A stretch of DNA of 64,000 nucleotides, from positions 5,885 to 69,884 of IMG/VR virus record IMGVR_UViG_3300020411_004054, one strand, 5' to 3'. Source of the DNA: a virus. Lineage: Duplodnaviria > Caudoviricetes. Below, piece by piece: positions 1-64,000 of this stretch. How positions within the stretch are numbered: position 1 is the first letter of the stretch; every line of letters begins with the position of its first letter. The notes beneath the pieces were generated by a model that had not been told where the DNA came from, ran no database searches, and saw only the letters and a program-made list of their open reading frames with translations. A program made the position numbers and the translations under genes.

Positions 1-660
1 GAAGGTGCAAACATTACTTATGAGGTGCGAGACAGTGAATATTGTTATCGTGCTCGTAAGTATAAGAAGTTGGCAGTGCCATCAGACCCTTCCTTTGGAT
101 ATGACGATGTGACTCTTTTTAAGCTAGGCTTTAAGGACAGAAGTGATGTTCGTGAGTATATTCGTAGTCGCGATTTTGATGGTCAGTCTGACTGGTCTCT
201 TGCTAGAAAGAAGGCTACGCTAAACCGTCGTGCTAATAAGGTGTGGGAACGCATTGAAGATGCAGTATATCAAGTTGGCAGATCAGGAGGAGAAGGGATT
301 TACGCTGTTTCTGAGAGTTATGGTAGGCGAGTCATTGCCAATCTTTTCGCTCGAAGCTACGCCGAAGCCAAAGAGACAGCAGGTCTCTTTTTTGGTTACC
401 TTCTAAGAGACCCTGCAGATATCAGGGTCAAGTTTGTGCAGTTTGGAACAGTCGATGATGTATCTGCGCTCAATGCAGAGACCTGCAAAGACATTGAGCA
501 TCGTATGGAAAGGTGTAAAAGAGAGATTGAGCAACAGCAAAAACATGCGGAACAGCTTAATGCTATGTTGACAACGCTTAAGACAGTTGAAAGTCAACAG
601 ATTGCCGTTGAGTCTGTTGCAACAATGGACAAATTGTATAACCATGAAGCCTCTGTCTAA
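1..660 (+). CDS. Hypothetical protein, probably 5'-partial, with C-terminal coiled coil
   Basis: Frame is open from base 1 (EGANITYEVRDSEY...); helical E/Q/K-rich C-terminus; TAA at 660. Confidence 0.75.
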   Translation, partial: EGANITYEVRDSEYCYRARKYKKLAVPSDPSFGYDDVTLFKLGFKDRSDVREYIRSRDFDGQSDWSLARKKATLNRRANKVWERIEDAVYQVGRSGGEGIYAVSESYGRRVIANLFARSYAEAKETAGLFFGYLLRDPADIRVKFVQFGTVDDVSALNAETCKDIEHRMERCKREIEQQQKHAEQLNAMLTTLKTVESQQIAVESVATMDKLYNHEASV

Positions 661-695
661 AATACATAGAAATAGGCGAGACAAAAGGAACCCAA

Positions 696-851
696 ATGTC
701 GACAGGAACATTCACCCTATACCGTCAGGGATACGAAGACGGTTATCTTGGAAGAGAGCCTTCACACCCAGAAGACATGTATTATATGAACGGGTATCAT
801 GCTGGTTGTGAAGACGATCAGATGGGGCTGGATAACAGGTACGATCACTAA
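696..851 (+). CDS. Small acidic protein with YxxGYxDG-type repeats
   Basis: Manual translation MSTGTFTLYRQGYEDGYLGREPSHPEDMYYMNGYHAGCEDDQ...; AAGGA SD upstream. Confidence 0.6.
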   Translation: MSTGTFTLYRQGYEDGYLGREPSHPEDMYYMNGYHAGCEDDQMGLDNRYDH

Positions 852-915
852 AGTTGTACAAGCACATAGTGTAGCTTATACATTACTATATTGATAACAG
901 AAAGAGGATATTTTT

Positions 916-1089
916 ATGTCTCGTATGTCTAAAAGACTCCCATTTGTGTTTTCGCGAAAGAAGAAAAACGAGCGTTGGGCAACCATTCAGCGTCGTAAGC
1001 GTCAACGAGAGATGCTGATTGATGTAGTTAGTGGAATTTTGATCCTTCCGATGTTTTACATTCTCACTGTGCTAGTATTTTCACTATAA
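916..1089 (+). CDS. Small basic membrane protein
   Basis: GAGGA SD; basic N-terminus followed by hydrophobic helix VVSGILILPMFYILTVLVFSL. Confidence 0.55.
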   Translation: MSRMSKRLPFVFSRKKKNERWATIQRRKRQREMLIDVVSGILILPMFYILTVLVFSL

Positions 1090-1102
1090 ATTGCACAAAA
1101 AA

Positions 1103-1131
1103 TTGTACTTTTGATAAAGTGTGATTACCTT
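1103..1131 (+). promoter_or_regulatory. Sigma70-type promoter upstream of hsp20
   Basis: TTGTAC-N17-TACCTT. Confidence 0.45.
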
Positions 1132-1210
1132 TATTACATGGCCAAAGAGATTGCCATAGTGGGATCTCGGCGGCATTTATTGCAACTCGCTTATAGAAAA
1201 GGAGAAAATT

Positions 1211-1648
1211 ATGAGCAATGCACTTACCACGCGTTCAGCGTATCGTCCAGGCCTTTTGGGTCGCACCGTCTTTGATGACGTTTTTGACAATTTTTTCATG
1301 GACTTTCCTCAACACCTAAAGAGGACAACTTCAGGGTATCCAGTTGCTGACATCTATCGCAATGATGAGGGTCACACTGTGATGGAGTTCGCACTCGCAG
1401 GCTTTTCTAAGGAAGATCTTTCCATTGAAGTAAAGCCTGAAAAGAGAAGTATCACTGTTTCTGCAAATTCTGATGATGCGTCGAGCGATAATCGCAGAAT
1501 TGCAAGACGTAGTTTCCAGAAGACGTATGTGAACTATGATGACAATCTAGATCTCAGTTCTGTCGAGGCATCTTTTGAAAATGGCCTGTTGACAGTTACT
1601 GTTCCTACACGGCCTGAAGTTCAGCCACTTGAAATTGCAATCAAGTAA
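1211..1648 (+). CDS. Small heat-shock protein (Hsp20/alpha-crystallin, IbpA-like)
   Basis: YPVADIY, EFALAGFSKEDL, RSFQKTY and ASFENGLLTVTVP motifs; AGGAG SD. Confidence 0.95.
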   Translation: MSNALTTRSAYRPGLLGRTVFDDVFDNFFMDFPQHLKRTTSGYPVADIYRNDEGHTVMEFALAGFSKEDLSIEVKPEKRSITVSANSDDASSDNRRIARRSFQKTYVNYDDNLDLSSVEASFENGLLTVTVPTRPEVQPLEIAIK

Positions 1649-1671
1649 TCGAATGTAGGGTCTAAACCACG

Positions 1672-1702
1672 AAGGTGAAGGGCAATGCCCTTCACCTTTT
1701 TT
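1672..1702 (+). terminator. Rho-independent terminator
   Basis: AAGGTGAAGGGC-aat-GCCCTTCACCTT hairpin followed by a T run. Confidence 0.85.
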
Positions 1703-1764
1703 ATTTGTTCAATAAATTGGTTATTGTTACACTTGATCATACCTGATGCTAAAAAGGATGGTAG

Positions 1765-4125
1765 ATGAAATTTCGAAAAATGTATGAGCTTAGTTCTCAA
1801 CCCCTAGCAGACGAAGACATCGCAGACGTTGTCCCAGTGTTGCCTTTGCGCAACGCAGTTCTTTTTCCTGGGTCACTTATGCCGCTAGCTATCGGAAGAC
1901 CAAAGACACTAAGGTTGTTTGACGATCTCCAGCCAGGGTCTATTATTGCTGTCATGACTCAAAAAGTTGCAGCTGAAGATAACCCTGCGTATGAAGATCT
2001 ATATAATGTAGGTACTGCTGCACGTGTCTTGGAGATGTACGAAGATAGTGATCAAACACTACAAGTAGTCGTTCAGGGACTAGAGCGTATTAAGTGTGTC
2101 AGGTTTGCTCAAGATGACCCATACTTTATGGCGAAGATTGAAAGAAGTCCCACGGAAGAAATTAATTCCTTTGAAATTACTGCACTCACACGCTCTTTGA
2201 ACCAATTGGCGAACGAGTACATTGAAATCTTGGCGAAGTTTCCAGCATCATCACTAGATTTAATGAGCCTAGCGGAATCGCCGCTTCATTTAGCATACAC
2301 AGTAATCACACATATGACTATTCCTGTGAGAGAAAAGCAAGACATTCTTGAAGAGGATGATGCTGAAAAGATTATGCGTCTCACACTAGAGATTCTATCT
2401 GGTCAGATTGAAGCACTTAAAGTTTCAGAGAGGATAAACTCAGAAGTTACAGGAGAAATGAGCAAGAACCAGAGAGACTTTTTCCTTAGACAACAGGTAA
2501 AAGGCATTCAAAAAGAACTAGGCGACGATGAAGATGATGAACAGTTCATTGATCAGATGAGAGAGAAACTTCTTGATGCCAATCTCCCAGAAGAGGCTCA
2601 AAAAGCAGCTGACAAAGAACTTAAGCGTCTTAAGAACATTCAGACAACGTCACCTGAGTATACCGTTGTGAGGACTTATCTTGAGTGTCTTTCTGAACTT
2701 CCATGGAATGAGGTTACTGAGGACAACCATAACATTGAGAATGCTGAAGAAATTCTAGATCGTGATCATTACGGTCTCAAGAAAGTAAAAGAGAGAATCC
2801 TAGAGTTCCTCGCAGTCAACTCTCTTAGGACAGATGGACGTTCACCCATATTGTGTTTAGTAGGCCCACCGGGTGTAGGAAAGACATCCCTAGGGAAATC
2901 TATTGCAGAGGCACTCAATAGAAACTATCAGCGCATTAGTTTGGGAGGTGTACGTGATGAAGCCGAGATTCGTGGTCATCGCAGAACTTATATCGGGTCC
3001 ATGCCTGGTAAGTTTATTCAAACAATGAAGCGGGCCGGTAGTAAAAATCCTGTGCTCATTCTTGATGAGATTGACAAGCTAGGAAGAGACTGGCGAGGTG
3101 ACCCGACAAGCGCATTGCTTGAAGTTCTGGACCCTGCTCAAAACAGTGAATTTATGGATCACTATCTGGACGTACCTTTTGATCTTTCACAGGTGATGTT
3201 CGTTGCAACCGCAAATAGCACGGAAGGCATCCCTGGGCCGCTTCTGGATAGAATGGAGATGATTGACGTATCAAGCTATACTGTACATGAAAAGTCTGAA
3301 ATTGCTAAGCGTCATTTGCTGCCTAGACAAATTGAAGAGCACGGTCTCGAAGAAGGTACTTTGACCATTGACGAAGCTGCACTAGAAAAAGTGATTGTAA
3401 ATTATACGAGAGAGGCTGGAGTAAGAAATCTCGAGAGAGAGCTGGCCACTATTTGTAGAAAATTTGCTGTAAGCTTGGTCAAAAATGAAAGAGAATCGAT
3501 GGAAGTCACATGCGAAGACTTAAATGATATGTTGGGGCCAGAAAAGCACATTCCGGAAACTGCTGAGCGAACAAAAATGCCCGGGGTTACTACGGGGTTG
3601 GCTTGGACCTCAGTTGGGGGTGACATCTTGTTTATTGAGGCTACTATGAACAAGGGCGACGGCAAACTTAAACTCACAGGAAACTTAGGTGACGTCATGA
3701 AAGAGTCTGTTGAGATTGCTATGAGCTATCTAAAGGCAAATGCAGATGACCTAAGCATTCCGATTGAGACGTTCTCTCAAAATGACTTTCACGTTCATGT
3801 TCCTCAAGGTGCAATTCCCAAAGATGGGCCAAGTGCAGGTGTGACGATGCTCACAGCGCTTACTAGCCTTATGACTAATGTTCGCGCGCGCGGCGATCTA
3901 GCAATGACAGGAGAAATGTGTCTTAGAGGGAATGTCCTGCCTATCGGAGGTGTGAAGGAAAAAGTGCTAGCAGCACACAGAGCAGGCATTGATAATGTAA
4001 TCTTGCCTGAGCGCAACCAGAAAGACATCGTCGATATCCCAGAGGACGTACAAAGCAAAATGAATTTTCACTTTGTCAAACAGTTAAATGAAGTCCTCGA
4101 CATTGCGTTAGAGGCAACATCATGA
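1765..4125 (+). CDS. lon: ATP-dependent Lon protease (LonA, full length)
   Basis: N-domain LPLRNAVLFPG, Walker A GPPGVGKTS, Walker B LDEIDK, catalytic PKDGPSAG with downstream IGGVKEK. Confidence 0.98.
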   Translation: MKFRKMYELSSQPLADEDIADVVPVLPLRNAVLFPGSLMPLAIGRPKTLRLFDDLQPGSIIAVMTQKVAAEDNPAYEDLYNVGTAARVLEMYEDSDQTLQVVVQGLERIKCVRFAQDDPYFMAKIERSPTEEINSFEITALTRSLNQLANEYIEILAKFPASSLDLMSLAESPLHLAYTVITHMTIPVREKQDILEEDDAEKIMRLTLEILSGQIEALKVSERINSEVTGEMSKNQRDFFLRQQVKGIQKELGDDEDDEQFIDQMREKLLDANLPEEAQKAADKELKRLKNIQTTSPEYTVVRTYLECLSELPWNEVTEDNHNIENAEEILDRDHYGLKKVKERILEFLAVNSLRTDGRSPILCLVGPPGVGKTSLGKSIAEALNRNYQRISLGGVRDEAEIRGHRRTYIGSMPGKFIQTMKRAGSKNPVLILDEIDKLGRDWRGDPTSALLEVLDPAQNSEFMDHYLDVPFDLSQVMFVATANSTEGIPGPLLDRMEMIDVSSYTVHEKSEIAKRHLLPRQIEEHGLEEGTLTIDEAALEKVIVNYTREAGVRNLERELATICRKFAVSLVKNERESMEVTCEDLNDMLGPEKHIPETAERTKMPGVTTGLAWTSVGGDILFIEATMNKGDGKLKLTGNLGDVMKESVEIAMSYLKANADDLSIPIETFSQNDFHVHVPQGAIPKDGPSAGVTMLTALTSLMTNVRARGDLAMTGEMCLRGNVLPIGGVKEKVLAAHRAGIDNVILPERNQKDIVDIPEDVQSKMNFHFVKQLNEVLDIALEATS

Positions 4126-4559
4126 GTGGTTGCTGGCTCGGTCCAAAAATAAAGTATCATCAGCTAGGACACAAAGAAAAAGAGTCATTTAACGCCGCTC
4201 ACCTCATGGCTGTTATGGCTAAGTGGGGCTACCTAGAGGCTTCTAGGATTAACGGTGATAAACATGGTGCAGATCTTCTATTTTACAGGTCGAGCGATGG
4301 CAACGTGATGAAAGTTCAGCTAAAAGGAAGAGTTACTTTAGACAAAAAGTATACGGGAAAAGAGTTGTACATAGCTTTTCCTTCTAAGCGTGAGAATTGC
4401 TGGTATGTCTATCCGCATGATGCGATGATGAACCAGTCTTTAGGAAAATCAAGCTGGTTTAGAACAAAAAGCTGGAAAGAAGAGGGAGGCTACAGCTGGA
4501 ACAAAGCACCTAGATGGCTAGCCGGTCTCTTATCACCTTGGAAAATACCTGATGAGTAA
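4122..4559 (+). CDS. PD-(D/E)XK-like nuclease-fold protein
   Basis: GADLL...KVQLKG resembles the D...Q-x-K nuclease variant; ATGA overlap with lon. Confidence 0.55.
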   Translation: MSGCWLGPKIKYHQLGHKEKESFNAAHLMAVMAKWGYLEASRINGDKHGADLLFYRSSDGNVMKVQLKGRVTLDKKYTGKELYIAFPSKRENCWYVYPHDAMMNQSLGKSSWFRTKSWKEEGGYSWNKAPRWLAGLLSPWKIPDE

Positions 4560-4971
4560 AAAAAGAAAATGGGACAAGAATAGAGACATTCTTAAGTCGA
4601 TCCCAAACCCTAGCAAAGATGCATACGAAATTAAAATGAAGATTCCAGAGCTCACATTTGAAGGCTGCAGGAATCAACCTGATTTTGCACATCTGTACAT
4701 TACCTTTTATCCCGGCGACAAAGTAATTGAACTTAAGTCTTTAAAGGAATACTTTTTTGCATTTAGAAGTCAGATCTATTCGTATGAAAGAATTATTAAT
4801 GTGATATACGATGACATGATGGCTGCATATGAGCCGACTCGTTTGCGTTTGGTTATGACATGTAACCCTAGAGGAGGCATATCGTCAAAGCTAACAGTCG
4901 ATTCTGACTGGGGCGTCAGAGGCGGAAAGGATCAGTTTAAAGACTGGGTTGGCCAAAAAGAGGAGTGGTAA
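4552..4971 (+). CDS. QueF-like T-fold protein (preQ0 reductase family), divergent active-site loop
   Basis: [18 protein letters not shown] and NPRGGIS motifs of type I QueF. Confidence 0.85.
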
Positions 4972-6260
4972 TGACAGATTACAAGATTGCTGACATTGAA
5001 CTAGCAGCGTGGGGAAAAGAAGAAGTAAGGCTGGCTGAGTCTGAAATGCCCGGGCTTATGGCGCTTCGTAAACTCTACAGTGAAAGTAAACCTCTCGCAG
5101 GTGCCAAAGTTGCAGGATGTCTACATATGACAATTCAGACTGCTGTTTTGATTGACACACTGTTAGAGTTGGGTGCAGAAGTTAGATGGATGACATGTAA
5201 TATCTTCTCAACGCAAGATCACGCTGCCGCATATATTGCTGCAAAAGGTGTTCCGGTGTATGCATGGAAAGGCATGACTGAGGAAGACTATGAATGGTGC
5301 TTGGAACAAGTAATTCTATTCGATTCTGGGATGTCACCTCCTAATATGATCTTAGACGACGGTGGTGATTTAACAAAGCATATGCTGGAAAATTACCCAG
5401 ATGCATGCAAAGATATCGTAGGGATAACAGAAGAAACAACAACAGGCGTTTTGCGACTCAATGAGTATGAAAAGGCAGGTAGGCTTCCAGTGCCTGCAAT
5501 AAACGTTAACGACTCTGTTACAAAGTCAAAATTTGACAACAAGTATGGGTGCAAAGAATCTTGCGTCGATGCTATTCGGCGTGCCACCGATATAATGATG
5601 GCAGGCAAAGTTGCGGTCGTTGCTGGGTATGGAGATGTAGGAAAAGGCTCTGCAGCCTCTTTAGCTTCTGCTGGATGCAGAGTTATTGTTACAGAGATCG
5701 ATCCAATTTGTGCACTTCAAGCTGTAATGGATGGCTTTCAGGTCTTGCCTATGTCCAAGGCTGTTAAGAAGGCCAACATAGTAGTGACAGCAACTGGCAA
5801 CAAAGATGTTGTTACTAGCGAACATTTTCTGAGAATGAATCACAACACTATTGTATGCAACATAGGTCACTTTGATAATGAAATTGATGTTGCTTGGCTG
5901 AATGAAACTTGGAAGAAAACTAATGTTAAACCCCAAGTAGACATTTATCACGCCGGCGATAAAGACATCATACTGCTAGCAGAGGGAAGACTAGTCAACC
6001 TAGGTTGTGCAACAGGTCACCCATCATTTGTTATGTCAAACTCTTTTACAAACCAGGTTTTGGCACAAATTGAGTTGTGGAAAAACTCTAATGAATATGA
6101 AAATAAAGTCTATGTTTTGCCAAAACACCTGGACGAAGAGGTTGCGCGACTTCACTTAGACCATGTGAATGCACAGCTTGATATACTCACACCATCACAA
6201 TCTGAGTACATCGGTGTTGCAGTGCAAGGACCGTATAAGTCTAAAGAGTATAGGTACTAA
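4971..6260 (+). CDS. ahcY: S-adenosyl-L-homocysteine hydrolase
   Basis: [36 protein letters not shown] and [21 protein letters not shown] motifs; GAGGAG SD before ATG 4971. Confidence 0.98.
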
Positions 6261-6285
6261 TTCTAAAGTGCTTTAGGAGAGATTT

Positions 6286-6381
6286 ATGTCAAGCGCGATC
6301 TTATTTTTTGTCATAAGCGGTATCGTAGGATTTGTGATATTGCTCCCATCTATTTTTGAGAAGAAAAATGAACGTAGGTGA
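6286..6381 (+). CDS. 31-aa membrane peptide
   Basis: AGGAGA SD; MSSAILFFVISGIVGFVILLPSIFEKKNERR; 14-nt overlap with the next gene. Confidence 0.55.
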   Translation: MSSAILFFVISGIVGFVILLPSIFEKKNERR

Positions 6382-6556
6382 TTTAGTGATGATCCGCCAG
6401 GATGTGCCGGAATATGTTGCTGAAAGAGGTACATCACTTGGTGTGATTATTGGGGCACACGATCCTAAAACAGTTCCTCAGCTGTTTGAAGTCTTGTGGA
6501 CCGGCGGTGAAGTCGAAAGCCTGTACGAAGATGAACTAGACAGTGCAAGTAGGTGA
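6368..6556 (+). CDS. MKVGDLV-family small SH3/KOW-like protein
   Basis: MNVGDLV...LGVII...FEVLW pattern. Confidence 0.75.
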   Translation: MNVGDLVMIRQDVPEYVAERGTSLGVIIGAHDPKTVPQLFEVLWTGGEVESLYEDELDSASR

Positions 6557-6716
6557 TCTAGTCAGGGACAAATACGGTCATGTAGGCGTTATTATAGAGA
6601 CAGCTTTGCTAGGAAATGACAAGGCTGCATTAGTTCGATTTCATCCGGACGCGGGTTATGATAGTGAAGAAACATGGATATCACGTAGGTATTTGGAGGT
6701 TATAAATTGCACATAG
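6543..6716 (+). CDS. MKVGDLV-family small protein (not in ORF track)
   Basis: GTG start; MQVGDLVRDKYGHVGVII...YLEVINCT. Confidence 0.7.
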   Translation: MQVGDLVRDKYGHVGVIIETALLGNDKAALVRFHPDAGYDSEETWISRRYLEVINCT

Positions 6717-6901
6717 GTGATTTAGTGGCACTTAGAGGGAACATAGAGTGGCTACCCAATATATCCGCACAGTCTACTGGGGTCATAATTGATGCTATTC
6801 ATATGGATGATGGGTTTGTTGAATTTGAAGTTATGTTCGATGACGGATCTATCTCATGGTGCAGTGATATTATGTTACAACGTGTCAATCCAATGTTGTA
6901 A
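6707..6901 (+). CDS. MKVGDLV-family small protein
   Basis: MHIGDLV...TGVII...FEVMF; GGAGG SD. Confidence 0.75.
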   Translation: MHIGDLVALRGNIEWLPNISAQSTGVIIDAIHMDDGFVEFEVMFDDGSISWCSDIMLQRVNPML

Positions 6902-6924
6902 ATCGAATGAAAATTATCTAATAT
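6896..6924 (+). promoter_or_regulatory. Sigma70-type promoter
   Basis: TTGTAA-N17-TAATAT. Confidence 0.4.
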
Positions 6925-6960
6925 TGTCTATATAAGAGATAATCCACAAGGAGTTCTAAA

Positions 6961-7434
6961 GTGGTAGACACTATTGATAAGCTTAAAAATCTTAATCTAG
7001 ATGATAATGATGTTGTAACTTTAACTTTTTCCGAAGGTACTGACGTTTTTGTACACAATGAGTCTGAGGTAGAAACAGCACTAGAGGAGACGTCTGTTGT
7101 TTCCGCATATGCTAATTTAGTATCGACACCGGGTCTCAACGCAGAGACAGCATACGGAGAAAACATTCTAGAGACTCTTCGAGACAGTGAGTTTCTTGAG
7201 GAGTACGACCGTGACTTTACGTTTTCAGAGTATCTTACAGAGAAAATTAATGAAAACTTCTATGATGTTGATTTGATTGAGTACTCAACTGAAAAGTATG
7301 ACTACAAACGGGGCTTTTGTACACTCACTGCCGGAGTAAAGGTCACTGCTAAGAATCTGTTTAATACAATGCCTAGTCTTGCTGGATGGGAAGCACAGGT
7401 TAAAACAGACAACGGCGTACTTACGGTTTCGTAA
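6961..7434 (+). CDS. Acidic hypothetical protein
   Basis: AAGGAG SD, 157-aa ORF. Confidence 0.75.
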   Translation: MVDTIDKLKNLNLDDNDVVTLTFSEGTDVFVHNESEVETALEETSVVSAYANLVSTPGLNAETAYGENILETLRDSEFLEEYDRDFTFSEYLTEKINENFYDVDLIEYSTEKYDYKRGFCTLTAGVKVTAKNLFNTMPSLAGWEAQVKTDNGVLTVS

Positions 7435-7596
7435 ATGAAGAAAAATGATTTGGTTCGCTGTAGAGATACTGACCGCATTGGTGTGGTGCTGGATCGCAAG
7501 CGCGCAGGATTCTGTATGATGATTCTAGTTCAATGGCCAAAATCAACACACTGGGTAGACGCTGTCGATTTACAGGTAATTGATACCAGCCTCTAA
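7435..7596 (+). CDS. MKVGDLV-family small protein (not in ORF track)
   Basis: MKKNDLVRCR...IGVVL...LVQW...DLQVID. Confidence 0.65.
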   Translation: MKKNDLVRCRDTDRIGVVLDRKRAGFCMMILVQWPKSTHWVDAVDLQVIDTSL

Positions 7597-8432
7597 GATT
7601 CTTGTCTAGGATGAGATAGTTTAGATATCTTGCGAGCGGATTTAGCTCCGCCTCCTGCGCCAGGCTTATTTCTAGGAAGCTTAGCTTTTGAACCCTTTGC
7701 ATCAAGTTCCTGTTTTATCCACCGTTTTCCTATAGGATTTTCAATAGGTTTTCGAAGAAAGGCGTTGACTGCTTTGTCGATAGACGCAGAGATCGGCCCA
7801 TATTTGGTGTTATCCACGATAATGAAATTGCCACCGCCAAACAACCCTTGGAACGATCCCATGTTCTGTTGAACATCATTCCAGATGTCCTCGACTAGCT
7901 CAGGTTTAAGCTTTCTTTTCCTGGCTGCGTTTCTTTCTAGAGCAACCTCTAAAGAAGTATTGACAAAGATCATCATGGTGTCATAGCCTAGTTGCTCCAT
8001 CTCGTGCTTCTTTTTTGAGATCTTTGTAAAATCATCCCCAGTGCCGTCGATAACAACACCTAATCTACCATCGACATAATGTCCGCTCTGTGTGTCCCTA
8101 GTTCTTTTTGCCCTTCCTCGGGGAGAGTCCGGACCCATTGTGACCTTCTCAAACTCTTCATCAGACATTGTTGCTAAGTCGCTGGGGCTTATTCCTGCTT
8201 TTTCTAGATTAGCTTCGAATGCCGGGTCTGAATTGACAAGTTTGAGGCCCATTGCTGTAGCAGAAGAGAGGTTGTTTTCTGTGTCGCCTCCGAAGATTAG
8301 TTTTGCTGTGTGTGACTTTCCACTTCCGGGGCCACCCGCCATAAACACTGCCTTGAGAATGTTGGGGTCATATATCCCTTCTTCTAGAAGGGCTTCTCTA
8401 ATAAGCATGCGGAGCAGCGACACTGAATTCAT
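7593..8432 (-). CDS. P-loop kinase (zeta-toxin/AAA_33-like) with an LLRMLIREALLEE leader
   Basis: AGGPGSGKS Walker A, LVNSD, VVIDGT, FVNTSLEVALERNAAR lid motif. Confidence 0.8.
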   Translation of the reverse strand: MNSVSLLRMLIREALLEEGIYDPNILKAVFMAGGPGSGKSHTAKLIFGGDTENNLSSATAMGLKLVNSDPAFEANLEKAGISPSDLATMSDEEFEKVTMGPDSPRGRAKRTRDTQSGHYVDGRLGVVIDGTGDDFTKISKKKHEMEQLGYDTMMIFVNTSLEVALERNAARKRKLKPELVEDIWNDVQQNMGSFQGLFGGGNFIIVDNTKYGPISASIDKAVNAFLRKPIENPIGKRWIKQELDAKGSKAKLPRNKPGAGGGAKSARKISKLSHPRQES

Positions 8433-8500
8433 GTTAGTAAGTATAATCGCAGCTTAAACAATTGGTACCCTAAACTTACAATTTGTTAGAAGGGAAAAGT

Positions 8501-8827
8501 ATGATAGCATCAATATTGATCTTGCTAAGTCTCCCCAGTCATCATCCAGAATCGACCATTACGTGTCGACAGTATTTTCCAGGTACTAATCATCTAGTTC
8601 CGGCTGGAGTTGTATACAACTATACACCAGAACAATCACTGTCAAATAAGATGAGGTGTTACTGTGAGACTGTTAAGCCTCTAGAACACATGTGCATTAC
8701 ACGCGGGTACTCAACTCAAGCTTGTAAGTCTAAAACTAATACTTGGGTAGGAGACAACCTAAGAGAGGCTGTGCCTAATAGAATACCCCGCTTGCCGAGA
8801 CGAAATGTCATTCTTAATATTCGATAG
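8501..8827 (+). CDS. Cys-containing hypothetical protein, possibly secreted
   Basis: Hydrophobic N-terminus MIASILILLSLP; four Cys. Confidence 0.55.
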   Translation: MIASILILLSLPSHHPESTITCRQYFPGTNHLVPAGVVYNYTPEQSLSNKMRCYCETVKPLEHMCITRGYSTQACKSKTNTWVGDNLREAVPNRIPRLPRRNVILNIR

Positions 8828-9239
8828 TTCACGTCGAAAGGGAATGACCCTAGTGTTAACACTGGTGATAACAACTCTAATGGGTCTTTCGGCCATGGCA
8901 CTCTTTTCTGCTTCCCGCATAGACAGTATGATAGCCGGCAATATCAGAAGAGATACAATAGCTAAACACGCAGCCATCTCTGGGATTAACCATTTTATGT
9001 CCATGAATAAACCTGTAAGTGACATTAAAAGAATGATTAGAGAGCATTCTGGAGCACCTATCGTTGTCATACAAAGAACCTATATGGATGACAATAGAAT
9101 GTCTTATGAGGTTACAGTGATGGATAGTCCCTTAAGCGAACCTAATTTGATTATGGTACAATCAATCGGTGACTATAGGAAAGGTGGTAAGGTTGTTGCC
9201 TCTAAAAGTATTTTGGCAACTGTTGCCTCGACAAAATAA
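8805..9239 (+). CDS. PilX-like type IV minor pilin
   Basis: Class III signal RRKG|MTLVLTLVITTLMGLSAM; MIAGN...AKHAAISGI; C-terminal VQSIG...SILATV strands. Confidence 0.7.
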   Translation: MSFLIFDSSRRKGMTLVLTLVITTLMGLSAMALFSASRIDSMIAGNIRRDTIAKHAAISGINHFMSMNKPVSDIKRMIREHSGAPIVVIQRTYMDDNRMSYEVTVMDSPLSEPNLIMVQSIGDYRKGGKVVASKSILATVASTK

Positions 9240-9248
9240 AGAAAACTA

Positions 9249-9277
9249 GTGCAAGTCTATTGCAGATAGTGTATAAT
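9249..9277 (+). promoter_or_regulatory. Early-type promoter
   Basis: GTGCAA-N17-TATAAT. Confidence 0.75.
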
Positions 9278-9307
9278 ATTAATGTCTTCGAAGGGAAGGA
9301 GAATCCC

Positions 9308-9565
9308 ATGATTCAAGTTGGTTGTAAAGTTCGCTCATTCGATTTCGATTACTGCCGTGACCTTACAGGCGAACGGGCCTGCTATATGGAAGGTGAGGTT
9401 GTTGGAATCGAGCCTCACGGTGGCTGTGACCGCTATGTTATTGCAGTCGAGCGCGCCGTCTTTGGCGGTGAGGAGCGCGAGGCTTGGCCGAAGAAAATCT
9501 ACCCACCGGTTAACGGTACGCGCAAGCTTATGGGTGGTACAACCAACTCTGTTGAACTAGTTTAA
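9308..9565 (+). CDS. SH3-like small protein (MIQVGCKV variant)
   Basis: GGAGAA SD; VG-x-V..GEVVGIE pattern. Confidence 0.65.
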   Translation: MIQVGCKVRSFDFDYCRDLTGERACYMEGEVVGIEPHGGCDRYVIAVERAVFGGEEREAWPKKIYPPVNGTRKLMGGTTNSVELV

Positions 9566-9575
9566 GGATACAACA

Positions 9576-9890
9576 ATGCTCGACTTTTCAGATTTTACCT
9601 ATGTTTCAGCTGATACCCCTTCGGGAGGTGGTACAGTTCTTGTACCGTTAGCTTCTCTGCCTGGTCGCCATCGTGCTACGCCCCCTAACGAGCTGGCTGT
9701 ATACGATCTGTCAGGCCGTTCGGTTGTGTATGCGCACTCTGGCCCTACCTTCTACGCCGACTCAGAGGCTGGTACCCGGCAGTTTGTTGGCTGGTCCTAC
9801 TGGGAATCGGAGTCTACCGAGGATTTGGATGCGCCTATCGTTCATCTTATGGTGCTAGCACCCGGCTTTGACGAAGCAGATTATCACTAA
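9576..9890 (+). CDS. Hypothetical protein
   Basis: AAGGA SD; co-oriented ORF. Confidence 0.65.
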   Translation: MLDFSDFTYVSADTPSGGGTVLVPLASLPGRHRATPPNELAVYDLSGRSVVYAHSGPTFYADSEAGTRQFVGWSYWESESTEDLDAPIVHLMVLAPGFDEADYH

Positions 9891-9910
9891 AAATAGAAAG
9901 GCATATTAAC

Positions 9911-10177
9911 ATGAATGACATGAAGACAGCACTTGAAGTTGTAATGTACTACAAGGAAATGGAAAAAGTTGTACCCGGCAGTAGCATGCTACGAGAAGTT
10001 CGCCAACAGTATGCTGACATGGCTAATGGCGGTGATGGCGGGGCACTAGGATATACGCCTTCTGACTACAAAGGGGCTGCTAGTGAATACGGCCCGACAT
10101 GTCGGGATTACAACTACTCTAAGTACCCAGACACATTTTTTCAGGAAGTTTGTGCCCTGATGGGATGGAGGTGGTAG
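9911..10177 (+). CDS. Hypothetical protein, MAxGGDxG...R..YP family
   Basis: Motif shared with 33719 and 33963 ORFs. Confidence 0.7.
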   Translation: MNDMKTALEVVMYYKEMEKVVPGSSMLREVRQQYADMANGGDGGALGYTPSDYKGAASEYGPTCRDYNYSKYPDTFFQEVCALMGWRW

Positions 10178-10300
10178 TATGTGGACTTTCTATCATAACA
10201 TTGTCACAGTTTCTAGTCCTGACCCTTCTTCTCTCTTTGTAGCAATTGCTGTGGTCTTGGGCACAATTATCTATGCATGTTCGATGAAAGAGGTGCCTAG

Positions 10301-10579
10301 ATGAGAGGCAAATTAAACCTCAAACGTACACGAAACAAACTGCTTAAGAATGGTTACTTGCCTGATATACAAAACTCCTATCAAGAAGTTTGGATAGATG
10401 TTAGAAGCAATGGGGCACCTATAAGTTTTACTGCTCGTGGTGAAAATATAGATGGTGCGTTAAAAGTACACGGGAGGCGCCCCGATGTACCGGAAGCTGA
10501 CGCATTTTATGCTGACTATACACGAAATGTCAAGGAAGCAATTGAACTTAGTAGGGTTGGGTGTTCTGCGAATGGATAA
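10301..10579 (+). CDS. Hypothetical protein
   Basis: GAGGTG SD. Confidence 0.65.
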   Translation: MRGKLNLKRTRNKLLKNGYLPDIQNSYQEVWIDVRSNGAPISFTARGENIDGALKVHGRRPDVPEADAFYADYTRNVKEAIELSRVGCSANG

Positions 10580-10775
10580 GAAAACAGTTTTTTACAAGGT
10601 AATTTCGTGGCGCCTAGTATCTATTGTTTCGATGTTAGTGACATTATGGATATTGACGGGTGACATTGGAAAGTCGACAGGTGTAACCCTGATCGTTCAG
10701 CTAGTTCAAACCATGGTTCATGGAGTTTTTGAGACGTTGTGGGAAAGACGCAGTGAACGTAGGCGATATCGTTAA
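10572..10775 (+). CDS. DUF2061-like membrane protein
   Basis: KVISWRLVS...TGD...VFETLWER matches the recalled family pattern. Confidence 0.65.
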   Translation: MDKKTVFYKVISWRLVSIVSMLVTLWILTGDIGKSTGVTLIVQLVQTMVHGVFETLWERRSERRRYR

Positions 10776-10950
10776 GATAAGACTCAAGAGCTCGCCTGTC
10801 ACTACAAAAGTAGGGATTATAATAAGGAATCCACGAAAGATGTACATGGCAGGAGAGATAGCAGAAGTCATGATAGACGGCGAGATAAAGTACGTGAAAA
10901 AAGAACATATTGAACTGATAGAAAGAGGAGATACTGATGAAAGTAAGTGA
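10753..10950 (+). CDS. MKVGDLV-family small protein
   Basis: GTG start; MNVGDIVKIR...VGIII. Confidence 0.7.
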   Translation: MNVGDIVKIRLKSSPVTTKVGIIIRNPRKMYMAGEIAEVMIDGEIKYVKKEHIELIERGDTDESK

Positions 10951-11110
10951 TGTGATGCGATCTTTGGAGACGATGAATCCAGACGCTGAGGTTGTGCTTA
11001 AGCATCTATACACTCAACCAGAAGTCATCATGACAAAGATCCGCGTTTATCACCTGGGTGATAGAGTTGTAATTGACGGCTACGAAAGAGAGGCAGTAAA
11101 ACCTAGATGA
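10937..11110 (+). CDS. Small hypothetical protein (not in ORF track)
   Basis: GAGGAG SD; MKVSDVMRSLETMNPDAEVVL; 14-nt overlap. Confidence 0.6.
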   Translation: MKVSDVMRSLETMNPDAEVVLKHLYTQPEVIMTKIRVYHLGDRVVIDGYEREAVKPR

Positions 11111-11349
11111 GCGATACAATAAAGAGAGAAACAATTTTTATTAAGTCTGCGTCTGGTGAGTTCTTCCTACCCAGGCCTACTAGTGTCATTGCCGGGGGAC
11201 TTTTGCATGCTTGGTTTAAGCATTTAGTAGGTGAGGAAGCCAAAATTGCGTCGCCTAGTTATTGGGAAAACTTATGCGAAAACAATAATGTTTCTCGCCT
11301 GGTAGAGTATGCTGATGGCAGGCATGAGATTATCGATGAAGCCCGGTGA
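11107..11349 (+). CDS. Hypothetical protein
   Basis: ATGA coupling; ends EIIDEAR. Confidence 0.65.
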   Translation: MSDTIKRETIFIKSASGEFFLPRPTSVIAGGLLHAWFKHLVGEEAKIASPSYWENLCENNNVSRLVEYADGRHEIIDEAR

Positions 11350-11542
11350 TATGGTCAGATTCGCTAAATGGGGTGAATTTGACTATAATGAGAACTGGAG
11401 TTTGGCTGAAAAGAAAAGGGTCGGTATCTTAGTAGAGCACGATAAGATTATGGGACATGTTGTGATTCTTTACAAGGGGGAGCTTTTGACAATGAGAGCT
11501 CAACTAGCTGAAAAGGCGGGAAAGAAAGACTTTAATGTTTAG
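11336..11542 (+). CDS. MKVGDLV-family small protein
   Basis: MKPGDMVRF...VGILVE; 14-nt overlap. Confidence 0.75.
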   Translation: MKPGDMVRFAKWGEFDYNENWSLAEKKRVGILVEHDKIMGHVVILYKGELLTMRAQLAEKAGKKDFNV

Positions 11543-11819
11543 AGAGTCTAGAATGCCACAGATCGGAGATCTCTTAGTTGTCCAGTGTCGTGATACTGAC
11601 TATCACGCTCATTGTTCGTGCCGCACTGAGAAAGAGCGTCACGTGGGACTTGTGAGAGAGATCGATCATGATTCATATGGTCACCAGAAGCATGTTCGTG
11701 TTGAGTGGGCTAATAAACCGCCTGTTAACTATCGTGACGAGCATGGTTACTGTGGTGTGAACATTCATAACATTAGAAGTGAGTTTACAGTTATTCGAAA
11801 TGGAAAAGAGATAAAGTGA
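11535..11819 (+). CDS. MKVGDLV-family protein
   Basis: PQIGDLLVV...VGLVRE...VRVEW. Confidence 0.7.
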   Translation: MFRESRMPQIGDLLVVQCRDTDYHAHCSCRTEKERHVGLVREIDHDSYGHQKHVRVEWANKPPVNYRDEHGYCGVNIHNIRSEFTVIRNGKEIK

Positions 11820-12319
11820 AAGATACTGTGTTACACAAAGACTTATTTTCACACAGGGTTGCCAGCACATGGGACGATTACTCTGAGAGTATCACTGACA
11901 AGGCTACTATCATGGCTATGAATCATTTCAAGGGTCTGCTAGGTGCTCAATTAGACTTTTACGGTGCTGACACCGGTGGTAATACCTTCAAGGTCGACGA
12001 CGTTGTGTTCCGTGTACTAGAAGATCCTAATGATGGCTATAGATCTTGTTTAGGTGCCATTGACTACACAACAGAGAGTGACAGTATTTTCTTTTCACAG
12101 CCAATTGCCAGGGTTAAACTTGTAACTTTTTCCCGAATAATCGAAGAGCGCTACGACAGCGGAGGTTTTTACGGCGCGCCGTCCAGTGAAGGATACCAGC
12201 TAGTTGATGCTGAGGATGGTCATGTCTGGCTCTATTTTGGTACGGATAATACAGATGACTATTATCCTTACTTTGTATTTCAATACTTTCCTAAGGAGAA
12301 AAAAGATGTTGAGCAATAA
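11816..12319 (+). CDS. Hypothetical phage protein
   Basis: 167-aa coupled ORF; EDPNDGYRSCLG and FGTDNTDDYYP motifs. Confidence 0.75.
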   Translation: MKDTVLHKDLFSHRVASTWDDYSESITDKATIMAMNHFKGLLGAQLDFYGADTGGNTFKVDDVVFRVLEDPNDGYRSCLGAIDYTTESDSIFFSQPIARVKLVTFSRIIEERYDSGGFYGAPSSEGYQLVDAEDGHVWLYFGTDNTDDYYPYFVFQYFPKEKKDVEQ

Positions 12320-12488
12320 AACAGGACAAGTCACAGTCAAGGGTTACAACAAGTCACATGTTTTTACAATTGAAAAAACAGAAGTTGGGAGTTATAAGTT
12401 TACCCGACTTCTCAAAAACGGAAACGTTGTGCTGAACTGTACAGATCACGAATTTCAGAAATTTTGCAAGCTTTTTAAAGAACACTAG
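12306..12488 (+). CDS. Small hypothetical protein
   Basis: AGGAGA SD; overlaps previous stop. Confidence 0.55.
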   Translation: MLSNKTGQVTVKGYNKSHVFTIEKTEVGSYKFTRLLKNGNVVLNCTDHEFQKFCKLFKEH

Positions 12489-12490
12489 AA

Positions 12491-12805
12491 ATGGAAAAAC
12501 TAAGAGTTACGATAACTAGTACACGCGGAATCATGCACCTGGTTGACAATGCTAACGGTAGAGAAATGTCTGTTGATAAAGAAGCTTTGTCCAGGGCTAT
12601 AAAAACTGATGGCCGCCACATGTTGTACTCTTCAGAATTTATCTCTAACGATACTATCAGGACACAGTGGTACGTTCAGCTTGAAGGCACTGATGACCCT
12701 GCAGATATCTGGCTCGATATTGACAAAGATAAAATTCATGAAGTAGGAACAGTTGTTGAACTTGATGTGACTAAAGATTGCTATAAAAATCAAGGAGGTG
12801 CCTAA
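12491..12805 (+). CDS. Hypothetical protein
   Basis: Co-oriented 104-aa ORF. Confidence 0.65.
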   Translation: MEKLRVTITSTRGIMHLVDNANGREMSVDKEALSRAIKTDGRHMLYSSEFISNDTIRTQWYVQLEGTDDPADIWLDIDKDKIHEVGTVVELDVTKDCYKNQGGA

Positions 12806-12932
12806 GTGCTAACGTGCGATTGGTGGGGTGCAGCTTTACTTGTAGTCTATTGTATACTGTCTACCGCTGTCGGCTTTTGGGCGATCAACAAGATTACAGA
12901 TGCTAGTAACAAAGGCACACTAAAAGAAAAGA

Positions 12933-13232
12933 ATGATGACTAGTATTATTAAGTCTAAGGCATTAGATGTTCTGTCAAAAATTATATCCAGACTTCTGCC
13001 TATAGGAGAAATAGCTGACTTAAGAGTACCTGTGTATGTGTCAGGTGAAATGCTAGTTTCACCATGGGGAGAAACATGCGTGATACTTGATGTAAACCCT
13101 GAGGGTAGAACAGGAGTTGAGTACTCAGTGCTGTGGGACAGTGAAGTTCACAGTACTGTATCAGAAAATGCTCTAGCTGGATGGAACGTACTCTCTGAGA
13201 GTGAACATGATACATTTATGTTATCCTTTTAG
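12933..13232 (+). CDS. Hypothetical protein, possible SH3-like C-terminus
   Basis: VSGEMLV...CVILD...YSVLW pattern. Confidence 0.55.
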   Translation: MMTSIIKSKALDVLSKIISRLLPIGEIADLRVPVYVSGEMLVSPWGETCVILDVNPEGRTGVEYSVLWDSEVHSTVSENALAGWNVLSESEHDTFMLSF

Positions 13233-13406
13233 TGCATAGTTATTATCACAGAAATAAGTGTAAAGAGGTTCACTAGTGAAAAGAACTTGGTACCATAATC
13301 TTAAGATGCAGATTGATACTGTTTGGTGGGACTTAACGCGCGGCCACAACAAGCATGTCTGGCGCGCTTTACTTTTATCTGCTTTTTGCACAGGACTAAT
13401 ACTATA

Positions 13407-14996
13407 ATGAAAATGTTAAAACAAGACCTCGAACGCCTAATCAAAGAAGAAATGTTGAACGAGTTCTTTGGTGGCAAAAAGAAGAAAGAAAAGATAGCTA
13501 ATGCGACAGCTGACCTACAAAAGGCCGGCCTGAAGTACATTCAGGATTTTAGTAATTCACCGGTTGGTCCATTTTTGGAAAAAGGTTCAAAACGCGGACC
13601 GTATAACGTTAAGGGCTGGGAAGATCCGGAAGGCGAGTATTACTCGCAAGTGCTTGGTGTTGACTATACGGACAAGGGCCTTGCTCACGAGCCTCGGATG
13701 GATGACGAAAAACACGAAGAAATGAAAAAGCACTACGAAGCCCTTAAGAGTATTAGGGAAAAGTGGGAAAGTGTCACAGGAAAACAGGCAGACAACGATA
13801 ACTCTCCCTTTGATGCACGGTATGTCGCGAAAGCGGAAGCAATTCCAGGCTTTTATCTCCGCAATGCTGATGATACAAGGGTGGGCAAGTTCGGCTTCTC
13901 CGAAGGCAAGAGAATAAAGGTTTCAAAAAAGGCTCTGCAAAAAATCATTAAAGAAGAAGTTTTAAACGAGTTTCTAGGGTTTGGCAAGAAGAAGAAAGAG
14001 AAAAAAGCTGCGGCCAAGGCAGCAGCTAAAGAAAAGATAGCTGCATACATTAGCGAGTTCACTGGCGCTCCGATCGGTCCATTTCTTAAGAAGGGCGGCG
14101 GCCGGCCAGAATACCAGGATTACAGCGACGATTCCAAGAAGTGGGAAAAGAACTTACGTAACAAAGAAGGCCTTTCAGAGGAAGAACATGCTAGTGTCGT
14201 TGAACAAGTAAAAACAATAAGGGATATCATAAAAGAGTGGGAGTCCGCAACCGGTGATTATGCTGACGATGACAAAGGGGTTCCTCTGGACATTCGAGCA
14301 TTGTCAACAAGCATCGCCACAGCCGGTCTATATCTTGATTATCAAAAAAAGCACAAAAATGAAAGCATAGACTTCATGAAAATTACGAAGAGTCAGCTTC
14401 GACAGATCATCAAAGAGCAGGTGAAAACCTGGAAAGAGCGCCAGGCTGAGATGGATGCGTGGGAGAAAAAGTTAGTTGCTGTTTTGCCTGAAGATCCTTC
14501 GGACTTAAGTGATGCTGATATCACCAACATTGCGCAGGTCTTTATCGATGAATACGGCTTAGACCAGGCTGATGGCTTTTTCGAAGACGACCGTGGCACA
14601 TTAGCGGACTTAGGAGTCCCAACTTATCCTGATCTTGAGCAGATTAGAATGGCCATCAGCTTAGCACAGGACACCGCCCGGAAAGCAAATATTACTAAAT
14701 CTCCTGACAAAAAAGAGCTGCAAGCAATAGACGACGGCCTCGAGCCGCGTGAGGTAGAGCACTTGACCTATCAGCCTATTCGCAGGGGTGGCAAGATTGT
14801 AGCTTTCCAAATTGAAGATAGTGAAACCCCGTGGGGCACAATGCCTTTAGGTCATTCAACCTTCGTAGTAGACGAAAGGGACGCAAAAGCGGCCGGAACA
14901 ACTATTGATAATATCATTAAGATGTTAGAGAAGGGTGGCGCAACTCTCAGGAAGCGGCGTAAACCAGTAAAGAGAACAACTCCATACTACGACTGA
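13407..14996 (+). CDS. KITKRQL-leader polyprotein (three leader copies, two paralogous payload domains)
   Basis: Leaders at 13407, ~13914 and 14376; duplicated PxGPFLxKG...WESxTG..AD.D domain. Confidence 0.85.
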   Translation: MKMLKQDLERLIKEEMLNEFFGGKKKKEKIANATADLQKAGLKYIQDFSNSPVGPFLEKGSKRGPYNVKGWEDPEGEYYSQVLGVDYTDKGLAHEPRMDDEKHEEMKKHYEALKSIREKWESVTGKQADNDNSPFDARYVAKAEAIPGFYLRNADDTRVGKFGFSEGKRIKVSKKALQKIIKEEVLNEFLGFGKKKKEKKAAAKAAAKEKIAAYISEFTGAPIGPFLKKGGGRPEYQDYSDDSKKWEKNLRNKEGLSEEEHASVVEQVKTIRDIIKEWESATGDYADDDKGVPLDIRALSTSIATAGLYLDYQKKHKNESIDFMKITKSQLRQIIKEQVKTWKERQAEMDAWEKKLVAVLPEDPSDLSDADITNIAQVFIDEYGLDQADGFFEDDRGTLADLGVPTYPDLEQIRMAISLAQDTARKANITKSPDKKELQAIDDGLEPREVEHLTYQPIRRGGKIVAFQIEDSETPWGTMPLGHSTFVVDERDAKAAGTTIDNIIKMLEKGGATLRKRRKPVKRTTPYYD

Positions 14997-15004
14997 TACT
15001 CCTA

Positions 15005-16039
15005 ATGAAGATTACAAAAAGACATCTCATAAGACTTATACGTGAAAGCCTAATCAAGGAGCAGGTAATGTGGCACTCTACTGCGCCTGAAAATATTGAG
15101 GCTATTCTATCTCAAGGTCTTCTGGTTGGCAGAGAATCAGCTCAAACAATGGGCGGAGCATGGGCTGATGAGTTTTATGGCACACGGCCGATATATCTCT
15201 CAGTAGACAAGGGCAAATACGAAGGGACACCATTAGCTGTCAATACCTCAGGGCTTAGCTTGGTCGCTGATCTGCCCTCGCTAGTTGATACTGGTGCATA
15301 TCAAGAAGAAGAAGGTATGTATTGGGACGAAGGCTCAGAACCGGCTCAAATGATAGATATCGTTGATGAAGATGGTATGGTTTATTTTGATGAGCTTCTT
15401 TCTCCAGGTAGTGCCGCGGCCAAAGCGGCGATTGACCTCACCGGTACAGCTGCAGTTGTTCAGAATATTCCTTCAAAAAATATCTCTGAGAAAGAGTCCG
15501 GCTTGGCATCTAATGAGCCATCCGCAGCCGAATCTGGGTGGGCATCAAAGAGTCAAGCTGAGAAAGATGATCATGTGAAGAATGCAGTGTGGGAAACGAT
15601 GGCCTGGAAGCGATATCGCAAACATGCTCAAGCAGAAGGGATCCCTTTTGATCCTGACAATGAAGAAGATATGAAGGTGGCCCGGGCTTGGTGGAAAGAG
15701 CAACCGGAAAGCAGACAATTCGAGGGTACAATGAAAGTTACAAAGAACCAGCTTAGAAGAATTATTAAAGAAGTTATTAGTGAACAGAGTCAGACTGCGG
15801 GCCCCCCTATTTCTGGGCGTCATGCTATTTCATTAGGCGGTAGCTATGGAGGTCCCCCTAAAAATCCGGATCCAAAAGGTGCACTCGCAGCAGCCCGGGA
15901 GATGGGATATAGCTTGAGAATTCCACCAGGGGTTGATTCAAATAATATTGCGATCGATGATGCGCTAGCGGCATATCCCGGTGAATTCACATATGAAGAT
16001 ATTATTGCTGCAGTTGAGGCTTCTGGAGGTGTTACATGA
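15005..16039 (+). CDS. KITKRQL-leader protein with ADP-ribosyltransferase-like (Tpt1/PARP-type) domain
   Basis: WHSTAPENIEAILSQGL...PIYLS; second leader at 15731. Confidence 0.7.
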   Translation: MKITKRHLIRLIRESLIKEQVMWHSTAPENIEAILSQGLLVGRESAQTMGGAWADEFYGTRPIYLSVDKGKYEGTPLAVNTSGLSLVADLPSLVDTGAYQEEEGMYWDEGSEPAQMIDIVDEDGMVYFDELLSPGSAAAKAAIDLTGTAAVVQNIPSKNISEKESGLASNEPSAAESGWASKSQAEKDDHVKNAVWETMAWKRYRKHAQAEGIPFDPDNEEDMKVARAWWKEQPESRQFEGTMKVTKNQLRRIIKEVISEQSQTAGPPISGRHAISLGGSYGGPPKNPDPKGALAAAREMGYSLRIPPGVDSNNIAIDDALAAYPGEFTYEDIIAAVEASGGVT

Positions 16040-16533
16040 GAATTAGACGCAGTCAATTAAGACGTGTAATACGAGAAGCTATAGATATCGTCAATCAAGA
16101 CACCGGTGAGGTTATTGATTTCGGTGGACCCGGCAGTCTTTGGCCTGATGAGGCTGTACCTGACCTGGTGAAGCGTCTCAATTTGAACTTAAGCCCAAAC
16201 GACACCTTGTCAAAAGAAGATTGGGATAAGCTTTTTGACGAAACTGTCGGAAAACACTTCGACCGCAAGGATAAAAGAAAAGCAGAAAAACTCGCCGCAG
16301 ACAGGGAGCGATTAAACATCGACAATCTCCTCCAGCGTCTCAGAGACTGGGCACAAACTGCTGCAGATGAATGGCAAGCAGACAATCCTCAAGGACCTAG
16401 CGTTGAAGACGTCGCGTATGATCTTGCTGACTCTGCAGAGTATACATTTTCGAGAGATGAATGGGAAGAACTTCTCTGGCATTTTGACGGCAATGAAGAC
16501 GATCTTAGAATTTATACAGCAGAGAGCATGTAA
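16036..16533 (+). CDS. KITKRQL-leader protein
   Basis: MRIRRSQLRRVIREAI. Confidence 0.85.
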   Translation: MRIRRSQLRRVIREAIDIVNQDTGEVIDFGGPGSLWPDEAVPDLVKRLNLNLSPNDTLSKEDWDKLFDETVGKHFDRKDKRKAEKLAADRERLNIDNLLQRLRDWAQTAADEWQADNPQGPSVEDVAYDLADSAEYTFSRDEWEELLWHFDGNEDDLRIYTAESM

Positions 16534-16534
16534 A

Positions 16535-16786
16535 ATGAAAATCACAAAGAGACAATTAAGAAGAATCATCAAGGAAGAGAAGACTAAGCTCATATCGGAG
16601 ATATCAGCTGAGCAGGCTGCAAAGATAAATGCAGAACAGCAAGGTTTGCAGTCTCAGTCCAGCTTAAGCCAACTACTTATTGATCTTAACGAGATAGTTG
16701 ATGAGATGATAACAGTTCTTGGCGCAGAAGAAACAGCCCAAGAACTGGAAGGTATAGCTGATGAGCTTTATCGTGGGAGTAGATAG
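16535..16786 (+). CDS. KITKRQL-leader protein
   Basis: MKITKRQLRRIIKEEKTKLISE. Confidence 0.85.
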   Translation: MKITKRQLRRIIKEEKTKLISEISAEQAAKINAEQQGLQSQSSLSQLLIDLNEIVDEMITVLGAEETAQELEGIADELYRGSR

Positions 16787-17667
16787 TGAAAATCACGAAA
16801 AGACAATTAAGAAAAATCATTAAAGAAGTCCATCCAGACTATGAAGGACTCCCGCAGAGTGACATTGACTATTACGAGCTAGCAGATGACTATGCCATGT
16901 GGGTCAAAGAAAATGGCCATATCACACCCGCCGCTTCTTCCGTCATGGCGACATACTTTTTAGAGATGGGCCTTGAAGATGACCATGAGAAACATGAGAT
17001 GTTGGGTAAGGCATTCAAGGTAGCTCACAACGATATAATGTCAGACATCAGGCGACAAAAAACAGAAGAAAGGGCAAGAATATCAGAAAGATCTAGCCCT
17101 GAGTATACAATGCCACAGAAAACCAAAGTTATTCCCAGTGAAACCTCTGGAAGATGGAGGCCTGAACTTGAAGCAATATTAGATGCAGCAGCTGCAGCTC
17201 ATGGGAATGTGCCATATGCTGAGCTAAAGAATTTCTTTTGGGCACTTAATTCAACATACGCCACCCAGCGCAAAATAATGGAGGGCAAATCAGTGAGAAT
17301 CACAAAAAGACAGCTTAGAAGAATCATCAAAGAAGCTATGCCCAAAGGGGGTGTTCCGGATGTTGTAGGTGCTGTATCAGGAGTCTCCGGAGAAGAAAGA
17401 AGACAGCTCATGGACGCGCTTGAAAAGAAGTACGGACTCGCGGTGAAAACTACTGAAGAGTTTGGGTCTAGCCCTGGCGGTATTTGGTTGAGTGGTGAAG
17501 ACGGCACTACAGCATCTGATGGAGTGCCTCTGTTTGATTCTTATGCCGGAGGCATGGACCCATATGATGATTTTGGAGTTCACACAGAGTTTAACGACTT
17601 TGTTGAATCATATGGATTTTTTGCCGAGTGGTACGATCCAGGTACACTAATGTTGTGGAGAATGTAA
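16786..17667 (+). CDS. KITKRQL-leader protein, two units
   Basis: N-terminal leader plus internal leader at 17293. Confidence 0.85.
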   Translation: MKITKRQLRKIIKEVHPDYEGLPQSDIDYYELADDYAMWVKENGHITPAASSVMATYFLEMGLEDDHEKHEMLGKAFKVAHNDIMSDIRRQKTEERARISERSSPEYTMPQKTKVIPSETSGRWRPELEAILDAAAAAHGNVPYAELKNFFWALNSTYATQRKIMEGKSVRITKRQLRRIIKEAMPKGGVPDVVGAVSGVSGEERRQLMDALEKKYGLAVKTTEEFGSSPGGIWLSGEDGTTASDGVPLFDSYAGGMDPYDDFGVHTEFNDFVESYGFFAEWYDPGTLMLWRM

Positions 17668-17735
17668 CATGATTACATTTTGGCATGCACTGCTTAAAGG
17701 GTTGACACCTTTTCCAAAAAAGAGCAAAGAAGTAA

Positions 17736-18137
17736 ATGAAAATCACAAAGAAGCAGCTTAGAAGAATTATTAAAGAAGAGCTCATCAGAGAATCTAACTG
17801 GAATCAGAGTCTGGGCGGCCCTGGTTTGAGTGATCTTCCGTGGGCATACCCGGATGGGAGCCTCGATGCCAACATATCAGCTGCGATGGCTAAAGCAGCT
17901 GAGCAAGGTTTTAACGCGTCCCAGTTTCTTAATGAAGACTCAGACTTTGGTTATAGCGATGTTGACGCGTATGACGCACTTAGGGCGCTAGAAGCTGGTT
18001 TTGTGGAACAGAGCCAGATTCCCTATGAAACTGCTGATGAGTCTGGTGTTATACGCATTGGTACTGTCAAAGAGTACGGGATAACGGAAAACATAGGGGT
18101 GATAGACGTAATGGGCTATCAAACGTGGATAAGATAA
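17736..18137 (+). CDS. KITKRQL-leader protein
   Basis: MKITKKQLRRIIKEELIRE. Confidence 0.85.
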   Translation: MKITKKQLRRIIKEELIRESNWNQSLGGPGLSDLPWAYPDGSLDANISAAMAKAAEQGFNASQFLNEDSDFGYSDVDAYDALRALEAGFVEQSQIPYETADESGVIRIGTVKEYGITENIGVIDVMGYQTWIR

Positions 18138-18138
18138 T

Positions 18139-18414
18139 ATGAAGATCACAAAGAGACAGCTGAGAAGAATCATAAAAGAAGAGAAGGCACGCATCTTAAG
18201 CGAGCAGGTAAGTACATCTGAGGCAGGCACTATTCTAGGGCACCTGGAAGACGCCATGAGCCTGTTCGAGGCATACGCTGACAGCTATGGATCAATGGAA
18301 TGGGAGCAGGGAGATGCTAACTCCGAAGAACAAGACGTTCTAAACCAGATTGCGGGTATCCGTAGCCTTCTCGAGTCATACTTTGACCAGTTTGGACCGC
18401 AGGCTTTCGGATAA
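18139..18414 (+). CDS. KITKRQL-leader protein
   Basis: MKITKRQLRRIIKEEKARILSE. Confidence 0.85.
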   Translation: MKITKRQLRRIIKEEKARILSEQVSTSEAGTILGHLEDAMSLFEAYADSYGSMEWEQGDANSEEQDVLNQIAGIRSLLESYFDQFGPQAFG

Positions 18415-18437
18415 GAAGCGATCTAAGGGAAAATAAA

Positions 18438-18734
18438 ATGAAAATCACTAAGCGTCAACTACGAAGAATCATCAAAGAAGAGAAAGCTCGCATCTTAAGA
18501 GAGAAGTCTAGCGAGTCCGAGGAAAGAGCTATTCTAGACCAATTGAATAAGGTGCTCAAAAATGTTAGGGATGTTGCGGGTACTTTGAAACAGGAGGACA
18601 GAAAAGACGGGGTGGCACTAAAGCTCGAATTGCAAGGTGAAGCATTAATACGTCTCAGAAATCTCCTTGATGAGTACTTTGACGAATTTGGATCTCTTAG
18701 CCCAGTCGATACGCTCGATATGTATGGTAGGTAA
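18438..18734 (+). CDS. KITKRQL-leader protein
   Basis: MKITKRQLRRIIKEEKARILRE. Confidence 0.85.
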   Translation: MKITKRQLRRIIKEEKARILREKSSESEERAILDQLNKVLKNVRDVAGTLKQEDRKDGVALKLELQGEALIRLRNLLDEYFDEFGSLSPVDTLDMYGR

Positions 18735-18738
18735 CAAA

Positions 18739-19113
18739 ATGAAAATCACAAAAAGACAACTAAGACGAATTATTAGAGAAGCAATGGCCGACGAGCCCAT
18801 CCGCATGCTACCCGGTGATTCGTTTGAAGCACAACCTGGTACGGCAGGAAACAAGCACCTCGGAAGGAGCCGGCAAACTTCGAAGCGGGGCTACAAGACC
18901 ACGATAACATTGAGCCCCACAGGCGATTCCCTTCTAGTGAGTGGAGGAGAGACAGAGCTTGACTTTGTACCTAGCGCACTTTATATCGCATCCGGCCAAA
19001 AGGTTCCAGAAGCTCTTGGTGATGCTATGATTGACAAGATAGAAAAGCAAATGGCGAGTGGGTACGTTGAAGTACCGATATCATGGTCACCAAGCACAGG
19101 GTGGAAATTCTAA
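18739..19113 (+). CDS. KITKRQL-leader protein
   Basis: MKITKRQLRRIIREAM. Confidence 0.85.
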   Translation: MKITKRQLRRIIREAMADEPIRMLPGDSFEAQPGTAGNKHLGRSRQTSKRGYKTTITLSPTGDSLLVSGGETELDFVPSALYIASGQKVPEALGDAMIDKIEKQMASGYVEVPISWSPSTGWKF

Positions 19114-19313
19114 TGAAAATCACGAAGAGACAGTTAAGAAGACTCATCAGAGAAGAGATTAGTGCAGACCCGATCGACGATTATGAAGCGAAGGAGTATG
19201 AGCGAGGCTATCAGGATGGGCTCGATGGATATCCCGTAGCAGATAACGCTACTACTTCTTATGACGCCGGATATGAGGATGGCTCGAACGATGCTGAAAG
19301 GTCGGGAAGATGA
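19113..19313 (+). CDS. KITKRQL-leader protein with YxxGYxDG repeats
   Basis: MKITKRQLRRLIREE; YERGYQDG and YDAGYEDG. Confidence 0.85.
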   Translation: MKITKRQLRRLIREEISADPIDDYEAKEYERGYQDGLDGYPVADNATTSYDAGYEDGSNDAERSGR

Positions 19314-19552
19314 AAATCACCGAAAAACAGTTGAGGTCTGTGATTAGAGAGGCAATCACACTAGATCTTAAGAAAGGTGATGTTATCTTGACAGGCAAAT
19401 TCAAAAACAAAAGAACTGTCGTGAAAGAGATCGGTGTCGATGAGCATGGACATCCTACCGTTAATGGGAAGTCTATCTTGAAGTTTAAGGTCGAAAAGTT
19501 TCTCCCTGAGGATGAGTGGAGCAAAAAGTCTAAAGAAGGCCTAGAGAAATGA
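19310..19552 (+). CDS. KITKRQL-leader protein with KOW-like payload
   Basis: MKITEKQLRSVIRE; LKKGDVILTGKFKNKRTVVKEI. Confidence 0.8.
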   Translation: MKITEKQLRSVIREAITLDLKKGDVILTGKFKNKRTVVKEIGVDEHGHPTVNGKSILKFKVEKFLPEDEWSKKSKEGLEK

Positions 19553-19822
19553 AGAAGCACCTGTGGTCTGTAGCGAATATATTCGCCTGGCTGGGTATTG
19601 CTAGTTATGTCTCTTTGGTGACCGTAGTACTATCAGAAGGGTGTATCAATGCATAAACTCAGACTAGCTAAACAGTACATGATTAATGAAATTAGAGACT
19701 ATAGCAAGATATGGCTACTTTTGATCAAAGGGAAAGGGTCTTTGTCTGACTACTTGTTTCTATACACAGAAATTTCTATTGGTCTGCTAGCCGGCTATGC
19801 AATTTGGGGCTAAGTTTTACAT

Positions 19823-20659
19823 ATGTTGGTAAACGAACAAGCCCTGCGTAATCTAATTCGCGAAAGCATTAAAGAGGCAAAGAGACAGAACCCAAGAGTC
19901 CTGGATGAAGGCTTGCTTGATATCCTCAAAGGGTTAGTTAGCAAGCTTTTCGGCATGTTAGGAGGTGAGCTAGAAGCTGCAGCTACACAGTCCGCCGGAG
20001 ATCTCACTTCAGCCTCAGGTACAGTTGCTCAAGAAATACAAGGCGAACTAGAATTACCCGAACCAAAACAATGGGCTGACCTCCAACCAAAAGAAAACAA
20101 CACAGATAAAGCTATTTGGGCATTGACAGTTGTAAGAGTATTTGTGGACATGGAAGGGCCTAGAGAAGAAGCTATAACGGCGATTCAAGATGCCTGGCAG
20201 GTAAAAAGTCTCGCGCCACCAAGTGAAGAGGCTGCTTCTGAATGGGAGTCAGGAGAAGATGCCGCTCTTTTGGAGGGTCTGTACAAAGGGATTGGCGCGT
20301 TCAAGGGTTGGCTCGTATGGTTAAGCGCACATTTTGAATCTGCGCAAGCCGCAGCTGATGGAATAGATGAGACTGCCAAACTTTCAGAGATGATGAGTCA
20401 AGTAGTTCCCGCAGCTGAGTTTATAATAGGATCAGTCGTCCCAGGACTTGAGTCAGCTGCCTCAGCAGTTAAAGCCACAGGCTATGAGGGTGACTACGTC
20501 TCTGATTTACAGTTAATGTCTGCAGGCGCAGAAAATATTGGGAAAGCGGCACAACAGCTAAGTGATCACTTTAAAGAGCTTGAAGCCATGGCAGATGAAG
20601 CAGCAAAGAAGTCGGAAGAAGCTTCAGTTGGCGATGCCGCAGAAGGCATGCCCGCCTAA
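19823..20659 (+). CDS. Helical Ala/Glu-rich protein with degenerate leader
   Basis: MLVNEQALRNLIRESIKE...VLDE. Confidence 0.8.
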   Translation: MLVNEQALRNLIRESIKEAKRQNPRVLDEGLLDILKGLVSKLFGMLGGELEAAATQSAGDLTSASGTVAQEIQGELELPEPKQWADLQPKENNTDKAIWALTVVRVFVDMEGPREEAITAIQDAWQVKSLAPPSEEAASEWESGEDAALLEGLYKGIGAFKGWLVWLSAHFESAQAAADGIDETAKLSEMMSQVVPAAEFIIGSVVPGLESAASAVKATGYEGDYVSDLQLMSAGAENIGKAAQQLSDHFKELEAMADEAAKKSEEASVGDAAEGMPA

Positions 20660-20676
20660 TTTCTAAACCGCAAATT

Positions 20677-20705
20677 GTGTAAATAGTCTGATCGCATGAT
20701 ATTAT
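20677..20705 (+). promoter_or_regulatory. Early-type promoter
   Basis: GTGTAA-N17-TATTAT. Confidence 0.55.
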
Positions 20706-20729
20706 AATCATGTAGAGGAGAATGATTGT

Positions 20730-20918
20730 ATGTCACGTAAGCGCCGAAAAAAGTATAATCCTTTAAAGGCATCAGCAGGTGCTCGTCGCAAAGCACATTT
20801 CGCAGCTGGGGGTACACCAGCGATGTGGCGAGGCCGGGCAGCTACTCTTGATGAGTCACGATCTAAAGCACGTTTAAACAAGTACGCTTGTAGAAGAGCT
20901 GTGAAGGGAGAAGAATAA
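20730..20918 (+). CDS. Small highly basic protein
   Basis: GAGGAG SD; R/K-rich. Confidence 0.75.
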   Translation: MSRKRRKKYNPLKASAGARRKAHFAAGGTPAMWRGRAATLDESRSKARLNKYACRRAVKGEE

Positions 20919-20983
20919 TGTTTGAATTTTTGGTAGGTGCGGCCGCTGCGATTTACATTTGGAAGTGGTGGACCGAGAAGTAA

Positions 20984-21184
20984 GTGAAGGCAGGTGATTT
21001 AGTAGTGTTTAGTCTTTCTGCTGTAAATGAGCAAACAACACAGTGGTTTGTTAACTACGCAAAGAATAGAACACCAATGCTAGTTGTAGGGTTTATGAAT
21101 GGACATGCAACGTTACTTCGTCCCGATGGTTCTCAATGCTCAATAAAGCCGAGTTCTCTGGAGGTTATTAGTGAAAATCGGTGA
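20984..21184 (+). CDS. MKVGDLV-family small protein
   Basis: MKAGDLVVF...LEVISENR. Confidence 0.75.
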   Translation: MKAGDLVVFSLSAVNEQTTQWFVNYAKNRTPMLVVGFMNGHATLLRPDGSQCSIKPSSLEVISENR

Positions 21185-21374
21185 TTTAGTTGTAATGCCG
21201 GAATCTGCTACGTCCGGACGTTTTCGGGCGCAGGACCTAGGTGTGGGCCTGATTGTAAACGATGTAATCGTAAGAAATCGTATTGGTGTGATGTGGTCCG
21301 ATGGAGAAGGCCAGATTGACTATGAACCGGTTGAGTGGTTAAGTGTTATTAGCAATTGCGAGGTATCGAAATGA
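21171..21374 (+). CDS. MKVGDLV-family small protein
   Basis: MKIGDLVVM...VGLIV...VMW. Confidence 0.75.
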   Translation: MKIGDLVVMPESATSGRFRAQDLGVGLIVNDVIVRNRIGVMWSDGEGQIDYEPVEWLSVISNCEVSK

Positions 21375-21583
21375 AAATCCTCGACTTACATGGTGTAAAA
21401 CATGCAGATGTAGAGGATCTTATTGTCAAGGCGTGTGCTTCGAGTGATGTTCCGTTTATAGTAATTACTGGAAAATCTAATGCGATGAAGAAGCTTGTAG
21501 GTGCTGCAGCAAGACTAATGAACTTAGACGCTCGTGACGCTATCGACAACCCTGGCAGGATTATAATTGATGAACCCGGGTGA
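21371..21583 (+). CDS. Smr-like domain protein
   Basis: ILDLHGV and IVITGKS motifs. Confidence 0.55.
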   Translation: MKILDLHGVKHADVEDLIVKACASSDVPFIVITGKSNAMKKLVGAAARLMNLDARDAIDNPGRIIIDEPG

Positions 21584-21776
21584 TTTGGTCAGACTTAAAG
21601 GGTCTACGTGGTCTTCGTATGAGCGCCAAGGAGAGATAGGTCTCGTGATCGAGACTAATATTTCACACAGCGTCCAGGGATTTGACACTGAGTTTTCACG
21701 TATAATGTGGAGCAAGGAGTCTGTGCGAGGAAATATTAGTGTAGTAAGAACTGATCATCTAGAGATTATTATCTAG
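21570..21776 (+). CDS. MKVGDLV-family small protein
   Basis: MNPGDLVRL...IGLVIE...HLEII. Confidence 0.75.
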   Translation: MNPGDLVRLKGSTWSSYERQGEIGLVIETNISHSVQGFDTEFSRIMWSKESVRGNISVVRTDHLEIII

Positions 21777-21778
21777 CT

Positions 21779-22198
21779 TTAGTTATTCCTACGAACGACT
21801 AGTATCTTCTCCCATGACACTGTAGTCATTTCTGTACCACACAGAAGATCACACATATCAGGCTTGCCTAACCTATAAGTTATCTTGTAAAGTATCCCAG
21901 AAGTCTTCTCTGATTCACCAGGCCCTATGCCTTTTTTAAATGCTACAACTAGATCACCGATTTGAGGTGTCAATATTGATGCTTCAGTAAGAATGTTCGG
22001 CTCTAAGAACATTTTTTTGCATATCTTTTTTGGGACGATATGGCAGGATGATGTGTAGAGAGAATTACTCTCAACGATCAAGTCTGATTCACCTACTACC
22101 AAGACTTTGCAAAGTGAAACACTATCAGCTACATGTGTTTCTTTTCCATGCTCGCCTCCAAAGACTGCAACAAGATCGCCTACTTCAATATCTTTCAA
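21779..22198 (-). CDS. Tandem two-domain MKVGDLV-family protein
   Basis: IEVGDLVAVF and PQIGDLVVAF. Confidence 0.7.
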   Translation of the reverse strand: MKDIEVGDLVAVFGGEHGKETHVADSVSLCKVLVVGESDLIVESNSLYTSSCHIVPKKICKKMFLEPNILTEASILTPQIGDLVVAFKKGIGPGESEKTSGILYKITYRLGKPDMCDLLCGTEMTTVSWEKILVVRRNN

Positions 22199-22263
22199 AA
22201 TTCCTCTCTAACAATTTTAAATATTTAAGTCTGCCGGTATTCTTACTATTTAGTAATAGCATC

Positions 22264-22821
22264 ATGAGTAATTCACGTCTACTAAAAATCATAGCTTACA
22301 AGTCTGAAGTATTGTCGCTAGAAGAGCAAGAATACGAAGAGCGCAATTTGCAGTACGTAGAAGAATTTAACAAAGACTTTCATCTTGAATTGTCATATGC
22401 CCATGAGACTGAAATGAAAGATGACAAAAACAACGTCGAATCAAAACTAAAGATGCCCAATGAGTCACTTAAGAAAATTCATAGAAAGTTGGCACTTGCT
22501 ACACACCCTGACAAAAACTTAGACAAAGACACATCAGAAGATTTTAAAGAAATACAAGAAGCGTATGAGCAAGGTGACGGCCCTACGCTAATAGGAAAGC
22601 TACTAGACTATGATCTAGACATAGAGTTGTCTGAGATTGAGTTACGAGATATCCAGAAACAGCTCGATATGAGAACAGGACTGCTGGAGCAGAAAAAACA
22701 GACCTGCGCATGGGTGTGGCACAACTCTTCAAAGGATGACAATCCCGGTTTAAGACTACAAATAAGGCAGTCTATGGGTATTGATGAGGCATTATTCCAA
22801 GCCTGGCTAAAAACTCGATAA
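22264..22821 (+). CDS. J-domain (DnaJ-like) protein with internal J domain
   Basis: LKKIHRKLALATHPDKN...FKEIQEAYE (HPD motif); start chosen at ATG 22264. Confidence 0.85.
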   Translation: MSNSRLLKIIAYKSEVLSLEEQEYEERNLQYVEEFNKDFHLELSYAHETEMKDDKNNVESKLKMPNESLKKIHRKLALATHPDKNLDKDTSEDFKEIQEAYEQGDGPTLIGKLLDYDLDIELSEIELRDIQKQLDMRTGLLEQKKQTCAWVWHNSSKDDNPGLRLQIRQSMGIDEALFQAWLKTR

Positions 22822-22872
22822 GCGAAATAGAGTTTTAAGATAATTTCAGTTTGACTATAGTTTTCTGTAAAC

Positions 22873-23517
22873 TTGGTGAACAAATACATGCCTATTGATA
22901 TCATCCGACCTTTTGGTCCATGCATTGGAAAATTTAAGCTACCTACAGAGATGGTCGGCGCAGTCAACAGCTATATTGAAAATGTTGAGAAAGACGAAGA
23001 GAAGATAGCTGACCTAGACTGGTCTTCGCGATTAGTTGGAAAAGTAACACAAGAAGTAAGAGTGCAGGATGAGGTCTTAGCGCCCTACTCAGAGTTTTTA
23101 ACAAGCTGCGTTGAAGAGTACTTAAATCAAATAATTCCCATGGGAGTGGTTAATTTTAGCACTGCACCCTGGAAGATTGTTAGAAGAAACGGATGGGTAG
23201 TGAGGTCTTACGCGGGGGATTTCAACCCTATGCATGTTCACAATAACGCAAACATATGCATTGCAGGATTTCTTAAGCTGCCGAATTGGGAAGAAGAAAT
23301 GCATAACGACAATCTAGATCATGCTCCTGCTAGAGGAAAACTTTGTTTTATGTATGGAAACACAGTTGAATGGAGTAACAATACAGCACTGATAGAACCT
23401 AATGTTGGTGACTGCTATGTATTTCCGGCTTCTCTTACACACTTTGTATACCCATTTAAATCAGATGGTGAGCGTAGATCGATATCGATCAATTTTGACA
23501 GAGTCTACGTCAAATAG
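22873..23517 (+). CDS. 2OG-Fe(II) oxygenase superfamily protein
   Basis: WVV..GDFNPMHVH, FPASLTHFVYPF and RRSISINF. Confidence 0.85.
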   Translation: MVNKYMPIDIIRPFGPCIGKFKLPTEMVGAVNSYIENVEKDEEKIADLDWSSRLVGKVTQEVRVQDEVLAPYSEFLTSCVEEYLNQIIPMGVVNFSTAPWKIVRRNGWVVRSYAGDFNPMHVHNNANICIAGFLKLPNWEEEMHNDNLDHAPARGKLCFMYGNTVEWSNNTALIEPNVGDCYVFPASLTHFVYPFKSDGERRSISINFDRVYVK

Positions 23518-23538
23518 TGCTAAAAAGCCTAGTCTTTT

Positions 23539-23567
23539 GTGCAAGAAGCCACTCGCTGGTGTATAAT
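23539..23567 (+). promoter_or_regulatory. Early-type promoter
   Basis: GTGCAA-N17-TATAAT. Confidence 0.75.
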
Positions 23568-23571
23568 AAAC

Positions 23572-23961
23572 ATGTCGAAGAGGGGACGAACCCCCAAAGG
23601 AGAAGATTCGATATTGGGTTACGGTTATCGCAGTCTGCGACCGGAGTGGAAGAAGGACTGGGCTATGGAGGCCGAGTTCGACGCCGAGGGTGTGACGCTC
23701 ACACTGTTCAGCAGCGACATCTGGCACTACAACAAGTTCTACCTCACCTTCGAGGCCCTCAAGACCTGGCGCGCCTCTGGCAAGTTCCTCGCTGACGCCG
23801 ACTGGCTCCGCTCGGAGTTCGTCCGCCAGGTGCTGCAGAAACCTGAAGTCGCGGACAACATGCCACACAGCGGCCCGCGTAACTGGAGCTCTCGCGAGAA
23901 CTGGCTTAAGCCGGTCCCCCTCGCTGATCATATCATGGAGCACGGGGAGTGGATAGAATGA
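23572..23961 (+). CDS. Hypothetical early protein with GC-rich codon use
   Basis: Directly after the promoter; C/G-ending codons dominate. Confidence 0.75.
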   Translation: MSKRGRTPKGEDSILGYGYRSLRPEWKKDWAMEAEFDAEGVTLTLFSSDIWHYNKFYLTFEALKTWRASGKFLADADWLRSEFVRQVLQKPEVADNMPHSGPRNWSSRENWLKPVPLADHIMEHGEWIE

Positions 23962-24182
23962 AAGTCGGTGACCTGGTAAAGTTTAACAAGTCCGGGGCTC
24001 TTGCCTTGATTCTTCAAGTTTCTAATGAAGGCGGTTACAACTCGATGGAGCTTCATGTTCTTGGGGATGCCTTAGCACACACAGCGCTGAGGGGAGGCAC
24101 ACTGCAAAACCCCGTAAACCTTACTTGGATGTCAGAACATATGCTAAAAAGAACAGCTGAGGTGTTAAGTGAAAGTCGGTGA
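23958..24182 (+). CDS. MKVGDLV-family small protein
   Basis: MKVGDLVKFN...EVLSESR. Confidence 0.8.
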   Translation: MKVGDLVKFNKSGALALILQVSNEGGYNSMELHVLGDALAHTALRGGTLQNPVNLTWMSEHMLKRTAEVLSESR

Positions 24183-24402
24183 TTTGATCATGCGTGGACC
24201 GAAGTGGATCCACGGCTCCATAGACGGAGATGACCGTTATACGGGCACCATTTTACGACTTGACAGGTACAGTGGTAGGGACGATCAACGAATACTTCCG
24301 TTCCCCGACCATGGACAACAGATAGTTGAGGTGCTCTGGAACACGTCCCACACAGGTTGGATTGCGGCGTCTAGAGTGGAGGTTGTCAATGAAAGTCGGT
24401 GA
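24169..24402 (+). CDS. MKVGDLV-family small protein
   Basis: MKVGDLIM...EVVNESR. Confidence 0.8.
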   Translation: MKVGDLIMRGPKWIHGSIDGDDRYTGTILRLDRYSGRDDQRILPFPDHGQQIVEVLWNTSHTGWIAASRVEVVNESR

Positions 24403-24583
24403 TCTGGTAAAATCTAACTCTGGAACAAAGCATCACGGCAAAGTCGGCATTATCATTGGTGAAGAGCCTCGATGGCCAAACGAGCCCCGAGAAGATGCTA
24501 TTCTTTTTGAAGTACTGTACCCAAGTGGTATTCGTGTTAAGTGGGACGACCGTAATCTCGAGGTTATCAATGAAAGTCGGTGA
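24389..24583 (+). CDS. MKVGDLV-family small protein
   Basis: MKVGDLVKS...LEVINESR. Confidence 0.8.
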   Translation: MKVGDLVKSNSGTKHHGKVGIIIGEEPRWPNEPREDAILFEVLYPSGIRVKWDDRNLEVINESR

Positions 24584-24752
24584 TCTAGTAAGACTTTCTG
24601 AAGCTTTTAGCAACACTGCGGCGATTCAAGATTGGGGTTTCGGATTAATCGTCTCAGACGATGTTCCCGGTGGAAACCAGGTTGAAGTAACCTGGCCACA
24701 AAAGTCGTGGAAGACAAGTATACTACTTAAGTCGCGTGTGGAGGTTGTATGA
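24570..24752 (+). CDS. MKVGDLV-family small protein
   Basis: MKVGDLVRL...DWGFGLIV. Confidence 0.8.
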   Translation: MKVGDLVRLSEAFSNTAAIQDWGFGLIVSDDVPGGNQVEVTWPQKSWKTSILLKSRVEVV

Positions 24753-24943
24753 AGAAACTAGCTGTAATAGCCATCGCGCTGATGTTGTCGGGGTGTTCTT
24801 GGTACGTTCGATATCCTAGTGTCGGAAAGTCTGGGACTATAGTCAGGCCTACTAACTGGCGTGGAGAAAGGTGCACGCTAATAACTTATGTAGATACTGG
24901 AAAAAAAGTATACATTTGTGGCCCGGATAGACATCGATGGTAG
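24749..24943 (+). CDS. Small predicted lipoprotein
   Basis: MKKLAVIAIALMLSG|C lipobox. Confidence 0.7.
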   Translation: MKKLAVIAIALMLSGCSWYVRYPSVGKSGTIVRPTNWRGERCTLITYVDTGKKVYICGPDRHRW

Positions 24944-24947
24944 TAGC

Positions 24948-25145
24948 TTGAAAGTCGGTGACTTGGTAAGGTTTCGTTATGACAAACGGTGGACCGGCTC
25001 AGTTAAAGATTGGGGTTTTGGCCTCATTGAAGAAGAATACAGCGACGGTACATTTGAAGTATACTGGCCTTCTCTGGTTGGTAGTGTCATGACAACACGT
25101 ACCCTAGGTAAAAAAGCACTAGAGGTGATTAATGAAAGTCGGTGA
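24948..25145 (+). CDS. MKVGDLV-family small protein
   Basis: TTG start; KVGDLVRF...DWGFGLIE...LEVINESR. Confidence 0.75.
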   Translation: MKVGDLVRFRYDKRWTGSVKDWGFGLIEEEYSDGTFEVYWPSLVGSVMTTRTLGKKALEVINESR

Positions 25146-25341
25146 TCTGGTACAGTTTAGCAGTGCTTTCCATAATGTGGCGAAGAAGAAACACGGATGT
25201 CTCCCATATGTAGGCGACGACTGGGGATGTGGATTGGTCCATGAAGTTCACAGTGATGGCCATGCCAAAGTCTTGTGGCCTGATCGGGGGCTTGAACTGG
25301 TTGACGATCGATTTTTGACGGTGATTAATGAAAGTCGGTGA
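25132..25341 (+). CDS. MKVGDLV-family small protein
   Basis: MKVGDLVQF...DWGCGLV...LTVINESR. Confidence 0.8.
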   Translation: MKVGDLVQFSSAFHNVAKKKHGCLPYVGDDWGCGLVHEVHSDGHAKVLWPDRGLELVDDRFLTVINESR

Positions 25342-25540
25342 TTTGGTAAAATGCTTGTTTCAACCCACGTCCAGCAGGATTCAGCATGGCGTGGCCATTC
25401 CTATGATACATGCAATCAAGGGCGAGCTAGGGATTATTGTAAAGGGAAGAGACAATGGGTGCCATAGAGTTCTGTTTCCACAGTTTGGATACGAGCATGA
25501 GCTTTCAGCGTCATCACTAGAAAAAATTAATGTAGATTAG
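25328..25540 (+). CDS. MKVGDLV-family small protein
   Basis: MKVGDLVKC...LGIIV. Confidence 0.8.
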   Translation: MKVGDLVKCLFQPTSSRIQHGVAIPMIHAIKGELGIIVKGRDNGCHRVLFPQFGYEHELSASSLEKINVD

Positions 25541-25542
25541 CG

Positions 25543-25571
25543 GTGCAAGTCTGCTAGAAGCAGAGTATAAT
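25543..25571 (+). promoter_or_regulatory. Early-type promoter
   Basis: GTGCAA-N17-TATAAT. Confidence 0.75.
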
Positions 25572-25592
25572 AGACACATAAGGAGACAGGAC

Positions 25593-25859
25593 ATGGATAA
25601 CATCCTAAGCGAACTTAAGAATCTCAGCGAGAAAGAGCTCATTAATCTGAATCGGGCTGTAGTTGAGCAGCTTAAGCGAGAGCGCGCCGCAAAGGCAAAA
25701 GCAATGAAGATGACCCTCAACGAGGGAGACACAGTCCGCTGGACCGGTCGCAAGGGCAACCAGCACGGCACGGTCGTCTCGATCAAGCGAAAGTTCGCTC
25801 ATGTTGATGTAGGTAATGGAACTTGGCGTGTTCCGATGAGCATGCTGACGAAGGTGTAA
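25593..25859 (+). CDS. Coiled coil plus SH3/KOW-like domain protein
   Basis: LNEGDTVRW...GTVVSIK...WRVPMSML. Confidence 0.8.
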   Translation: MDNILSELKNLSEKELINLNRAVVEQLKRERAAKAKAMKMTLNEGDTVRWTGRKGNQHGTVVSIKRKFAHVDVGNGTWRVPMSMLTKV

Positions 25860-25860
25860 G

Positions 25861-26211
25861 ATGAATAGAGAAGAGTTTGGAAAAGCCCTCAAAGGGCATG
25901 ATTGGTACTACGCGTACTCTGACGACAGTCGCTCCTATAGAAATGGGATGAGTCAAGCGTCAAAGCTGAGAGAGGCACACGCTAAGCTAGACTGCCCGTT
26001 CGATATGAGCTCTCTTAAGAAGTGGGCACATAATATGATCGTTGAGCAGTTCGCTGAAGAGACTCCGGGAAAATGGTATCGACATCCTCGAAAGTATAAG
26101 TACGTTGCGGCATGCACCCGAGAAGAGTTGATGACGCAAAAAGAACATGATGAAGTCACACACTGGCTGACACTGGGTGGTTCCATTGAAGGTATTTCAC
26201 AATTTGTCTAA
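25861..26211 (+). CDS. Hypothetical protein
   Basis: HDWYYAYSDD motif; co-oriented. Confidence 0.75.
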   Translation: MNREEFGKALKGHDWYYAYSDDSRSYRNGMSQASKLREAHAKLDCPFDMSSLKKWAHNMIVEQFAEETPGKWYRHPRKYKYVAACTREELMTQKEHDEVTHWLTLGGSIEGISQFV

Positions 26212-26215
26212 GGAG

Positions 26216-26503
26216 ATGAGAAAAGTGGAGAGTAAGATTAAGCAAAATGTTGCTGCAGACGTAGAAAAGCTTTTGGCAATTCTTAATCCTGAGTGTGATT
26301 CTGAAACTTTCGCGTTTGTGCGGGACAAGCTAACACGCATGGTGATCTTATCAGTTGCTCCTCCTAGTTGCCGTGGGAATAATGGTAGAGCTGGAAGCTC
26401 TGCAGCCCCGGGAGGAAATGATCCCTATAGTCAGAAAAAGATTGATGACAATCATAACTTTGGAGAGTTTAGCTTCAAGAAGGAAAGTTACATCGCCCCC
26501 TAG
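26216..26503 (+). CDS. Hypothetical protein
   Basis: AAGGAG SD. Confidence 0.65.
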   Translation: MRKVESKIKQNVAADVEKLLAILNPECDSETFAFVRDKLTRMVILSVAPPSCRGNNGRAGSSAAPGGNDPYSQKKIDDNHNFGEFSFKKESYIAP

Positions 26504-26516
26504 GGGGTAACCATAC

Positions 26517-26593
26517 CGGCTCCTAGCTCAATCGGTTAGAGCAGCGGTCTCATAAACCGCAGGTTCTGGGTTCGATCCCCAGGGAGCCGACCA
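26517..26593 (+). tRNA. tRNA with CAT anticodon (elongator Met or Ile2)
   Basis: CGGCTCC/GGAGCCG acceptor, GCGGT-CTCATAA-ACCGC arm, TTCGATC loop, encoded CCA; paired position 1-72 argues against initiator. Confidence 0.93.
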
Positions 26594-26597
26594 ACCA

Positions 26598-26915
26598 TAG
26601 GGGTAAGTGGCATCGGATAAACAGAGCGATCCTGCCGATGTCACTCCCCGACTTAAAATTAGAATGTGGGAGTCACAGGCCAGATAGATTTAGATAGATC
26701 ACCGGGCACTTGCTTAGCGTTTGGAGCGTTAACATCTTAAAGACGAGATGAAGTGGGTGGCATGCCGGTTGATGCTAAACTAGTGGTTGCGTAAGCGTTG
26801 GGATTATAATTATTCCGGACAGGCTGTGACAGATCAGGGATGTTGGGTGACCCTGATCGCTCTTTTACAACTAGATATGAGGAAGCTTGGTGGCGGGTGA
26901 AAACCCCGACCCCTA
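26598..26915 (+). ncRNA. Candidate ~320-nt structured ncRNA of unknown family
   Basis: Closing helix TAGGGGT/ACCCCTA, 11-bp hairpin, long-range GTCACAG/CTGTGAC, 9-bp loop pairing and a GAAA-capped hairpin; no long ORF. Confidence 0.65.
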
Positions 26916-27047
26916 AAGTTCGAAGCCCTCTCCGGAGGTGGGGAAAACAGTGCTAGCTCGACCACTGCCGCTGTGTATATCGGCGCGCCATCTTCTTCTT
27001 TTTTTCAAAATATCTAAAACGCGTAACACAATACGCATATCTTATAA

Positions 27048-27749
27048 ATGAGGGCCATGGAAGCAGAAGCAAAAGGCAAGCTGACAGATTTTGACAGACG
27101 CCTGCATGCACAGCTTCAACCCTTTCTAGATGCCGGATTACTAACACAGGTACCTAACAAGTGGCAGATCACTCAAGGTGCATGTCAAATGGCACCCTAC
27201 GTAGTCTTTCCGGATGACGATGATGCTGAGCGATATAAGGGAGCTCCCATGGGGCATCCGATTCTGCGAACACCTCTCGTCCTTTACTACGTCGGCCTCG
27301 ACCATTTCCATATAGGATCAGGCTTGGGCGCTAGAAAAAAGAGTATCATCAAGCACTTGAATATAGTCCATCACCAAGAGATGCCGGACTACGACCTCCA
27401 GCTTCTTCAACTTCATAAAGACGGGCTAGACCAACTCGCGCGCTACACAAAAGAATTAGATAACAGAAAAGCAAAGCAATCAATAAAGCGCGATAAGAGA
27501 CTGATAGACAAAGTGCTACCAAACGCAAGACACTACAGGAACGAGATCCTCAAGACAGGGGGATTCATAGATAGAGCGCGACGGCTAGACTACACACCTG
27601 ATTCTCAGATACCCAGCTTCTTAAGAGCGGAGTTCTTCTCTTTAGTACGGTTCCTGGAATGGTGCAATAGCCTCCCGGCTCACACCCCTGCCCTTCAGAA
27701 GCCCTGGGCTCTGCTACGACACGTAGGAACTATCTTTCGAAAGGGGTAG
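27048..27749 (+). CDS. Hypothetical protein
   Basis: 233-aa ORF with globular-looking composition. Confidence 0.7.
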   Translation: MRAMEAEAKGKLTDFDRRLHAQLQPFLDAGLLTQVPNKWQITQGACQMAPYVVFPDDDDAERYKGAPMGHPILRTPLVLYYVGLDHFHIGSGLGARKKSIIKHLNIVHHQEMPDYDLQLLQLHKDGLDQLARYTKELDNRKAKQSIKRDKRLIDKVLPNARHYRNEILKTGGFIDRARRLDYTPDSQIPSFLRAEFFSLVRFLEWCNSLPAHTPALQKPWALLRHVGTIFRKG

Positions 27750-27951
27750 TGTACGTCTTCACAAAAGAGCTGTGGCCAAGTGACCATATGCAGCTGCTGT
27801 ACAGAGGTGGCAGCACGGTCGACGAAGATGCTGCCCTGCGTTGAAGACAAAAAAAGAGAGCCCTTAAAAGAGCCCTCTGTACTTAGACCACCCTCGCACA
27901 CATGTACAGGAAAAAAGACACGCGTGCTGTAACTCTGCCCTTATGCGCGCG

Positions 27952-28047
27952 TCAGAACCAGCCTGCGGCAGCAGCGAGAAATACGGCCCACACCAGCAGT
28001 CCAGCGCCGGCTAGCGTATAGAAAATCTTGTCTGCGTCTTTATCCAC
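27952..28047 (-). CDS. 31-aa membrane peptide
   Basis: AGGAGG SD, GTG start; MDKDADKIFYTLAGAGLLVWAVFLAAAAGWF; own promoter. Confidence 0.6.
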   Translation of the reverse strand: MDKDADKIFYTLAGAGLLVWAVFLAAAAGWF

Positions 28048-28068
28048 GCCTACCTCCTATCTGCTTAT

Positions 28069-28097
28069 ATTATAACACCTGGCGGCGACATTTACAC
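28069..28097 (-). promoter_or_regulatory. Early-type promoter, leftward member of a divergent pair
   Basis: GTGTAA-N17-TATAAT on the minus strand. Confidence 0.7.
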
Positions 28098-28180
28098 TCG
28101 AGCGATCGCAAATATTTGCTGTGGCCGTCGATCCTGTCTGGTTTTGCGCGCCCTCGAGTCAAAAAAAGTGCGCAAAACGT

Positions 28181-28209
28181 GTGCAAGTGCGGGCGCAGTG
28201 GTGTATAAT
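28181..28209 (+). promoter_or_regulatory. Early-type promoter
   Basis: GTGCAA-N17-TATAAT. Confidence 0.75.
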
Positions 28210-28270
28210 GTATATGTCTTGGAGGGGAGGCGGACCGGCCGACCCAAATAGTTATTGATAGGAGACGAAA

Positions 28271-29353
28271 TTGGACATTAAGACTTTCAAAACCCTCGCC
28301 CCGAAACTCCCCGCGGACATCGCAGTTCTGATGCGCGGCCCAACCGGCGTGGGTAAGTCACAGCTCGCAGCGCAGACTGCGAAGGACCTCGAACTTCCGT
28401 TCATCGACGTGCGCGGCTCTACCATGAGCGAAGGCGACGTCGGTGGTTACCCCGATATCGAAGGGATGAAGGAGACGGGCGTCATGACGTTCTGCATGCC
28501 GTCGTGGTTCGTGCGCGCATGCCGCGAGCCGGTCGTCCTGATGCTGGACGAGCTTAACCGCTCGCTCCCCGGCGTCCAACAATCGTTCTTCCAGCTGGTG
28601 CTCGATCGAGAGCTCGGCAACGACAAGGACGGAAATCCTTACAAGCTCAACCCGGGAACGCGCGTTTTCGCCGCGGTAAATCACGGTACGGAATACGACG
28701 TCAACGAGATGGATCCCGCGCTTTTGCGACGATTCTGGGTTGTCGACCTCGATCCCTCCAACCAGGACTGGATCGACTGGGCAGGTCCCGCTGGAATCGA
28801 TCCGGTGACGATCGACTTCATCCGTAACCACCCGGAGCACCTGCGCGTTAACGTGGCAGGCGTCGAGCCCGGAACTGTGGCTCCTAATCCCGCGTCTTGG
28901 CACCGACTTGATGAGTCGCTCCGCCACATGGGGATGGCTCCTTCTGACCTCGCTGGTACCGGTGATAGCTCGATCTACGCGCTGTCGACCGGCTTCGTCG
29001 GAGTGGAGGCAGCAATTGCCTACTCTGAGTTTATCAAGCGCTACGAGCGAGTGATCTCTGCTGATGATGTGCTTAACGGCAACATCGATGATGCACGTGC
29101 TAAGGAGCTTCAGGCGTCCGAGGCGCTCGGTGTGTTGGACAAGCTCGTTGAGCACAGCAAGGAAAACAAGTGGAACAAGAAGCAGGGTGCGCGCGTTGCG
29201 GCATTCGTTCAGGCCCGCGGCGGTGAGCAGCTGGTCTACTTCTGGAACGCGATTAGCAAGACCCAGAAGCTGGAGAACATCCAGCTCCTCCACAAGGAGA
29301 TTGGGGCTAAGGTTGTGGAAATCGTCCGCGCCGCTCGTGGTCTCGGTAACTAA
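28271..29353 (+). CDS. MoxR/AAA_5-type AAA+ ATPase
   Basis: GPTGVGKS, LMLDELNR, FAAVN and MDPALLRRF. Confidence 0.9.
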   Translation: MDIKTFKTLAPKLPADIAVLMRGPTGVGKSQLAAQTAKDLELPFIDVRGSTMSEGDVGGYPDIEGMKETGVMTFCMPSWFVRACREPVVLMLDELNRSLPGVQQSFFQLVLDRELGNDKDGNPYKLNPGTRVFAAVNHGTEYDVNEMDPALLRRFWVVDLDPSNQDWIDWAGPAGIDPVTIDFIRNHPEHLRVNVAGVEPGTVAPNPASWHRLDESLRHMGMAPSDLAGTGDSSIYALSTGFVGVEAAIAYSEFIKRYERVISADDVLNGNIDDARAKELQASEALGVLDKLVEHSKENKWNKKQGARVAAFVQARGGEQLVYFWNAISKTQKLENIQLLHKEIGAKVVEIVRAARGLGN

Positions 29354-29383
29354 AACTTCAATAGATTCAAGGGGTTAGACATC

Positions 29384-29614
29384 ATGGCATTGACTGCAGA
29401 TGAAAGACGATATTGGAACGGCTACTTCGAGAGGAAGGCAGCCGCACAGGAAGCTGAAGAAGAGCGCGATCTAGTGCATAAGCTACGCGCTGAAGTTAGA
29501 GATCTACGCAAGGAGTTGGCGCGCCAAGAGGACGCTGCCCCAGTGGAAGATGACGGTCCGAGTGGGTTGCTCATGTTCGCTGCCGGTTGTGTGCTCGGCC
29601 TCGTCCTTGGTTGA
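29384..29614 (+). CDS. Small tail-anchored membrane protein
   Basis: Coiled coil plus C-terminal LLMFAAGCVLGLVLG. Confidence 0.65.
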   Translation: MALTADERRYWNGYFERKAAAQEAEEERDLVHKLRAEVRDLRKELARQEDAAPVEDDGPSGLLMFAAGCVLGLVLG

Positions 29615-29621
29615 TTTTTTA

Positions 29622-29650
29622 TTGTACACCCGACCTACGTGGCATACACT
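29622..29650 (+). promoter_or_regulatory. Promoter for the tRNA-Arg precursor
   Basis: TTGTAC-N17-TACACT. Confidence 0.65.
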
Positions 29651-29656
29651 TAGTAT

Positions 29657-29830
29657 GAGCCGCCGGTGGCTCGGGCAGATAAAGGTAAAGCGATGAGAAT
29701 CAATTAAGTGATTTTAGGTGAAAGACTGATGCGCTCGTCGGAGTGCTGAAGTGCCAGCTGCAGCTGGTATGATTATATGATAAGTTAAGGTGAAAGGATC
29801 AGCCGACGATGTCCTAGTAACCGTGCCCGA

Positions 29831-29837
<7 letters not shown>
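29657..29837 (+). ncRNA. Candidate structured RNA or leader overlapping the 5' end of tRNA-Arg
   Basis: GGCTCGGGCA/TGCCCGAGCC helix, internal stems and a 14-nt palindrome. Confidence 0.55.
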
Positions 29838-29907
<70 letters not shown>

Positions 29908-30074
29908 ATCATGCTCTTTGGAGTTTAAACAAATCCTGTCATGTGTGGGTGGCACAGCGTTCTTCGTCGTTCGACACAGGGAGAACCGGCCTCAGGTGAG
30001 TGGATGTTGGGTGTTGCAAATAGGGGAGCATCCATCGAAGCCCGCACAATTTTTAAACGAGAGGAAAATCAGAT

Positions 30075-30266
30075 ATGCCAGTGATTAGAGTAAAAGACGA
30101 CGGAAAGAAAATGTTCAACTGGAGCCGTAAGGTTGCAATGGTCGCTGCCGGTATTTCACTAGCAGGACTATGGCACTTCTATACTGGACATCAGGCTGAC
30201 GGCATTATGCTGACCCTGTCCGGCGGAGTGCTTGCTTCGATCTGGAATCTGGCAGACGATTCTTAA
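30075..30266 (+). CDS. Small two-helix membrane protein
   Basis: GAGGA SD; two hydrophobic segments. Confidence 0.6.
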   Translation: MPVIRVKDDGKKMFNWSRKVAMVAAGISLAGLWHFYTGHQADGIMLTLSGGVLASIWNLADDS

Positions 30267-30274
30267 TAGTTTAC

Positions 30275-30349
30275 GCCCTGTTCGTCTAGTGGTTAGGACG
30301 GTGGTTTTTCAGGCCATCTACGGGAGTTCGATCCTCCCACAGGGTACCA
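30275..30349 (+). tRNA. tRNA-Glu(TTC)
   Basis: GCCCTGT/ACAGGGT acceptor, loop TTTTCAG, TTCGATC, CCA. Confidence 0.93.
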
Positions 30350-30394
30350 ATCATAAAAAAGTGTAACAATATCAAAGGGTTACAAGAATGTTCC

Positions 30395-30470
30395 GGGCCG
30401 TTAGCTCAACCGGTAGAGCACTGGACTTTTAATCCATAGGTTCTGGGTTCGAGTCCCAGGCGGCTCACCA
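30395..30470 (+). tRNA. tRNA-Lys(TTT)
   Basis: GGGCCGT/GCGGCTC acceptor, loop CTTTTAA, TTCGAGT, CCA. Confidence 0.95.
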
Positions 30471-30509
30471 ATTTTTTTGGTGTACGTTAAATAAAAAATG
30501 TATGCTGCG

Positions 30510-30538
30510 GTGCAAGAGACCTATTTATAAGATATAAT
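30510..30538 (+). promoter_or_regulatory. Early-type promoter
   Basis: GTGCAA-N17-TATAAT. Confidence 0.75.
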
Positions 30539-30610
30539 ATATATGTCGACGAGGTGGAGGACCAACCCCTCGCGACGTTGGTTTGGATTAACAAATAGGA
30601 GAGACGAGAT

Positions 30611-31375
30611 ATGTCCGCCATGAAGCTCAACGTCAAGTCTGACGACATCGAATTCGGTACTAACATCCTCAAGGTGAAGGTGCCTAAGCAGCTCAGGAAC
30701 AAGGTTAAATGTGGAGTTGATTATATCGACAGTGCTCTGGGTGGTGGTGGATTTACTCCTTCAGCCGTAACTTTCTTTACGGGTACGCCCGGTAGTGGTA
30801 AGACTACCATGATGCTTAAGATGGCTGATAGCCTCACCAAGAACGGTGCGCTCGTGGTCTTCAACACCGCTGAGGAGAGCCTCTTCCAGGTGAAGCTCGT
30901 CGCTGAGCGTCTCAACCTCCAACACGGTTTCCACGCCGGACAGGAGACCTCGGTCCCTGCTCTTCTCGACTACTGCACTAAGCTGCGTAACAAGCGCGGC
31001 AACAAGAACAAGCCGTTCTTCCTGATCGTCGACAGCCTTCAGACGCTGGATGACGGGAAGTACGCTAACGGTGGCGGTGGACGCGCAAAGGATAAGCGCT
31101 GCCTGGCCATGATCACTGACTACTGCAAGGAGCACTACGCCAACGCGGTCGTCATCGGTCAGGTGAACAAGAGCGGACAGATGGCCGGCTCTAACGTTCT
31201 CAAGCACATGGTTGATTCCATGATGACCCTGTCTGTAGAGGAGAAGGACCCGGACCTCCGTGGTTGCCGCGTTCTGCAGATGGTTAAGAACCGGTTCGGT
31301 GGAGCAGGTGGTACCTTCTTCCTCGAGCTTGGCAAGCGAGGCTTCAAGGAAGTGGCTCGCGTCTCGGCTGCTTAA
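30611..31375 (+). CDS. RadA/Sms-like RecA-fold ATPase (ATPase domain only)
   Basis: GTPGSGKTT, AEES, LIVDSLQT, GQVNKSGQMAGSNVLKHMVD and KNRFG. Confidence 0.88.
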   Translation: MSAMKLNVKSDDIEFGTNILKVKVPKQLRNKVKCGVDYIDSALGGGGFTPSAVTFFTGTPGSGKTTMMLKMADSLTKNGALVVFNTAEESLFQVKLVAERLNLQHGFHAGQETSVPALLDYCTKLRNKRGNKNKPFFLIVDSLQTLDDGKYANGGGGRAKDKRCLAMITDYCKEHYANAVVIGQVNKSGQMAGSNVLKHMVDSMMTLSVEEKDPDLRGCRVLQMVKNRFGGAGGTFFLELGKRGFKEVARVSAA

Positions 31376-31402
31376 TTGAGCGGTCCAGCTTTGCTTGCTG
31401 TG

Positions 31403-31435
31403 CCTCGGGGGTATTCGCCCCCGGGGTTCATTTTT
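31403..31435 (+). terminator. Rho-independent terminator
   Basis: CCTCGGGGG-tattcg-CCCCCGGGG followed by a T run. Confidence 0.7.
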
Positions 31436-31477
31436 AAGGGCCAAAATAATCAATGATATCAAGAGGTTGTAAGACTG

Positions 31478-31726
31478 ATGGCTAAGCGTAGGGTATATAC
31501 ACCCGAGCGAGATAGGGGCTGGAGTAACGGAAGGTACTGGAAGCCGAAGCAGAACGAAGATGCAGCAGAGGATGTGTACGATGCCTACTGCGTCACATGC
31601 AAAAAGATCGCACCACACCAATGGGAAGAGTGCATTATGTGCACTGTGAATGCGGAAGCGAAAGAGAAACGTGATGCGAACAACCCAGATTTAGATAGCT
31701 TTGGTAAAGATATTGCTGAACCCTAG
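31478..31726 (+). CDS. Small zinc-ribbon-like protein
   Basis: CVTC...CIMC. Confidence 0.65.
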   Translation: MAKRRVYTPERDRGWSNGRYWKPKQNEDAAEDVYDAYCVTCKKIAPHQWEECIMCTVNAEAKEKRDANNPDLDSFGKDIAEP

Positions 31727-31754
31727 TGCAAGTTTCTTGTGCGCGGTATATAAT
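31726..31754 (+). promoter_or_regulatory. Early-type promoter
   Basis: GTGCAA-N17-TATAAT. Confidence 0.75.
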
Positions 31755-31800
31755 AAAAACAAAAACAGCTAAGGCTAATCAACTAGAGAGGAGAGAAGCC

Positions 31801-32034
31801 ATGTCACCACCCAGATACACCGATGCAGCATGTCACGTACCTGAACTGGAAACGGGCAACGAGTCTTATAGGGCTCGAGCCTATCGTCACTGCATCGCTG
31901 CGCTGGATGAAGCAGCCGCGGCTCTCAAGGCCAGGCGCTTCGAACCTGAATTTGTCAATGAAATCAAGGGGTTGCGGGAACGCCTGGAAGACAAGCGCCG
32001 CGACCTGCTACTGCCCGGAGAGCCGAATGACTGA
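31801..32034 (+). CDS. Small helical hypothetical protein
   Basis: GGAGAG SD, ATG at 31801. Confidence 0.65.
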   Translation: MSPPRYTDAACHVPELETGNESYRARAYRHCIAALDEAAAALKARRFEPEFVNEIKGLRERLEDKRRDLLLPGEPND

Positions 32035-32266
32035 AGGTGGAGAGCTGATAGACCTGACCGAGGTGCGCCTAAGGCAGGCGATCGAAGACGCCCCGGCGGC
32101 GTACCAAGAGAAGATCGCTGCGGCGCTGCTCGAGTTGTATCGCAAGGGGGACGTGCAGGTGACAATGCGCGACGGCGAGATGTACTACAGCCTGAGGGAG
32201 GGCCTCAAGGAGGGCCTCAGTGAAGCTATCGAGGGGGCCTCAACCGACGGTCTCTGCGAGCCATAG
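32027..32266 (+). CDS. Small hypothetical protein
   Basis: GGAG SD; GC-rich codons; 3' end overlaps the repeat block. Confidence 0.65.
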   Translation: MTEGGELIDLTEVRLRQAIEDAPAAYQEKIAAALLELYRKGDVQVTMRDGEMYYSLREGLKEGLSEAIEGASTDGLCEP

Positions 32267-32348
32267 GGGGCCCCTCTGCGAAGGGCCTCAACAGGGGGCC
32301 TCTGTAGACCCCTCTGAGGGGGCCTCTGCAAACTCAGTCAGGGCCCTC
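32198..32348. repeat. Cluster of about 8 quasi-palindromic AG(G)n-CC(C)n-TC motifs
   Basis: GAGGGCCTC (32198, 32210), GAGGGGGCCTC (32231, 32316) and variants at 32265, 32281, 32293, 32340. Confidence 0.75.
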
Positions 32349-32411
32349 CTGCCGGGCCGGGGCTAAGCTTCTTCATTTTTTTTCTACAAAAAATTTCGGG
32401 AGCTTTTTTAG

Positions 32412-32441
32412 TTGTACACAATCGTCGCACAGAATTATAAT
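32412..32441 (+). promoter_or_regulatory. Sigma70-type promoter
   Basis: TTGTAC-N18-TATAAT. Confidence 0.6.
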
Positions 32442-32468
32442 TTAACACTAGAAGATTATAGCAACAAT

Positions 32469-32735
32469 ATGGGCGATTACCACGAAGAACACTGGAGATG
32501 GAAACCCGGAGAACTTGTACAGTTAAAGTACACGTACTCAGAAAGTCATCCAATGTACAACGCCGAAAGGAAGAAGATGTCAAGCAGGGTGGGTATTGTA
32601 TTACGATACTATGACAGTAACATGTACGAGCCGGCTTCAGTCGATATACTGTTCGGAGGCAGGGAAATCAACATGTCAACACGAGATCTCATCAGGCTTA
32701 AGGAGAAGAAAGTTGAATCCGGATCAAATGCCTAA
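32469..32735 (+). CDS. SH3/KOW-like protein
   Basis: WKPGELVQL...VGIVL...VDILF. Confidence 0.65.
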   Translation: MGDYHEEHWRWKPGELVQLKYTYSESHPMYNAERKKMSSRVGIVLRYYDSNMYEPASVDILFGGREINMSTRDLIRLKEKKVESGSNA

Positions 32736-33159
32736 ACGATGGTGGCCAGACGAAGACTATTGGGAAATATACGATATCTACGAAGAGATCTATCGACAAA
32801 TGGGCGATAAAAAAGAAGATAAGAATCTAGAAGATGTGCTTAAAGAAGACTGGATGCACACATTCGATTACGAAGACTGGCTTAAGGCGAAGAACCGCAA
32901 ATCAACGGGGGCAGCGCAAGCCGGCCGAAGCTGGACTTCACGCCGCTTCAAAGAAGGGCAGCTCGTCCAGGCGGCCTTTGGGCACCCCTTTTACAGCGAA
33001 AAGCGCGGTCTTATCGGCCTTATAATCGAAGAAGGCATGCCTAGACACGGCCGGCCCACCTCGCCCTTAACGGTCAAGGTGCTTTGGCCGGACGATACAG
33101 TGGAGACTGTCTCCGAAGATAACCTTCAGGCGTGCAAGCCTGACCCTAAGGGGCTATAA
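32728..33159 (+). CDS. Acidic N-terminus plus SH3/KOW-like C-terminal domain
   Basis: FKEGQLV...IGLII...VKVLWPD...EDNL. Confidence 0.7.
   Translation: MPKRWWPDEDYWEIYDIYEEIYRQMGDKKEDKNLEDVLKEDWMHTFDYEDWLKAKNRKSTGAAQAGRSWTSRRFKEGQLVQAAFGHPFYSEKRGLIGLIIEEGMPRHGRPTSPLTVKVLWPDDTVETVSEDNLQACKPDPKGL
33132..33159 (+). promoter_or_regulatory. Early-type promoter
   Basis: GTGCAA-N16-TATAAT. Confidence 0.6.
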
Positions 33160-33185
33160 TATAATACAAGAACAGGAGGCCTATC

Positions 33186-33596
33186 ATGGCTGTAGTAACA
33201 TTTGACTTTGATGATACCCTAACCCAGACACAATGGGATAACGAGGAGGAGTGCTTCGTATTCGTGGGGCCCAATCATCAGATTATCAATATGCTTAAGG
33301 AACACTTGTCTATGGGAGACGAGGTACACATTGTCACTAGTCGAACCGGTCCGGACATGGACGGGGATGGACAGCTTCGAGCCGGCGGTCAGCCTGGTGT
33401 CCGCGCTTTTCTTCAGGAGCACCTCCCTGAGGTGCTCGGACAGGTAGGGGTACACTTTACCTCTGGGGCCCTTAAGTGGTCGACACTTCACGATCTTCGC
33501 TCCGAAAAACATTTTGACGATGATCCATGTGAGTTAGAAGCCCTTCCGCCCGGTATCCAGGGTGTTCGGGTATCTACTCTACATGGATTGGACTAA
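33186..33596 (+). CDS. HAD-superfamily phosphatase-like protein
   Basis: TFDFDDTL, IVTSR and HFDD motifs; AGGAGG SD. Confidence 0.8.
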   Translation: MAVVTFDFDDTLTQTQWDNEEECFVFVGPNHQIINMLKEHLSMGDEVHIVTSRTGPDMDGDGQLRAGGQPGVRAFLQEHLPEVLGQVGVHFTSGALKWSTLHDLRSEKHFDDDPCELEALPPGIQGVRVSTLHGLD

Positions 33597-33718
33597 AAAT
33601 GTGGTAGAAGGAGCTTTCTCGTTTTGTCATTTTTTGCAAAAATTTCTCCGGAAATTTTCTGAAACTTTTTACCTATCTGCTGTCAACGACAGCAGCAAAT
33701 TACTCTTTTGGAGGTTAC

Positions 33719-33976
33719 ATGATGTCAACTGAATTATCTAATAATCCTTTTTCTCACCGTACGCCCGCCGAAGTGATCGCCCATCTTCGAACAAAGCAGG
33801 GTAAGCGGATCTATCATTCTGTGCTTAATGAGATTCGAGACATGGCGCTTGGGGGCGATGCGGGTGAGCATGGTGTCGGATTGTCTATTCGAGAGTACTA
33901 TTACCCTCATTTTAGCGATGAAGACTTCAAGGAGGTCCTTCGAGGGCTAGGGGAGAGTGCTAATGTCCAACCTTAG
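33719..33976 (+). CDS. Hypothetical protein, MAxGGDxG...R..YP family
   Basis: DMALGGDAG...SIREYYYPHFSDEDF. Confidence 0.7.
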   Translation: MMSTELSNNPFSHRTPAEVIAHLRTKQGKRIYHSVLNEIRDMALGGDAGEHGVGLSIREYYYPHFSDEDFKEVLRGLGESANVQP

Positions 33977-34226
33977 AGACCGATGGACCAACTCTCCTAA
34001 GACTGCCATAGTCTATATTCGAGCACTTCCTCACGCGGAAAGGGCTTCCATGTTAGCTCTGTATGCGCGTATGGCCACCGGGGATGACGGTGGACAGATC
34101 GAGCCATGGAGTTTTCATACTGTTCGTAGTACCTTATATCCAAATTGGTCTGATATGGACTTTCAATTCGTGGTCGACGCTTTTCGTCGACCAGAAGAGC
34201 TTCCCGCAAGACCTGGTGCCCTATAG
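33963..34226 (+). CDS. Hypothetical protein, MAxGGDxG...R..YP family
   Basis: RMATGDDGG...TVRSTLYPNWSDMDF. Confidence 0.7.
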   Translation: MSNLRDRWTNSPKTAIVYIRALPHAERASMLALYARMATGDDGGQIEPWSFHTVRSTLYPNWSDMDFQFVVDAFRRPEELPARPGAL

Positions 34227-34287
34227 GGTGTTGTTATCGGATTGGTAGGTGAGGGGAGGACCGGACTCGGTCCGACCGAACGTACCT

Positions 34288-34518
34288 TTATTCATGACAA
34301 AGTGGCTCGCCAGAGGGGGCCCTGCAACTCGAAGCCGGCCCGCCGGCTGATTTTTTTCTCGATTTGGCTGCATTTTCGGGCCGGCCGGCCGGGGTTTCGT
34401 GTCCATCGGGCATTAATGTAATATCAGGTGTTGACTCTACTGTTTTTACGTCCGGACAGGCCGACATCGAAAACAAAAGAAGCACAAAAGATATCATGAT
34501 GAGGATGTAATTTCGCAT
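34288..34518 (-). CDS. Possible lipoprotein
   Basis: MRNYILIMISFVLLLFSMSA|C; tail runs into a GC-rich block. Confidence 0.4.
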   Translation of the reverse strand: MRNYILIMISFVLLLFSMSACPDVKTVESTPDITLMPDGHETPAGRPENAAKSRKKSAGGPASSCRAPSGEPLCHE

Positions 34519-34755
34519 GATTTAATCTTAATTTTGCTGTGTGGTTGTTAAACTAGTATCTATATACCTCTAGATTAAACGTATAGTATTTCTAAGGCAC
34601 TTTGTTGATCACTATGATTATTACCTCAGGTCTAAAAAAAGGATTAATCTATCAGCTTCGTAGATACCAGTGCTTATAATGTATGCACGACGTCTCTTTT
34701 ATACTGCTTAGAAGATACTTAAACATGCAATTGCTATATCAGGACTAAGCCATTT

Positions 34756-36096
34756 ATGCGTACTCAGACATTTAAGAGCAAGGTTAGAGCTATCAATGAG
34801 ATCGCTAGCGCTTCACGATTTGCACCCACTGCTCAAGAAGAAGCAGAGAAAATTAATGCCCAGACTGGGGCCGACTATGTTACAGATCAGGCTTTTTGGG
34901 AAAAGCAAGGTATCTTTACCGGTGAAGAGCTAGCTTTGTCTGTTTTAGGGCAAACCTATTCTGACATGTATAAAGAATTGCACGGATTCCGGCCTCGTGG
35001 TTGGAGAGGTGTAGAAACAATTGAAAAGCTTCAAGCTGCAATTGATAGCTTAGATAAAGAATTCGAAGAAATGCTAGTGCAGCAAGAGATCGATGATAAA
35101 ATTGCTGCCGAATACGAAGCAGATCGTCAAGAAATAGCAGAGTTAATGCCGGATGAATATGATTATGATACATCTCCTAAAAGTTCAGGCATGGGTAGAA
35201 GAATGGAAAGTAGAACACACATCACTGTTAAAGAGCTCAAAAGCATCATAAACGAAGCGATCGATGGTCATCCTTATGATGGTCCTATTGAAGATTGGGC
35301 TTCTATCGCTTCAAATAAGTGGGGACATGGTTCGGTTGTCGACCCTCAAGGATGGAAAGATAACTGTAAGCTTGGTGGAAAATTTACCAAAGGTAAGGCT
35401 CCTTCTGTCCTCTCCCCTCAAAAAATTAAAATGACCGAAACCGGCCTTAGAGATATCATTAGGAACATTCTCCTCAAGGAGTACGGCGGCCGACCCTATG
35501 ATCCCACTGCTCCCGGTGATTACGAACGATATCGTGATAACCCAACCGGGGATGCTCCTCCCGGAGGAGAATTTGATGCCAAGCTAGAGAAGATGGCGGA
35601 TGAGATCGGTGATCGTGCTGCCGGTGGATATGAACCCTCCATAGACGGTTCTCCGGAGGCGTACGCAGACATGATCCTTGATGTATATCTTGAAGATCCT
35701 CCCCCGCCCCTTGATCAGATGGAAGATTTAGAGTTCGTCCTCACGAAACCCATGTACAGAGAGCAAGTTAAAAATGCAGTACTCGAGTACATAGGGATGA
35801 TGACTGAGAGCATTTCGTATGGTCTACAAGAAGGTGTCGACCCAAGAGGGCTTAAGACACTGCTTAAGAACCTAGGTGTCACAAAAGCTTTTAGAGGTGT
35901 TTCTGAGGCCCTATCTGACGCATTTTACGAATGGGAAGGCGACGCTGAGGACATGAAGGAGGCCGTTGAGGGCTATCACGGTGGATATCGTGATGACAGT
36001 GGTCAGGCTATCGATTGGCCTCTTGATGTATACCAGCAACTTTATGAACTATACGTCAAACAGAAGGCAAGTTACAGAGCCCCGGGGAGATATTAA
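34756..36096 (+). CDS. Multidomain protein with two internal KITKRQL-type leaders
   Basis: RME|SRTHITVKELKSIINE and KMTETGLRDIIRNILLKE. Confidence 0.85.
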   Translation: MRTQTFKSKVRAINEIASASRFAPTAQEEAEKINAQTGADYVTDQAFWEKQGIFTGEELALSVLGQTYSDMYKELHGFRPRGWRGVETIEKLQAAIDSLDKEFEEMLVQQEIDDKIAAEYEADRQEIAELMPDEYDYDTSPKSSGMGRRMESRTHITVKELKSIINEAIDGHPYDGPIEDWASIASNKWGHGSVVDPQGWKDNCKLGGKFTKGKAPSVLSPQKIKMTETGLRDIIRNILLKEYGGRPYDPTAPGDYERYRDNPTGDAPPGGEFDAKLEKMADEIGDRAAGGYEPSIDGSPEAYADMILDVYLEDPPPPLDQMEDLEFVLTKPMYREQVKNAVLEYIGMMTESISYGLQEGVDPRGLKTLLKNLGVTKAFRGVSEALSDAFYEWEGDAEDMKEAVEGYHGGYRDDSGQAIDWPLDVYQQLYELYVKQKASYRAPGRY

Positions 36097-36360
36097 ATGA
36101 AAATCACAAAGAGACAACTTCGAAGAATCATTAAAGAAGAGAAGGCTAGAATTCTAAATGAGATGAACCCGGATGGCACGGTCTCAGATGATGAGGAAGA
36201 GCGCGAAGCAGACTTAATGGCACATGTCGAAATATCAATTGATGAGCTGATTGAAAAGGCTACCGAAGAAGCATATGCTATAGGCGGAACTTTTAGATCA
36301 CCTGGAATTAGAAAGCGAGTCAAGGCGCTGATCTTCGACAAGATTAGCAGGATGAGATAA
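36097..36360 (+). CDS. KITKRQL-leader protein
   Basis: MKITKRQLRRIIKEEKARILNE. Confidence 0.85.
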   Translation: MKITKRQLRRIIKEEKARILNEMNPDGTVSDDEEEREADLMAHVEISIDELIEKATEEAYAIGGTFRSPGIRKRVKALIFDKISRMR

Positions 36361-36362
36361 CA

Positions 36363-36719
36363 ATGAAAATCACAAAGAGACAACTCAGAAGAATCATTAA
36401 GGAAGAGAAGGCCAGGGTGTTAAAGGAGCAATGGGGTGACCGGGTCGAAACCGGGTCAGACCTTATTGAATTTGCAAGAGCATATGCAGGGTTAGGTGAT
36501 GCCGTTCAAAGTCAGGTTGAGGAAGTCGTTTCTGCCTATTATAATATGGCTCCCGGCAGTGAAGACTTTATGGAAGTCGTGTATGAACAAAATCCCAATG
36601 CTATCCATATGGCTTATGATAAACTTGGCAGGGTTCTCGGGATGATGGATGGTGATGATGCACTTGGGATATCGGAAGCTCTCCAGGCCGCGATGGAAGC
36701 ATATGAGAATGAGGAATAA
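36363..36719 (+). CDS. KITKRQL-leader protein
   Basis: MKITKRQLRRIIKEEKARVLKE. Confidence 0.85.
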   Translation: MKITKRQLRRIIKEEKARVLKEQWGDRVETGSDLIEFARAYAGLGDAVQSQVEEVVSAYYNMAPGSEDFMEVVYEQNPNAIHMAYDKLGRVLGMMDGDDALGISEALQAAMEAYENEE

Positions 36720-36720
36720 A

Positions 36721-37029
36721 ATGAAAATCACTAAGCGGCAACTTCGAAAAATCATTAAAGAAGAAATATCTAGACTAGATGATCTATATGTTGTTATTGG
36801 CAATGCAGGACGAGGAAGACAAAACTTGTGGCCAAAGAGTGATGAGCCTGAAGTGCTAACTAAGGCTGAAGCAGAGAAGATCGCCCAAGATCTTAACAGT
36901 CGACAAGGTGGTGGTTACATGCAAATTAGTTATCATGTCAAGCCTTTGGGTAGCGCTGCCGAGTATATTTCGCCAGGACAGGCTGCACATGCCGGCATTA
37001 TAAGTCTAATAGACAAACACGGAATTTGA
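36721..37029 (+). CDS. KITKRQL-leader protein
   Basis: MKITKRQLRKIIKEE. Confidence 0.85.
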   Translation: MKITKRQLRKIIKEEISRLDDLYVVIGNAGRGRQNLWPKSDEPEVLTKAEAEKIAQDLNSRQGGGYMQISYHVKPLGSAAEYISPGQAAHAGIISLIDKHGI

Positions 37030-37031
37030 TT

Positions 37032-37394
37032 ATGAAAATTACAAAGAAACAACTTAGAAGAATTATTAAGGAAGCATGCGCGCTTTCTGATAGCGGACAA
37101 GATCAAGCGGCACAACCCCTGGATGCGATATCTCAACTAGTTGCTGCACACGAAGAAGAAGCAGCATCTGATCACTTTTCTCCGGAAGTGCCAGTCCCAG
37201 AAGACTATGATAAAACTAGAGATTTCTTAGAACAAAATCCGGAACTAGTTGACCTAGGTCTTTCTATTGTTATGGATGGTGCCGGCACTGGATGTGAAAG
37301 ATCAACAGCACAAGGTGTAATCGATCACTTGCAAGACATGCTAAGCGCCAGCGATGCTTCACAAAACTTGGAGATTCCTCTAGAGGGTGCCTGA
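37032..37394 (+). CDS. KITKRQL-leader protein
   Basis: MKITKKQLRRIIKEA. Confidence 0.85.
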   Translation: MKITKKQLRRIIKEACALSDSGQDQAAQPLDAISQLVAAHEEEAASDHFSPEVPVPEDYDKTRDFLEQNPELVDLGLSIVMDGAGTGCERSTAQGVIDHLQDMLSASDASQNLEIPLEGA

Positions 37395-37433
37395 GGTTGA
37401 TTTATCGTCTCGGTCGAGACAAAAGGTAACAAA

Positions 37434-37694
37434 ATGAAAATCACAAAAAGACAACTAAGACGAATCATTAAGGAAGAGAAGGCCAGACTCCTCAAAGAGT
37501 ATACTCCTGCAGATGTTAGTGGATCTGGTCCTTATTCTAGCGCTTCGAACATCGAAGAAGAGATAGCAGCACTTGAAGAAGTACTTAATTCTTTAATGGT
37601 CGCCGGCCGCAATTTACCAGCGCCTATGGACACAAGAATCGAAGATGCTGTTGAACTAATTGAACGCGCACTAAATGTGCTTTACGGTAGGTAA
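37434..37694 (+). CDS. KITKRQL-leader protein
   Basis: MKITKRQLRRIIKEEKARLLKE. Confidence 0.85.
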   Translation: MKITKRQLRRIIKEEKARLLKEYTPADVSGSGPYSSASNIEEEIAALEEVLNSLMVAGRNLPAPMDTRIEDAVELIERALNVLYGR

Positions 37695-37696
37695 TC

Positions 37697-37954
37697 ATGA
37701 AACTATCTAAGAAACAGCTTAAGAAGATAATCAAAGAAGAAAAACAGAAAATCTTGACAGAGTCATATGAGTATGATGTAGATAGTGAGATCTATGATGT
37801 GCTTCAACACTTGTCAGATGCCAGTCTAAGACTGGAAGAAATTGTTCAACACTACGATACAGTAGATCCGGAAAATCGCAAAGCCATGCAGATTTTTAAT
37901 CTAGCCAACCAGATAAAGAAAATAGAAAAAACATTGGAGACTCACGTAAAATGA
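37697..37954 (+). CDS. KITKRQL-leader protein
   Basis: MKLSKKQLKKIIKEEKQKILTE. Confidence 0.85.
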   Translation: MKLSKKQLKKIIKEEKQKILTESYEYDVDSEIYDVLQHLSDASLRLEEIVQHYDTVDPENRKAMQIFNLANQIKKIEKTLETHVK

Positions 37955-38265
37955 AAGTTACCAAGCGCTTACTAAAGAAAATTATCAAGGAAGAGAAGAC
38001 AAAGATTCTTGAGCAGTCTAGAGCTAGCTCAGAAGGAAATATTCAAGCAGAACTAGCTAGCATTATTGATGCTGTACAAGAACTATCAGACGGTCTGTAC
38101 GGTTTGCAAGACCCGGGTGACCCAGGTGTAGCAGCTGGTGATGAAATGGCACAAGATCTAGCGCTGCAAGTCGAAAGACTTAATAAGCTATTTGATCAAC
38201 TTGAGTCTTATTTTTTAACAATTGACGACATGGCCGGGCGGAACCCGGGTGGGAGTATAGGATAA
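37951..38265 (+). CDS. KITKRQL-leader protein
   Basis: MKVTKRLLKKIIKEEKTKILE. Confidence 0.85.
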   Translation: MKVTKRLLKKIIKEEKTKILEQSRASSEGNIQAELASIIDAVQELSDGLYGLQDPGDPGVAAGDEMAQDLALQVERLNKLFDQLESYFLTIDDMAGRNPGGSIG

Positions 38266-38645
38266 TGAAGATCACAAAACGATATCTTAGAAAAATTATT
38301 AAGGAAGAGAAACGTAGATTAATCTATGAGCAAGCAGTGTCTGCACAATCTCAGGTCGATTCTCGTGAACACCAGTGGCCTAGCGCAGACGGGCCGATAT
38401 CAGATGTTGCATTAGAATTATCGACATCTTGGGGTGACATGGAAGCAAAAGCTTGGTCTGCTGGAGATCCTTCCATGAACCAACAAGGTGAGCTTTCTGA
38501 TGCTGAGTCTAAGACTTGGTGGGTTGAACAGGTTGATAATGCAACTGAAGAACTGGAGGCAGCACTAGAAGAAAGACTGCGTGCTGAATCCATCAAGGTC
38601 ATGGAAGAGTTTACTGACAGATTGATTAATGGCGATTTTGCGTAA
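38265..38645 (+). CDS. KITKRQL-leader protein
   Basis: MKITKRYLRKIIKEEKRRLIYE. Confidence 0.85.
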   Translation: MKITKRYLRKIIKEEKRRLIYEQAVSAQSQVDSREHQWPSADGPISDVALELSTSWGDMEAKAWSAGDPSMNQQGELSDAESKTWWVEQVDNATEELEAALEERLRAESIKVMEEFTDRLINGDFA

Positions 38646-38938
38646 TGAAAGTTTCAAAAAAAGCATTGCAAAAAATTATCAAAGAAGAAAAGCAGCTTTA
38701 TCTAGAGCAACTAACAATGGCGAACAGAGCCCGCGGTTTGTTAATAGATAATGTCAAAGCTGAGAGAGTGAAGCAGATACTTAGCATTATGTACGACGAA
38801 GCAGTCAACGATGCTATTGCTGAAGAAGGTCTCGAGACAGATGAGGCAGAAGAGATGGCTATTCGTGGTGTGACTGAAGTTTTTGGCGAATTTTTAGACA
38901 GTGTTGGCTTTCGATATATGTTAGCTGACTTAGATTAA
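38645..38938 (+). CDS. KITKRQL-leader protein
   Basis: MKVSKKALQKIIKEEKQLYLE. Confidence 0.85.
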   Translation: MKVSKKALQKIIKEEKQLYLEQLTMANRARGLLIDNVKAERVKQILSIMYDEAVNDAIAEEGLETDEAEEMAIRGVTEVFGEFLDSVGFRYMLADLD

Positions 38939-38962
38939 CATTAACCCTTAAGGAAAAATAAA

Positions 38963-39058
38963 ATGAAAAAAGTACTACATAGACTAAGAAATTTATTTAA
39001 CGATCACTGTTGCTGCTGCTGTAAGTGCTGCGGTTGCGAAGAGTGTGCTTGTTGCTAA
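38963..39058 (+). CDS. 31-aa Cys-rich, metallothionein-like micropeptide (not in ORF track)
   Basis: MKKVLHRLRNLFNDHCCCCCKCCGCEECACC; AAGGA SD. Confidence 0.6.
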   Translation: MKKVLHRLRNLFNDHCCCCCKCCGCEECACC

Positions 39059-39069
39059 AGAGATAAAAC

Positions 39070-39804
39070 ATGAAAATTACGAGTCGACATCTTAAGAGAA
39101 TCATTAAGGAAGAAGTAGCAGCATCTGCAATCCCATTAGATGCGATTGCTAGTATGTTATCTCAAGAAGAAGAAGAAGGAAGAAACTTAGGTCATTCCGG
39201 AGAATCGGGTGAAGCCAAGATGACAAGAGCACAGTTGGCGCACATTAGTCAAGACGCCGATGAACTTGTCGATATGCTTAATGATGATGATGAACTTCCT
39301 GAGTGGATGCAGTCAAAAGTTGCTGCTGTCGCTGATAAGATGCAAGATGTCCACGACTATATTGAGACGAAAACAGGTGAAATATCTGAAAGGGTTCGTC
39401 TTAAGATTAGACTCAAGAAAATTATTCGTGAGCAAGATGACATGCTAGACGCAGATCATCCTTCTGAAATTGAAGCCGTAGAGAATGTCTGGGGTGGCGA
39501 TATTGAAGGAAAGGATAGAAATTTATCTTTGCCAATAGATCACTCTAAAGCAGCAAAGTCAGAGCCTGTAACACAAGGCCCTGAAATGCTTAAGCATGCT
39601 GAGCCGGTTCTAGCAAATGAAGGAAGAATTCAAGTATACCGCGGCCAGAATGATCTAGGTAAACTTTACAGAATCCCTTCTATTATATTTGAACGTTACT
39701 ATGATGCATATGTTTCGGGTAAATCTGAAGCAGCTTCTGATATTCTAGAAGAACATCTAGACAACTACTTTCCAGGCTGGAAAGATTATGAGTGGAGATC
39801 TTAA
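39070..39804 (+). CDS. KITKRQL-leader protein with an MxxxQL...LPEWMQSK domain
   Basis: N-terminal leader plus internal ISE|RVRLKIRLKKIIRE. Confidence 0.85.
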   Translation: MKITSRHLKRIIKEEVAASAIPLDAIASMLSQEEEEGRNLGHSGESGEAKMTRAQLAHISQDADELVDMLNDDDELPEWMQSKVAAVADKMQDVHDYIETKTGEISERVRLKIRLKKIIREQDDMLDADHPSEIEAVENVWGGDIEGKDRNLSLPIDHSKAAKSEPVTQGPEMLKHAEPVLANEGRIQVYRGQNDLGKLYRIPSIIFERYYDAYVSGKSEAASDILEEHLDNYFPGWKDYEWRS

Positions 39805-39813
39805 GGAGACAAA

Positions 39814-40128
39814 ATGAAAAAGAAAAATCTTAAAGAACAAGCATTGTCGGCCGCGAAACCTAAAGGACTGCCGGCGCCCGCTGACCTGGCGAATAAAATT
39901 AATGCTTCCGGAATGAGCGGTGATGAAACACTAGCATGGCTAGGCGCTGTTCTTAGTAGAGTTTCAATGGGTGCTGGATCAAGCACACCACCTGAAGAAG
40001 AGCCTGTAGCTTCTCCTGAACCCCCATTACCTTCACCTGAAGCTGTTCAAGAAAGACTAGAAAACAAGCTTTTAGATTCGCTTCTATCTGATGTAGCGCA
40101 GTCTACTCGGAGAAAAAGAAATGTCTAA
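39814..40128 (+). CDS. Pro/Glu-rich hypothetical protein
   Basis: AAGGAG SD. Confidence 0.7.
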   Translation: MKKKNLKEQALSAAKPKGLPAPADLANKINASGMSGDETLAWLGAVLSRVSMGAGSSTPPEEEPVASPEPPLPSPEAVQERLENKLLDSLLSDVAQSTRRKRNV

Positions 40129-40516
40129 AATGACAAACGACGAGTACAGAGACCTCACAAGAAGTTTTCTGACTGATCTATTGACCGAAGTGACAGCTGC
40201 AGATCGCGCAGAAGCAAATAGAGTAAACAAAGAATGGGAAGCAGACCAGGCTAGAAAAGAACAATCCGCGGCACAACACTCAGAAAAGAGTCAGCTTACG
40301 CTAAATCAAGGTGATGTTAACAAGGCTGAAGCTATGAGGTCGTCCTTGGATAAAATGTTTTTTGAGTATCGAAAACTATCTTCAATTCCCCCGGAGTGGC
40401 TTGACGACGGCAACAAATTTGGTGAGTCTAGATATGAAAAGCTAGAGATGCTACTAATGGATGCTGCTGAAGAAATGTCTGACCTGGTAAATGACATGAA
40501 ATCTCGGGGTATTTAG
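40121..40516 (+). CDS. Helical hypothetical protein, possible degenerate leader
   Basis: ...SFLTDLLTE. Confidence 0.75.
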   Translation: MSKMTNDEYRDLTRSFLTDLLTEVTAADRAEANRVNKEWEADQARKEQSAAQHSEKSQLTLNQGDVNKAEAMRSSLDKMFFEYRKLSSIPPEWLDDGNKFGESRYEKLEMLLMDAAEEMSDLVNDMKSRGI

Positions 40517-40518
40517 TA

Positions 40519-40938
40519 GTGAGAATTACTGAGGTTGGCTTGAGATCCATAATACGCGCAGTATTATGTGAACAAGTTGTAGGTTATCAGGCACCTAGCA
40601 AATCTTATGATGATCCTTTGGGTGATGATGATCACACATTCTCCTCTCCTTCTTCCGATAGTTCGTCGTCTGTAAAAACTGATGATTCTGAGTCTGATAA
40701 CAGTGGCTCTGACGGTTATATGCAAATAGGAGATGTTTCTGTTGCTACTAGCGCGACAGACACAGCTGATCAAAAGAAAGCCGGCGCTGCAATGTCTACT
40801 CAAGATAGACAACAAATTAGAACGCAAATGGCTAATCTTTCAAAGCAGAGACAAAACTCTGCGAATAGCGGTGATGCAAAGCAGGCTGATTATTTGGGCA
40901 TCCAAATGAAGAGGCTGAAAGATGTACTCAACCCTTAA
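40519..40938 (+). CDS. KITKRQL-type leader protein with Ser/Asp-rich linker
   Basis: MRITEVGLRSIIRAVLCE. Confidence 0.8.
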   Translation: MRITEVGLRSIIRAVLCEQVVGYQAPSKSYDDPLGDDDHTFSSPSSDSSSSVKTDDSESDNSGSDGYMQIGDVSVATSATDTADQKKAGAAMSTQDRQQIRTQMANLSKQRQNSANSGDAKQADYLGIQMKRLKDVLNP

Positions 40939-41006
40939 TTCATAATACACAGGCGCATTAAAAGAATTATAGTTGCGTATTGTGACTTTTTAGTATTTGT
41001 AGGTTT

Positions 41007-41276
41007 ATGCGTTATATTTGTTCAATTTATAAAGATCGCCCAAAACCATGTATAGGATATCCATGGAATATCGCGAATCAAATATTTGAAGACTGTCAGT
41101 TTTTAAATAAAGAACAAGACGGTCTCTTGAGCATGGATGATCTTCTTGAGACAAAGACAGAAAAAGAAATTAGTGATTATTGCGTTGAGTGTGGCAAATG
41201 TTGTTTTTTTGGCCCGGCGGCTTGCTCCAAACTTCTTATCGTCGAAGATGAAGTAGAAAGGGAAGATGAAAAATAA
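41007..41276 (+). CDS. CxxCxxCC (YkgJ-like) metal-binding protein with permuted motif order
   Basis: CSIYKDRPKPCIGYP, CQFL and CVECGKCC. Confidence 0.6.
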   Translation: MRYICSIYKDRPKPCIGYPWNIANQIFEDCQFLNKEQDGLLSMDDLLETKTEKEISDYCVECGKCCFFGPAACSKLLIVEDEVEREDEK

Positions 41277-41571
41277 CAATTCAGGTAGTAACGCTATGAT
41301 CAAAGAATTGCTAGATACACTTCCTGTTGCTGCTTTATTTTTTGAAAAAGATGGTGGGATGAACCTGGTAGTCGACGACGAAGCCGACGCAGAAGAGCTA
41401 AAAAGCATATCGACAATAACTAGTTTTTTTCAATATACGCTAAGCAGACCTGATTGGATTTCTGACTTTGCAAAACAAACTGCTTCAACCGAAAAGATCC
41501 GATCCAAACCCCGTCTTCGTATTATTCAAGGGGGCCTGTCAAAGCATTCAGGCAGTGGCCATTCCACATAA
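41266..41571 (+). CDS. Hypothetical protein
   Basis: Coupled ORF; C-terminal LRIIQGG. Confidence 0.65.
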   Translation: MKNNNSGSNAMIKELLDTLPVAALFFEKDGGMNLVVDDEADAEELKSISTITSFFQYTLSRPDWISDFAKQTASTEKIRSKPRLRIIQGGLSKHSGSGHST

Positions 41572-41626
41572 TTTAATAATCGTGTCTCTGCAGCCTATTT
41601 TTTATCTCTTAGGTGCATAGATAATA

Positions 41627-41920
41627 ATGAGGTTTAAGCAAGGACAACACACAACAGCCATGATTACTTACATAAAGTTAGGACTAGGAACTCTAGCAGC
41701 ACTGCTTATTATAGGCTATTCAGTGCCGGCATCAGCGGGAATACCGCTAAGCAAGACATCTTCTAGTCAGATAAACTCTAGAGCCTACAAAATGCCAGTA
41801 GGTGTCTTTAATATAAAATCGCTATACAAGCCTATGAACTCTACAGTAAAGGTTGTTGACTTTAGTGCCTGGAAGTTTCGTATTGAAAAAGAAACAAAGA
41901 CTTTAGTGAATAAGAAGTAG
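41627..41920 (+). CDS. Membrane-anchored or secreted hypothetical protein
   Basis: LGLGTLAALLIIGYSVPASA signal-like segment. Confidence 0.6.
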   Translation: MRFKQGQHTTAMITYIKLGLGTLAALLIIGYSVPASAGIPLSKTSSSQINSRAYKMPVGVFNIKSLYKPMNSTVKVVDFSAWKFRIEKETKTLVNKK

Positions 41921-41939
41921 TAACTTACTATTTATTCAT

Positions 41940-42251
41940 ATGAGCATTAAACTTCTGCGTCAGTTTATAAGAGAACAAGTTGGCACTGGCGATCTACTAG
42001 GCGCGCGTCAGTCTTTTAAGACAAAAGACACAGGTCCGTTCACCTATGAAGACTTTGAAGGCTATGATATTGATATCGTAGCAAATGTACACGGGCAATA
42101 CTCGCTTACAGTTAAACATAACGGAGAAAATATTTCTCCTAGCAGTATGTTTAAAGATTATGCTGAGGCTAATCACCATGCAAGAATGATAGTCGACAAG
42201 CATAGAGTGGGAAAAGTAGAGCCTAGTGTCAAGAAGAAAGAAGTCTACTAA
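41940..42251 (+). CDS. Short-leader (LLRQFIRE) protein
   Basis: MSIKLLRQFIREQ. Confidence 0.75.
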   Translation: MSIKLLRQFIREQVGTGDLLGARQSFKTKDTGPFTYEDFEGYDIDIVANVHGQYSLTVKHNGENISPSSMFKDYAEANHHARMIVDKHRVGKVEPSVKKKEVY

Positions 42252-42549
42252 TAGTCTAGGTAAAGATCATCCACTAGAGTTTGATGGTCTTAAAGCAGAA
42301 GACGAAGTAGTATATAAAAGAATCTCAGACGAAAAGCTTTCAATAGGTGTTATCAAGTATTTTCATCTAGGAAAGACACCATGTGCATCTGTAATAGACT
42401 TGCAGTTAGGCAACTATCAAACTGCAATTGTCGAAGAAATTGTAAGAGAGCCTTCTAAAAAACTTTTAGATTCCCTGTGGGGAAAGATAGCTTCTAAAAG
42501 TCAGGGGTCTCGACGATCACTTCGACGGGGGAAAACAAAAAAGTCTTAA
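42226..42549 (+). CDS. SH3-like hypothetical protein
   Basis: LKAEDEVVY...IGVIKY. Confidence 0.6.
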   Translation: MSRRKKSTNSLGKDHPLEFDGLKAEDEVVYKRISDEKLSIGVIKYFHLGKTPCASVIDLQLGNYQTAIVEEIVREPSKKLLDSLWGKIASKSQGSRRSLRRGKTKKS

Positions 42550-43315
42550 TATCATGTAGGCCTGTCCCTAATCCTACGTTTTCTAGATCTCTAAAAGCGG
42601 TGTGTAATACACCTACGACTTCCCAATTTTCATTTAGAACAGCGGATCCGCTTGATCCCGGTCGAGTTGGTATAGTATAAAATCTAGTGTTTTCTCTAGT
42701 GCCTGAAAAGAATCCACTAAAGACTAATGCTAAGTTTTTTCCTGAAATTCCAAAGGGAGCAGCGACAGCATATACTTTTTCACCAATACTAGGTTCTCTC
42801 TTTGCCAGGGGCACAGGATGAGTGAATATTTTTTCAGGTCGTAGCAAGCATAAGTCTTTTACTCTATCTGTTCTCAAGATATCAGCATGATATGACCCTT
42901 TAAGAGGAGAATGTACCTTTATTTTGGTCATTGTCAATATTGTGATTTCTATTCCTCGGTGCTTGAATGTATCAGGTGCATCTGATTCACAAACATGTGC
43001 TGCAGTCAATATTGCAGGTCCAGCATCTGACATTACCATCAAGCCAGATCCGGAGCCAGAATTTTTTATTCTTGGAAGTTCACTAATAAGCTTTTCACAA
43101 TCAACTTCAGGATCAGATGTTTTACACTCAGTAGGAATTAACTCTTGATCTATCTCTACTAGCACAAATGCATCAGCAGGTGCCGAGGTTCTTTTTTTTG
43201 ATTGATCATACTTTAAATTAGAGTTCAATGATATGCAGCTAGCGGTAATTGATATTACTAGCAATATTGCCGATGTTATTAAGCTAACTCTATTTGTATT
43301 TCGCATAAAAAGCAC
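42494..43315 (-). CDS. Trypsin-like (S1) serine protease with N-terminal signal or lipoprotein anchor
   Basis: ILTAAHVC, KDLCLL and PGSSGSAV catalytic triad motifs. Confidence 0.9.
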   Translation of the reverse strand: MLFMRNTNRVSLITSAILLVISITASCISLNSNLKYDQSKKRTSAPADAFVLVEIDQELIPTECKTSDPEVDCEKLISELPRIKNSGSGSGLMVMSDAGPAILTAAHVCESDAPDTFKHRGIEITILTMTKIKVHSPLKGSYHADILRTDRVKDLCLLRPEKIFTHPVPLAKREPSIGEKVYAVAAPFGISGKNLALVFSGFFSGTRENTRFYTIPTRPGSSGSAVLNENWEVVGVLHTAFRDLENVGLGTGLHDIKTFLFSPVEVIVETPDF

Positions 43316-43374
43316 GTACCCTTTAACTTAGGTATGGGAAATAAGACATCAGTGATGTCAGAATAATAAAAAAA

Positions 43375-43824
43375 ATGAACACTACGAACTTAAACCCTTA
43401 TGAAATTTTGGTACAATCAGCAGCTTTTAGAAAAGTAGACCCTGTTGAGTTTGAGTATAGGCACGAAAAACTTTGCTCTAAAAAATATGAAGATCTAGGA
43501 GAATATGAGGAATTACTAGCCTCAGATTTTCTTGATCATTTGGTTGATACACTTACGTCTGGCGACATGTGGAAATTCAACCCAACATGCATCAAGGTCT
43601 TTGTTGAAAACTCAAAGTTTGAATTTGACAGAAAAAAGTTAGAAGAGTTTGTTCTAGAGCACGGCGACATTACAGTAAAAGATATCGACAGAAACGTAAG
43701 CTTATACAGCGTCTCGTGTAGAATTGAAATGTTAGCTATCAATATTCTTGGACTCGATCCAAAAATTTTAAATGACTCTGAGTACGTGTGTGTTCAGACT
43801 CTTACCGGCAATATAAAGTTATGA
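43375..43824 (+). CDS. Hypothetical protein
   Basis: 149-aa ORF upstream of clpP. Confidence 0.7.
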   Translation: MNTTNLNPYEILVQSAAFRKVDPVEFEYRHEKLCSKKYEDLGEYEELLASDFLDHLVDTLTSGDMWKFNPTCIKVFVENSKFEFDRKKLEEFVLEHGDITVKDIDRNVSLYSVSCRIEMLAINILGLDPKILNDSEYVCVQTLTGNIKL

Positions 43825-43831
43825 GGAGTAT

Positions 43832-44491
43832 ATGCGTCGAAAGTACCTTTTAATTAGTGAAGAAGCTCAAAAAGAAAGCACTGAATCGTTAAGTGCTAGT
43901 AACAAACCTATTCAGGCTTACGAAGAGGTCCATTCAGTTGGTCCTGACAGGACACCTAAGGGTATTGAAGTTGATGAAAATAGAATTTATTTTTATTGTC
44001 CTGTAGGTGATTATGAAGCACTCGAAATCAACAGACTTATTCGTAGGCTGGATGTTGAAATGAAATATCTTAGTGACCGTCTTGCATGCAAGTCCGTGCC
44101 TATTCATCTTCATATTCATAGTCCAGGCGGTTCGATTTTTGCCGGCCTTTCAATTGTTGACAGCATTAAAAACTGCAAATCAGAAGTATACACGTACATT
44201 GACGGATCAGCAGCAAGCGCAGCAACATTAATCTCAACATCAGGCAAAAAAAGATTTATGACAAAAAATAGTTTTATGCTCTTGCATCAACCTCAACTTG
44301 AATGGTCAGGTAAATTGGATGAATTTAGAGATGAAATAGAAAATCAAAAGTCCTTATACGAAAAACTTACAAATGTTTATTTGGAAAACTCATCAATGGA
44401 GAAAGAAGACCTCGATGATCTTCTTACTCATGAGCTGTGGTTAGATGCTGATAAGTGTTTAGAACTAGGGCTTATTGATAAAATAATCTAA
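43832..44491 (+). CDS. clpP: ClpP-family serine protease
   Basis: IHSPGGS, GSAASAATLI, LLHQP and WLDADKCLELGLIDKI. Confidence 0.9.
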   Translation: MRRKYLLISEEAQKESTESLSASNKPIQAYEEVHSVGPDRTPKGIEVDENRIYFYCPVGDYEALEINRLIRRLDVEMKYLSDRLACKSVPIHLHIHSPGGSIFAGLSIVDSIKNCKSEVYTYIDGSAASAATLISTSGKKRFMTKNSFMLLHQPQLEWSGKLDEFRDEIENQKSLYEKLTNVYLENSSMEKEDLDDLLTHELWLDADKCLELGLIDKII

Positions 44492-44499
44492 GGATTGTC

Positions 44500-46119
44500 A
44501 TGATTGCCAAGAGAGACTGGGTTCAATTTTTTCCCTATAAGACACCACGGCCTCAGCAAGTAGAGGCGATTAATCGCATTTTAAATGCATTTACAAGTGG
44601 GTCTCAATATTTTGCCCTTGAGGCGGGAACCGGAGTGGGAAAGAGCGCAATTGCTGCAACTGTTGCGCAGTATCTGATAAATAATGCTCAGCATAGTGAG
44701 GACTATGAAAATGGTGCAATATTTGTAACAACACAAAAGCTTTTGCAAGACCAGTATGAAAAAGACTTTGCAAAAGCCGGTATGAAGTCTATAAAAAGCT
44801 CTAGAAACTATACATGTCGGTACAAAAAATTCAATACATGCGCTGACAGTCAATCAGAGCTTAAGCTCCAGGAAAAAGGCACAGCATTTTGGAATTCGTG
44901 TACATTTAAATGCACTTATAAATTAGCAAAAGAAGACTTTATAAAGTCTAAACTAAGTGTAACTAACTTTCCGTATTTGCTCACAGAGTCTAACTTTAAC
45001 GGAAAGATAAAACCAAGACATATACTGGTAATTGATGAAGCTCATAACGTGGAGACAGAGCTTTCAAAATTTATTGAGATATCAGTAACTGAGCGATTTA
45101 CAAAGCAAGTGCTAAAATCAGATCTTCCTGATTTAGCGACTCATCATCAAGCATTTGAGTGGATCAAAAATGTATATCATCCCAAGCTTTCTACGTACAT
45201 GGCACATGTTAAAAAGACTCTAGACAAGTATAGTAAAATAAAAGAGAAGCTAGATCAGTTTGTTTCTTTGACACGTCAGCTAAGAGCTATGGAAGGCCAT
45301 TTTCAAAGACTAGAATACTTTCTAGAAGTACATTCAAAAGAAAACTGGGTTTTTGAAAATCAAAAAAGCAGTGTAAGAGGTCTTAGCAAACTTTCATTTA
45401 AGCCTATCGACGTATCAAAATATGCACAACAATATTTGCTTAGATTGGGTGCGAAAGTGCTTTTTATGTCCGCAACACTGATCGATTCGGATAAGTTTTA
45501 TCAAATGATAGGAATTGACAAGACAAAATCAGATGCCTTGTCACTACCCTCACCCTTTCCTACACAAAATCGTCCGATACTCTATGTACCAATTGGTCGA
45601 ATGACGTCTAAAGAAATAGATCGATCACTACCAATATTAACAGATGCAGTAAAGAGAATCCTTGAAGAACATAAAGATCAGAAAGGAATTATTCATACAC
45701 ACTCTTATAAAATAGCAAATTACCTTAAATACAACATAAAGTCTGATCGATTGATTGTGCCTAATTCTGATAATCGTGACAAAATGTTAAGCAAACACCT
45801 TCGAAGCAAGAAACCTACGGTCTTAATTTCCCCTTCTATGACAGAAGGGGTTGATCTAGAGGGAGACGCTAGTAGATTTCAAGTAATTTGTAAAGTCCCC
45901 TATCCGTTTTTAGGTGACAAACTAGTAAAAAAGAGAATGAATAGATGGAAATGGTGGTACCCATTTCAAACAACAAAAACAATAATACAATCATTAGGAA
46001 GATCAGTTAGATCTAGTGAGGATACAGCAGTCACATATATCTTAGATGCTGATTGGGATCGATTCTACTCTAGAAATAGTAAACTTTTTCCTTCTGATTT
46101 TCGTGCATGCTTAAAATAA
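44500..46119 (+). CDS. DinG/XPD (Rad3)-family SF2 helicase
   Basis: EAGTGVGKS, IDEAH, SATL, SPSMTEGVDL and QSLGRSVRS. Confidence 0.92.
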   Translation: MIAKRDWVQFFPYKTPRPQQVEAINRILNAFTSGSQYFALEAGTGVGKSAIAATVAQYLINNAQHSEDYENGAIFVTTQKLLQDQYEKDFAKAGMKSIKSSRNYTCRYKKFNTCADSQSELKLQEKGTAFWNSCTFKCTYKLAKEDFIKSKLSVTNFPYLLTESNFNGKIKPRHILVIDEAHNVETELSKFIEISVTERFTKQVLKSDLPDLATHHQAFEWIKNVYHPKLSTYMAHVKKTLDKYSKIKEKLDQFVSLTRQLRAMEGHFQRLEYFLEVHSKENWVFENQKSSVRGLSKLSFKPIDVSKYAQQYLLRLGAKVLFMSATLIDSDKFYQMIGIDKTKSDALSLPSPFPTQNRPILYVPIGRMTSKEIDRSLPILTDAVKRILEEHKDQKGIIHTHSYKIANYLKYNIKSDRLIVPNSDNRDKMLSKHLRSKKPTVLISPSMTEGVDLEGDASRFQVICKVPYPFLGDKLVKKRMNRWKWWYPFQTTKTIIQSLGRSVRSSEDTAVTYILDADWDRFYSRNSKLFPSDFRACLK

Positions 46120-46575
46120 TTGCCTAGTTATATTATGGAGGGACAAAGCTTGAGCCTATCAACAAACAAGAAAGATAAAGACAAGCCGGCTCAAAGAGCA
46201 GGTGTTATTATTTTAAAGCATACTTCTGACGGTATCAGGGTCTTATGTCTAAGGGTGTATGGCAGCTTTGATCTTCCCAAAGGCGGTGTCGACCCGGGAG
46301 AAGATATTTTTTCGGCCGCACTTAGAGAAGCTGAGGAAGAGTCTGGGATATCTGAGCTGGATTTTGAATGGGGTTTTGAGACAACAATGGCTAGGAATGT
46401 TACACTCTTTCTAGCTTCTACAAAGCAAGAACCTACAATATTGCCGAATCCGCAAACCGGAGAATATGAACATCATTCAGCACACTGGAAAACCTTAGAC
46501 GATGCCTCTACTTGTCTTCATCCTTATTTGCGCCCGTGTATGAAATGGGTAAAAGATGTTACGGGTTATCACTAA
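46120..46575 (+). CDS. NUDIX hydrolase
   Basis: PKGGVDPGEDIFSAALREAEEESGI NUDIX box. Confidence 0.92.
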   Translation: MPSYIMEGQSLSLSTNKKDKDKPAQRAGVIILKHTSDGIRVLCLRVYGSFDLPKGGVDPGEDIFSAALREAEEESGISELDFEWGFETTMARNVTLFLASTKQEPTILPNPQTGEYEHHSAHWKTLDDASTCLHPYLRPCMKWVKDVTGYH

Positions 46576-47768
46576 TGTCAACATTTACAGAACACAAAAC
46601 TATTGCTGATAGGTCTGCTTCGGATAGAAGGCGCCATAAGCAAAAAATAGAAAAAGCCATTAAAGATGGCATTCATGATATTGTTGCTGATGAGAGCATC
46701 ATTGGTCAAGACGGCAAAAAGAAAATAAAAATTCCTGTTAGAGGAATTAAAGAGTATCGATTTGTCTACGGTGACAATGAAAACAATAAAAAAGTAGGAT
46801 CTGCTCCAGGTGCTGATATTAAAAGAGGGCAAAAAATCGGTGACAATAAACAAAAGGCAAAAGGAGAACCTAATAAGCCTGGTAATGATCCCGGTGAAGA
46901 ATACTACGATGTAGAAATAACTCTAGAAGAGTTGGCACACTATCTTTTTGATGACCTACAACTACCTGATCTTGAAAAGAAATCACTAAAAAAGGTGATG
47001 TCAGAAAAAATAAAAAGAAAAGGCTATAGAAAAGAAGGCATAAAGCCTAGGCTGGATAAGAAGAAGTCAGCTATACAAAGAATTAAAAGAAAGAAAGCAT
47101 CAGAAAGAATTAGCACTATCAACGAAGACGAAAATTTTCCCTTTCACGAAAATGATCTGATCTATAGACATTTTAAGCCGGCGAAAAAAGAATGCTCCAA
47201 TGCTGTGATATTCTTTGTGATGGATATTTCAGGATCAATGACAAAGCAAAAAAAGTTTATTGCTAGGAGTTTCTACTTCTTGCTATACCATTTTATTCGA
47301 TCAAAGTATGAACATACAGAAATAGTATTTGTTTCTCATGATACAAATGCATATGAAGTAAATGAAGAACAATTTTTTAATAGAGGCAATAGCGGAGGAA
47401 CATTAGTTTCAAGTGGGTTAGAGATGGTGAGGGACATTATTTCAAAAAGATTTCATCCAAATAGTTGGAACATTTATTGTTTTCAATGTTCTGATGGTGA
47501 CAATTGGCCTGAGGATACTTCAAAAACTTTAGCTGCAGCTGAAGCTATCAGAGACGTTTCTCAGCTTTTTGGCTATTGTGAAATAATACCCGGCGCAGAC
47601 AACGACAACGGCGGTTGGTTTGATGACTCTAGACTTTCGAAAGTCTATGAGCCTATTGCTAGTAAAAAAATGAAGATTGTCTCTATTACAAGTAAAAGTG
47701 ATATATGGCCTTCTTTTAAGCGATTATTTGGCGGTAGAGGCAAAAAAAGAATAATTGTGTCACGTTAA
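46575..47768 (+). CDS. yeaH: YeaH/YhbH (DUF444) vWA-like protein
   Basis: DRRRHKQKI, IPVRGIKEYRF, VMDISGSM, GGTLVSSG, CSDGDNW. Confidence 0.92.
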   Translation: MSTFTEHKTIADRSASDRRRHKQKIEKAIKDGIHDIVADESIIGQDGKKKIKIPVRGIKEYRFVYGDNENNKKVGSAPGADIKRGQKIGDNKQKAKGEPNKPGNDPGEEYYDVEITLEELAHYLFDDLQLPDLEKKSLKKVMSEKIKRKGYRKEGIKPRLDKKKSAIQRIKRKKASERISTINEDENFPFHENDLIYRHFKPAKKECSNAVIFFVMDISGSMTKQKKFIARSFYFLLYHFIRSKYEHTEIVFVSHDTNAYEVNEEQFFNRGNSGGTLVSSGLEMVRDIISKRFHPNSWNIYCFQCSDGDNWPEDTSKTLAAAEAIRDVSQLFGYCEIIPGADNDNGGWFDDSRLSKVYEPIASKKMKIVSITSKSDIWPSFKRLFGGRGKKRIIVSR

Positions 47769-47777
47769 GGTAGAAAA

Positions 47778-49079
47778 ATGGATTGGGATTTTGAAACATT
47801 AAAAGAATGGGATGACAAAATATGCGAACTGGCCCTCAAAAGAGGACTAGATTGGTTTCCGATATCTTACGAAGTATGTGACTACTTTAGTATGATCGGC
47901 CATATGTCATATCACGGCATGCCAACGCATTACGGTCATTGGTCGTATGGAAAAGCATTTGAAAGAACTCACACAATGTACAATATGGGAATGGAAGGGT
48001 TGCCTTATGAGTTAATAATAAACTCTAACCCTTCTATTGCTTATCTTATGAGGGAGAACCCACTCTATCTTCAGATTCTTATTATGGCACACTGTGTAGG
48101 ACACTCCGATTTCTTTAAAAATAATCGCATGTTTAGTCAGACACGACCCGACTCTGTTGTGCCGCGCTTTAGAAATGCAAAAAAAAGAATTCAGTCTTAT
48201 GTGGAAGATCCCACTATAGGGATTGAAGAAGTTGAAGAAGTATTGGATGCCGCACATGCCATATCTTTTCAAACTTATCGTTATGGTCAAAAGAGATTAT
48301 CAAAAGATGATCTAGTTAAGAAATATTCTAAAAAGATTAAAAAAGATGACGAGGGTGAATACGAAAATTTTGATATTAATCGAGTACCATTAGAGCCCGA
48401 CTATGATATTTTAGGGTTTATTTCTGAGTACGGCAACCTTCCAGAGTGGAAGAAAGATATTATTGAAATTGTCAGAGATGAGGCACGCTATTTTATACCT
48501 CAAATACAAACAAAAATTATGAACGAAGGTTGGGCATCCTATTGGCACTACACTTTGTTACATGAGCTAAACCTTGATTCTGATATGCATCTCCCATTTA
48601 TTAAGATGCACAATCAAGTTATTCGACCCCATGTTGGAGGTCTTAACCCATACCATATGGGTTTTGTTATTTTTAAAGATATCGAAGAAAGATTCGGTAT
48701 TAATGAATGTTTTGTCGCAAGAGAAACAGGGCACGATGTTTCTTTTATTAGACAGTATTTAACCAGAGAATTGTGTGAAGATTTAGGGCTATTCTCATTT
48801 TCAGATAAAGGAAAGCCCGGTATTACAATTGACGAAATATATGACGATGATGGTTGGGAAAATGTAAAGTCCAGCTTAATTACTAATATTGGTACTAATG
48901 GTATACCGGTTATCTACGTTGATGAGCTTGAAGGAGGATTTCTAGTTCTTCGACATGAGCATGACGGAAGAGACTTAGACTTAGGACATGCTGAAAACGT
49001 TGTCAATCACATTAATACACTTTGGCCAGAAGGTGCAAAAATGTACACTATTCTAGAAGAAGAGCTATGGGAAATCTAG
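47778..49079 (+). CDS. spoVR: SpoVR/YcgB-family protein
   Basis: GMPTHYGHWSYGK, LPYELIINSNP, AHCVGHSDFFKNN, KIMNEGWASYWH, LNPYHMG. Confidence 0.95.
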   Translation: MDWDFETLKEWDDKICELALKRGLDWFPISYEVCDYFSMIGHMSYHGMPTHYGHWSYGKAFERTHTMYNMGMEGLPYELIINSNPSIAYLMRENPLYLQILIMAHCVGHSDFFKNNRMFSQTRPDSVVPRFRNAKKRIQSYVEDPTIGIEEVEEVLDAAHAISFQTYRYGQKRLSKDDLVKKYSKKIKKDDEGEYENFDINRVPLEPDYDILGFISEYGNLPEWKKDIIEIVRDEARYFIPQIQTKIMNEGWASYWHYTLLHELNLDSDMHLPFIKMHNQVIRPHVGGLNPYHMGFVIFKDIEERFGINECFVARETGHDVSFIRQYLTRELCEDLGLFSFSDKGKPGITIDEIYDDDGWENVKSSLITNIGTNGIPVIYVDELEGGFLVLRHEHDGRDLDLGHAENVVNHINTLWPEGAKMYTILEEELWEI

Positions 49080-49123
49080 TTATATTAGTACACACATTAA
49101 CGCTTGCGGAGTAGAATATAAAC

Positions 49124-51058
49124 ATGAGTGTAAGAGACGAACTATTAAAAGAAATTGAAAAGCAGCGCCGTAAAGGGGCAGCCAAGAAGAAGTTTGACGG
49201 TACTTTTCTTGACTATGTAGAGATGGTCAAAGAAGATCCAGAAATTGTCAAGAGTGCACATAAGCGACTGTACAATTCTATAGTGTCACACGGTGTTGAA
49301 AATATGCCTGACTCGGATGCTAGAAAGAAAAAAATCTTTGATAACGATAGTATAAAGATTTACGACTATTTCAAAGAAGAATTCTTTGGTATGGAGCGGG
49401 TAATTGGCAAGCTCATGAGCTTTTTAAAATCCGCTGCATACAAAGGTGAAGAGAGCAAGCAGGTTCTACTCTTAATGGGCCCAGTCGGTGCAGGAAAAAG
49501 TGCATTAACAGAGCATATTAAAAAATCACTAAACGGTGAAAAGTTTTATCACTTAAAAGATGATCCTCAGAGAGGTGAGCCCTTACAGCTAGTACCTCGA
49601 AGTCTAAGAAATACATTTACAAAGAAGCTAGGTGTTGCTATTGAAGGTGATATTAGTCCTATTGCAAGATACAAGCTTCTTAATGATCTAGATGGAAAAT
49701 ATGAAGACTTTCCTGTTGTAGAGTCTAGCTTTTCACAAAGAGGTCGCAGAGGTATTGCTTCTGTTCCTCCTATGGATGCGAATAGTCAAGACGTTTCTGT
49801 TCTTATTGGAAGCATTGATATATCAAAACTTGATCGTTTTACAGAAGATGATCCTCGAGCACTCTCACTTAATGGTGCATTTAATGTAGGCAATAGAGGT
49901 ATTGTAGAGCTAGTTGAAGTCTTTAAAAATGAGATCGAGTTTCTACATACAATTATTACAGCTACACAAGAAAAGAGAATACCTTCTCCTGGTAAGAGTG
50001 ATATGCTTCACTTTGATGGTGTGATATTAGCACACTGCAATGAATCAGAATGGAATCGATTTCAAAGTGAACATACAAACGAAGCAATCTTAGACCGAGT
50101 TGTAAAAATTAATGTACCATACTGCCTAGAACTAGATCAGGAAGTCAAAATCTATGAAAAAATGCTTAAGCAGTCAGACTTTGAGCATCATATTGCACCT
50201 CATACGCTTAAAGTCGCATCAATGTTCAGTATCATGTCTAGGCTTAAGCCCTCTCAAAAATGTGACCTATTAACAAAAATGAAAATCTACAATGGCGAAG
50301 AAGTCATAGAAAAAGGAAGAGTAAAAAGGATTGATATCAAAGACTTAAGAGAAGAAGCCCGATATGAAGGAATGTCCGGAATATCAACAAGGTTTATTGC
50401 AAAGTCTTTAGACATGGCACTTACAAACTCGGACAAAGATATGATTACACCGGTATCTGTAATTGAATCACTTTCTAGAATGGTAAAGGATCAAATTGTA
50501 GATGAAGAGTTTAAACAATCTTGTTTGGAGATTATTCAAAAAATCGTAAGAGAAGAGTACTTAAGAATCCTGGAAACAGAAATCGCAAAAGCATTTGTAA
50601 GTGCATACGAAGAACAGGCACAGTCTCTATTTGACACTTATCTAGACAATGCCGAGGCTTTTACAACTCGACAAAATCTTAAAGATAGAGTAACCAAAGA
50701 GGAGAGGGAGCCTGATGAGAACTTTATGCGATCAATAGAGGAGCAAATAGGAATTACTGGCTCTGCCAAAGAAGGATTTAGAAGTGACGTTACTGCCTAC
50801 ATGTTCGCAAAGATGCGTCGCGGCGAAAAGGTCGACTACCAATCTTACGAGCCACTTAAAGAAGCTATCGAAAGCTACTTAATCAATTCTGTTAAAGATA
50901 TGGCCAGAATTGTTACTAAGTCTAAGACAAGGGATGATGAACAACAAAAGAAGCACAGTGACATGATAAAAACGATGATTGATGAGTATGGTTATACAGC
51001 AGACAGTGCTGAAGAAATTTTAGCATATGCATCAAACAATCTTTGGAGAGACAGTTAA
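49124..51058 (+). CDS. prkA: PrkA/YeaG-family AAA+ serine kinase
   Basis: LLMGPVGAGKS, GAFNVGNRGIVELVEVFKN, NEAILDRV, VPYCL, GMSGISTRF. Confidence 0.95.
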   Translation: MSVRDELLKEIEKQRRKGAAKKKFDGTFLDYVEMVKEDPEIVKSAHKRLYNSIVSHGVENMPDSDARKKKIFDNDSIKIYDYFKEEFFGMERVIGKLMSFLKSAAYKGEESKQVLLLMGPVGAGKSALTEHIKKSLNGEKFYHLKDDPQRGEPLQLVPRSLRNTFTKKLGVAIEGDISPIARYKLLNDLDGKYEDFPVVESSFSQRGRRGIASVPPMDANSQDVSVLIGSIDISKLDRFTEDDPRALSLNGAFNVGNRGIVELVEVFKNEIEFLHTIITATQEKRIPSPGKSDMLHFDGVILAHCNESEWNRFQSEHTNEAILDRVVKINVPYCLELDQEVKIYEKMLKQSDFEHHIAPHTLKVASMFSIMSRLKPSQKCDLLTKMKIYNGEEVIEKGRVKRIDIKDLREEARYEGMSGISTRFIAKSLDMALTNSDKDMITPVSVIESLSRMVKDQIVDEEFKQSCLEIIQKIVREEYLRILETEIAKAFVSAYEEQAQSLFDTYLDNAEAFTTRQNLKDRVTKEEREPDENFMRSIEEQIGITGSAKEGFRSDVTAYMFAKMRRGEKVDYQSYEPLKEAIESYLINSVKDMARIVTKSKTRDDEQQKKHSDMIKTMIDEYGYTADSAEEILAYASNNLWRDS

Positions 51059-51342
51059 TGAAAAGTGCAAATTTTGGCCATCCTGAAGTTCTTCTAATTT
51101 GCGGAACTTACTTAATGACCCACAGTTACTTTGGATTAGGTTTAGCCTTGTTAATTTTAGGCTTTTTAGGCGGAATTTTTAGATCAGCCATTTCAATTCA
51201 GCATGCGAATCAAGAACTAGAAGCTAAGCAAAAGTTATTAGAAAATATGGACTCATCAGGTGAAGAGCTAGGTGAGGCAATTGCTACACTTCTAGGAGCT
51301 TTTACCGGTGAGAAAAAGAAAAAGGGCGGAACTGTACAGTAA
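51058..51342 (+). CDS. Membrane protein
   Basis: Hydrophobic FGLGLALLILGFLGGIF followed by a coiled coil. Confidence 0.7.
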   Translation: MKSANFGHPEVLLICGTYLMTHSYFGLGLALLILGFLGGIFRSAISIQHANQELEAKQKLLENMDSSGEELGEAIATLLGAFTGEKKKKGGTVQ

Positions 51343-52528
51343 TCAGAGTACAGACATGCATACATCGACGATTTCCGGTGACGATATTAGGAAAAGATAT
51401 CGATCACTTCTTAAAGAACTAGCATCTCTTTATCTCAAGATGGATCGAGGCACACTAGTATTTAATTACGGTGAGAGGGTTGCCAATACGAAGCCAGCTG
51501 ATCTGGTAAGAGTGCTATCAGAGTGGTCACAGAAAGACCTTGTTGATCTATCCATACGAAACATCATAGTTGATGCGATCCTTTCATCAGAGAACAAACA
51601 GATAGGCTCTGGCATTATTTGTTTGCTATCTCTTCTACATAAAGATGCATATCATAATAAAAGTACTTCTTTTAGGGCATCTATGGAGGATATAGAAGAG
51701 ACAGTTCGTTACTATCTAGGTGATGGTCTTTTGTGTAATGTAACTCTGTCGCTATTGAATATGGGTGCATTAGGTAGTTCTATTAGATTTGATATTTCCA
51801 ATAATAAAAACTTTGTTTTAGAGGCAGTTGATGCTGTTAATATTCCCGGGCATGTACACCCAATATTCCAACAAAGAGTTCATAAGCTAGAGCTACCATA
51901 TATTGTTTGTGTAGATGGCATTATTGAGTCTTTGGGGGAAGTTGATGCAATACTCCAGGGATCTTCTGAAAATAGAGCTAGCGTTGTCATATGCGCATTA
52001 GGATTTCACCCAGATGTTGTCAATACTCTTTCAGAAAACTGGAAAGAGAATAGACTTAGAGTTATTCCGTTCATAGTATCACGTTGGTCTGATGACAGTG
52101 AAATGACTGCACTTGAAGCTTGTGATCGAATTAATCTCAGTTGCGTAGCTAGAGAAAAAGGAGATGTGATATCTTCTAAGACTCTAGAAGAATTTGAAAT
52201 AGTTGAGTCTGTTTATATTTCTGCTCAGGCAATTTCTATTCAAAACGATATTGGTGAAGCAAGACACATAGAAGTAAAAATCCCTAATCATATGTCAAAA
52301 ATGGCCGGTTTGATTGAAGACAGAATAAGAATAACCCTTCAAGCATGCACTGGAGTGGCTAAATGGGGCCTCCTTAGTGATGAATGCTTTAGACAGCTCG
52401 ATGAAAAACATCCTATAAAACTTCCCAGAGTATCAGTAAGTGCAGCAGTGATTGGAAAAAAATCGGCTGATGCATGCAGTGATATTATAGAAAACATGGG
52501 AAATGCAATCATCCCTGGCATTAAATAA
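51308..52528 (+). CDS. Degenerate GroEL/Cpn60-like protein
   Basis: Segments alignable by eye to GroEL apical and equatorial regions; GDGTTT motif absent. Confidence 0.6.
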   Translation: MRKRKRAELYSNQSTDMHTSTISGDDIRKRYRSLLKELASLYLKMDRGTLVFNYGERVANTKPADLVRVLSEWSQKDLVDLSIRNIIVDAILSSENKQIGSGIICLLSLLHKDAYHNKSTSFRASMEDIEETVRYYLGDGLLCNVTLSLLNMGALGSSIRFDISNNKNFVLEAVDAVNIPGHVHPIFQQRVHKLELPYIVCVDGIIESLGEVDAILQGSSENRASVVICALGFHPDVVNTLSENWKENRLRVIPFIVSRWSDDSEMTALEACDRINLSCVAREKGDVISSKTLEEFEIVESVYISAQAISIQNDIGEARHIEVKIPNHMSKMAGLIEDRIRITLQACTGVAKWGLLSDECFRQLDEKHPIKLPRVSVSAAVIGKKSADACSDIIENMGNAIIPGIK

Positions 52529-52578
52529 TTTACTATTGCACACGACTGTAATATCTTATATAGAACGGAGGTTTAAAA

Positions 52579-52785
52579 ATGTCAACCACAACTAATGTAT
52601 GTAGAACAATTCTAGACACACAAACTGTAGTCAAGGAAAGAATCACTGAGATGCTAGCTGAAAAACTAGTGTCTGCAGGTGTAGAGGAATCAGTATGTCG
52701 TGATCTTAGCGTAAATGTTAATGCGTATATTGATTCTCAAACTGACTCTCTCTTAGATAGAGTGACAAATGAGCTTGGAAAATAG
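52579..52785 (+). CDS. Small hypothetical protein
   Basis: GGAGG SD. Confidence 0.7.
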   Translation: MSTTTNVCRTILDTQTVVKERITEMLAEKLVSAGVEESVCRDLSVNVNAYIDSQTDSLLDRVTNELGK

Positions 52786-53269
52786 CGAGGAAAATTCTCG
52801 TAGATACAAAGGCATAAAACACTTAGTTCAGTGTCACTGCATACTTCCCCAATATAGAAATAGCAAAGATCCGGTATTTCACCAGTTTGTTGTCTTCTCT
52901 GTTGTTGATATGCAAAGTGACACAATTGAGTCTAAGTTTGCTGAGTGTAATAATTGCGGTGCAGCTCACAAGATTATTGATATTTGCAAGTCTGAGATCT
53001 TAACAGGAAAAGACGAAGTTAAGTCACAGCTATCTATTGAAGATATCAAATATTCTTTACCTGGTGAACTTTTTGAGTTGTTGCAGTCTTACGATAGAGA
53101 ATTGCCTGATTTTGAGCATGCACAATTTATTCTAGAAAACAAGATATGGGAAGACTACATCATTTTATCTAGAGAAGAGCTAGACGATTATATTCAAGGC
53201 AAACTGGTGAGATTTATCTCAGATGTAAAGTTTAGAGTAGAGTCTTACACACTAAGGAATTCAGTATGA
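52769..53269 (+). CDS. Cys-rich, putative Zn-binding hypothetical protein
   Basis: QCHC, CNNCG..H...C. Confidence 0.75.
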   Translation: MSLENSEENSRRYKGIKHLVQCHCILPQYRNSKDPVFHQFVVFSVVDMQSDTIESKFAECNNCGAAHKIIDICKSEILTGKDEVKSQLSIEDIKYSLPGELFELLQSYDRELPDFEHAQFILENKIWEDYIILSREELDDYIQGKLVRFISDVKFRVESYTLRNSV

Positions 53270-53502
53270 AAAAAGTAAAAAAATACGGTGCTACAAAAGA
53301 AGAGGCAACAATATTAGAGTCGGCAAAGTGCAGAGAGATAGTTAACGAAATCTTAAATTTTGGTGTAAATCAGCATCAAATAAAAAAGCTAATAAAGCTC
53401 TTGTCTCTAGAGCTTGAAAATAGAGACCTAATGTTAGGAATTGCTAACTTGATAGACAATGAGGAAGAATCTTCAGTTGTCGAGCCAAAAATAACAATAT
53501 AG
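53266..53502 (+). CDS. Small helical hypothetical protein
   Basis: ATGA coupling, AAGGA SD. Confidence 0.7.
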   Translation: MKKVKKYGATKEEATILESAKCREIVNEILNFGVNQHQIKKLIKLLSLELENRDLMLGIANLIDNEEESSVVEPKITI

Positions 53503-53518
53503 TCTTAAGGAGGATATA

Positions 53519-53719
53519 ATGGCTTCATCAGTTATGGAACAGTGGAATGAGATCAAAGTCTTAGTAGAATCTCTTGATCTAGATGTAGTAAAAAATGCAA
53601 ACGGAAACAATTCGGCAGGTGTAAGAGCCCGTAGAGGTCTAAGACTTCTTAAAAATAAAGCATCAGATCTTGTTAAGCTTACTATTGAGGAGGATAAGTC
53701 TAGAAAAGAAGGCAAGTAA
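53519..53719 (+). CDS. Hc1 / histone-H1-like nucleoid protein family
   Basis: NGNNSAGVRARRGLRLL resembles the KGNKAAGxRARK core. Confidence 0.7.
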   Translation: MASSVMEQWNEIKVLVESLDLDVVKNANGNNSAGVRARRGLRLLKNKASDLVKLTIEEDKSRKEGK

Positions 53720-53722
53720 ATT

Positions 53723-54082
53723 GGGGGCGAAAAGGTTTCGACAGGGTGTAACGCCTTGATGGTGCAAGTATCCAACGGTAACACATGGATTGATAGTGTT
53801 GCAAATTTTAAATGCCAACGATAATGTTGAGTACGATTACGCCTTAGCTGCTTAATCCGGGGTTTCCAGCAACCTTGTTATCAAAGCTGGATAAGTGGTT
53901 GATCCCACCGAAATAAACAAGATCAAAAATGGTTCCTAGAAATAGGTGAGATCCTGATTCTCGATAAGGATGGGTGGTTTTTCGAGATACCTTGTTAGTT
54001 TGGGAATAAGCTGACTAAACTTGTGAATGACCTGATATGCTGAGCATTTTGGACGCGGGTTCGATTCCCGCCGCTTCCACCA
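53723..54082 (+). ncRNA. ssrA: tmRNA; tag (A)ANDNVEYDYALAA at 53814-53855
   Basis: GGGGGCG/CGCTTCC-A-CCA acceptor with G3-U70, GGTTTCGAC D-region, GCGGGTTCGATTCCCGC T-arm, tag ending YALAA-stop. Confidence 0.95.
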
Positions 54083-54122
54083 ACGCTTGCTAAGTGATAT
54101 TTAAAGACGTGAGGTGGTTTTT

Positions 54123-55211
54123 ATGAACGAAGAAAATAAAGAAAAAGATGACACCTATATCAACGAAATTGGTACCGGTGCGGATGATGAATTTGATTTT
54201 GTAGACGCATTTGACGATGATGAAGAAGCGTTAGATGAGCAAGCACTCCCGGAAAATACAGCTGATTCGGCTATTAACTGTGCCTTTATTGGCGTCGGCG
54301 GCGGAGGCGGAAAATTGGCCAAGGCTTTTCTAGATGCAGGATTCAACAAGACACTATTAGTTAACACAACAGTCAAGGATCAGCCTGACGGTGTACCTGC
54401 AGATCACTTTCTTTTGGTTCCAGGGGCTGATGGTGTAGGAAAAGATGTAGATCTCGGCAAGAAGATTTTAGAGGAAAACAGCGCAATGGTTGAAGATGCT
54501 GTTCGCGCGCGGCTTGGTGCTCCTGACTGGATTTTTGTTCTGGCCGGCGGTGGTGGTGGAACAGGATCAGCATGCCCTGTCTTACACGATGCACTTTCTA
54601 GACATCTTAAAACAGTCGGTGCATCAGGAAAAGTTGTCTATATTGTTTCCCAACCTAGCTCACAAGAACTCTTAAATACAACCATTGAAAGAAACTATCA
54701 GTCAATTGTAAGTGATGTATCATCACATCCTCACATTATTATTGACAACGAAAGACAACTACAGCTTCTTAGAAACAAAGTTGGAATGCTTAATCTATAC
54801 CCAGTAGCAAACAAAAACTTTGCAAAATTACTAGCACAAGTATTCAAACTAGCAAATACCCACTCAGATATTCAGGCATTTGATTCAAAAGATTTAGAAA
54901 AATGCCTAAGCACTGATGGGCGTATTGTTGTTGGTAGCAAAGTTATTAAAGATACAAATAGAAGAGATCTCGGTGCGGCTGTCCTACAAGGCTGTATATC
55001 AAATTCTCCATGTCCTCCTCCTAAAAATAGGTGTGAAACAGGAGCATTAATGCTTGTAGCTTCTTCAGCCATGGCTGGTGACCCGGCCGTAAGCAAAAAT
55101 TTGGAAGCTGCATTTAGCTATGTTGGCGGACGAACAAATGCACTTTTCTCAGGTGTTTACGTAAGAGAAAGAATCCCAGGCCTTATAGCAATTTGTCTAC
55201 TGGCCGGATAA
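54123..55211 (+). CDS. Tubulin/FtsZ-family GTPase (PhuZ/TubZ-like) with acidic N-terminal tail
   Basis: [35 protein letters not shown]. Confidence 0.9.
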
Positions 55212-55472
55212 TGGATCAAAATCAGAGATGGGCTTTGAGTCTTTTCGAAGCTTTTTTAAGATTGACTTTTCAATCTGGCACACTCTCATTCTTGATATTC
55301 CGTAGTAGTCACCAATTTCTTGCAAAGTCTTTGGGCCGTCTTGTGCCGCAATTATCGAACAATTTAAGTCAGATTCAGCATTTAAAAAATGACGGCAACT
55401 TGACTTTGAACAAGGTGTCTTTGCGTCTTGTACGAGATTATAGCATTTTTCTGTGTCTTTATCGTTTTGCAT
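55197..55472 (-). CDS. Sigma70 region-4 HTH protein with Cys-rich N-terminus
   Basis: [28 protein letters not shown]. Confidence 0.85.
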
Positions 55473-55529
55473 GTTTAAAAGAATTTACCTTACAGATACA
55501 ATCTATTATAGGAGGCGAGACTTTACAAT

Positions 55530-56831
55530 ATGAGCAAAAGAAAATTACTAGTAATAGACACTTCAGTGTTGCTTTATGACAAAGCATCAGTCCATTCCTT
55601 TCCTGGAAATGACGTTGTTTTACCGCTAATTGTTTTAGATGAGCTTGATAGGTTTAAAGAAAAACCAGGCTTGCTAGGAGAGTCAGCAAGATATGTCAAT
55701 AGATTTTTAGATGACTTAAGAAGTAAAGGAAGGTTAGATCAAGGTGTACTAATAGATGAAAACACAGATCAAACCATAAAAGTGACTGCGTCTACTCCTA
55801 AGTTAGACCCTAAAGATCATTTAGATCCAACTCGCGGCGATAATATGATTATTGCTGCAGCACTAGACTTAAAAAAGTCTTTTCCGAAAAAAGAAGTAAA
55901 AGTAATAACTAAAGACATTAATCTACGGGTAAAATGTGATGCCTTAGGGATTCTTGCTGAAGATTATTACAAAGATTATATCGACGATGTTGATGATAAT
56001 TTTGATGGCGTGGATGAACTCTATTTAAGTGATGAAAAAATTAATCTTCTTTATGAAAACGGATCATGTGACATAGAAGAATCTGATTATGAGCTTCATC
56101 CGAACACCTACGTCGTTTGCAAAGGCTCGAGTATGGGTAAATCTGCATTGGCTGTTTATACGGGAAAAGATTTATGCACACTTAATTCTTTTGGTCAGTC
56201 AGAAACCGGTGTTACGCCTCGAAACAAAGAGCAAAAATTTGCCTGGCATGCCTTAAACTCAGCAGACATACCTCTAGTAACACTTACGGGCTTGGCCGGT
56301 TCGGGGAAAACTTTTCTTGCCTTGATGTCAGGGATTGATGCTTTATATGACAAGACTTATGAAAGAATTGTCGTAACTAGAAGTATTGAGCCAGTTGGTA
56401 GAGATATCGGCTATCTGCCCGGGGATGTTAATGAAAAAATGGCCCCATGGATGTCACCTCTTTTGGATAACTTTAAGCACCACTTCAAAGATAGAACTTA
56501 CTTTGAATTAATGTTAGAAAAAGGTCAAATTGAGATTGCACCTTTGTCTTTTATTAGAGGCAGAACGTTTAATAACAGCTTTTTAATTGTGGATGAGGCA
56601 CAAAATGCTACAATTCATGAACTAAAAACAATCATTACAAGAATAGGTGAAAACTCAAAAGTGGTACTTATGGGTGATACAGATCAAATAGATACACCTT
56701 ATATCGACAAAAGATCCAATGGATTGGCTATAGTTATTGAAAAGTTTAAAACAAGTGATTTGAGCGCACATGTACATCTTTGTAGAGGAGAACGATCTTC
56801 TATTGCAACATACGCTAGCAAGGTGCTCTAA
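55530..56831 (+). CDS. phoH: PIN-PhoH (PhoH2-type) RNase-ATPase fusion
   Basis: VIDTSVL, ELD, DNMI and TKDINLR PIN residues; GLAGSGKT, RGRT, IVDEAQN, GDTDQ. Confidence 0.93.
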   Translation: MSKRKLLVIDTSVLLYDKASVHSFPGNDVVLPLIVLDELDRFKEKPGLLGESARYVNRFLDDLRSKGRLDQGVLIDENTDQTIKVTASTPKLDPKDHLDPTRGDNMIIAAALDLKKSFPKKEVKVITKDINLRVKCDALGILAEDYYKDYIDDVDDNFDGVDELYLSDEKINLLYENGSCDIEESDYELHPNTYVVCKGSSMGKSALAVYTGKDLCTLNSFGQSETGVTPRNKEQKFAWHALNSADIPLVTLTGLAGSGKTFLALMSGIDALYDKTYERIVVTRSIEPVGRDIGYLPGDVNEKMAPWMSPLLDNFKHHFKDRTYFELMLEKGQIEIAPLSFIRGRTFNNSFLIVDEAQNATIHELKTIITRIGENSKVVLMGDTDQIDTPYIDKRSNGLAIVIEKFKTSDLSAHVHLCRGERSSIATYASKVL

Positions 56832-56861
56832 TCTTCGATACTTAGTTACGGAGGTGAAAAA

Positions 56862-57212
56862 GTGAGCAGTTTACGTGGAAGATTAATTGATAGAAACCGT
56901 TTTTCAAAGAGGTACCCATTTGTCAAAGCACCGAAACGGCCGACCTATATGGGCACCTCTGCGCTAGCTATAGAGCTAGGAACTCTACAGTTTAATAACG
57001 AGAGCGAAAAAACATTTACTTTTGAAGCAGCATTTCCGGATGCAAATTATAATGTTGTTGCCATGCCAAGAGAAACTGCTGCAACTTCGGATGGAAGTGC
57101 CATGGTGTCTTTGGCTGTTGATGGCAATACACTAGATAGAAATCAAGTTACTATCAAAGCTAGCGCAAAATTCACAGGACAAGTTGATGTTGTAGCGATA
57201 AGGTTGGACTAG
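56862..57212 (+). CDS. Small beta-rich protein, probably virion-associated
   Basis: GGAGGTG SD; beta-strand pattern; leads the operon with the giant ORF. Confidence 0.7.
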   Translation: MSSLRGRLIDRNRFSKRYPFVKAPKRPTYMGTSALAIELGTLQFNNESEKTFTFEAAFPDANYNVVAMPRETAATSDGSAMVSLAVDGNTLDRNQVTIKASAKFTGQVDVVAIRLD

Positions 57213-57577
57213 TGAGACTAAGAAACTTTATAATAAATACACAAAGAGTACAGCCCGAGGATATCGGAGACGATACTTTTGTTGCGGCATCCGACCCTAA
57301 AGATGGATCACTAGATACTACATTAACACCAAAGCTATTGCCCTCAGGACAACCTGTATTTCAAGGTGCCACACTTGAAGTAGACGGCGGAGATGGCGAT
57401 CACCTACCACTTTTTTATTGTACCTCTGTTTCAGGTTCTCTTGCATACGAAAATGTATGGAACGGTACCGAACTCCAGATGACAGGATCATGCACTGCGC
57501 TTCTAGGAGATTTCGGAGGTAGTTCGGATGTAGCTTTTCAGATTGTGATGGTGGCTGAGGCTACATTTACAGGATAG
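57212..57577 (+). CDS. Hypothetical protein, probably virion-associated
   Basis: TAGTG coupling. Confidence 0.7.
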   Translation: MRLRNFIINTQRVQPEDIGDDTFVAASDPKDGSLDTTLTPKLLPSGQPVFQGATLEVDGGDGDHLPLFYCTSVSGSLAYENVWNGTELQMTGSCTALLGDFGGSSDVAFQIVMVAEATFTG

Positions 57578-57591
57578 TTTAGAGGAACGCG

Positions 57592-60500
57592 ATGAGCATA
57601 AGAGATTTTCAAACCAGACAAATAAGAGCTTCGAAGCTAATTGCTTCTAGAAGTGATAGCGGGCAGCCATCCCTACTAATTTATAGCGCTAGTAATACAG
57701 GCGGTAGTTTTGCGGGTGGTTTGGCAAACGACGTTCTGACGAATGTAGGATCTGACGTTTTTATTTTTATCTCAGGGTCAAAAACAGATCCTACTGGCCT
57801 TTCTGGTGTTAGAAGTGGCCCTAGAGACAATGTTACTCTATTTGGTGGAGATGTTGTAGTATCAGGAACGCTCTTTGCTGAGCACTCTGTTATAGAGGTT
57901 GATGGCAACATTACCGGCTCTATGTTTGTTTCGGGTGCGCTTTTTGTATCTCGAAGCTTAAATGCATATGGTACCAGCCACAGTATCGGACCTGGCGGAG
58001 TTCGGCATCCTGCACAGAACGTCACAGCATCTATAAAAGCCGGGCAGAACAAAGATGTTTTACTTCAATTTATAGAAGTCCAGAACTACGCCGGCGCTGA
58101 TACTCATTTCGAAGACAGCAATGTATGGGGTTTTAGATTTCGTTATGATGGCACCGACAACGAGTTTTTCCTAGAGTCGACTAACCCCAGTAATCCGCAG
58201 ATTCCAAAGTTAAGAATCGATAGAGACGATCCTAAATTTTATATAGGGTCTGGGGCTAATTCTTCAGCTGCTTCTCCGGATGAGTGGGGTTATACTGATA
58301 CAAGCTTTTTTGTTTCAGGTGCAGTAGGATCTAGAGGCACTAGTACGAAAGGCACTGCGGTGTTTGGCGGTGATCTAGTAGCTTCAGGTAATCTATTGGT
58401 TTCAGGTACAAGCCTTTTTGAATCAGGCTTAGAAGTCGCTGGTGATATTAGTGTCGATGAAAAAGTTATTCATCGAGGCGACACAAACACTTACATAAAA
58501 TTTACCCCTGACACAATTTCGCTCGTCGCTAAAGACAATACTTTTCTAACTGGGGGTATGGACCCAGCTGGAACCACATGTGATATATCTATAGGTGATA
58601 TTGATAACGCCGGGAGCGGCCCTATATTCACAATTGACGGTGACACAGGGACTTTTAGATTTACACACTATGACGGCGAAGAATCTGGCCCTGGGCTCGA
58701 GCTAGTTACAAATAAGCACACTAGGCATTATTTTGGAACCGGCTCAGGAGCTATTTCAGCAGCAGGTGATGATGTTAATTTTTATGTCTCCGGAACAGTA
58801 TCTTCTAGAGGTACGTCAACAGCAGGAACTGCTGTTTTCTTAGGAGATACAGTTATATCCGGAGGTCTTGTTGTAGGAAATAGCACGTATCCTTTCACAT
58901 CAAATCCGACTATTTTGATGGACGGCACTGCCGGATACTCTAGAATAGCGACAAAAGATAATACCGACACATACATTCAGTTTAACGACAGCGATGTGGC
59001 CGGCAATGGCAAACATGCTGGTGAAATATCATTTGCAAATGATGGAGTTGCCACAGCTTACTTTACTCGAGGCTATGCGCATTTTAATCCAGCAAACCAG
59101 CCAAAAGACTTTCGCATAGATGGTGACACTAGAGATAATGTATTCGTAGTTAGTGCTAGTAAAGATCAAGTATTAATACTGTCCGGAGGTGGTGCTACAT
59201 CATATGATGAATCATCAGGAAATGATGTAGCATTTTATGTATCTGGTGCTATTAACTCTCGTGGAACTAGTGACAGAGGAACTACAGTTTTTGGTGGAGA
59301 TACAGCTACTAGTGGATCGATATACGCAATTGGTGGTGGTACCGACAAAGGCTTTATAAGGCTTTATAATAATGTGCATTTTCCGACAGTAGAATTGTCT
59401 GGATCTTCTAGTCAAATGCCTCGTGTTAACTTTAGCATCGCTGGAGGGACAGCTGCTGAAGAGTCTGCCCAAGCGACAATTATGTATACATCTTCATCGT
59501 CCGGTGGAGGTCTTTGGAATTTCTTAAATGATGGAGGAAGCAGTCAATATTCAATTGTTGATAGAGATCGATGGCAAAGTCCAACCAGATTAAAGAACGT
59601 ATTAATTTATTCTGCATCTACAGTCTCAGAAGGACAAAGTTCTATCTTATTTTTGTCTTCTTCATCGGCATCTGGTGCAACCTCTCCAGACCCGGGAACA
59701 TTTCAAGATACAAACTTCTGGGTTTCTGGGTCTATAGGCAATAAAAATAGTACTTCTCACAGAGGGACTGCTGTTTTTGGTGGAGATGTTCATATTTCCG
59801 GAAACTTAACTACTGAGGGTTCATCTCCGTCCGGAGGTGGAGGTTCAGGAGCTTCAGTAGTTGGTTGGGCAACAGGGTCTGCCGGATTTTTGCCTGGCGG
59901 TGGTATGGGACCTGCTGGACACATATCAACAACAGGTTCGTTGAGCGTTACAGGTACACTACGTGTCGTGTCCGGCATCCATGTTAACAACAATGCATCT
60001 ACTTCCGTATCAAAATTTGGAGTGAACGGTCAGTATCCTTTTGTAACAATTGGAGACAATGCTGAAGGAAAGGTTACAATTGGCCCACACGAAGCAACAG
60101 ATACAACTTCTATTCTTTCAATCTGGGGTAATGACAACAATCCTGGGCCAGGGATTGATATCAGACAGTTCGGCGCCGGAGGTTTTTCATCTAAGGGTCC
60201 GGACATTTTGTTATACAAGGGCCGAGGATCTTACGGAGCTGCTCAAGCAGCCGCTCAGGATGGCGATCGAGTAGCAAACTTCTTCTTCGTAGGGTATGAC
60301 ACAGCAACTACTACAGAGACAGGTGCAAAAATTGAAGTAGAAATTAGTGGAACTGTAGGTGAAGAGCAAATGCCTATGGAAATGAGGTTTCTGACCCGCG
60401 GCCCGGCTTCCACTGATGTTGCTGAACAAAAACTTATCATCAAACCCCATCGACAAATTTTAATTCTTTCAGGGGGGGCATCTGGTTCTGCTGATGAAGC

Positions 60501-63500
60501 TTCAGGTGTTGATGTAGCATTTTATGTATCTGGAGCTATTGGTTCTAGAGTTACTGCTAATAGGGGAGCTAGTTTATTTGGTGGAGACTTAATTGTTTCC
60601 GGTGGCCTCTATGTGAGTGGATCAACATCCGAAGCTGCTCCTGTTTACATTGGTGCTTCCGGGGATGATGGCACAACTAATCCGATGATTGAGCTTCGGT
60701 CGGACAAAATATCAGCCTCTAGTACAGACAGAGCTATACAGTTTTCTGCAAATAAAGGTGTTATTCATACAGACGCAGGCTATGATCTTGTTACAGCACA
60801 ATCAACCGGTGGAGTTTCAACTTATGTAGGTGGAAGAGGATATGATATTCAAGTTGCCGGTACTGTTACAACAAACCCATCTTTCTATGTTGCTGTTGAT
60901 GCGTCTACAAATGCTCAGTCCATTTGGTTGACATCCGATGATGGTGGTATACGTCTGACAGCCGGCGGTGCTAACAGTTACGGTAAAGTTCTTATTGAAG
61001 CCGACACAGCGACTGACGCTGACTCTATAGAATTAAAATCTGCCGCCGGCGGTATTTTACTTGATCTAAATGCTTCTAGTGGTAAGAAATTCCATGTGGA
61101 TGTAGAGTCAACAGACACAGACTCTATACATCTAGATACAGCGGGTGGCATAGATCTAGACGCAGTCGGGTCGGTATTTATAAGCGGTTCCCAAGTATTG
61201 ATCTTATCCGGAGCCAATTCTGGTGCAACTAGTGCTAACGAAGCGACTTTTACTGATACTAACTTCTTTGTTTCAGGATCAATTAACTCCAAAAACTCAG
61301 GAAGAAAAGGCACTGCATTATTTGGTGGCGACGTCGTAATTTCCGGAAATCTTTATGGAGGTGATGAACTAGTTATTGGCTCTGATGTTCACATGTATGC
61401 TTCTAATGGTAGCACACAGTATTTAAATTTTGGTGCATCAGACGGTACATCTGGTTATGGTGTTAGATCCAATGCCGGGACGATGGAGTTTAAATCTAGT
61501 GGCGGTGCTTGGGCAGCTATGGGCTCAGGCGGCGGCGGCGGCGGAGGTGATGGAATCACAGTTCTCTCCGGGTCAGTTTCAACTGGAAGTGTTACAACGC
61601 TAAATCTAGACTTGCTAGGATCAGTTATGGATCTTGGGGGTGGAACTGCGGCTATTACCGGGACAATCGGCGCGTCGAATATGGGAACCTATGAGGCAGG
61701 ACTATTTTCATCATTTGATACAACAACACCGATCGGTTTTGCTATTAATAAGATAAACGAAGTCTTAAAGTATCTTTCACCTAATCCTGCACCAGACTTA
61801 GATGACCTAGGTACTGGAAACAAAGGGATTAATGCCAAGCTAGCCATAGGTTCCTCACCCGGAATGACAGCAGTTTCAGCATTGGGAGATCTCTCAGCTG
61901 TTGCCGATAACAGCCTATATCAGATTACTACCGGCAGCTCTAATATAAGACAAGGCATCTTTAATGCAACAACAACCTTTGAAGGTGATTTAAATTCTGA
62001 TGTTCATGAGAATTCATATGCAAATGGAATTATAAACTATTCAGGAAGTACTTTTGGAAATGCAAATTATGGAACCTTGAGGTTGACAGTTAACGGTACC
62101 GTAGTGCAATCTGTGGACTTAACAGATTCATCAGTAGGTTCCGGTAATCCAGGTGCCGGGACAGGCACACAGGTCGATGCCCATGGTAGTGGTTTTGTTT
62201 ATCTATCTCAGACCGGAAGTGCATATCAGGCAAATGGTGAAGCATTTGGCCTGTTCCAAAACAGAACAGGTAAGTTTAGAGTAGCTTCAGGAACACAACA
62301 CAATGGGTGGAACTATGCGGTCGTAACGCATCAAGTAGGAGCTACCACAACAACTACAAATTATGTTGAATGGCTAGTAGACCCTTCCGGAAGTCATAAT
62401 ATTGCAGTGGCAAATGCTAGAGTGCCCACAGATGAGACAGGAATTACACTAGGTGGATCATTTTATGAGTCAGGTATTCTTTATGCCACCGGGGCGCGTG
62501 GTGACTACAATGCTGACATTCAAAATTATTACGATCATGTCTTTACAAATGAAACGATATCTTTCGGCACAACAAATTGTGCAATTGATTCACAAACAGT
62601 TCCCAATACAGATGGCAGTGGAAATAGCTACTTGAACATTATTCCTGTCACAGGAACTTTTGAAACAGATACTTCTATGACGCCAGGAGATACAATTGGC
62701 GTAAATTTATCTGTTGCACATATCTTTAAGTCAAATGTAACTAGCGCTGGTGGGGTTACATCTAGTCCATTCTTAATATACAGCACTAGTTTTGATGGCA
62801 CCGGAACTTATGAAGGATTCAACTTAGAGTTCTTAAGGGTAAATAGTGGTGCTTACAATGCTATGTCTGACGTTCCGTCAGATCCTTTCTCGGCACATCC
62901 AAACAAATGGGATGTTACAGCAAGTCTAGTCGATGCCGGTTCTTCTCACAAAGGATTACAATTCTTTGAAGGAAAACTTAAATCGCCTAAGAACACTTTA
63001 ACAGCACTTACTACACCAGGCGACTTTAGATCTGTCAACAATGGCGGCGGAAACTTTGGTGATGGGTACTCTTATGATGGAAATCCAAACTATAGCACAG
63101 TTGCTTCTACAGACGTACTCCATCTATTTAGACCTTTTATGAACTCAACTGCCACAACTGTAAGAGACTTTTCAGTGGCAATTAGAGGATCATCTACAAC
63201 AATAGTTCCTTTAGGGACATCATTAGATTCTGGAAAAATTAGAGTTCATGCAAAAATTCCTGGAAAAACAGGGTTCCTAGATCTAGGCACAGCTTTTTCA
63301 TACAATACAGCATCTGATGGCTCTGGAGGAAGAATAGGTTCACTAGACCCCACAGTTGATGCTTCTGGCGCTACAAATTACTTTTCTTTTGGTACAGGTT
63401 CTATCGAGGCCGGAGATCGGGTTGTTCTTAAGGTAGAGGCTCGAGGAGACTGGGCCGGTGATTTAAATGATATCACAGTAACATTCCCAGCAGTGGGTGT

Positions 63501-64000
63501 AACTGCCGTACCTGAAGCTCCTAATGTTGATGACTTAGCATGCAGCAATACAGGCCAAAATGGCAAACTTAGTTTTGGTGCATCTAACGCATTAGGAGGC
63601 TATACTTCAGTTGCAGGTGGCCTCCCAGCAGGGACACTTTCTAATGTTGACTGGAACGGCAGTTATCAGGTAAATTCCGTCGGGGCCGGTGTAGACGAAA
63701 GAAGAGGAATTTTTAATGGAAGCACTGATATCGGTGGAATTGTTAACGACTCTACAACAGCTAATGGTAATGCATATTCAGCAAACTCTTTTGGAAATGC
63801 AATAACAGGCACGTTGGTTCTAGAATGCAACGGTGCTAATATGGTGTCTGTACCTCTCCACGACTTTGGTTTAGGTAACGGTGGCGATGTTAATAGAGTA
63901 AATGCCGACGGTTCAGGATTTGTAAACATCAGTCAGGCGACAGTCGGTCAAAACGGCTCAAGCTTGCCAGACTATAGAAGATGGTATAGAACTGCAAACT
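57592..64000 (+). CDS. Giant G/S/T-rich repeat protein (tail fibre or virion adhesin-like), 3'-partial, more than 2130 aa
   Basis: GAGGA SD, ATG at 57592; every stretch read in this frame, up to the window end, was open; absent from the ORF track, probably because it lacks a stop in the window. Confidence 0.85.
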   Translation, partial: MSIRDFQTRQIRASKLIASRSDSGQPSLLIYSASNTGGSFAGGLANDVLTNVGSDVFIFISGSKTDPTGLSGVRSGPRDNVTLFGGDVVVSGTLFAEHSVIEVDGNITGSMFVSGALFVSRSLNAYGTSHSIGPGGVRHPAQNVTASIKAGQNKDVLLQFIEVQNYAGADTHFEDSNVWGFRFRYDGTDNEFFLESTNPSNPQIPKLRIDRDDPKFYIGSGANSSAASPDEWGYTDTSFFVSGAVGSRGTSTKGTAVFGGDLVASGNLLVSGTSLFESGLEVAGDISVDEKVIHRGDTNTYIKFTPDTISLVAKDNTFLTGGMDPAGTTCDISIGDIDNAGSGPIFTIDGDTGTFRFTHYDGEESGPGLELVTNKHTRHYFGTGSGAISAAGDDVNFYVSGTVSSRGTSTAGTAVFLGDTVISGGLVVGNSTYPFTSNPTILMDGTAGYSRIATKDNTDTYIQFNDSDVAGNGKHAGEISFANDGVATAYFTRGYAHFNPANQPKDFRIDGDTRDNVFVVSASKDQVLILSGGGATSYDESSGNDVAFYVSGAINSRGTSDRGTTVFGGDTATSGSIYAIGGGTDKGFIRLYNNVHFPTVELSGSSSQMPRVNFSIAGGTAAEESAQATIMYTSSSSGGGLWNFLNDGGSSQYSIVDRDRWQSPTRLKNVLIYSASTVSEGQSSILFLSSSSASGATSPDPGTFQDTNFWVSGSIGNKNSTSHRGTAVFGGDVHISGNLTTEGSSPSGGGGSGASVVGWATGSAGFLPGGGMGPAGHISTTGSLSVTGTLRVVSGIHVNNNASTSVSKFGVNGQYPFVTIGDNAEGKVTIGPHEATDTTSILSIWGNDNNPGPGIDIRQFGAGGFSSKGPDILLYKGRGSYGAAQAAAQDGDRVANFFFVGYDTATTTETGAKIEVEISGTVGEEQMPMEMRFLTRGPASTDVAEQKLIIKPHRQILILSGGASGSADEASGVDVAFYVSGAIGSRVTANRGASLFGGDLIVSGGLYVSGSTSEAAPVYIGASGDDGTTNPMIELRSDKISASSTDRAIQFSANKGVIHTDAGYDLVTAQSTGGVSTYVGGRGYDIQVAGTVTTNPSFYVAVDASTNAQSIWLTSDDGGIRLTAGGANSYGKVLIEADTATDADSIELKSAAGGILLDLNASSGKKFHVDVESTDTDSIHLDTAGGIDLDAVGSVFISGSQVLILSGANSGATSANEATFTDTNFFVSGSINSKNSGRKGTALFGGDVVISGNLYGGDELVIGSDVHMYASNGSTQYLNFGASDGTSGYGVRSNAGTMEFKSSGGAWAAMGSGGGGGGGDGITVLSGSVSTGSVTTLNLDLLGSVMDLGGGTAAITGTIGASNMGTYEAGLFSSFDTTTPIGFAINKINEVLKYLSPNPAPDLDDLGTGNKGINAKLAIGSSPGMTAVSALGDLSAVADNSLYQITTGSSNIRQGIFNATTTFEGDLNSDVHENSYANGIINYSGSTFGNANYGTLRLTVNGTVVQSVDLTDSSVGSGNPGAGTGTQVDAHGSGFVYLSQTGSAYQANGEAFGLFQNRTGKFRVASGTQHNGWNYAVVTHQVGATTTTTNYVEWLVDPSGSHNIAVANARVPTDETGITLGGSFYESGILYATGARGDYNADIQNYYDHVFTNETISFGTTNCAIDSQTVPNTDGSGNSYLNIIPVTGTFETDTSMTPGDTIGVNLSVAHIFKSNVTSAGGVTSSPFLIYSTSFDGTGTYEGFNLEFLRVNSGAYNAMSDVPSDPFSAHPNKWDVTASLVDAGSSHKGLQFFEGKLKSPKNTLTALTTPGDFRSVNNGGGNFGDGYSYDGNPNYSTVASTDVLHLFRPFMNSTATTVRDFSVAIRGSSTTIVPLGTSLDSGKIRVHAKIPGKTGFLDLGTAFSYNTASDGSGGRIGSLDPTVDASGATNYFSFGTGSIEAGDRVVLKVEARGDWAGDLNDITVTFPAVGVTAVPEAPNVDDLACSNTGQNGKLSFGASNALGGYTSVAGGLPAGTLSNVDWNGSYQVNSVGAGVDERRGIFNGSTDIGGIVNDSTTANGNAYSANSFGNAITGTLVLECNGANMVSVPLHDFGLGNGGDVNRVNADGSGFVNISQATVGQNGSSLPDYRRWYRTAN
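57751..61347 (+). repeat. Seven copies of the D[VT]xF[YFW]VSG...G[TA]x[VL]FGGDxxxSG protein repeat
   Basis: Copies near 57751, 58297, 58771, 59224, 59707, 60511 and 61255. Confidence 0.85.

Follow-up and report, generated by a model that had tools for sequence, protein, structure and literature searches.

A common N-terminal leader peptide in uncultured marine T4-type phages, a candidate address tag for the phage head

The window, by which we mean the whole 64-kb stretch of DNA that was analysed, comes from an uncultured marine giant phage and carries ~30 small genes with a common 15-residue start (the leader). It is syntenic with marine T4-type phages of ~290 kb; its larger conserved genes share 50-74% identity with those of G005, whose 293-kb record is complete and bears terminal repeats. 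Two arrays of leader genes lie at 13.4-20.7 kb and 34.8-42.3 kb, and all ORFs of these arrays listed below are on the + strand. Array 1 opens with a three-unit ORF (13407..14996), which has a degenerate leader at 13407 (MKMLKQDLERLIKEE) and further leaders at 13914 and 14376; its units 1 and 2 are paralogous repeats. It is followed by a two-unit ORF (15005..16039), where a leader precedes a predicted ADP-ribosyltransferase-like domain of ~140 aa (~15059-15500) and a second leader at 15731 heads a payload of its own. The next ORF (16036..16533) starts with a diverged leader, MRIRRSQLRRVIREA (E 0.003), and has an ortholog in G005 at 51760 with 38% identity. An 83-aa ORF (16535..16786) has the complete two-part leader, and another two-unit ORF (16786..17667) has leaders at 16786 and 17293, both headed by GTG. 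Internal leader copies are thus found in three ORFs of this array. The remaining candidate cargo ORFs have a single leader each: 17736..18137 (133 aa); 18139..18414 (91 aa), which as a query retrieved 278 metagenome proteins with the same leader; 18438..18734 (98 aa); 18739..19113 (124 aa), with a leader ending in IIREA; 19113..19313 (66 aa); and 19310..19552 (80 aa), with a lysine-rich small beta payload. A 278-aa ORF (19823..20659) with a degenerate leader (MLVNEQALRNLIRESIKE) is a weak member of the family.

Array 2 consists of ten tightly packed leader ORFs (36097..39804), starting at 36097, 36363, 36721, 37032, 37434, 37697, 37951, 38265, 38645 and 39070. It is preceded by a 446-aa ORF (34756..36096) with two degenerate internal leader-like segments, and weak leader-like starts within 40525..42251, at 40525 and 41949 (ORF 41940-42251), may be diverged members. 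In a six-frame translation of the window, the pattern [KR][IVLM][TS]xxxLxx[IVL][IL][KR]E had 23 strict matches, all on the + strand (13.9-19.3 kb, 13 matches; 36.1-39.1 kb, 10 matches); 50 shuffles yielded 0.02 on average and never more than 1. An HMM trained on these 23 matches recognized 24 clear copies at E <= 0.003 (14 in array 1, 10 in array 2) and weak copies at 13434, 19841, 39412, 40525 and 41949. The total for the window is ~31 copies in ~25 ORFs, with 24 clear and 5-7 weak. The sequence-only reading, which had described ~32 copies in ~26 ORFs of the window, was close, and its count of 12 leader ORFs between 13407 and 20659 agrees with ours.

The conservation of the leader was described from 399 distinct copies, drawn from 66 viral contigs as well as the window. 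The consensus is a basic helix, M-K-I-T-K-R-Q-L-R-R-I-I-K-E-E, in which L8 (99%), I12 (97%), K/R13 (92%) and E14 (99%) stand out among the highly conserved residues 1-15. Information content is 2-4.75 bits over these positions and at most ~1 bit from position 16 on. The leader is often extended by K-A-R-L-L-x-E, and a second glutamate, E22 after L19/L20, forms a second conservation peak in 47% of the copies, in line with the frequent second Glu site reported earlier. The residue directly after E14 is Glu in 72%. Net charge is +3.65 for the leader and -0.08 per residue for the payload; payloads are acidic in 88% of cases, and the drop in conservation at residue 16 likewise bears out the earlier description of a similarity that collapses into largely acidic payloads. 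None of the 74 payloads of at least 150 aa had a Pfam family above the cut-off. One short N-terminal peptide is therefore common to otherwise unrelated proteins of the window, as with the T4 capsid targeting sequence (CTS), and its end, I12-[KR]13-E14, fits the L/I-x-E site of the T4 prohead protease gp21. Where leader copies have the same residue, the codons are identical in only 55% of cases, and mean nucleotide identity over the 45 nt is 73%. No conservation was found in the DNA upstream of the copies compared in the window. Since synonymous codons vary and the upstream DNA is unconserved, selection acts on the leader peptide.

We examined two payload families. The alignment of the ADP-ribosyltransferase-like family has 72 members, of which 49 are extended at the N-terminus by 10 aa or more. 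In 28 of these 49 the extension ends in a hydrophobic residue-x-Glu, compared with 13.9 +/- 2.7 in shuffles (maximum 22 in 500). The extensions are of several types: the leader described here, E-x-W-[RN]-x-F-[LI]-x-E, and a T4-CTS-like MITFKQFITEE. The family of the 19310 payload is abundant (275 matches) and occurs with and without the leader; its leaderless members begin exactly at the end point of the leader. To judge from these alignments, leaders are interchangeable on both families, which can have this leader, other hydrophobic-x-Glu leaders or none.

The domain of ORF 15005-16039 was modelled with AlphaFold2 (pLDDT 88.4). Foldseek gave 0 matches to the model at E <= 0.001, and the top matches listed, all at E > 0.001, were nearly all of the ADP-ribosyltransferase (ART) fold: Tpt1/KptA, DarT, pertussis-like toxins and PARP. 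The best VIA-align results were Tpt1 (Z 6.8, rmsd 2.0 over 74 residues) and DarT1 (Z 6.4, 121 residues), with all values below Z 8. Pfam PARP reached E 0.0031 and 17.5 bits, under its cut-off of 26.7, and no curated ART profile matched; the nearest named atlas clusters were ART families, at only 0.84-0.86. Among the 72 sequences H24, Y58 and P62 are invariant and D89 is nearly so; in the comparison with the catalytic patterns H-Y-E and R-S-E, no Glu could be assigned. From the model, we call this payload an ADP-ribosyltransferase-like domain. The domain also stands alone and occurs in giant multidomain proteins: it ends proteins of 1985 aa and 2250 aa that also have ART-PolyVal, GNAT, cREC_REC and ParB_N. 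It has been proposed that such giant polyvalent proteins travel with the phage DNA.

The sequence-only reading had suggested a search of phage genomes for co-occurrence of the leader with a prohead protease, and had held that the leader should be common neither in cellular genes nor in phages that lack a Glu-specific prohead protease. All of its refuting conditions that are open to computation were examined, and none was borne out. A T4 gp21-type protease (Peptidase_S77) was present in 15 of the 24 leader-bearing records searched. It was found in 12/12 records that were at least 60% complete, and the nine records without it were all at most 58% complete. The 484-kb leader-bearing relative LR756508.1 also encodes it. 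Among 25 larger ORFs scanned in the window there was no S77 gene, nor was a head module seen in it. In a scan of 185,579 species genomes the leader turned up at just 7 loci, each on a metagenome-assembled contig; one of these contigs has 101,404 bp, the size of a leader-bearing viral contig already in the set. No leader was found in cultured phages, and Mel-JY01, with 0 matches, has the S77 protease. Because the protease occurs there without the leader, the co-occurrence may reflect only a shared clade.

The head module of G005 is of the T4 type, with terminase, portal, S77 protease, an acidic scaffold-like protein and a gp23-like capsid protein. Just past the protease, two small conserved proteins start with leader-like N-termini in all five relatives (for example, MAKITKRMLKGIVKECLVEILSEG in G004). 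An HMM trained on the five N-termini alone was run against 1820 window segments and its top 18 matches were 18 leaders (E 0.009-0.77). In the reverse direction, when 68 head-module proteins were ranked by the window-derived leader HMM, two of these N-termini took the top places (E 0.006 and 0.023). Each single match is marginal (E 0.006-0.8). The head module of LR756508.1 contains a total of 12 leader genes, which directly flank the protease gene on both sides. In 5/5 relatives the capsid protein has VL[RK]E↓[A/S/Q] where it aligns with the T4 gp23 cut site (LTE↓A, residue 65), and on the strength of this alignment the protease specificity has probably been kept in the leader clade.

In the 290-kb clade the arrays lie outside the head module, which counts against a role in packaging. 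In G005 they are at 47.6-56.9, 267 and 284.5-286.4 kb, compared with 167-178 kb for the head genes, and they sit downstream of strong early-type promoters (TTCTGTAAAAAA-N14-TATGGTATAATA). This objection is weakened by T4 itself, where ipI-III are also away from the head genes; early-type promoters precede them, and TATAAATA does not occur within 120 nt.

The leader exists, is under selection at the peptide level, ends sharply, is modular with respect to its payloads, is confined to T4-type phages with the protease, and resembles N-termini of the head module. By analogy with T4, we think it somewhat probable that it is a portable, removable address tag for the phage head, akin to the CTS, with payloads that are freed and injected; prohead binding, leader cleavage, packaging and injection are the steps that we infer. 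During prohead assembly the leader helix would bind to the core or scaffold, and the tagged protein would thereby be built in before DNA entry. The gp21-type serine protease would then cut after E14 of I-[KR]-E and, in about half of the proteins, a second time at residue 22, after L-x-E, which would release the payload within the head. At infection the payloads, most of which are small, acidic and fast-evolving, would exit together with the DNA; the ADP-ribosyltransferase-like enzyme among them may parallel T4 Alt. The multi-unit ORFs might encode small polyproteins or might use separate internal starts. Against packaging stand the acidity of the payloads, the Glu that mostly follows E14, the distance of the arrays from the head genes and the marginal single matches to the head module. 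A bolder form of the same idea is possible but, to our minds, doubtful: that a deep, abundant clade of uncultured aquatic T4-type phages (records of 111-484 kb) uses one ancient portable peptide to bring into the head ~30 fast-turnover proteins per genome, some of them made as small polyproteins cut by the prohead protease; that each virion injects an effector arsenal including an ADP-ribosyltransferase-like enzyme; and that the head-module proteins were the original owners of the tag. If true, the injected arsenal per virion would be ten times that of any studied phage.

Alternatively, the leader genes could be an early host-takeover or anti-defence family that is never packaged, in which the common helix docks on one host or phage partner (RNA polymerase, ribosome, chaperone or DNA) and the variable tail does the work. 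The G005 arrays, among small genes behind early-type promoters and far from the head genes, would suit this, as would the payloads, which resemble many early phage proteins in their small size, acidity and fast evolution. We nevertheless consider it unlikely: it does not explain why conservation stops exactly past I-[KR]-E, why head-module proteins beside the protease have the same N-terminus, why 12 leader genes surround the protease in LR756508.1, or why homologous payloads have other hydrophobic-x-Glu extensions, one of them T4-CTS-like; and the T4 internal-protein genes are likewise behind early-type promoters. Resemblance to the head-module N-termini is also what would be expected of accessory proteins of the prohead core or scaffold, brought in by the leader, cut by the protease and, as happens to T4 gp22, gp67 and gp68, broken down and expelled instead of being kept and injected. 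Core proteins are cut to fragments and removed, according to passages of PMC9026906, and the acidic helical payloads are like the scaffold-like protein of the relatives (net charge -47 to -69) and T4 gp67 (net -25), which contains LIKEEK. However, ~30 fast-diverging paralogues per genome, differing among close relatives, are unlike a structural scaffold, and at least one payload has a predicted enzyme-like ADP-ribosyltransferase fold, found also stand-alone and in giant proteins; this alternative seems to us improbable.

We find it very hard to believe that the leader acts as a tag for degradation or timing at the N-terminus, giving its proteins a short, controlled lifetime through an ATP-dependent protease (host ClpX with phage ClpP, or Lon). 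The window does encode Lon (1765-4125), a ClpP-like protease (43832-44491) and a tmRNA with the tag end YALAA, and ClpP is present in 5/5 leader-bearing records tested. Yet Lon_C is absent in 5/5 leader-bearing relatives, the co-occurrence of ClpP is no better than that of S77, and this reading would leave unexplained why Ile stands at -2 of an invariant Glu, why there is a second L-x-E and how the leader is linked to the head module. Least credible of all is a cause at the level of the nucleic acid, either an A-rich gene start that aids translation initiation or a homology anchor for cassette swaps between phages. The A-rich leader codons (AAA, AGA, GAA and ACA) do match the phage tRNAs Lys-TTT, Arg-TCT, Glu-TTC and Met, and 6 of 231 leader pairs have at least 20 identical bases (the longest run being 32), which could support occasional recombination. 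But the peptide is nearly invariant over hundreds of copies from many phages, in contrast to the variable codons and nucleotides described above, and the upstream DNA is unconserved. Any swapping of cassettes may be a by-product of the repeat instead of its cause.

The model for the favoured reading, a head-targeting tag, is T4. According to the passages of PMC9026906 and PMC3012670 that we draw on, gp21 cuts after L/I-x-E (PMC9026906), the T4 internal proteins are basic and include Alt, an ADP-ribosyltransferase (PMC9026906), and the internal proteins of T-even phages are diverse with only the CTS in common (PMC3012670). The statements on T4 and phiKZ in the sequence-only reading, that a short targeting sequence ends in Glu and that prohead proteases of both phages cut after Glu, agree with the PMC9026906 passages and with the T4 sequences themselves. 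Like the CTS, the leader is a short N-terminal peptide on otherwise unrelated proteins and ends in Ile-x-Glu (MKTYQEFIAE↓A in T4; IIKE↓E or IIKE↓A, as proposed, here), and both phage types encode a gp21-type protease. Both tags resemble the N-terminus of a head-core or head-module protein, the CTS that of gp22 (MLKEQLIAEA) and the leader that of a 137-153-aa head-module protein. The genes are apart from the head genes and behind early-type promoters in both, and Alt has a possible counterpart in the modelled ADP-ribosyltransferase-like payload. The likeness is one of design only (MK start, I-x-E end), with no detectable sequence homology: when the whole T4 genome was searched with a leader profile (A2), the single match was at chance level (E 0.0125) and lay at 73008-73040 in trna.3 (72918-73328), not an ip gene. 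The leader is 15-22 aa long and strongly basic, compared with 10-19 aa in T4; ~30 genes per genome are tagged rather than 3-4; payloads are mostly acidic rather than basic; and there are tandem multi-unit ORFs. The T4 sites in the sequences examined have Ala or Ser after the cut, whereas the leader mostly has Glu, and the present system is known from the genes alone.

The inner-body and ejection proteins of phiKZ, 201phi2-1 and SPN3US are similar in that large phages pack many different proteins into the head that are cut after Glu (S/A-x-E) by gp21-related proteases, with little else determining the site (PMC9026906, PMC5694885, PMC7411985). They differ in that the passages of these papers describe no one common N-terminal leader, and in that P3 here is Ile/Leu, not Ser, Ala or Gly, and the capsid protein gp23-like. 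The polyvalent proteins (ART-PolyVal) have in common with ORF 15005-16039 the domain that ends the 1985-aa and 2250-aa proteins, which here is a small separate candidate cargo behind a leader and not part of a giant protein. The cargo-loading peptides of encapsulins and other protein compartments are short portable helices that direct unrelated cargo into an HK97-fold shell. In encapsulins the tag is usually at the C-terminus, stays uncut and binds directly to the shell protein, and encapsulins are no phage system. The leader is likewise a short portable helix that may address its cargo, at the N-terminus and, as proposed, cut off. Taking these likenesses together, we read the leader as a variant of the T4 capsid-targeting system that was not previously known.

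The leader, a basic peptide of 15 residues (M-K-I-T-K-R-Q-L-R-R-I-I-K-E-E), recurs in two arrays of the window. In the first, twelve ORFs on the + strand lie tightly head to tail between 13407 and 20659, each starting with a version of the leader, and three of them (13407-14996, 15005-16039 and 16786-17667) also carry internal repeats on that strand. A strict regular expression applied to a six-frame translation of the 64-kb window found 23 copies on the + strand and none on the other, 13 of them within 13.9-19.3 kb and 10 within 36.1-39.1 kb, against a mean of 0.02 in 50 shuffles. A profile made from these copies returned 24 leaders at E <= 0.003, with weak leader-like copies at 13434, 19841, 39412, 40525 and 41949; two further degenerate copies lie inside ORF 34756-36096. 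Taken together, these numbers mean that the counts in the sequence-only reading (about 26 ORFs with about 32 copies) were about right.

The leader is distributed far outside the window. With a 91-aa leader protein as query, 278 metagenome proteins were found at E <= 0.01, mostly marine, in which the leader is almost identical and the tails are unrelated, mostly acidic and helical. More than 623 stretches of IMG/VR were matched in a scan that returned 66 loci (contigs of up to 293 kb); on those 66, the window-derived profile found 432 leader copies, all on the matched strand, at densities of up to 30 copies per 20 kb. Among 399 distinct copies, positions 1-15 hold 2-4.75 bits of information each, and from position 16 onward the value falls to about 1 bit at most. 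The most conserved residues are L8 (99%), I11 (94%), I12 (97%) and E14 (99%); position 1 is Met in 88% and Val in 7%, and position 15 is Glu in 72% and Ala in 14%. A second peak of conservation falls at E22 (47%), after L19/L20. Leader proteins have a median length of 105 aa, and the leader has a net charge of +3.65 while 88% of payloads are acidic. Both the second Glu site beyond the leader and the 'largely acidic payloads' proposed from the window are borne out in this larger set.

Searches of named genomes and families returned little. Across 50,697 cultured or deposited phage records, tblastn found no match to a leader protein, to the ADP-ribosyltransferase-like payload domain described below, or to a homologue with another leader; a 32-aa leader query gave a single weak match, to the 484-kb relative LR756508.1. 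A cellular scan (185,579 species, one genome each) yielded 7 leader loci; all of them sit on metagenome-assembled contigs whose taxonomic labels contradict one another, and one such contig (101,404 bp) is equal in length to a leader-bearing viral contig from IMG/VR; the leader does not behave as a cellular motif. No Pfam family scored above cut-off on any of 74 payloads that were 150 aa or longer. Among 31 window proteins compared with PHROGs, the 11 leader-bearing ORFs had no match below E 0.001, and 51 leader proteins gave 2 matches, both to families of unknown function. A search with six leader fragments through the article texts of one literature library found no paper that mentions the peptide.

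To what is the leader attached? Relatives of the first payload of ORF 15005-16039 (residues 19-162) number 253 at E <= 0.001 in a set of 1.84 billion representatives. Some stand alone (143-175 aa), some are fused to NUDIX, and the same domain ends proteins of 1985 and 2250 aa that carry ART-PolyVal, GNAT, cREC_REC and ParB_N. An alignment of 72 members has H24, Y58 and P62 invariant. Among the matches listed for the structural model (pLDDT 88.4), nearly all have the ADP-ribosyltransferase fold, and the matches are weak: with VIA-align, the best Z was 6.8 (Tpt1/KptA) and DarT1 gave Z 6.4 over 121 residues, Foldseek gave nothing at E <= 0.001, and Pfam PARP stayed below cut-off. We describe the modelled domain as ADP-ribosyltransferase-like, its superfamily membership being unproven. 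N-terminal extensions are absent or short in 23 of the 72 members and at least 10 residues long in 49; 28 of these 49 have a hydrophobic residue-x-Glu within 14 residues before the domain, compared with 13.9 +/- 2.7 (maximum 22 in 500) for shuffled extensions. The extensions on this payload include the leader itself, E-x-W-[RN]-x-F-[LI]-x-E and MITFKQFITEE; the second is found in the metagenomic phage homologues P0124, P0131, P0135, P0139, P0141, P0147 and P0195, and the third in P0144. Both look like additional leader families.

A second payload family (19310-19552) gave 275 matches at 65-100% identity. Its leader-bearing members often end the leader with IIAE followed by Ala, and its leaderless members begin exactly at the leader end, which argues that the leader is an optional, exchangeable module, separate from the payload fold. 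The leader forms a separate helix (residues 5-17) in both payload models. The model of this small beta payload reached a pLDDT of only 70 and had no fold match.

Leader copies also occur within long ORFs, in the window at 13914, 14376, 15731 and 17293. In 33 internal leaders from the window and related loci, Glu-Gly, Glu-Ser or Glu-Asn nearly always stands 2-5 residues upstream. These pairs could be cut sites between polyprotein units or, alternatively, the trace of a ribosome-binding site, in frame, from which a gene that is without its former upstream stop codon starts separately. A protease site was our first reading, and we set it aside because the same bases encode such a ribosome-binding site (GAGG/GGAG).

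The larger setting of the arrays can be examined in G005, a related IMG/VR record of 293,409 bases with terminal repeats. The window is syntenic with its 14-78 kb region, larger conserved genes having 50-74% protein identity, and G005 has 30-33 leader copies (47.6-56.9 kb, 267 kb and 284.5-286.4 kb). A T4-type head module at 167-178 kb runs in the order large terminase, portal, a 283-aa protein, Peptidase_S77 (the T4 gp21-type prohead protease), five small proteins, a very acidic scaffold-like protein of 562 aa and a gp23-like capsid protein. A search with the capsid protein matched 2587 phage records, each below 60% identity, the nearest being Microcystis phage Mel-JY01, LR756508.1 and Flavobacterium phages; this marks the clade as related to T4, though uncultured.

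The head module is conserved across G001-G005, five related leader-bearing records, and contains leader-like proteins of its own. After the protease, a protein of 137-153 aa starts MAK[ILM][ST][KR]xxLKx[IL]VKECLVEIL[ST]E, and another of 91-110 aa has K[LI]TPx[LF]L[KR][KR][LI]Vx[EQ]E near its start. When a profile of the five 24-residue N-termini of the former was run on 1820 window segments, the top 18 were leaders (E values 0.009-0.77); in the reverse search with the leader profile, two of the 137-153-aa proteins ranked first among 68 head-module proteins. LR756508.1 carries 31 copies of a variant of the leader, M-[RK]-L-[ST]-E-[RK]-K-L-R-x-I-V-K-E-E. Twelve of the genes that carry it directly flank the protease gene on both sides, between it and the scaffold-like and capsid genes; the protease (574 aa, 156480-158204) has an insert that splits its profile into two halves. 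The expected co-occurrence of leader and prohead protease was also found more widely: S77 is present in 5/5 large leader-bearing records and in 10/19 further ones or, by completeness, in 12/12 that are at least 60% complete and 3/12 below. Mel-JY01 has S77 and lacks the leader, which shows that the protease can occur alone. For the scaffold-like protein of G005 (562 aa, 5-row alignment) paired with a 78-aa leader protein of the same record (17-row alignment), complex prediction scored 0.00 against a mark of 0.32, a result that speaks neither for nor against an interaction.

The G005 arrays lie far from the head genes, behind strong early-type promoters. These have the form TTCTGTAAAAAA-N14-TATGGTATAATA, often followed by ACTATAAGG, and 14 strongly conserved copies occur on the + strand only (13448-44378, 64306 and 245689-280408); the window has no copy. 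A sigma-70 consensus scan around the two arrays found promoters in numbers not above chance (24 vs 19.2 expected, and 30 vs 22.8). The T4 late-promoter motif TATAAATA has no copy in the window and shows no enrichment in G005, where the + strand has 8 copies vs 21.7 in shuffles. A candidate late motif, ATATTTA[TC], lies in G005 33-49 nt upstream of the genes for portal, scaffold and sheath and of a large tail gene, and also at 54839 inside one array and at 282920 ahead of another; it does not occur in the window and is too AT-rich and too rare to guide expression timing.

The window has several further features. DUF444, SpoVR and PrkA, a bacterial stress- and sporulation-associated trio that is here phage-borne, adjoin one another at 46545-51058, with 61-74% identity to G005. 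Four tRNAs (at 26517-26593, 29831-29907, 30275-30349 and 30395-30470), Met-CAT, Arg-TCT, Glu-TTC and Lys-TTT, match the predominant residues of the leader, repeated ~30 times, and their codons ATG, AGA, GAA and AAA; this may be a coincidence with AT-rich codon use. S-adenosylhomocysteine hydrolase, a Rad3-type helicase, a tubulin-like protein and PhoH-PIN are encoded as well. An ORF of at least 2136 aa (57592-63999) extends past the 3' end, and Rfam found no family in 56800-64000.

We consider the most likely mechanism, and a modestly probable one, to be a T4-style capsid-targeting and cleavage tag, expanded about tenfold. Several points stand against it. The payloads are acidic, whereas passages of a review (PMC9026906) describe T4 internal proteins as basic; the residue after E14 is mostly Glu and not Ala or Ser; similarity to the head module is marginal for each single match; and the S77 co-occurrence may only mirror clade membership. 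The arrays are also distant from the head genes in this 290-kb clade, which would suit an unpackaged family of early proteins with a common docking helix, a rather improbable account in our judgement. This objection is weak, since T4 ipI-III also have early-type promoters upstream and no late motif within 120 bases. Still less probable is that the leader marks accessory proteins of the core, which would be loaded, cut and then discarded; leader-like N-termini do occur beside the protease gene.

Two other readings of the leader we regard as very improbable. One is a degradation tag. The window does encode a full-length Lon protease (1765-4125; substrate-binding, AAA and proteolytic domains), a ClpP-like protease (43832-44491) and, near the latter, a tmRNA with tag peptide ANDNVEYDYALAA (53723-54082). 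ClpP is found in 5/5 leader-bearing records and Lon_C in 0/5 related ones, so that Lon looks like a gain particular to the window's phage. The other, which we rate marginally lower, is a signal at the level of nucleic acid. Between leader copies in the window, codons for the same residue are identical in only 55%, mean nucleotide identity is 73% across the first 45 bases, and the DNA upstream is unconserved except for a stretch rich in purines and a stop codon that abuts. Selection thus acts on the leader peptide.

If the capsid-tag reading is true, common marine giant phages would send in dozens of ready-made proteins alongside their DNA rather than a handful, which would alter the picture of how infection proceeds in its first minutes, of host takeover and of counter-defence. 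About 400 public proteins of unknown function (at least 399 distinct copies) would become candidate injected effectors, and such capsids could be loaded with foreign proteins by means of the 15-residue tag, a use to which the T4 tag has already been put.

The T4 system offers the closest comparison. T4 IPII and IPIII start MKTYQEFIAE/A and IPI starts MKTFKEFTSTTTPVSTITE/A, the shared N-terminal tag ending in Glu on which the sequence-only reading had drawn; its statement that gp21 cuts after Glu in [I/L]-x-E likewise agrees with the review passages (PMC9026906). According to two reviews (PMC9026906, PMC3012670), gp21 cleaves after L/I-x-E, IPIII needs no more than its first 10 residues to be packaged, targeting depends on residues 4 and 7 and cutting on 8 and 10, gp22 co-purifies with internal proteins, and T-even internal proteins are diverse with only the tag in common. 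MITFKQFITEE of P0144 is close to the T4 tag, with T4 positions 4, 7, 8 and 10 in common. That hydrophobic residue-x-Glu leaders are interchangeable on one payload, and that one resembles the T4 tag, suggests a general rule by which packaged proteins of uncultured T4-type phages could be found by sequence alone. A profile search of T4 found no sequence homology between the leader and the T4 tag, and we therefore class the leader as working like the T4 capsid targeting sequence, a variant of the known system, without placing it in that sequence family. The capsid proteins of 5/5 relatives have VL[RK]E, with A, S or Q as the next residue, aligned with LTE/A of T4 gp23 (residue 65), which loses 65 residues by trimming (PMC9026906), and the scaffold-like protein starts M-S-x-x-L-[YF]-x-E-A-I-A-E-A, similar to MLKEQLIAEA of T4 gp22. 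Just as the T4 tag is similar to the beginning of gp22, so the leader here is similar to that of a head-module protein.

Follow-up and report, generated by a model that had tools for sequence, protein, structure and literature searches.

What does a large marine phage keep in a gap of 454 nt that lies between a tRNA gene and the next convincing gene? The question is raised by the stretch of 64,000 nucleotides analysed here (the window), which is uncultured marine phage DNA and which, encoding a tmRNA, four tRNAs, PhoH, PrkA and helicases, looks like a large phage. The longest ORFs of the gap (26594-27047) span 37-43 aa and none exceeds 43 aa, in agreement with an initial annotation of this DNA which had seen no long ORF here and had proposed an unannotated structured ncRNA just 3' of tRNA(CAT) (26517-26593). 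The presence of such an RNA is borne out by the match to a covariance model and by covariation among homologues, which together place a real member of an RNA family at 26666-26866 on the + strand, an assignment that we regard as close to certain. The family is that of a non-coding RNA gene of marine T4-like phages, conserved, folded and specific to one strand, which is tied physically to tRNA clusters. Among marine viruses, T4-like phages rank with the most abundant.

Recovery and covariation of the family

When the gap was compared by BLAST with the one related IMG/VR record, of 201 kb, two short matches lying side by side were obtained; the locus of that record holds a shorter homologue in which the conserved blocks recur and two helices have undergone compensatory changes. 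Two initial scans of IMG/VR with exact words produced chance matches only; the members of the family were gathered by three pattern scans designed from the shared blocks. Of the three collecting patterns, two had the P3 motif as a required element, one of them also GTTGGG, and the last had GTGGG and CCAGA, so the 'invariance' of GTGGG, P3, GTTGGG and CCAGA is partly built in. Across 185,579 species genomes, a strict pattern scan found two MAG contigs only, one of which arranges its tRNA cluster as viral locus L086 does and therefore looks like a phage contig. When the region and a canonical member were compared by blastn with 50,697 deposited phage genomes, tRNA matches or nothing were returned, and at this sensitivity the structured RNA has no cultured phage relative in that collection.

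The covariance model (R1) was built from seven members from other phages, with the window excluded, and its structure was read from their alignment. Applied to the 64-kb window, R1 gives a single match, at 26666-26864, which scores 57.4 bits (E ~3e-12) and covers model positions 1-119 of 119. Covariation was assessed on 38 matches, corresponding to 34 distinct sequences. Because these sequences were aligned to the model itself, the alignment is biased towards the structure, but the margins are large: 96.7% of pair cells form standard pairs compared with 79.9% in shuffles (0 of 500 shuffles reach 96.7%), both sides have changed in 21 of the 26 pairs, and shuffling lowers the covariation score from 0.514 to 0.206. 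If the partners are displaced by 1-3 columns, no more than 48.5% of cells pair. The MFE structure of each sequence taken by itself has the same architecture as the family model, and so has that of 26666-26866 alone. Homologue covariation, one of the checks that the initial annotation had put forward, is thus found in the 26666-26866 fold.

Another of those checks, a search of Rfam, gave no match. At the gathering score and with E up to 10, Rfam 15 cmscan of the gap 26594-27047 finds noise only (E 0.14-9.9), and cmscan of five canonical members finds no match to the RNA. No published description of the family was found, the 10,006 unnamed candidates of an IMG/VR structured-RNA survey lying outside this comparison (PMC10690425). 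It is accordingly a new RNA family within a known kind, the phage tRNA-island RNAs, and the broad kind of phage RNAs beside tRNA genes is where the initial annotation had placed it.

Several RNAs of this kind invite comparison. T4 itself encodes rnaC (species 1, 139 nt) and rnaD (species 2, 119 nt), which are likewise stable RNAs of a tRNA cluster and lie directly after tRNA-Arg; in fifty years, no role has become known for the small RNAs of this cluster (PMC3014915). rnaC and rnaD are not detectably homologous to the present family: with filters off, the best score of R1 across T4 69000-75000 is 6.5 bits, and it falls on the D-arm of tRNA-Gln. YrlA (RF02553), a Y-RNA-like molecule, is also small and structured, has tRNA-like features and is found in phages, but its only match here (25 bits against a gathering score of 69) is to neighbouring tRNAs, and the conserved core of the present family has no T-loop. 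GOLLD (RF01998) and ROOL (RF03087) are large structured RNAs of phages and prophages, of unknown role, that often lie beside tRNA genes. Both are much larger than the present RNA (~600-800 nt), and cmscan with E up to 10 matches neither of them to the window or to five members.

A scaffold with an exchangeable arm

The family consensus begins with a 5' GUGGG tail, which is followed by P1 (7-8 bp), one purine, CCA, GA, a P2 arm of 12-98 nt, G, UGG, U, the mini-hairpin UGC-GNAA-GCG, U, a P4 hairpin of 0-54 nt and a strand ending in AGG; its 3' part consists of the 3' strand of P1, one or two nt, and P5 (7-8 bp) with the loop AAG-N-UGGGAA, after which about two thirds of members have a U-tract. 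In the fold that covariation supports, P1 closes a four-way junction that holds a modular P2 arm, P3 and the variable P4, and the 3' hairpin P5 follows. The corresponding features of the window are collected in Table 1.

Table 1. Features of the tRNA-Met locus and of the structured RNA that it contains (positions in the window unless another locus is named)
Feature	Position	Strand	Basis and remarks
tRNA-Met (anticodon CAT)	26517..26593	+	ARAGORN; Rfam tRNA 68.5 bits; upstream neighbour of the structured RNA
Spacer hairpin, 11-bp stem AGTGGCATCGG/CCGATGTCACT	26606..26644	+	Sequence, MFE; between tRNA and RNA
Conserved structured ncRNA, marine T4-like phage family	26666..26866	+	R1 match, covariation, MFE
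Single-stranded 5' tail GUGGG	26666..26670	+	Identical in 34/34 distinct members; last of three search patterns required the motif, two required parts of the core
P1, 5' strand	26672..26678	+	Pairs with 26824-26830
P2 arm	26680..26786	+	Base CCA/UGG (26680-82 with 26784-86), then GA/G internal loop
P2 apical domain, 98 nt	26685..26782	+	ACCGG-G-CAC...GUG-GCAUG-CCGGU motif and two inner hairpins
P3 mini-hairpin UGC-GUAA-GCG, GNRA tetraloop	26788..26797	+	Stem identical in 34/34; loop GUAA or GGAA; motif in search patterns
P4 variable hairpin	26799..26816	+	0-54 nt across members; stem covaries
J4/1 junction ending AGG	AGG 26821-26823; P4 and J4/1 26799..26823	+	AGG invariant
P1, 3' strand	26824..26830	+	Pairs with 26672-26678
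P5 hairpin and tail	26832..26866	+	Stem 26832-39 with 26851-58, GATCAGGG/CCCTGATC; 7/7 model pairs covary
P5 loop AUGUUGGGUGA	26840-50	+	Near-invariant UGGG (26844-47)
Tail GCUCUUUU, weak U-tract	after P5	+	Sequence
Module 2, second conserved structured element	26886..27005	+	Also L095:1857-1990 and L114:12718-12854 (-)
Downstream gene, 233 aa	27048..27749	+	Next convincing gene; no Pfam or PHROG family

All of the family motifs are present in the window, namely GUGGG, CCA-GA...G-UGG (26680-84 with 26783-86), UUGCGNAAGCG (26787-97), AGG and UGGG. The first model pair of its P1 is A-A and unpaired; otherwise every family helix (P1, P2 base, P3, P4 and P5) forms. Across the family, compensatory changes occur in every one of the eight model pairs of P1, with 99% of their cells paired, and the C-G pair at the base of P2 is flipped to G-C in L048 and L054. 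Several helices of the initial annotation are recovered in this fold with the support of homologues, since its GTCACAG/CTGTGAC is P1, its ACCGG/CCGGT is the distal P2 helix and its GATCAGGG/CCCTGATC is P5; the hairpin CATCTT/GAGATG, which it had also listed, recurs in L095.

The P2 arm is where members differ in kind. An apical domain like that of the window is common to L095, L044, L054 and L048, and within this subgroup the ACCGG-G-CAC...GUG-GCAUG-CCGGU core is identical while the apical helices covary (UUUAG/CUAAA, CUUAG/CUAAG, CCAGCA/UGCUGG and CUAGUC/GACUAG), the outer helices completely so. Other family members carry at least three further kinds of P2 tip. The picture given by these alignments is of a conserved scaffold carrying a modular apical domain, and the window copy is a divergent member with an elaborated P2 arm.

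At the 3' end, the UGGG core of the P5 loop is retained in all members, and the loop variant of the window, AUGUUGGGUGA, is also found in L130. Four or more U directly follow P5 in about 22 of 33 members, and in four members without a U-tract a tRNA directly follows. A pairing of the 5' tail with the 3' strand of P5, proposed by RNAalifold, was rejected: P5 covaries strongly, and the alternative pairing is absent in the window, L054 and L048. The RNA contains no conserved small ORF; its short AUG frames reach a stop within 7 to 35 codons, and L048 is without an AUG.

Linkage to tRNA genes and possible roles

The RNA occurs in one copy each in five IMG/VR records of 85-201 kb, one of which is complete with terminal repeats, and four of the five carrier records contain a Gp23-type major capsid gene. 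Seven members (L060, L066, L080, L083, L099, L124 and L126) have a same-strand tRNA within ~10 nt, L083 lying between two tRNAs, and several further members, together with the window, have one within ~70-180 nt. The upstream tRNA is frequently tRNA-Arg(UCU). The fetched locus contains no tRNA in about one third of members, and many members are separated from any tRNA by hundreds to thousands of nt or lack one in the locus. Cotranscription of the RNA with a tRNA, which the initial annotation had suggested, is plausible: in the window tRNA-Met and the structured RNA are on the same strand and 72 nt apart, and relatives abut tRNAs.

We lean, by no great measure, towards regarding the RNA as the product of a stable ncRNA gene of ~200 nt, present once per genome in large uncultured marine T4-like phages, linked to tRNAs and acting in trans. 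Such an RNA would share a transcript with neighbouring tRNA genes. Maturation of the 3' end of the upstream tRNA would set the 5' end of the RNA, and its 3' end would arise either at P5, by intrinsic termination, or where RNase P cuts the next tRNA. The released molecule would then act in trans, its scaffold showing GUGGG, AGG and UGGG to a partner in tRNA or translation metabolism. The parts of this proposal differ in probability: that the RNA is matured with the tRNAs seems to us an evenly balanced matter, and that it is a trans-acting binder working through its UGGG elements is a tentative suggestion about which we are rather doubtful. The window shows no excess of sites with which the tail or the loop could pair (TCCCAAC, CTCCCAC).

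In the T-box leader (RF00230) and in the L15 loop of RNase P, a single-stranded UGGN or GGU holds the 3' NCCA ends of tRNA. The invariant single-stranded UGGG elements of the present RNA adjoin tRNA genes, a likeness that is a lead only. Unlike the T-box, the RNA has no Rfam match and no specifier/antiterminator architecture, and its fourth base does not covary with the discriminator base. A second likeness, which is again a lead and not a test, is that the P5 loop AAGUUGGGAA agrees with the D-loop of T4 tRNA-Gln, AAGUUGGUAA, at nine of 10 positions. The RNA might be a phage device directed at tRNA, an idea that we hold to be a long shot. Its rigid four-way-junction scaffold would then employ the two invariant single-stranded UGGG elements and the D-loop-like P5 loop either to seize the 3' ends or elbows of tRNAs or to mimic a piece of tRNA. 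As a tRNA mimic, it could be a decoy or sponge for host defence nucleases that target tRNA, or for tRNA-handling enzymes, early in infection; in either case, its swappable P2 tip would tune the partner.

The foremost alternative to a trans-acting RNA is that the structure is a punctuation or protection element of tRNA operons that is functionless once released, perhaps a signal for processing, a block to exonucleases or a decayed structure of tRNA origin that is retained for maturation of the transcript. The close packing with tRNAs would suit such an element, as would the cloverleaf-like four-way junction closed by a helix of 7-8 bp and the resemblance of the P5 loop to the T4 tRNA-Gln D-loop (9/10 positions). 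However, many members lie far from any tRNA or have none in the locus, and neither ARAGORN nor the Rfam tRNA model recognises the RNA. Moreover, the maintenance of invariant unpaired motifs and of a modular apical domain across divergent phages suggests a selected RNA function, and we consider a mere punctuation element unlikely.

Another alternative is a cis-acting leader, either a riboswitch or an attenuator, whose junction would sense a ligand or factor and whose P5 and U-tract would form a regulated terminator for the gene downstream. The U-tract that about two thirds of members have after P5 would fit this arrangement, and in L044 and L048 a Shine-Dalgarno sequence and start codon are found within ~30 nt downstream. 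Against it, members have unrelated genes downstream and share no flanking protein family; relatives of the window's 233-aa gene are without the RNA; and several members directly precede a tRNA or sit between two tRNAs. Furthermore, no covarying alternative antiterminator pairing is seen, and the P5 loop is conserved, a feature that a plain terminator does not need. A leader is therefore quite unlikely in our estimation, and a trans-acting, tRNA-linked RNA remains the reading that we prefer.

A compact and well-supported fold that is found in single copy and in association with tRNA genes in dozens of large marine phages, and also in ocean RNA libraries, offers a tractable entry to the non-tRNA RNAs of phage tRNA islands, as it has only 95-200 nt and clear invariant motifs to mutate.

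The composite region and its surroundings

The initial annotation had drawn the RNA differently, as one pseudoknotted RNA or ribozyme of ~320 nt at 26598-26915 closed by TAGGGGT/ACCCCTA. All of the complementary segments that it listed do exist in the sequence, and the MFE structure of 26594-26920 (z-score -2.48) includes the closing helix. About three perfect 7-bp matches are, by simple arithmetic, expected by chance in 320 nt. The closing helix (26598-604/26909-915) has no counterpart in 33 relatives and its 3' half is inside module 2, an element that occurs alone in L114. The pseudoknot AGAGCGATC/GATCGCTCT is likewise without a counterpart in the relatives, and a natural DNA variant with 26630 T>A and 26859 G>A breaks a pair of it at each position, without compensation. 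The proposed crossing pairs GCTTA/TAAGC and GTTTGG/CTAAAC collide with covarying pairs of P3 and P2. Finally, nothing points to a ribozyme or to splicing, and no small-ribozyme or group I/II intron family of Rfam matches the gap or five members. A single 320-nt molecule is very improbable on this evidence; the conserved RNA is confined to 26666-26866 and is flanked by separate elements. By comparison with the variant that disrupts the pseudoknot, two further natural changes fit the family fold: 26829 A>G turns a U-A pair of P1 into U-G, and 26756 G>A, seen in a relative from an RNA library, turns a U-G pair of the P2 tip into U-A.

The 320-nt unit is thus a composite of a spacer hairpin, the family RNA and the start of module 2, and for annotation this means that a gap of 454 nt that had appeared 'empty' contains at least two separate RNA candidates. 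The spacer hairpin is the 11-bp hairpin of the initial annotation. It is real, but it is not part of the conserved RNA, being found in this window only, with no counterpart in the closest relative, L095.

Module 2 comprises a GAAA-capped hairpin, the T-loop-like GUUCGAAGC, a hairpin with the conserved loop CUAGCUCGAC, a closing stem and a U-run. The stem of the hairpin covaries (CAGUG/CACUG vs CGACG/CGUCG) around the conserved loop CUAGCUNGAC, and six of the 27 predicted pairs are compensatory in what is a set of three sequences only. Module 2 follows the RNA in L095 and stands alone in L114. No Rfam family matches it, and five genomes carrying the main RNA, one of them complete, lack it; the sole record that has module 2 alone (38% complete) is without the main RNA. 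To judge from this distribution, module 2 is an element independent of the main RNA. A kissing interaction of the P5 loop with the T-loop-like motif of module 2 was considered and set aside as a general mechanism, module 2 being missing from those five RNA-carrying genomes.

Right after module 2 in L095 (~1975-2182, +) a tRNA-like 5' half, GGGGTAGCTCAGTCG..., is followed ~150 nt further on by the T-arm-like GGTTCAAATCC, which has an acceptor-like end. No tRNA is called there by ARAGORN; the two halves may belong to a tRNA gene that is interrupted by a large insertion or an intron.

A second intergenic gap of the window, 29908-30062 (+), also follows a tRNA, tRNA-Arg(UCU). It begins ATGTGTGGGTGGCACAG and has the 10-mer ATGTTGGGTG in common with the P5 loop. 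As a candidate second copy of the RNA, 29945-30054 was rejected as a family member, with an R1 score of 2.2 bits and a fold z-score of +0.58; the long closing stem and T-run of 29908-30062 may be a simple terminator.

The thermodynamic signal of the main locus is modest and does not tell the strand, MFE z-scores being -2.48 on the + strand and -2.61 on the - strand for 26594-26920, and -1.92 for 26666-26866. The strand is told by the pairs themselves, because the invariant U-G pair of P3 and many G-U pairs of P1 would be A-C mismatches on the opposite strand. The U-tracts and the orientation of the tRNAs, all of which share the strand of the RNA in the member loci where they are found, likewise indicate the + strand. 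That the locus acts as DNA, for instance in protein binding or recombination, and not as RNA is in keeping with the similar z-scores of the two strands, but it is scarcely credible given conserved G-U/U-G pairs that work on one strand only, an orientation that is always that of neighbouring tRNAs with U-tracts on the same strand, and the presence of the sequence in RNA-library contigs.

These contigs come from two marine RNA libraries of one study and cover 26664-26823 and 26663-26818 with zero mismatches; a relative that is ~90% identical reaches a depth of 27.6 in an RNA library. They hint at expression, with DNA carry-over in the libraries being possible. The libraries are tiny, so that missing cover over the flanking ORFs is unusable as evidence, and the contig ends are uninformative on the ends of the RNA because they follow SNP 26662 or stop short of SNP 26829. 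Transcription could begin within the 5' tail, from a weak sigma-70-like site at 26638-26665 (ATGTCA-16-TAGAAT). In run X20, a marine RNA library, a relative of the P2 arm (26693-26798, ~90% identical) has ~7x the depth of the exact sequence and continues into unlike sequence on both sides of 26693-26798. This greater depth indicates that a related phage RNA with the same apical domain is more abundant there.

The 233-aa downstream gene is unlinked to the structured RNA in its relatives. Proteins of 35-58% identity are encoded in 27 metagenome loci and one viral locus, and the RNA is not beside them; among the 27 loci, the RNA is found only in the one that is identical to the window (contig MDSZ01155753.1). 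One relative, P0002, is 80% identical. The 28 relatives occur in marine metagenomes, in a Bdellovibrionota MAG and on multi-megabase contigs. The protein may be an enzyme, to judge from positions at which His, Asp and Gln are invariant, an HHQ-like block being one example.

Elsewhere in the window, and besides its four tRNAs, the tmRNA lies at 53723-54082 (+), scores 109 bits with Rfam and encodes the tag ANDNVEYDYALAA. Just 5' of the 233-aa gene, the motif TATAAATG (27038-27050) resembles the T4 late-promoter box TATAAATA. The same motif is found upstream of genes in L038, a related 201-kb phage, at about 1150-1165 and 2695-2710, where it is followed by a GGAGGGG...CCCC hairpin and a ribosome-binding site.
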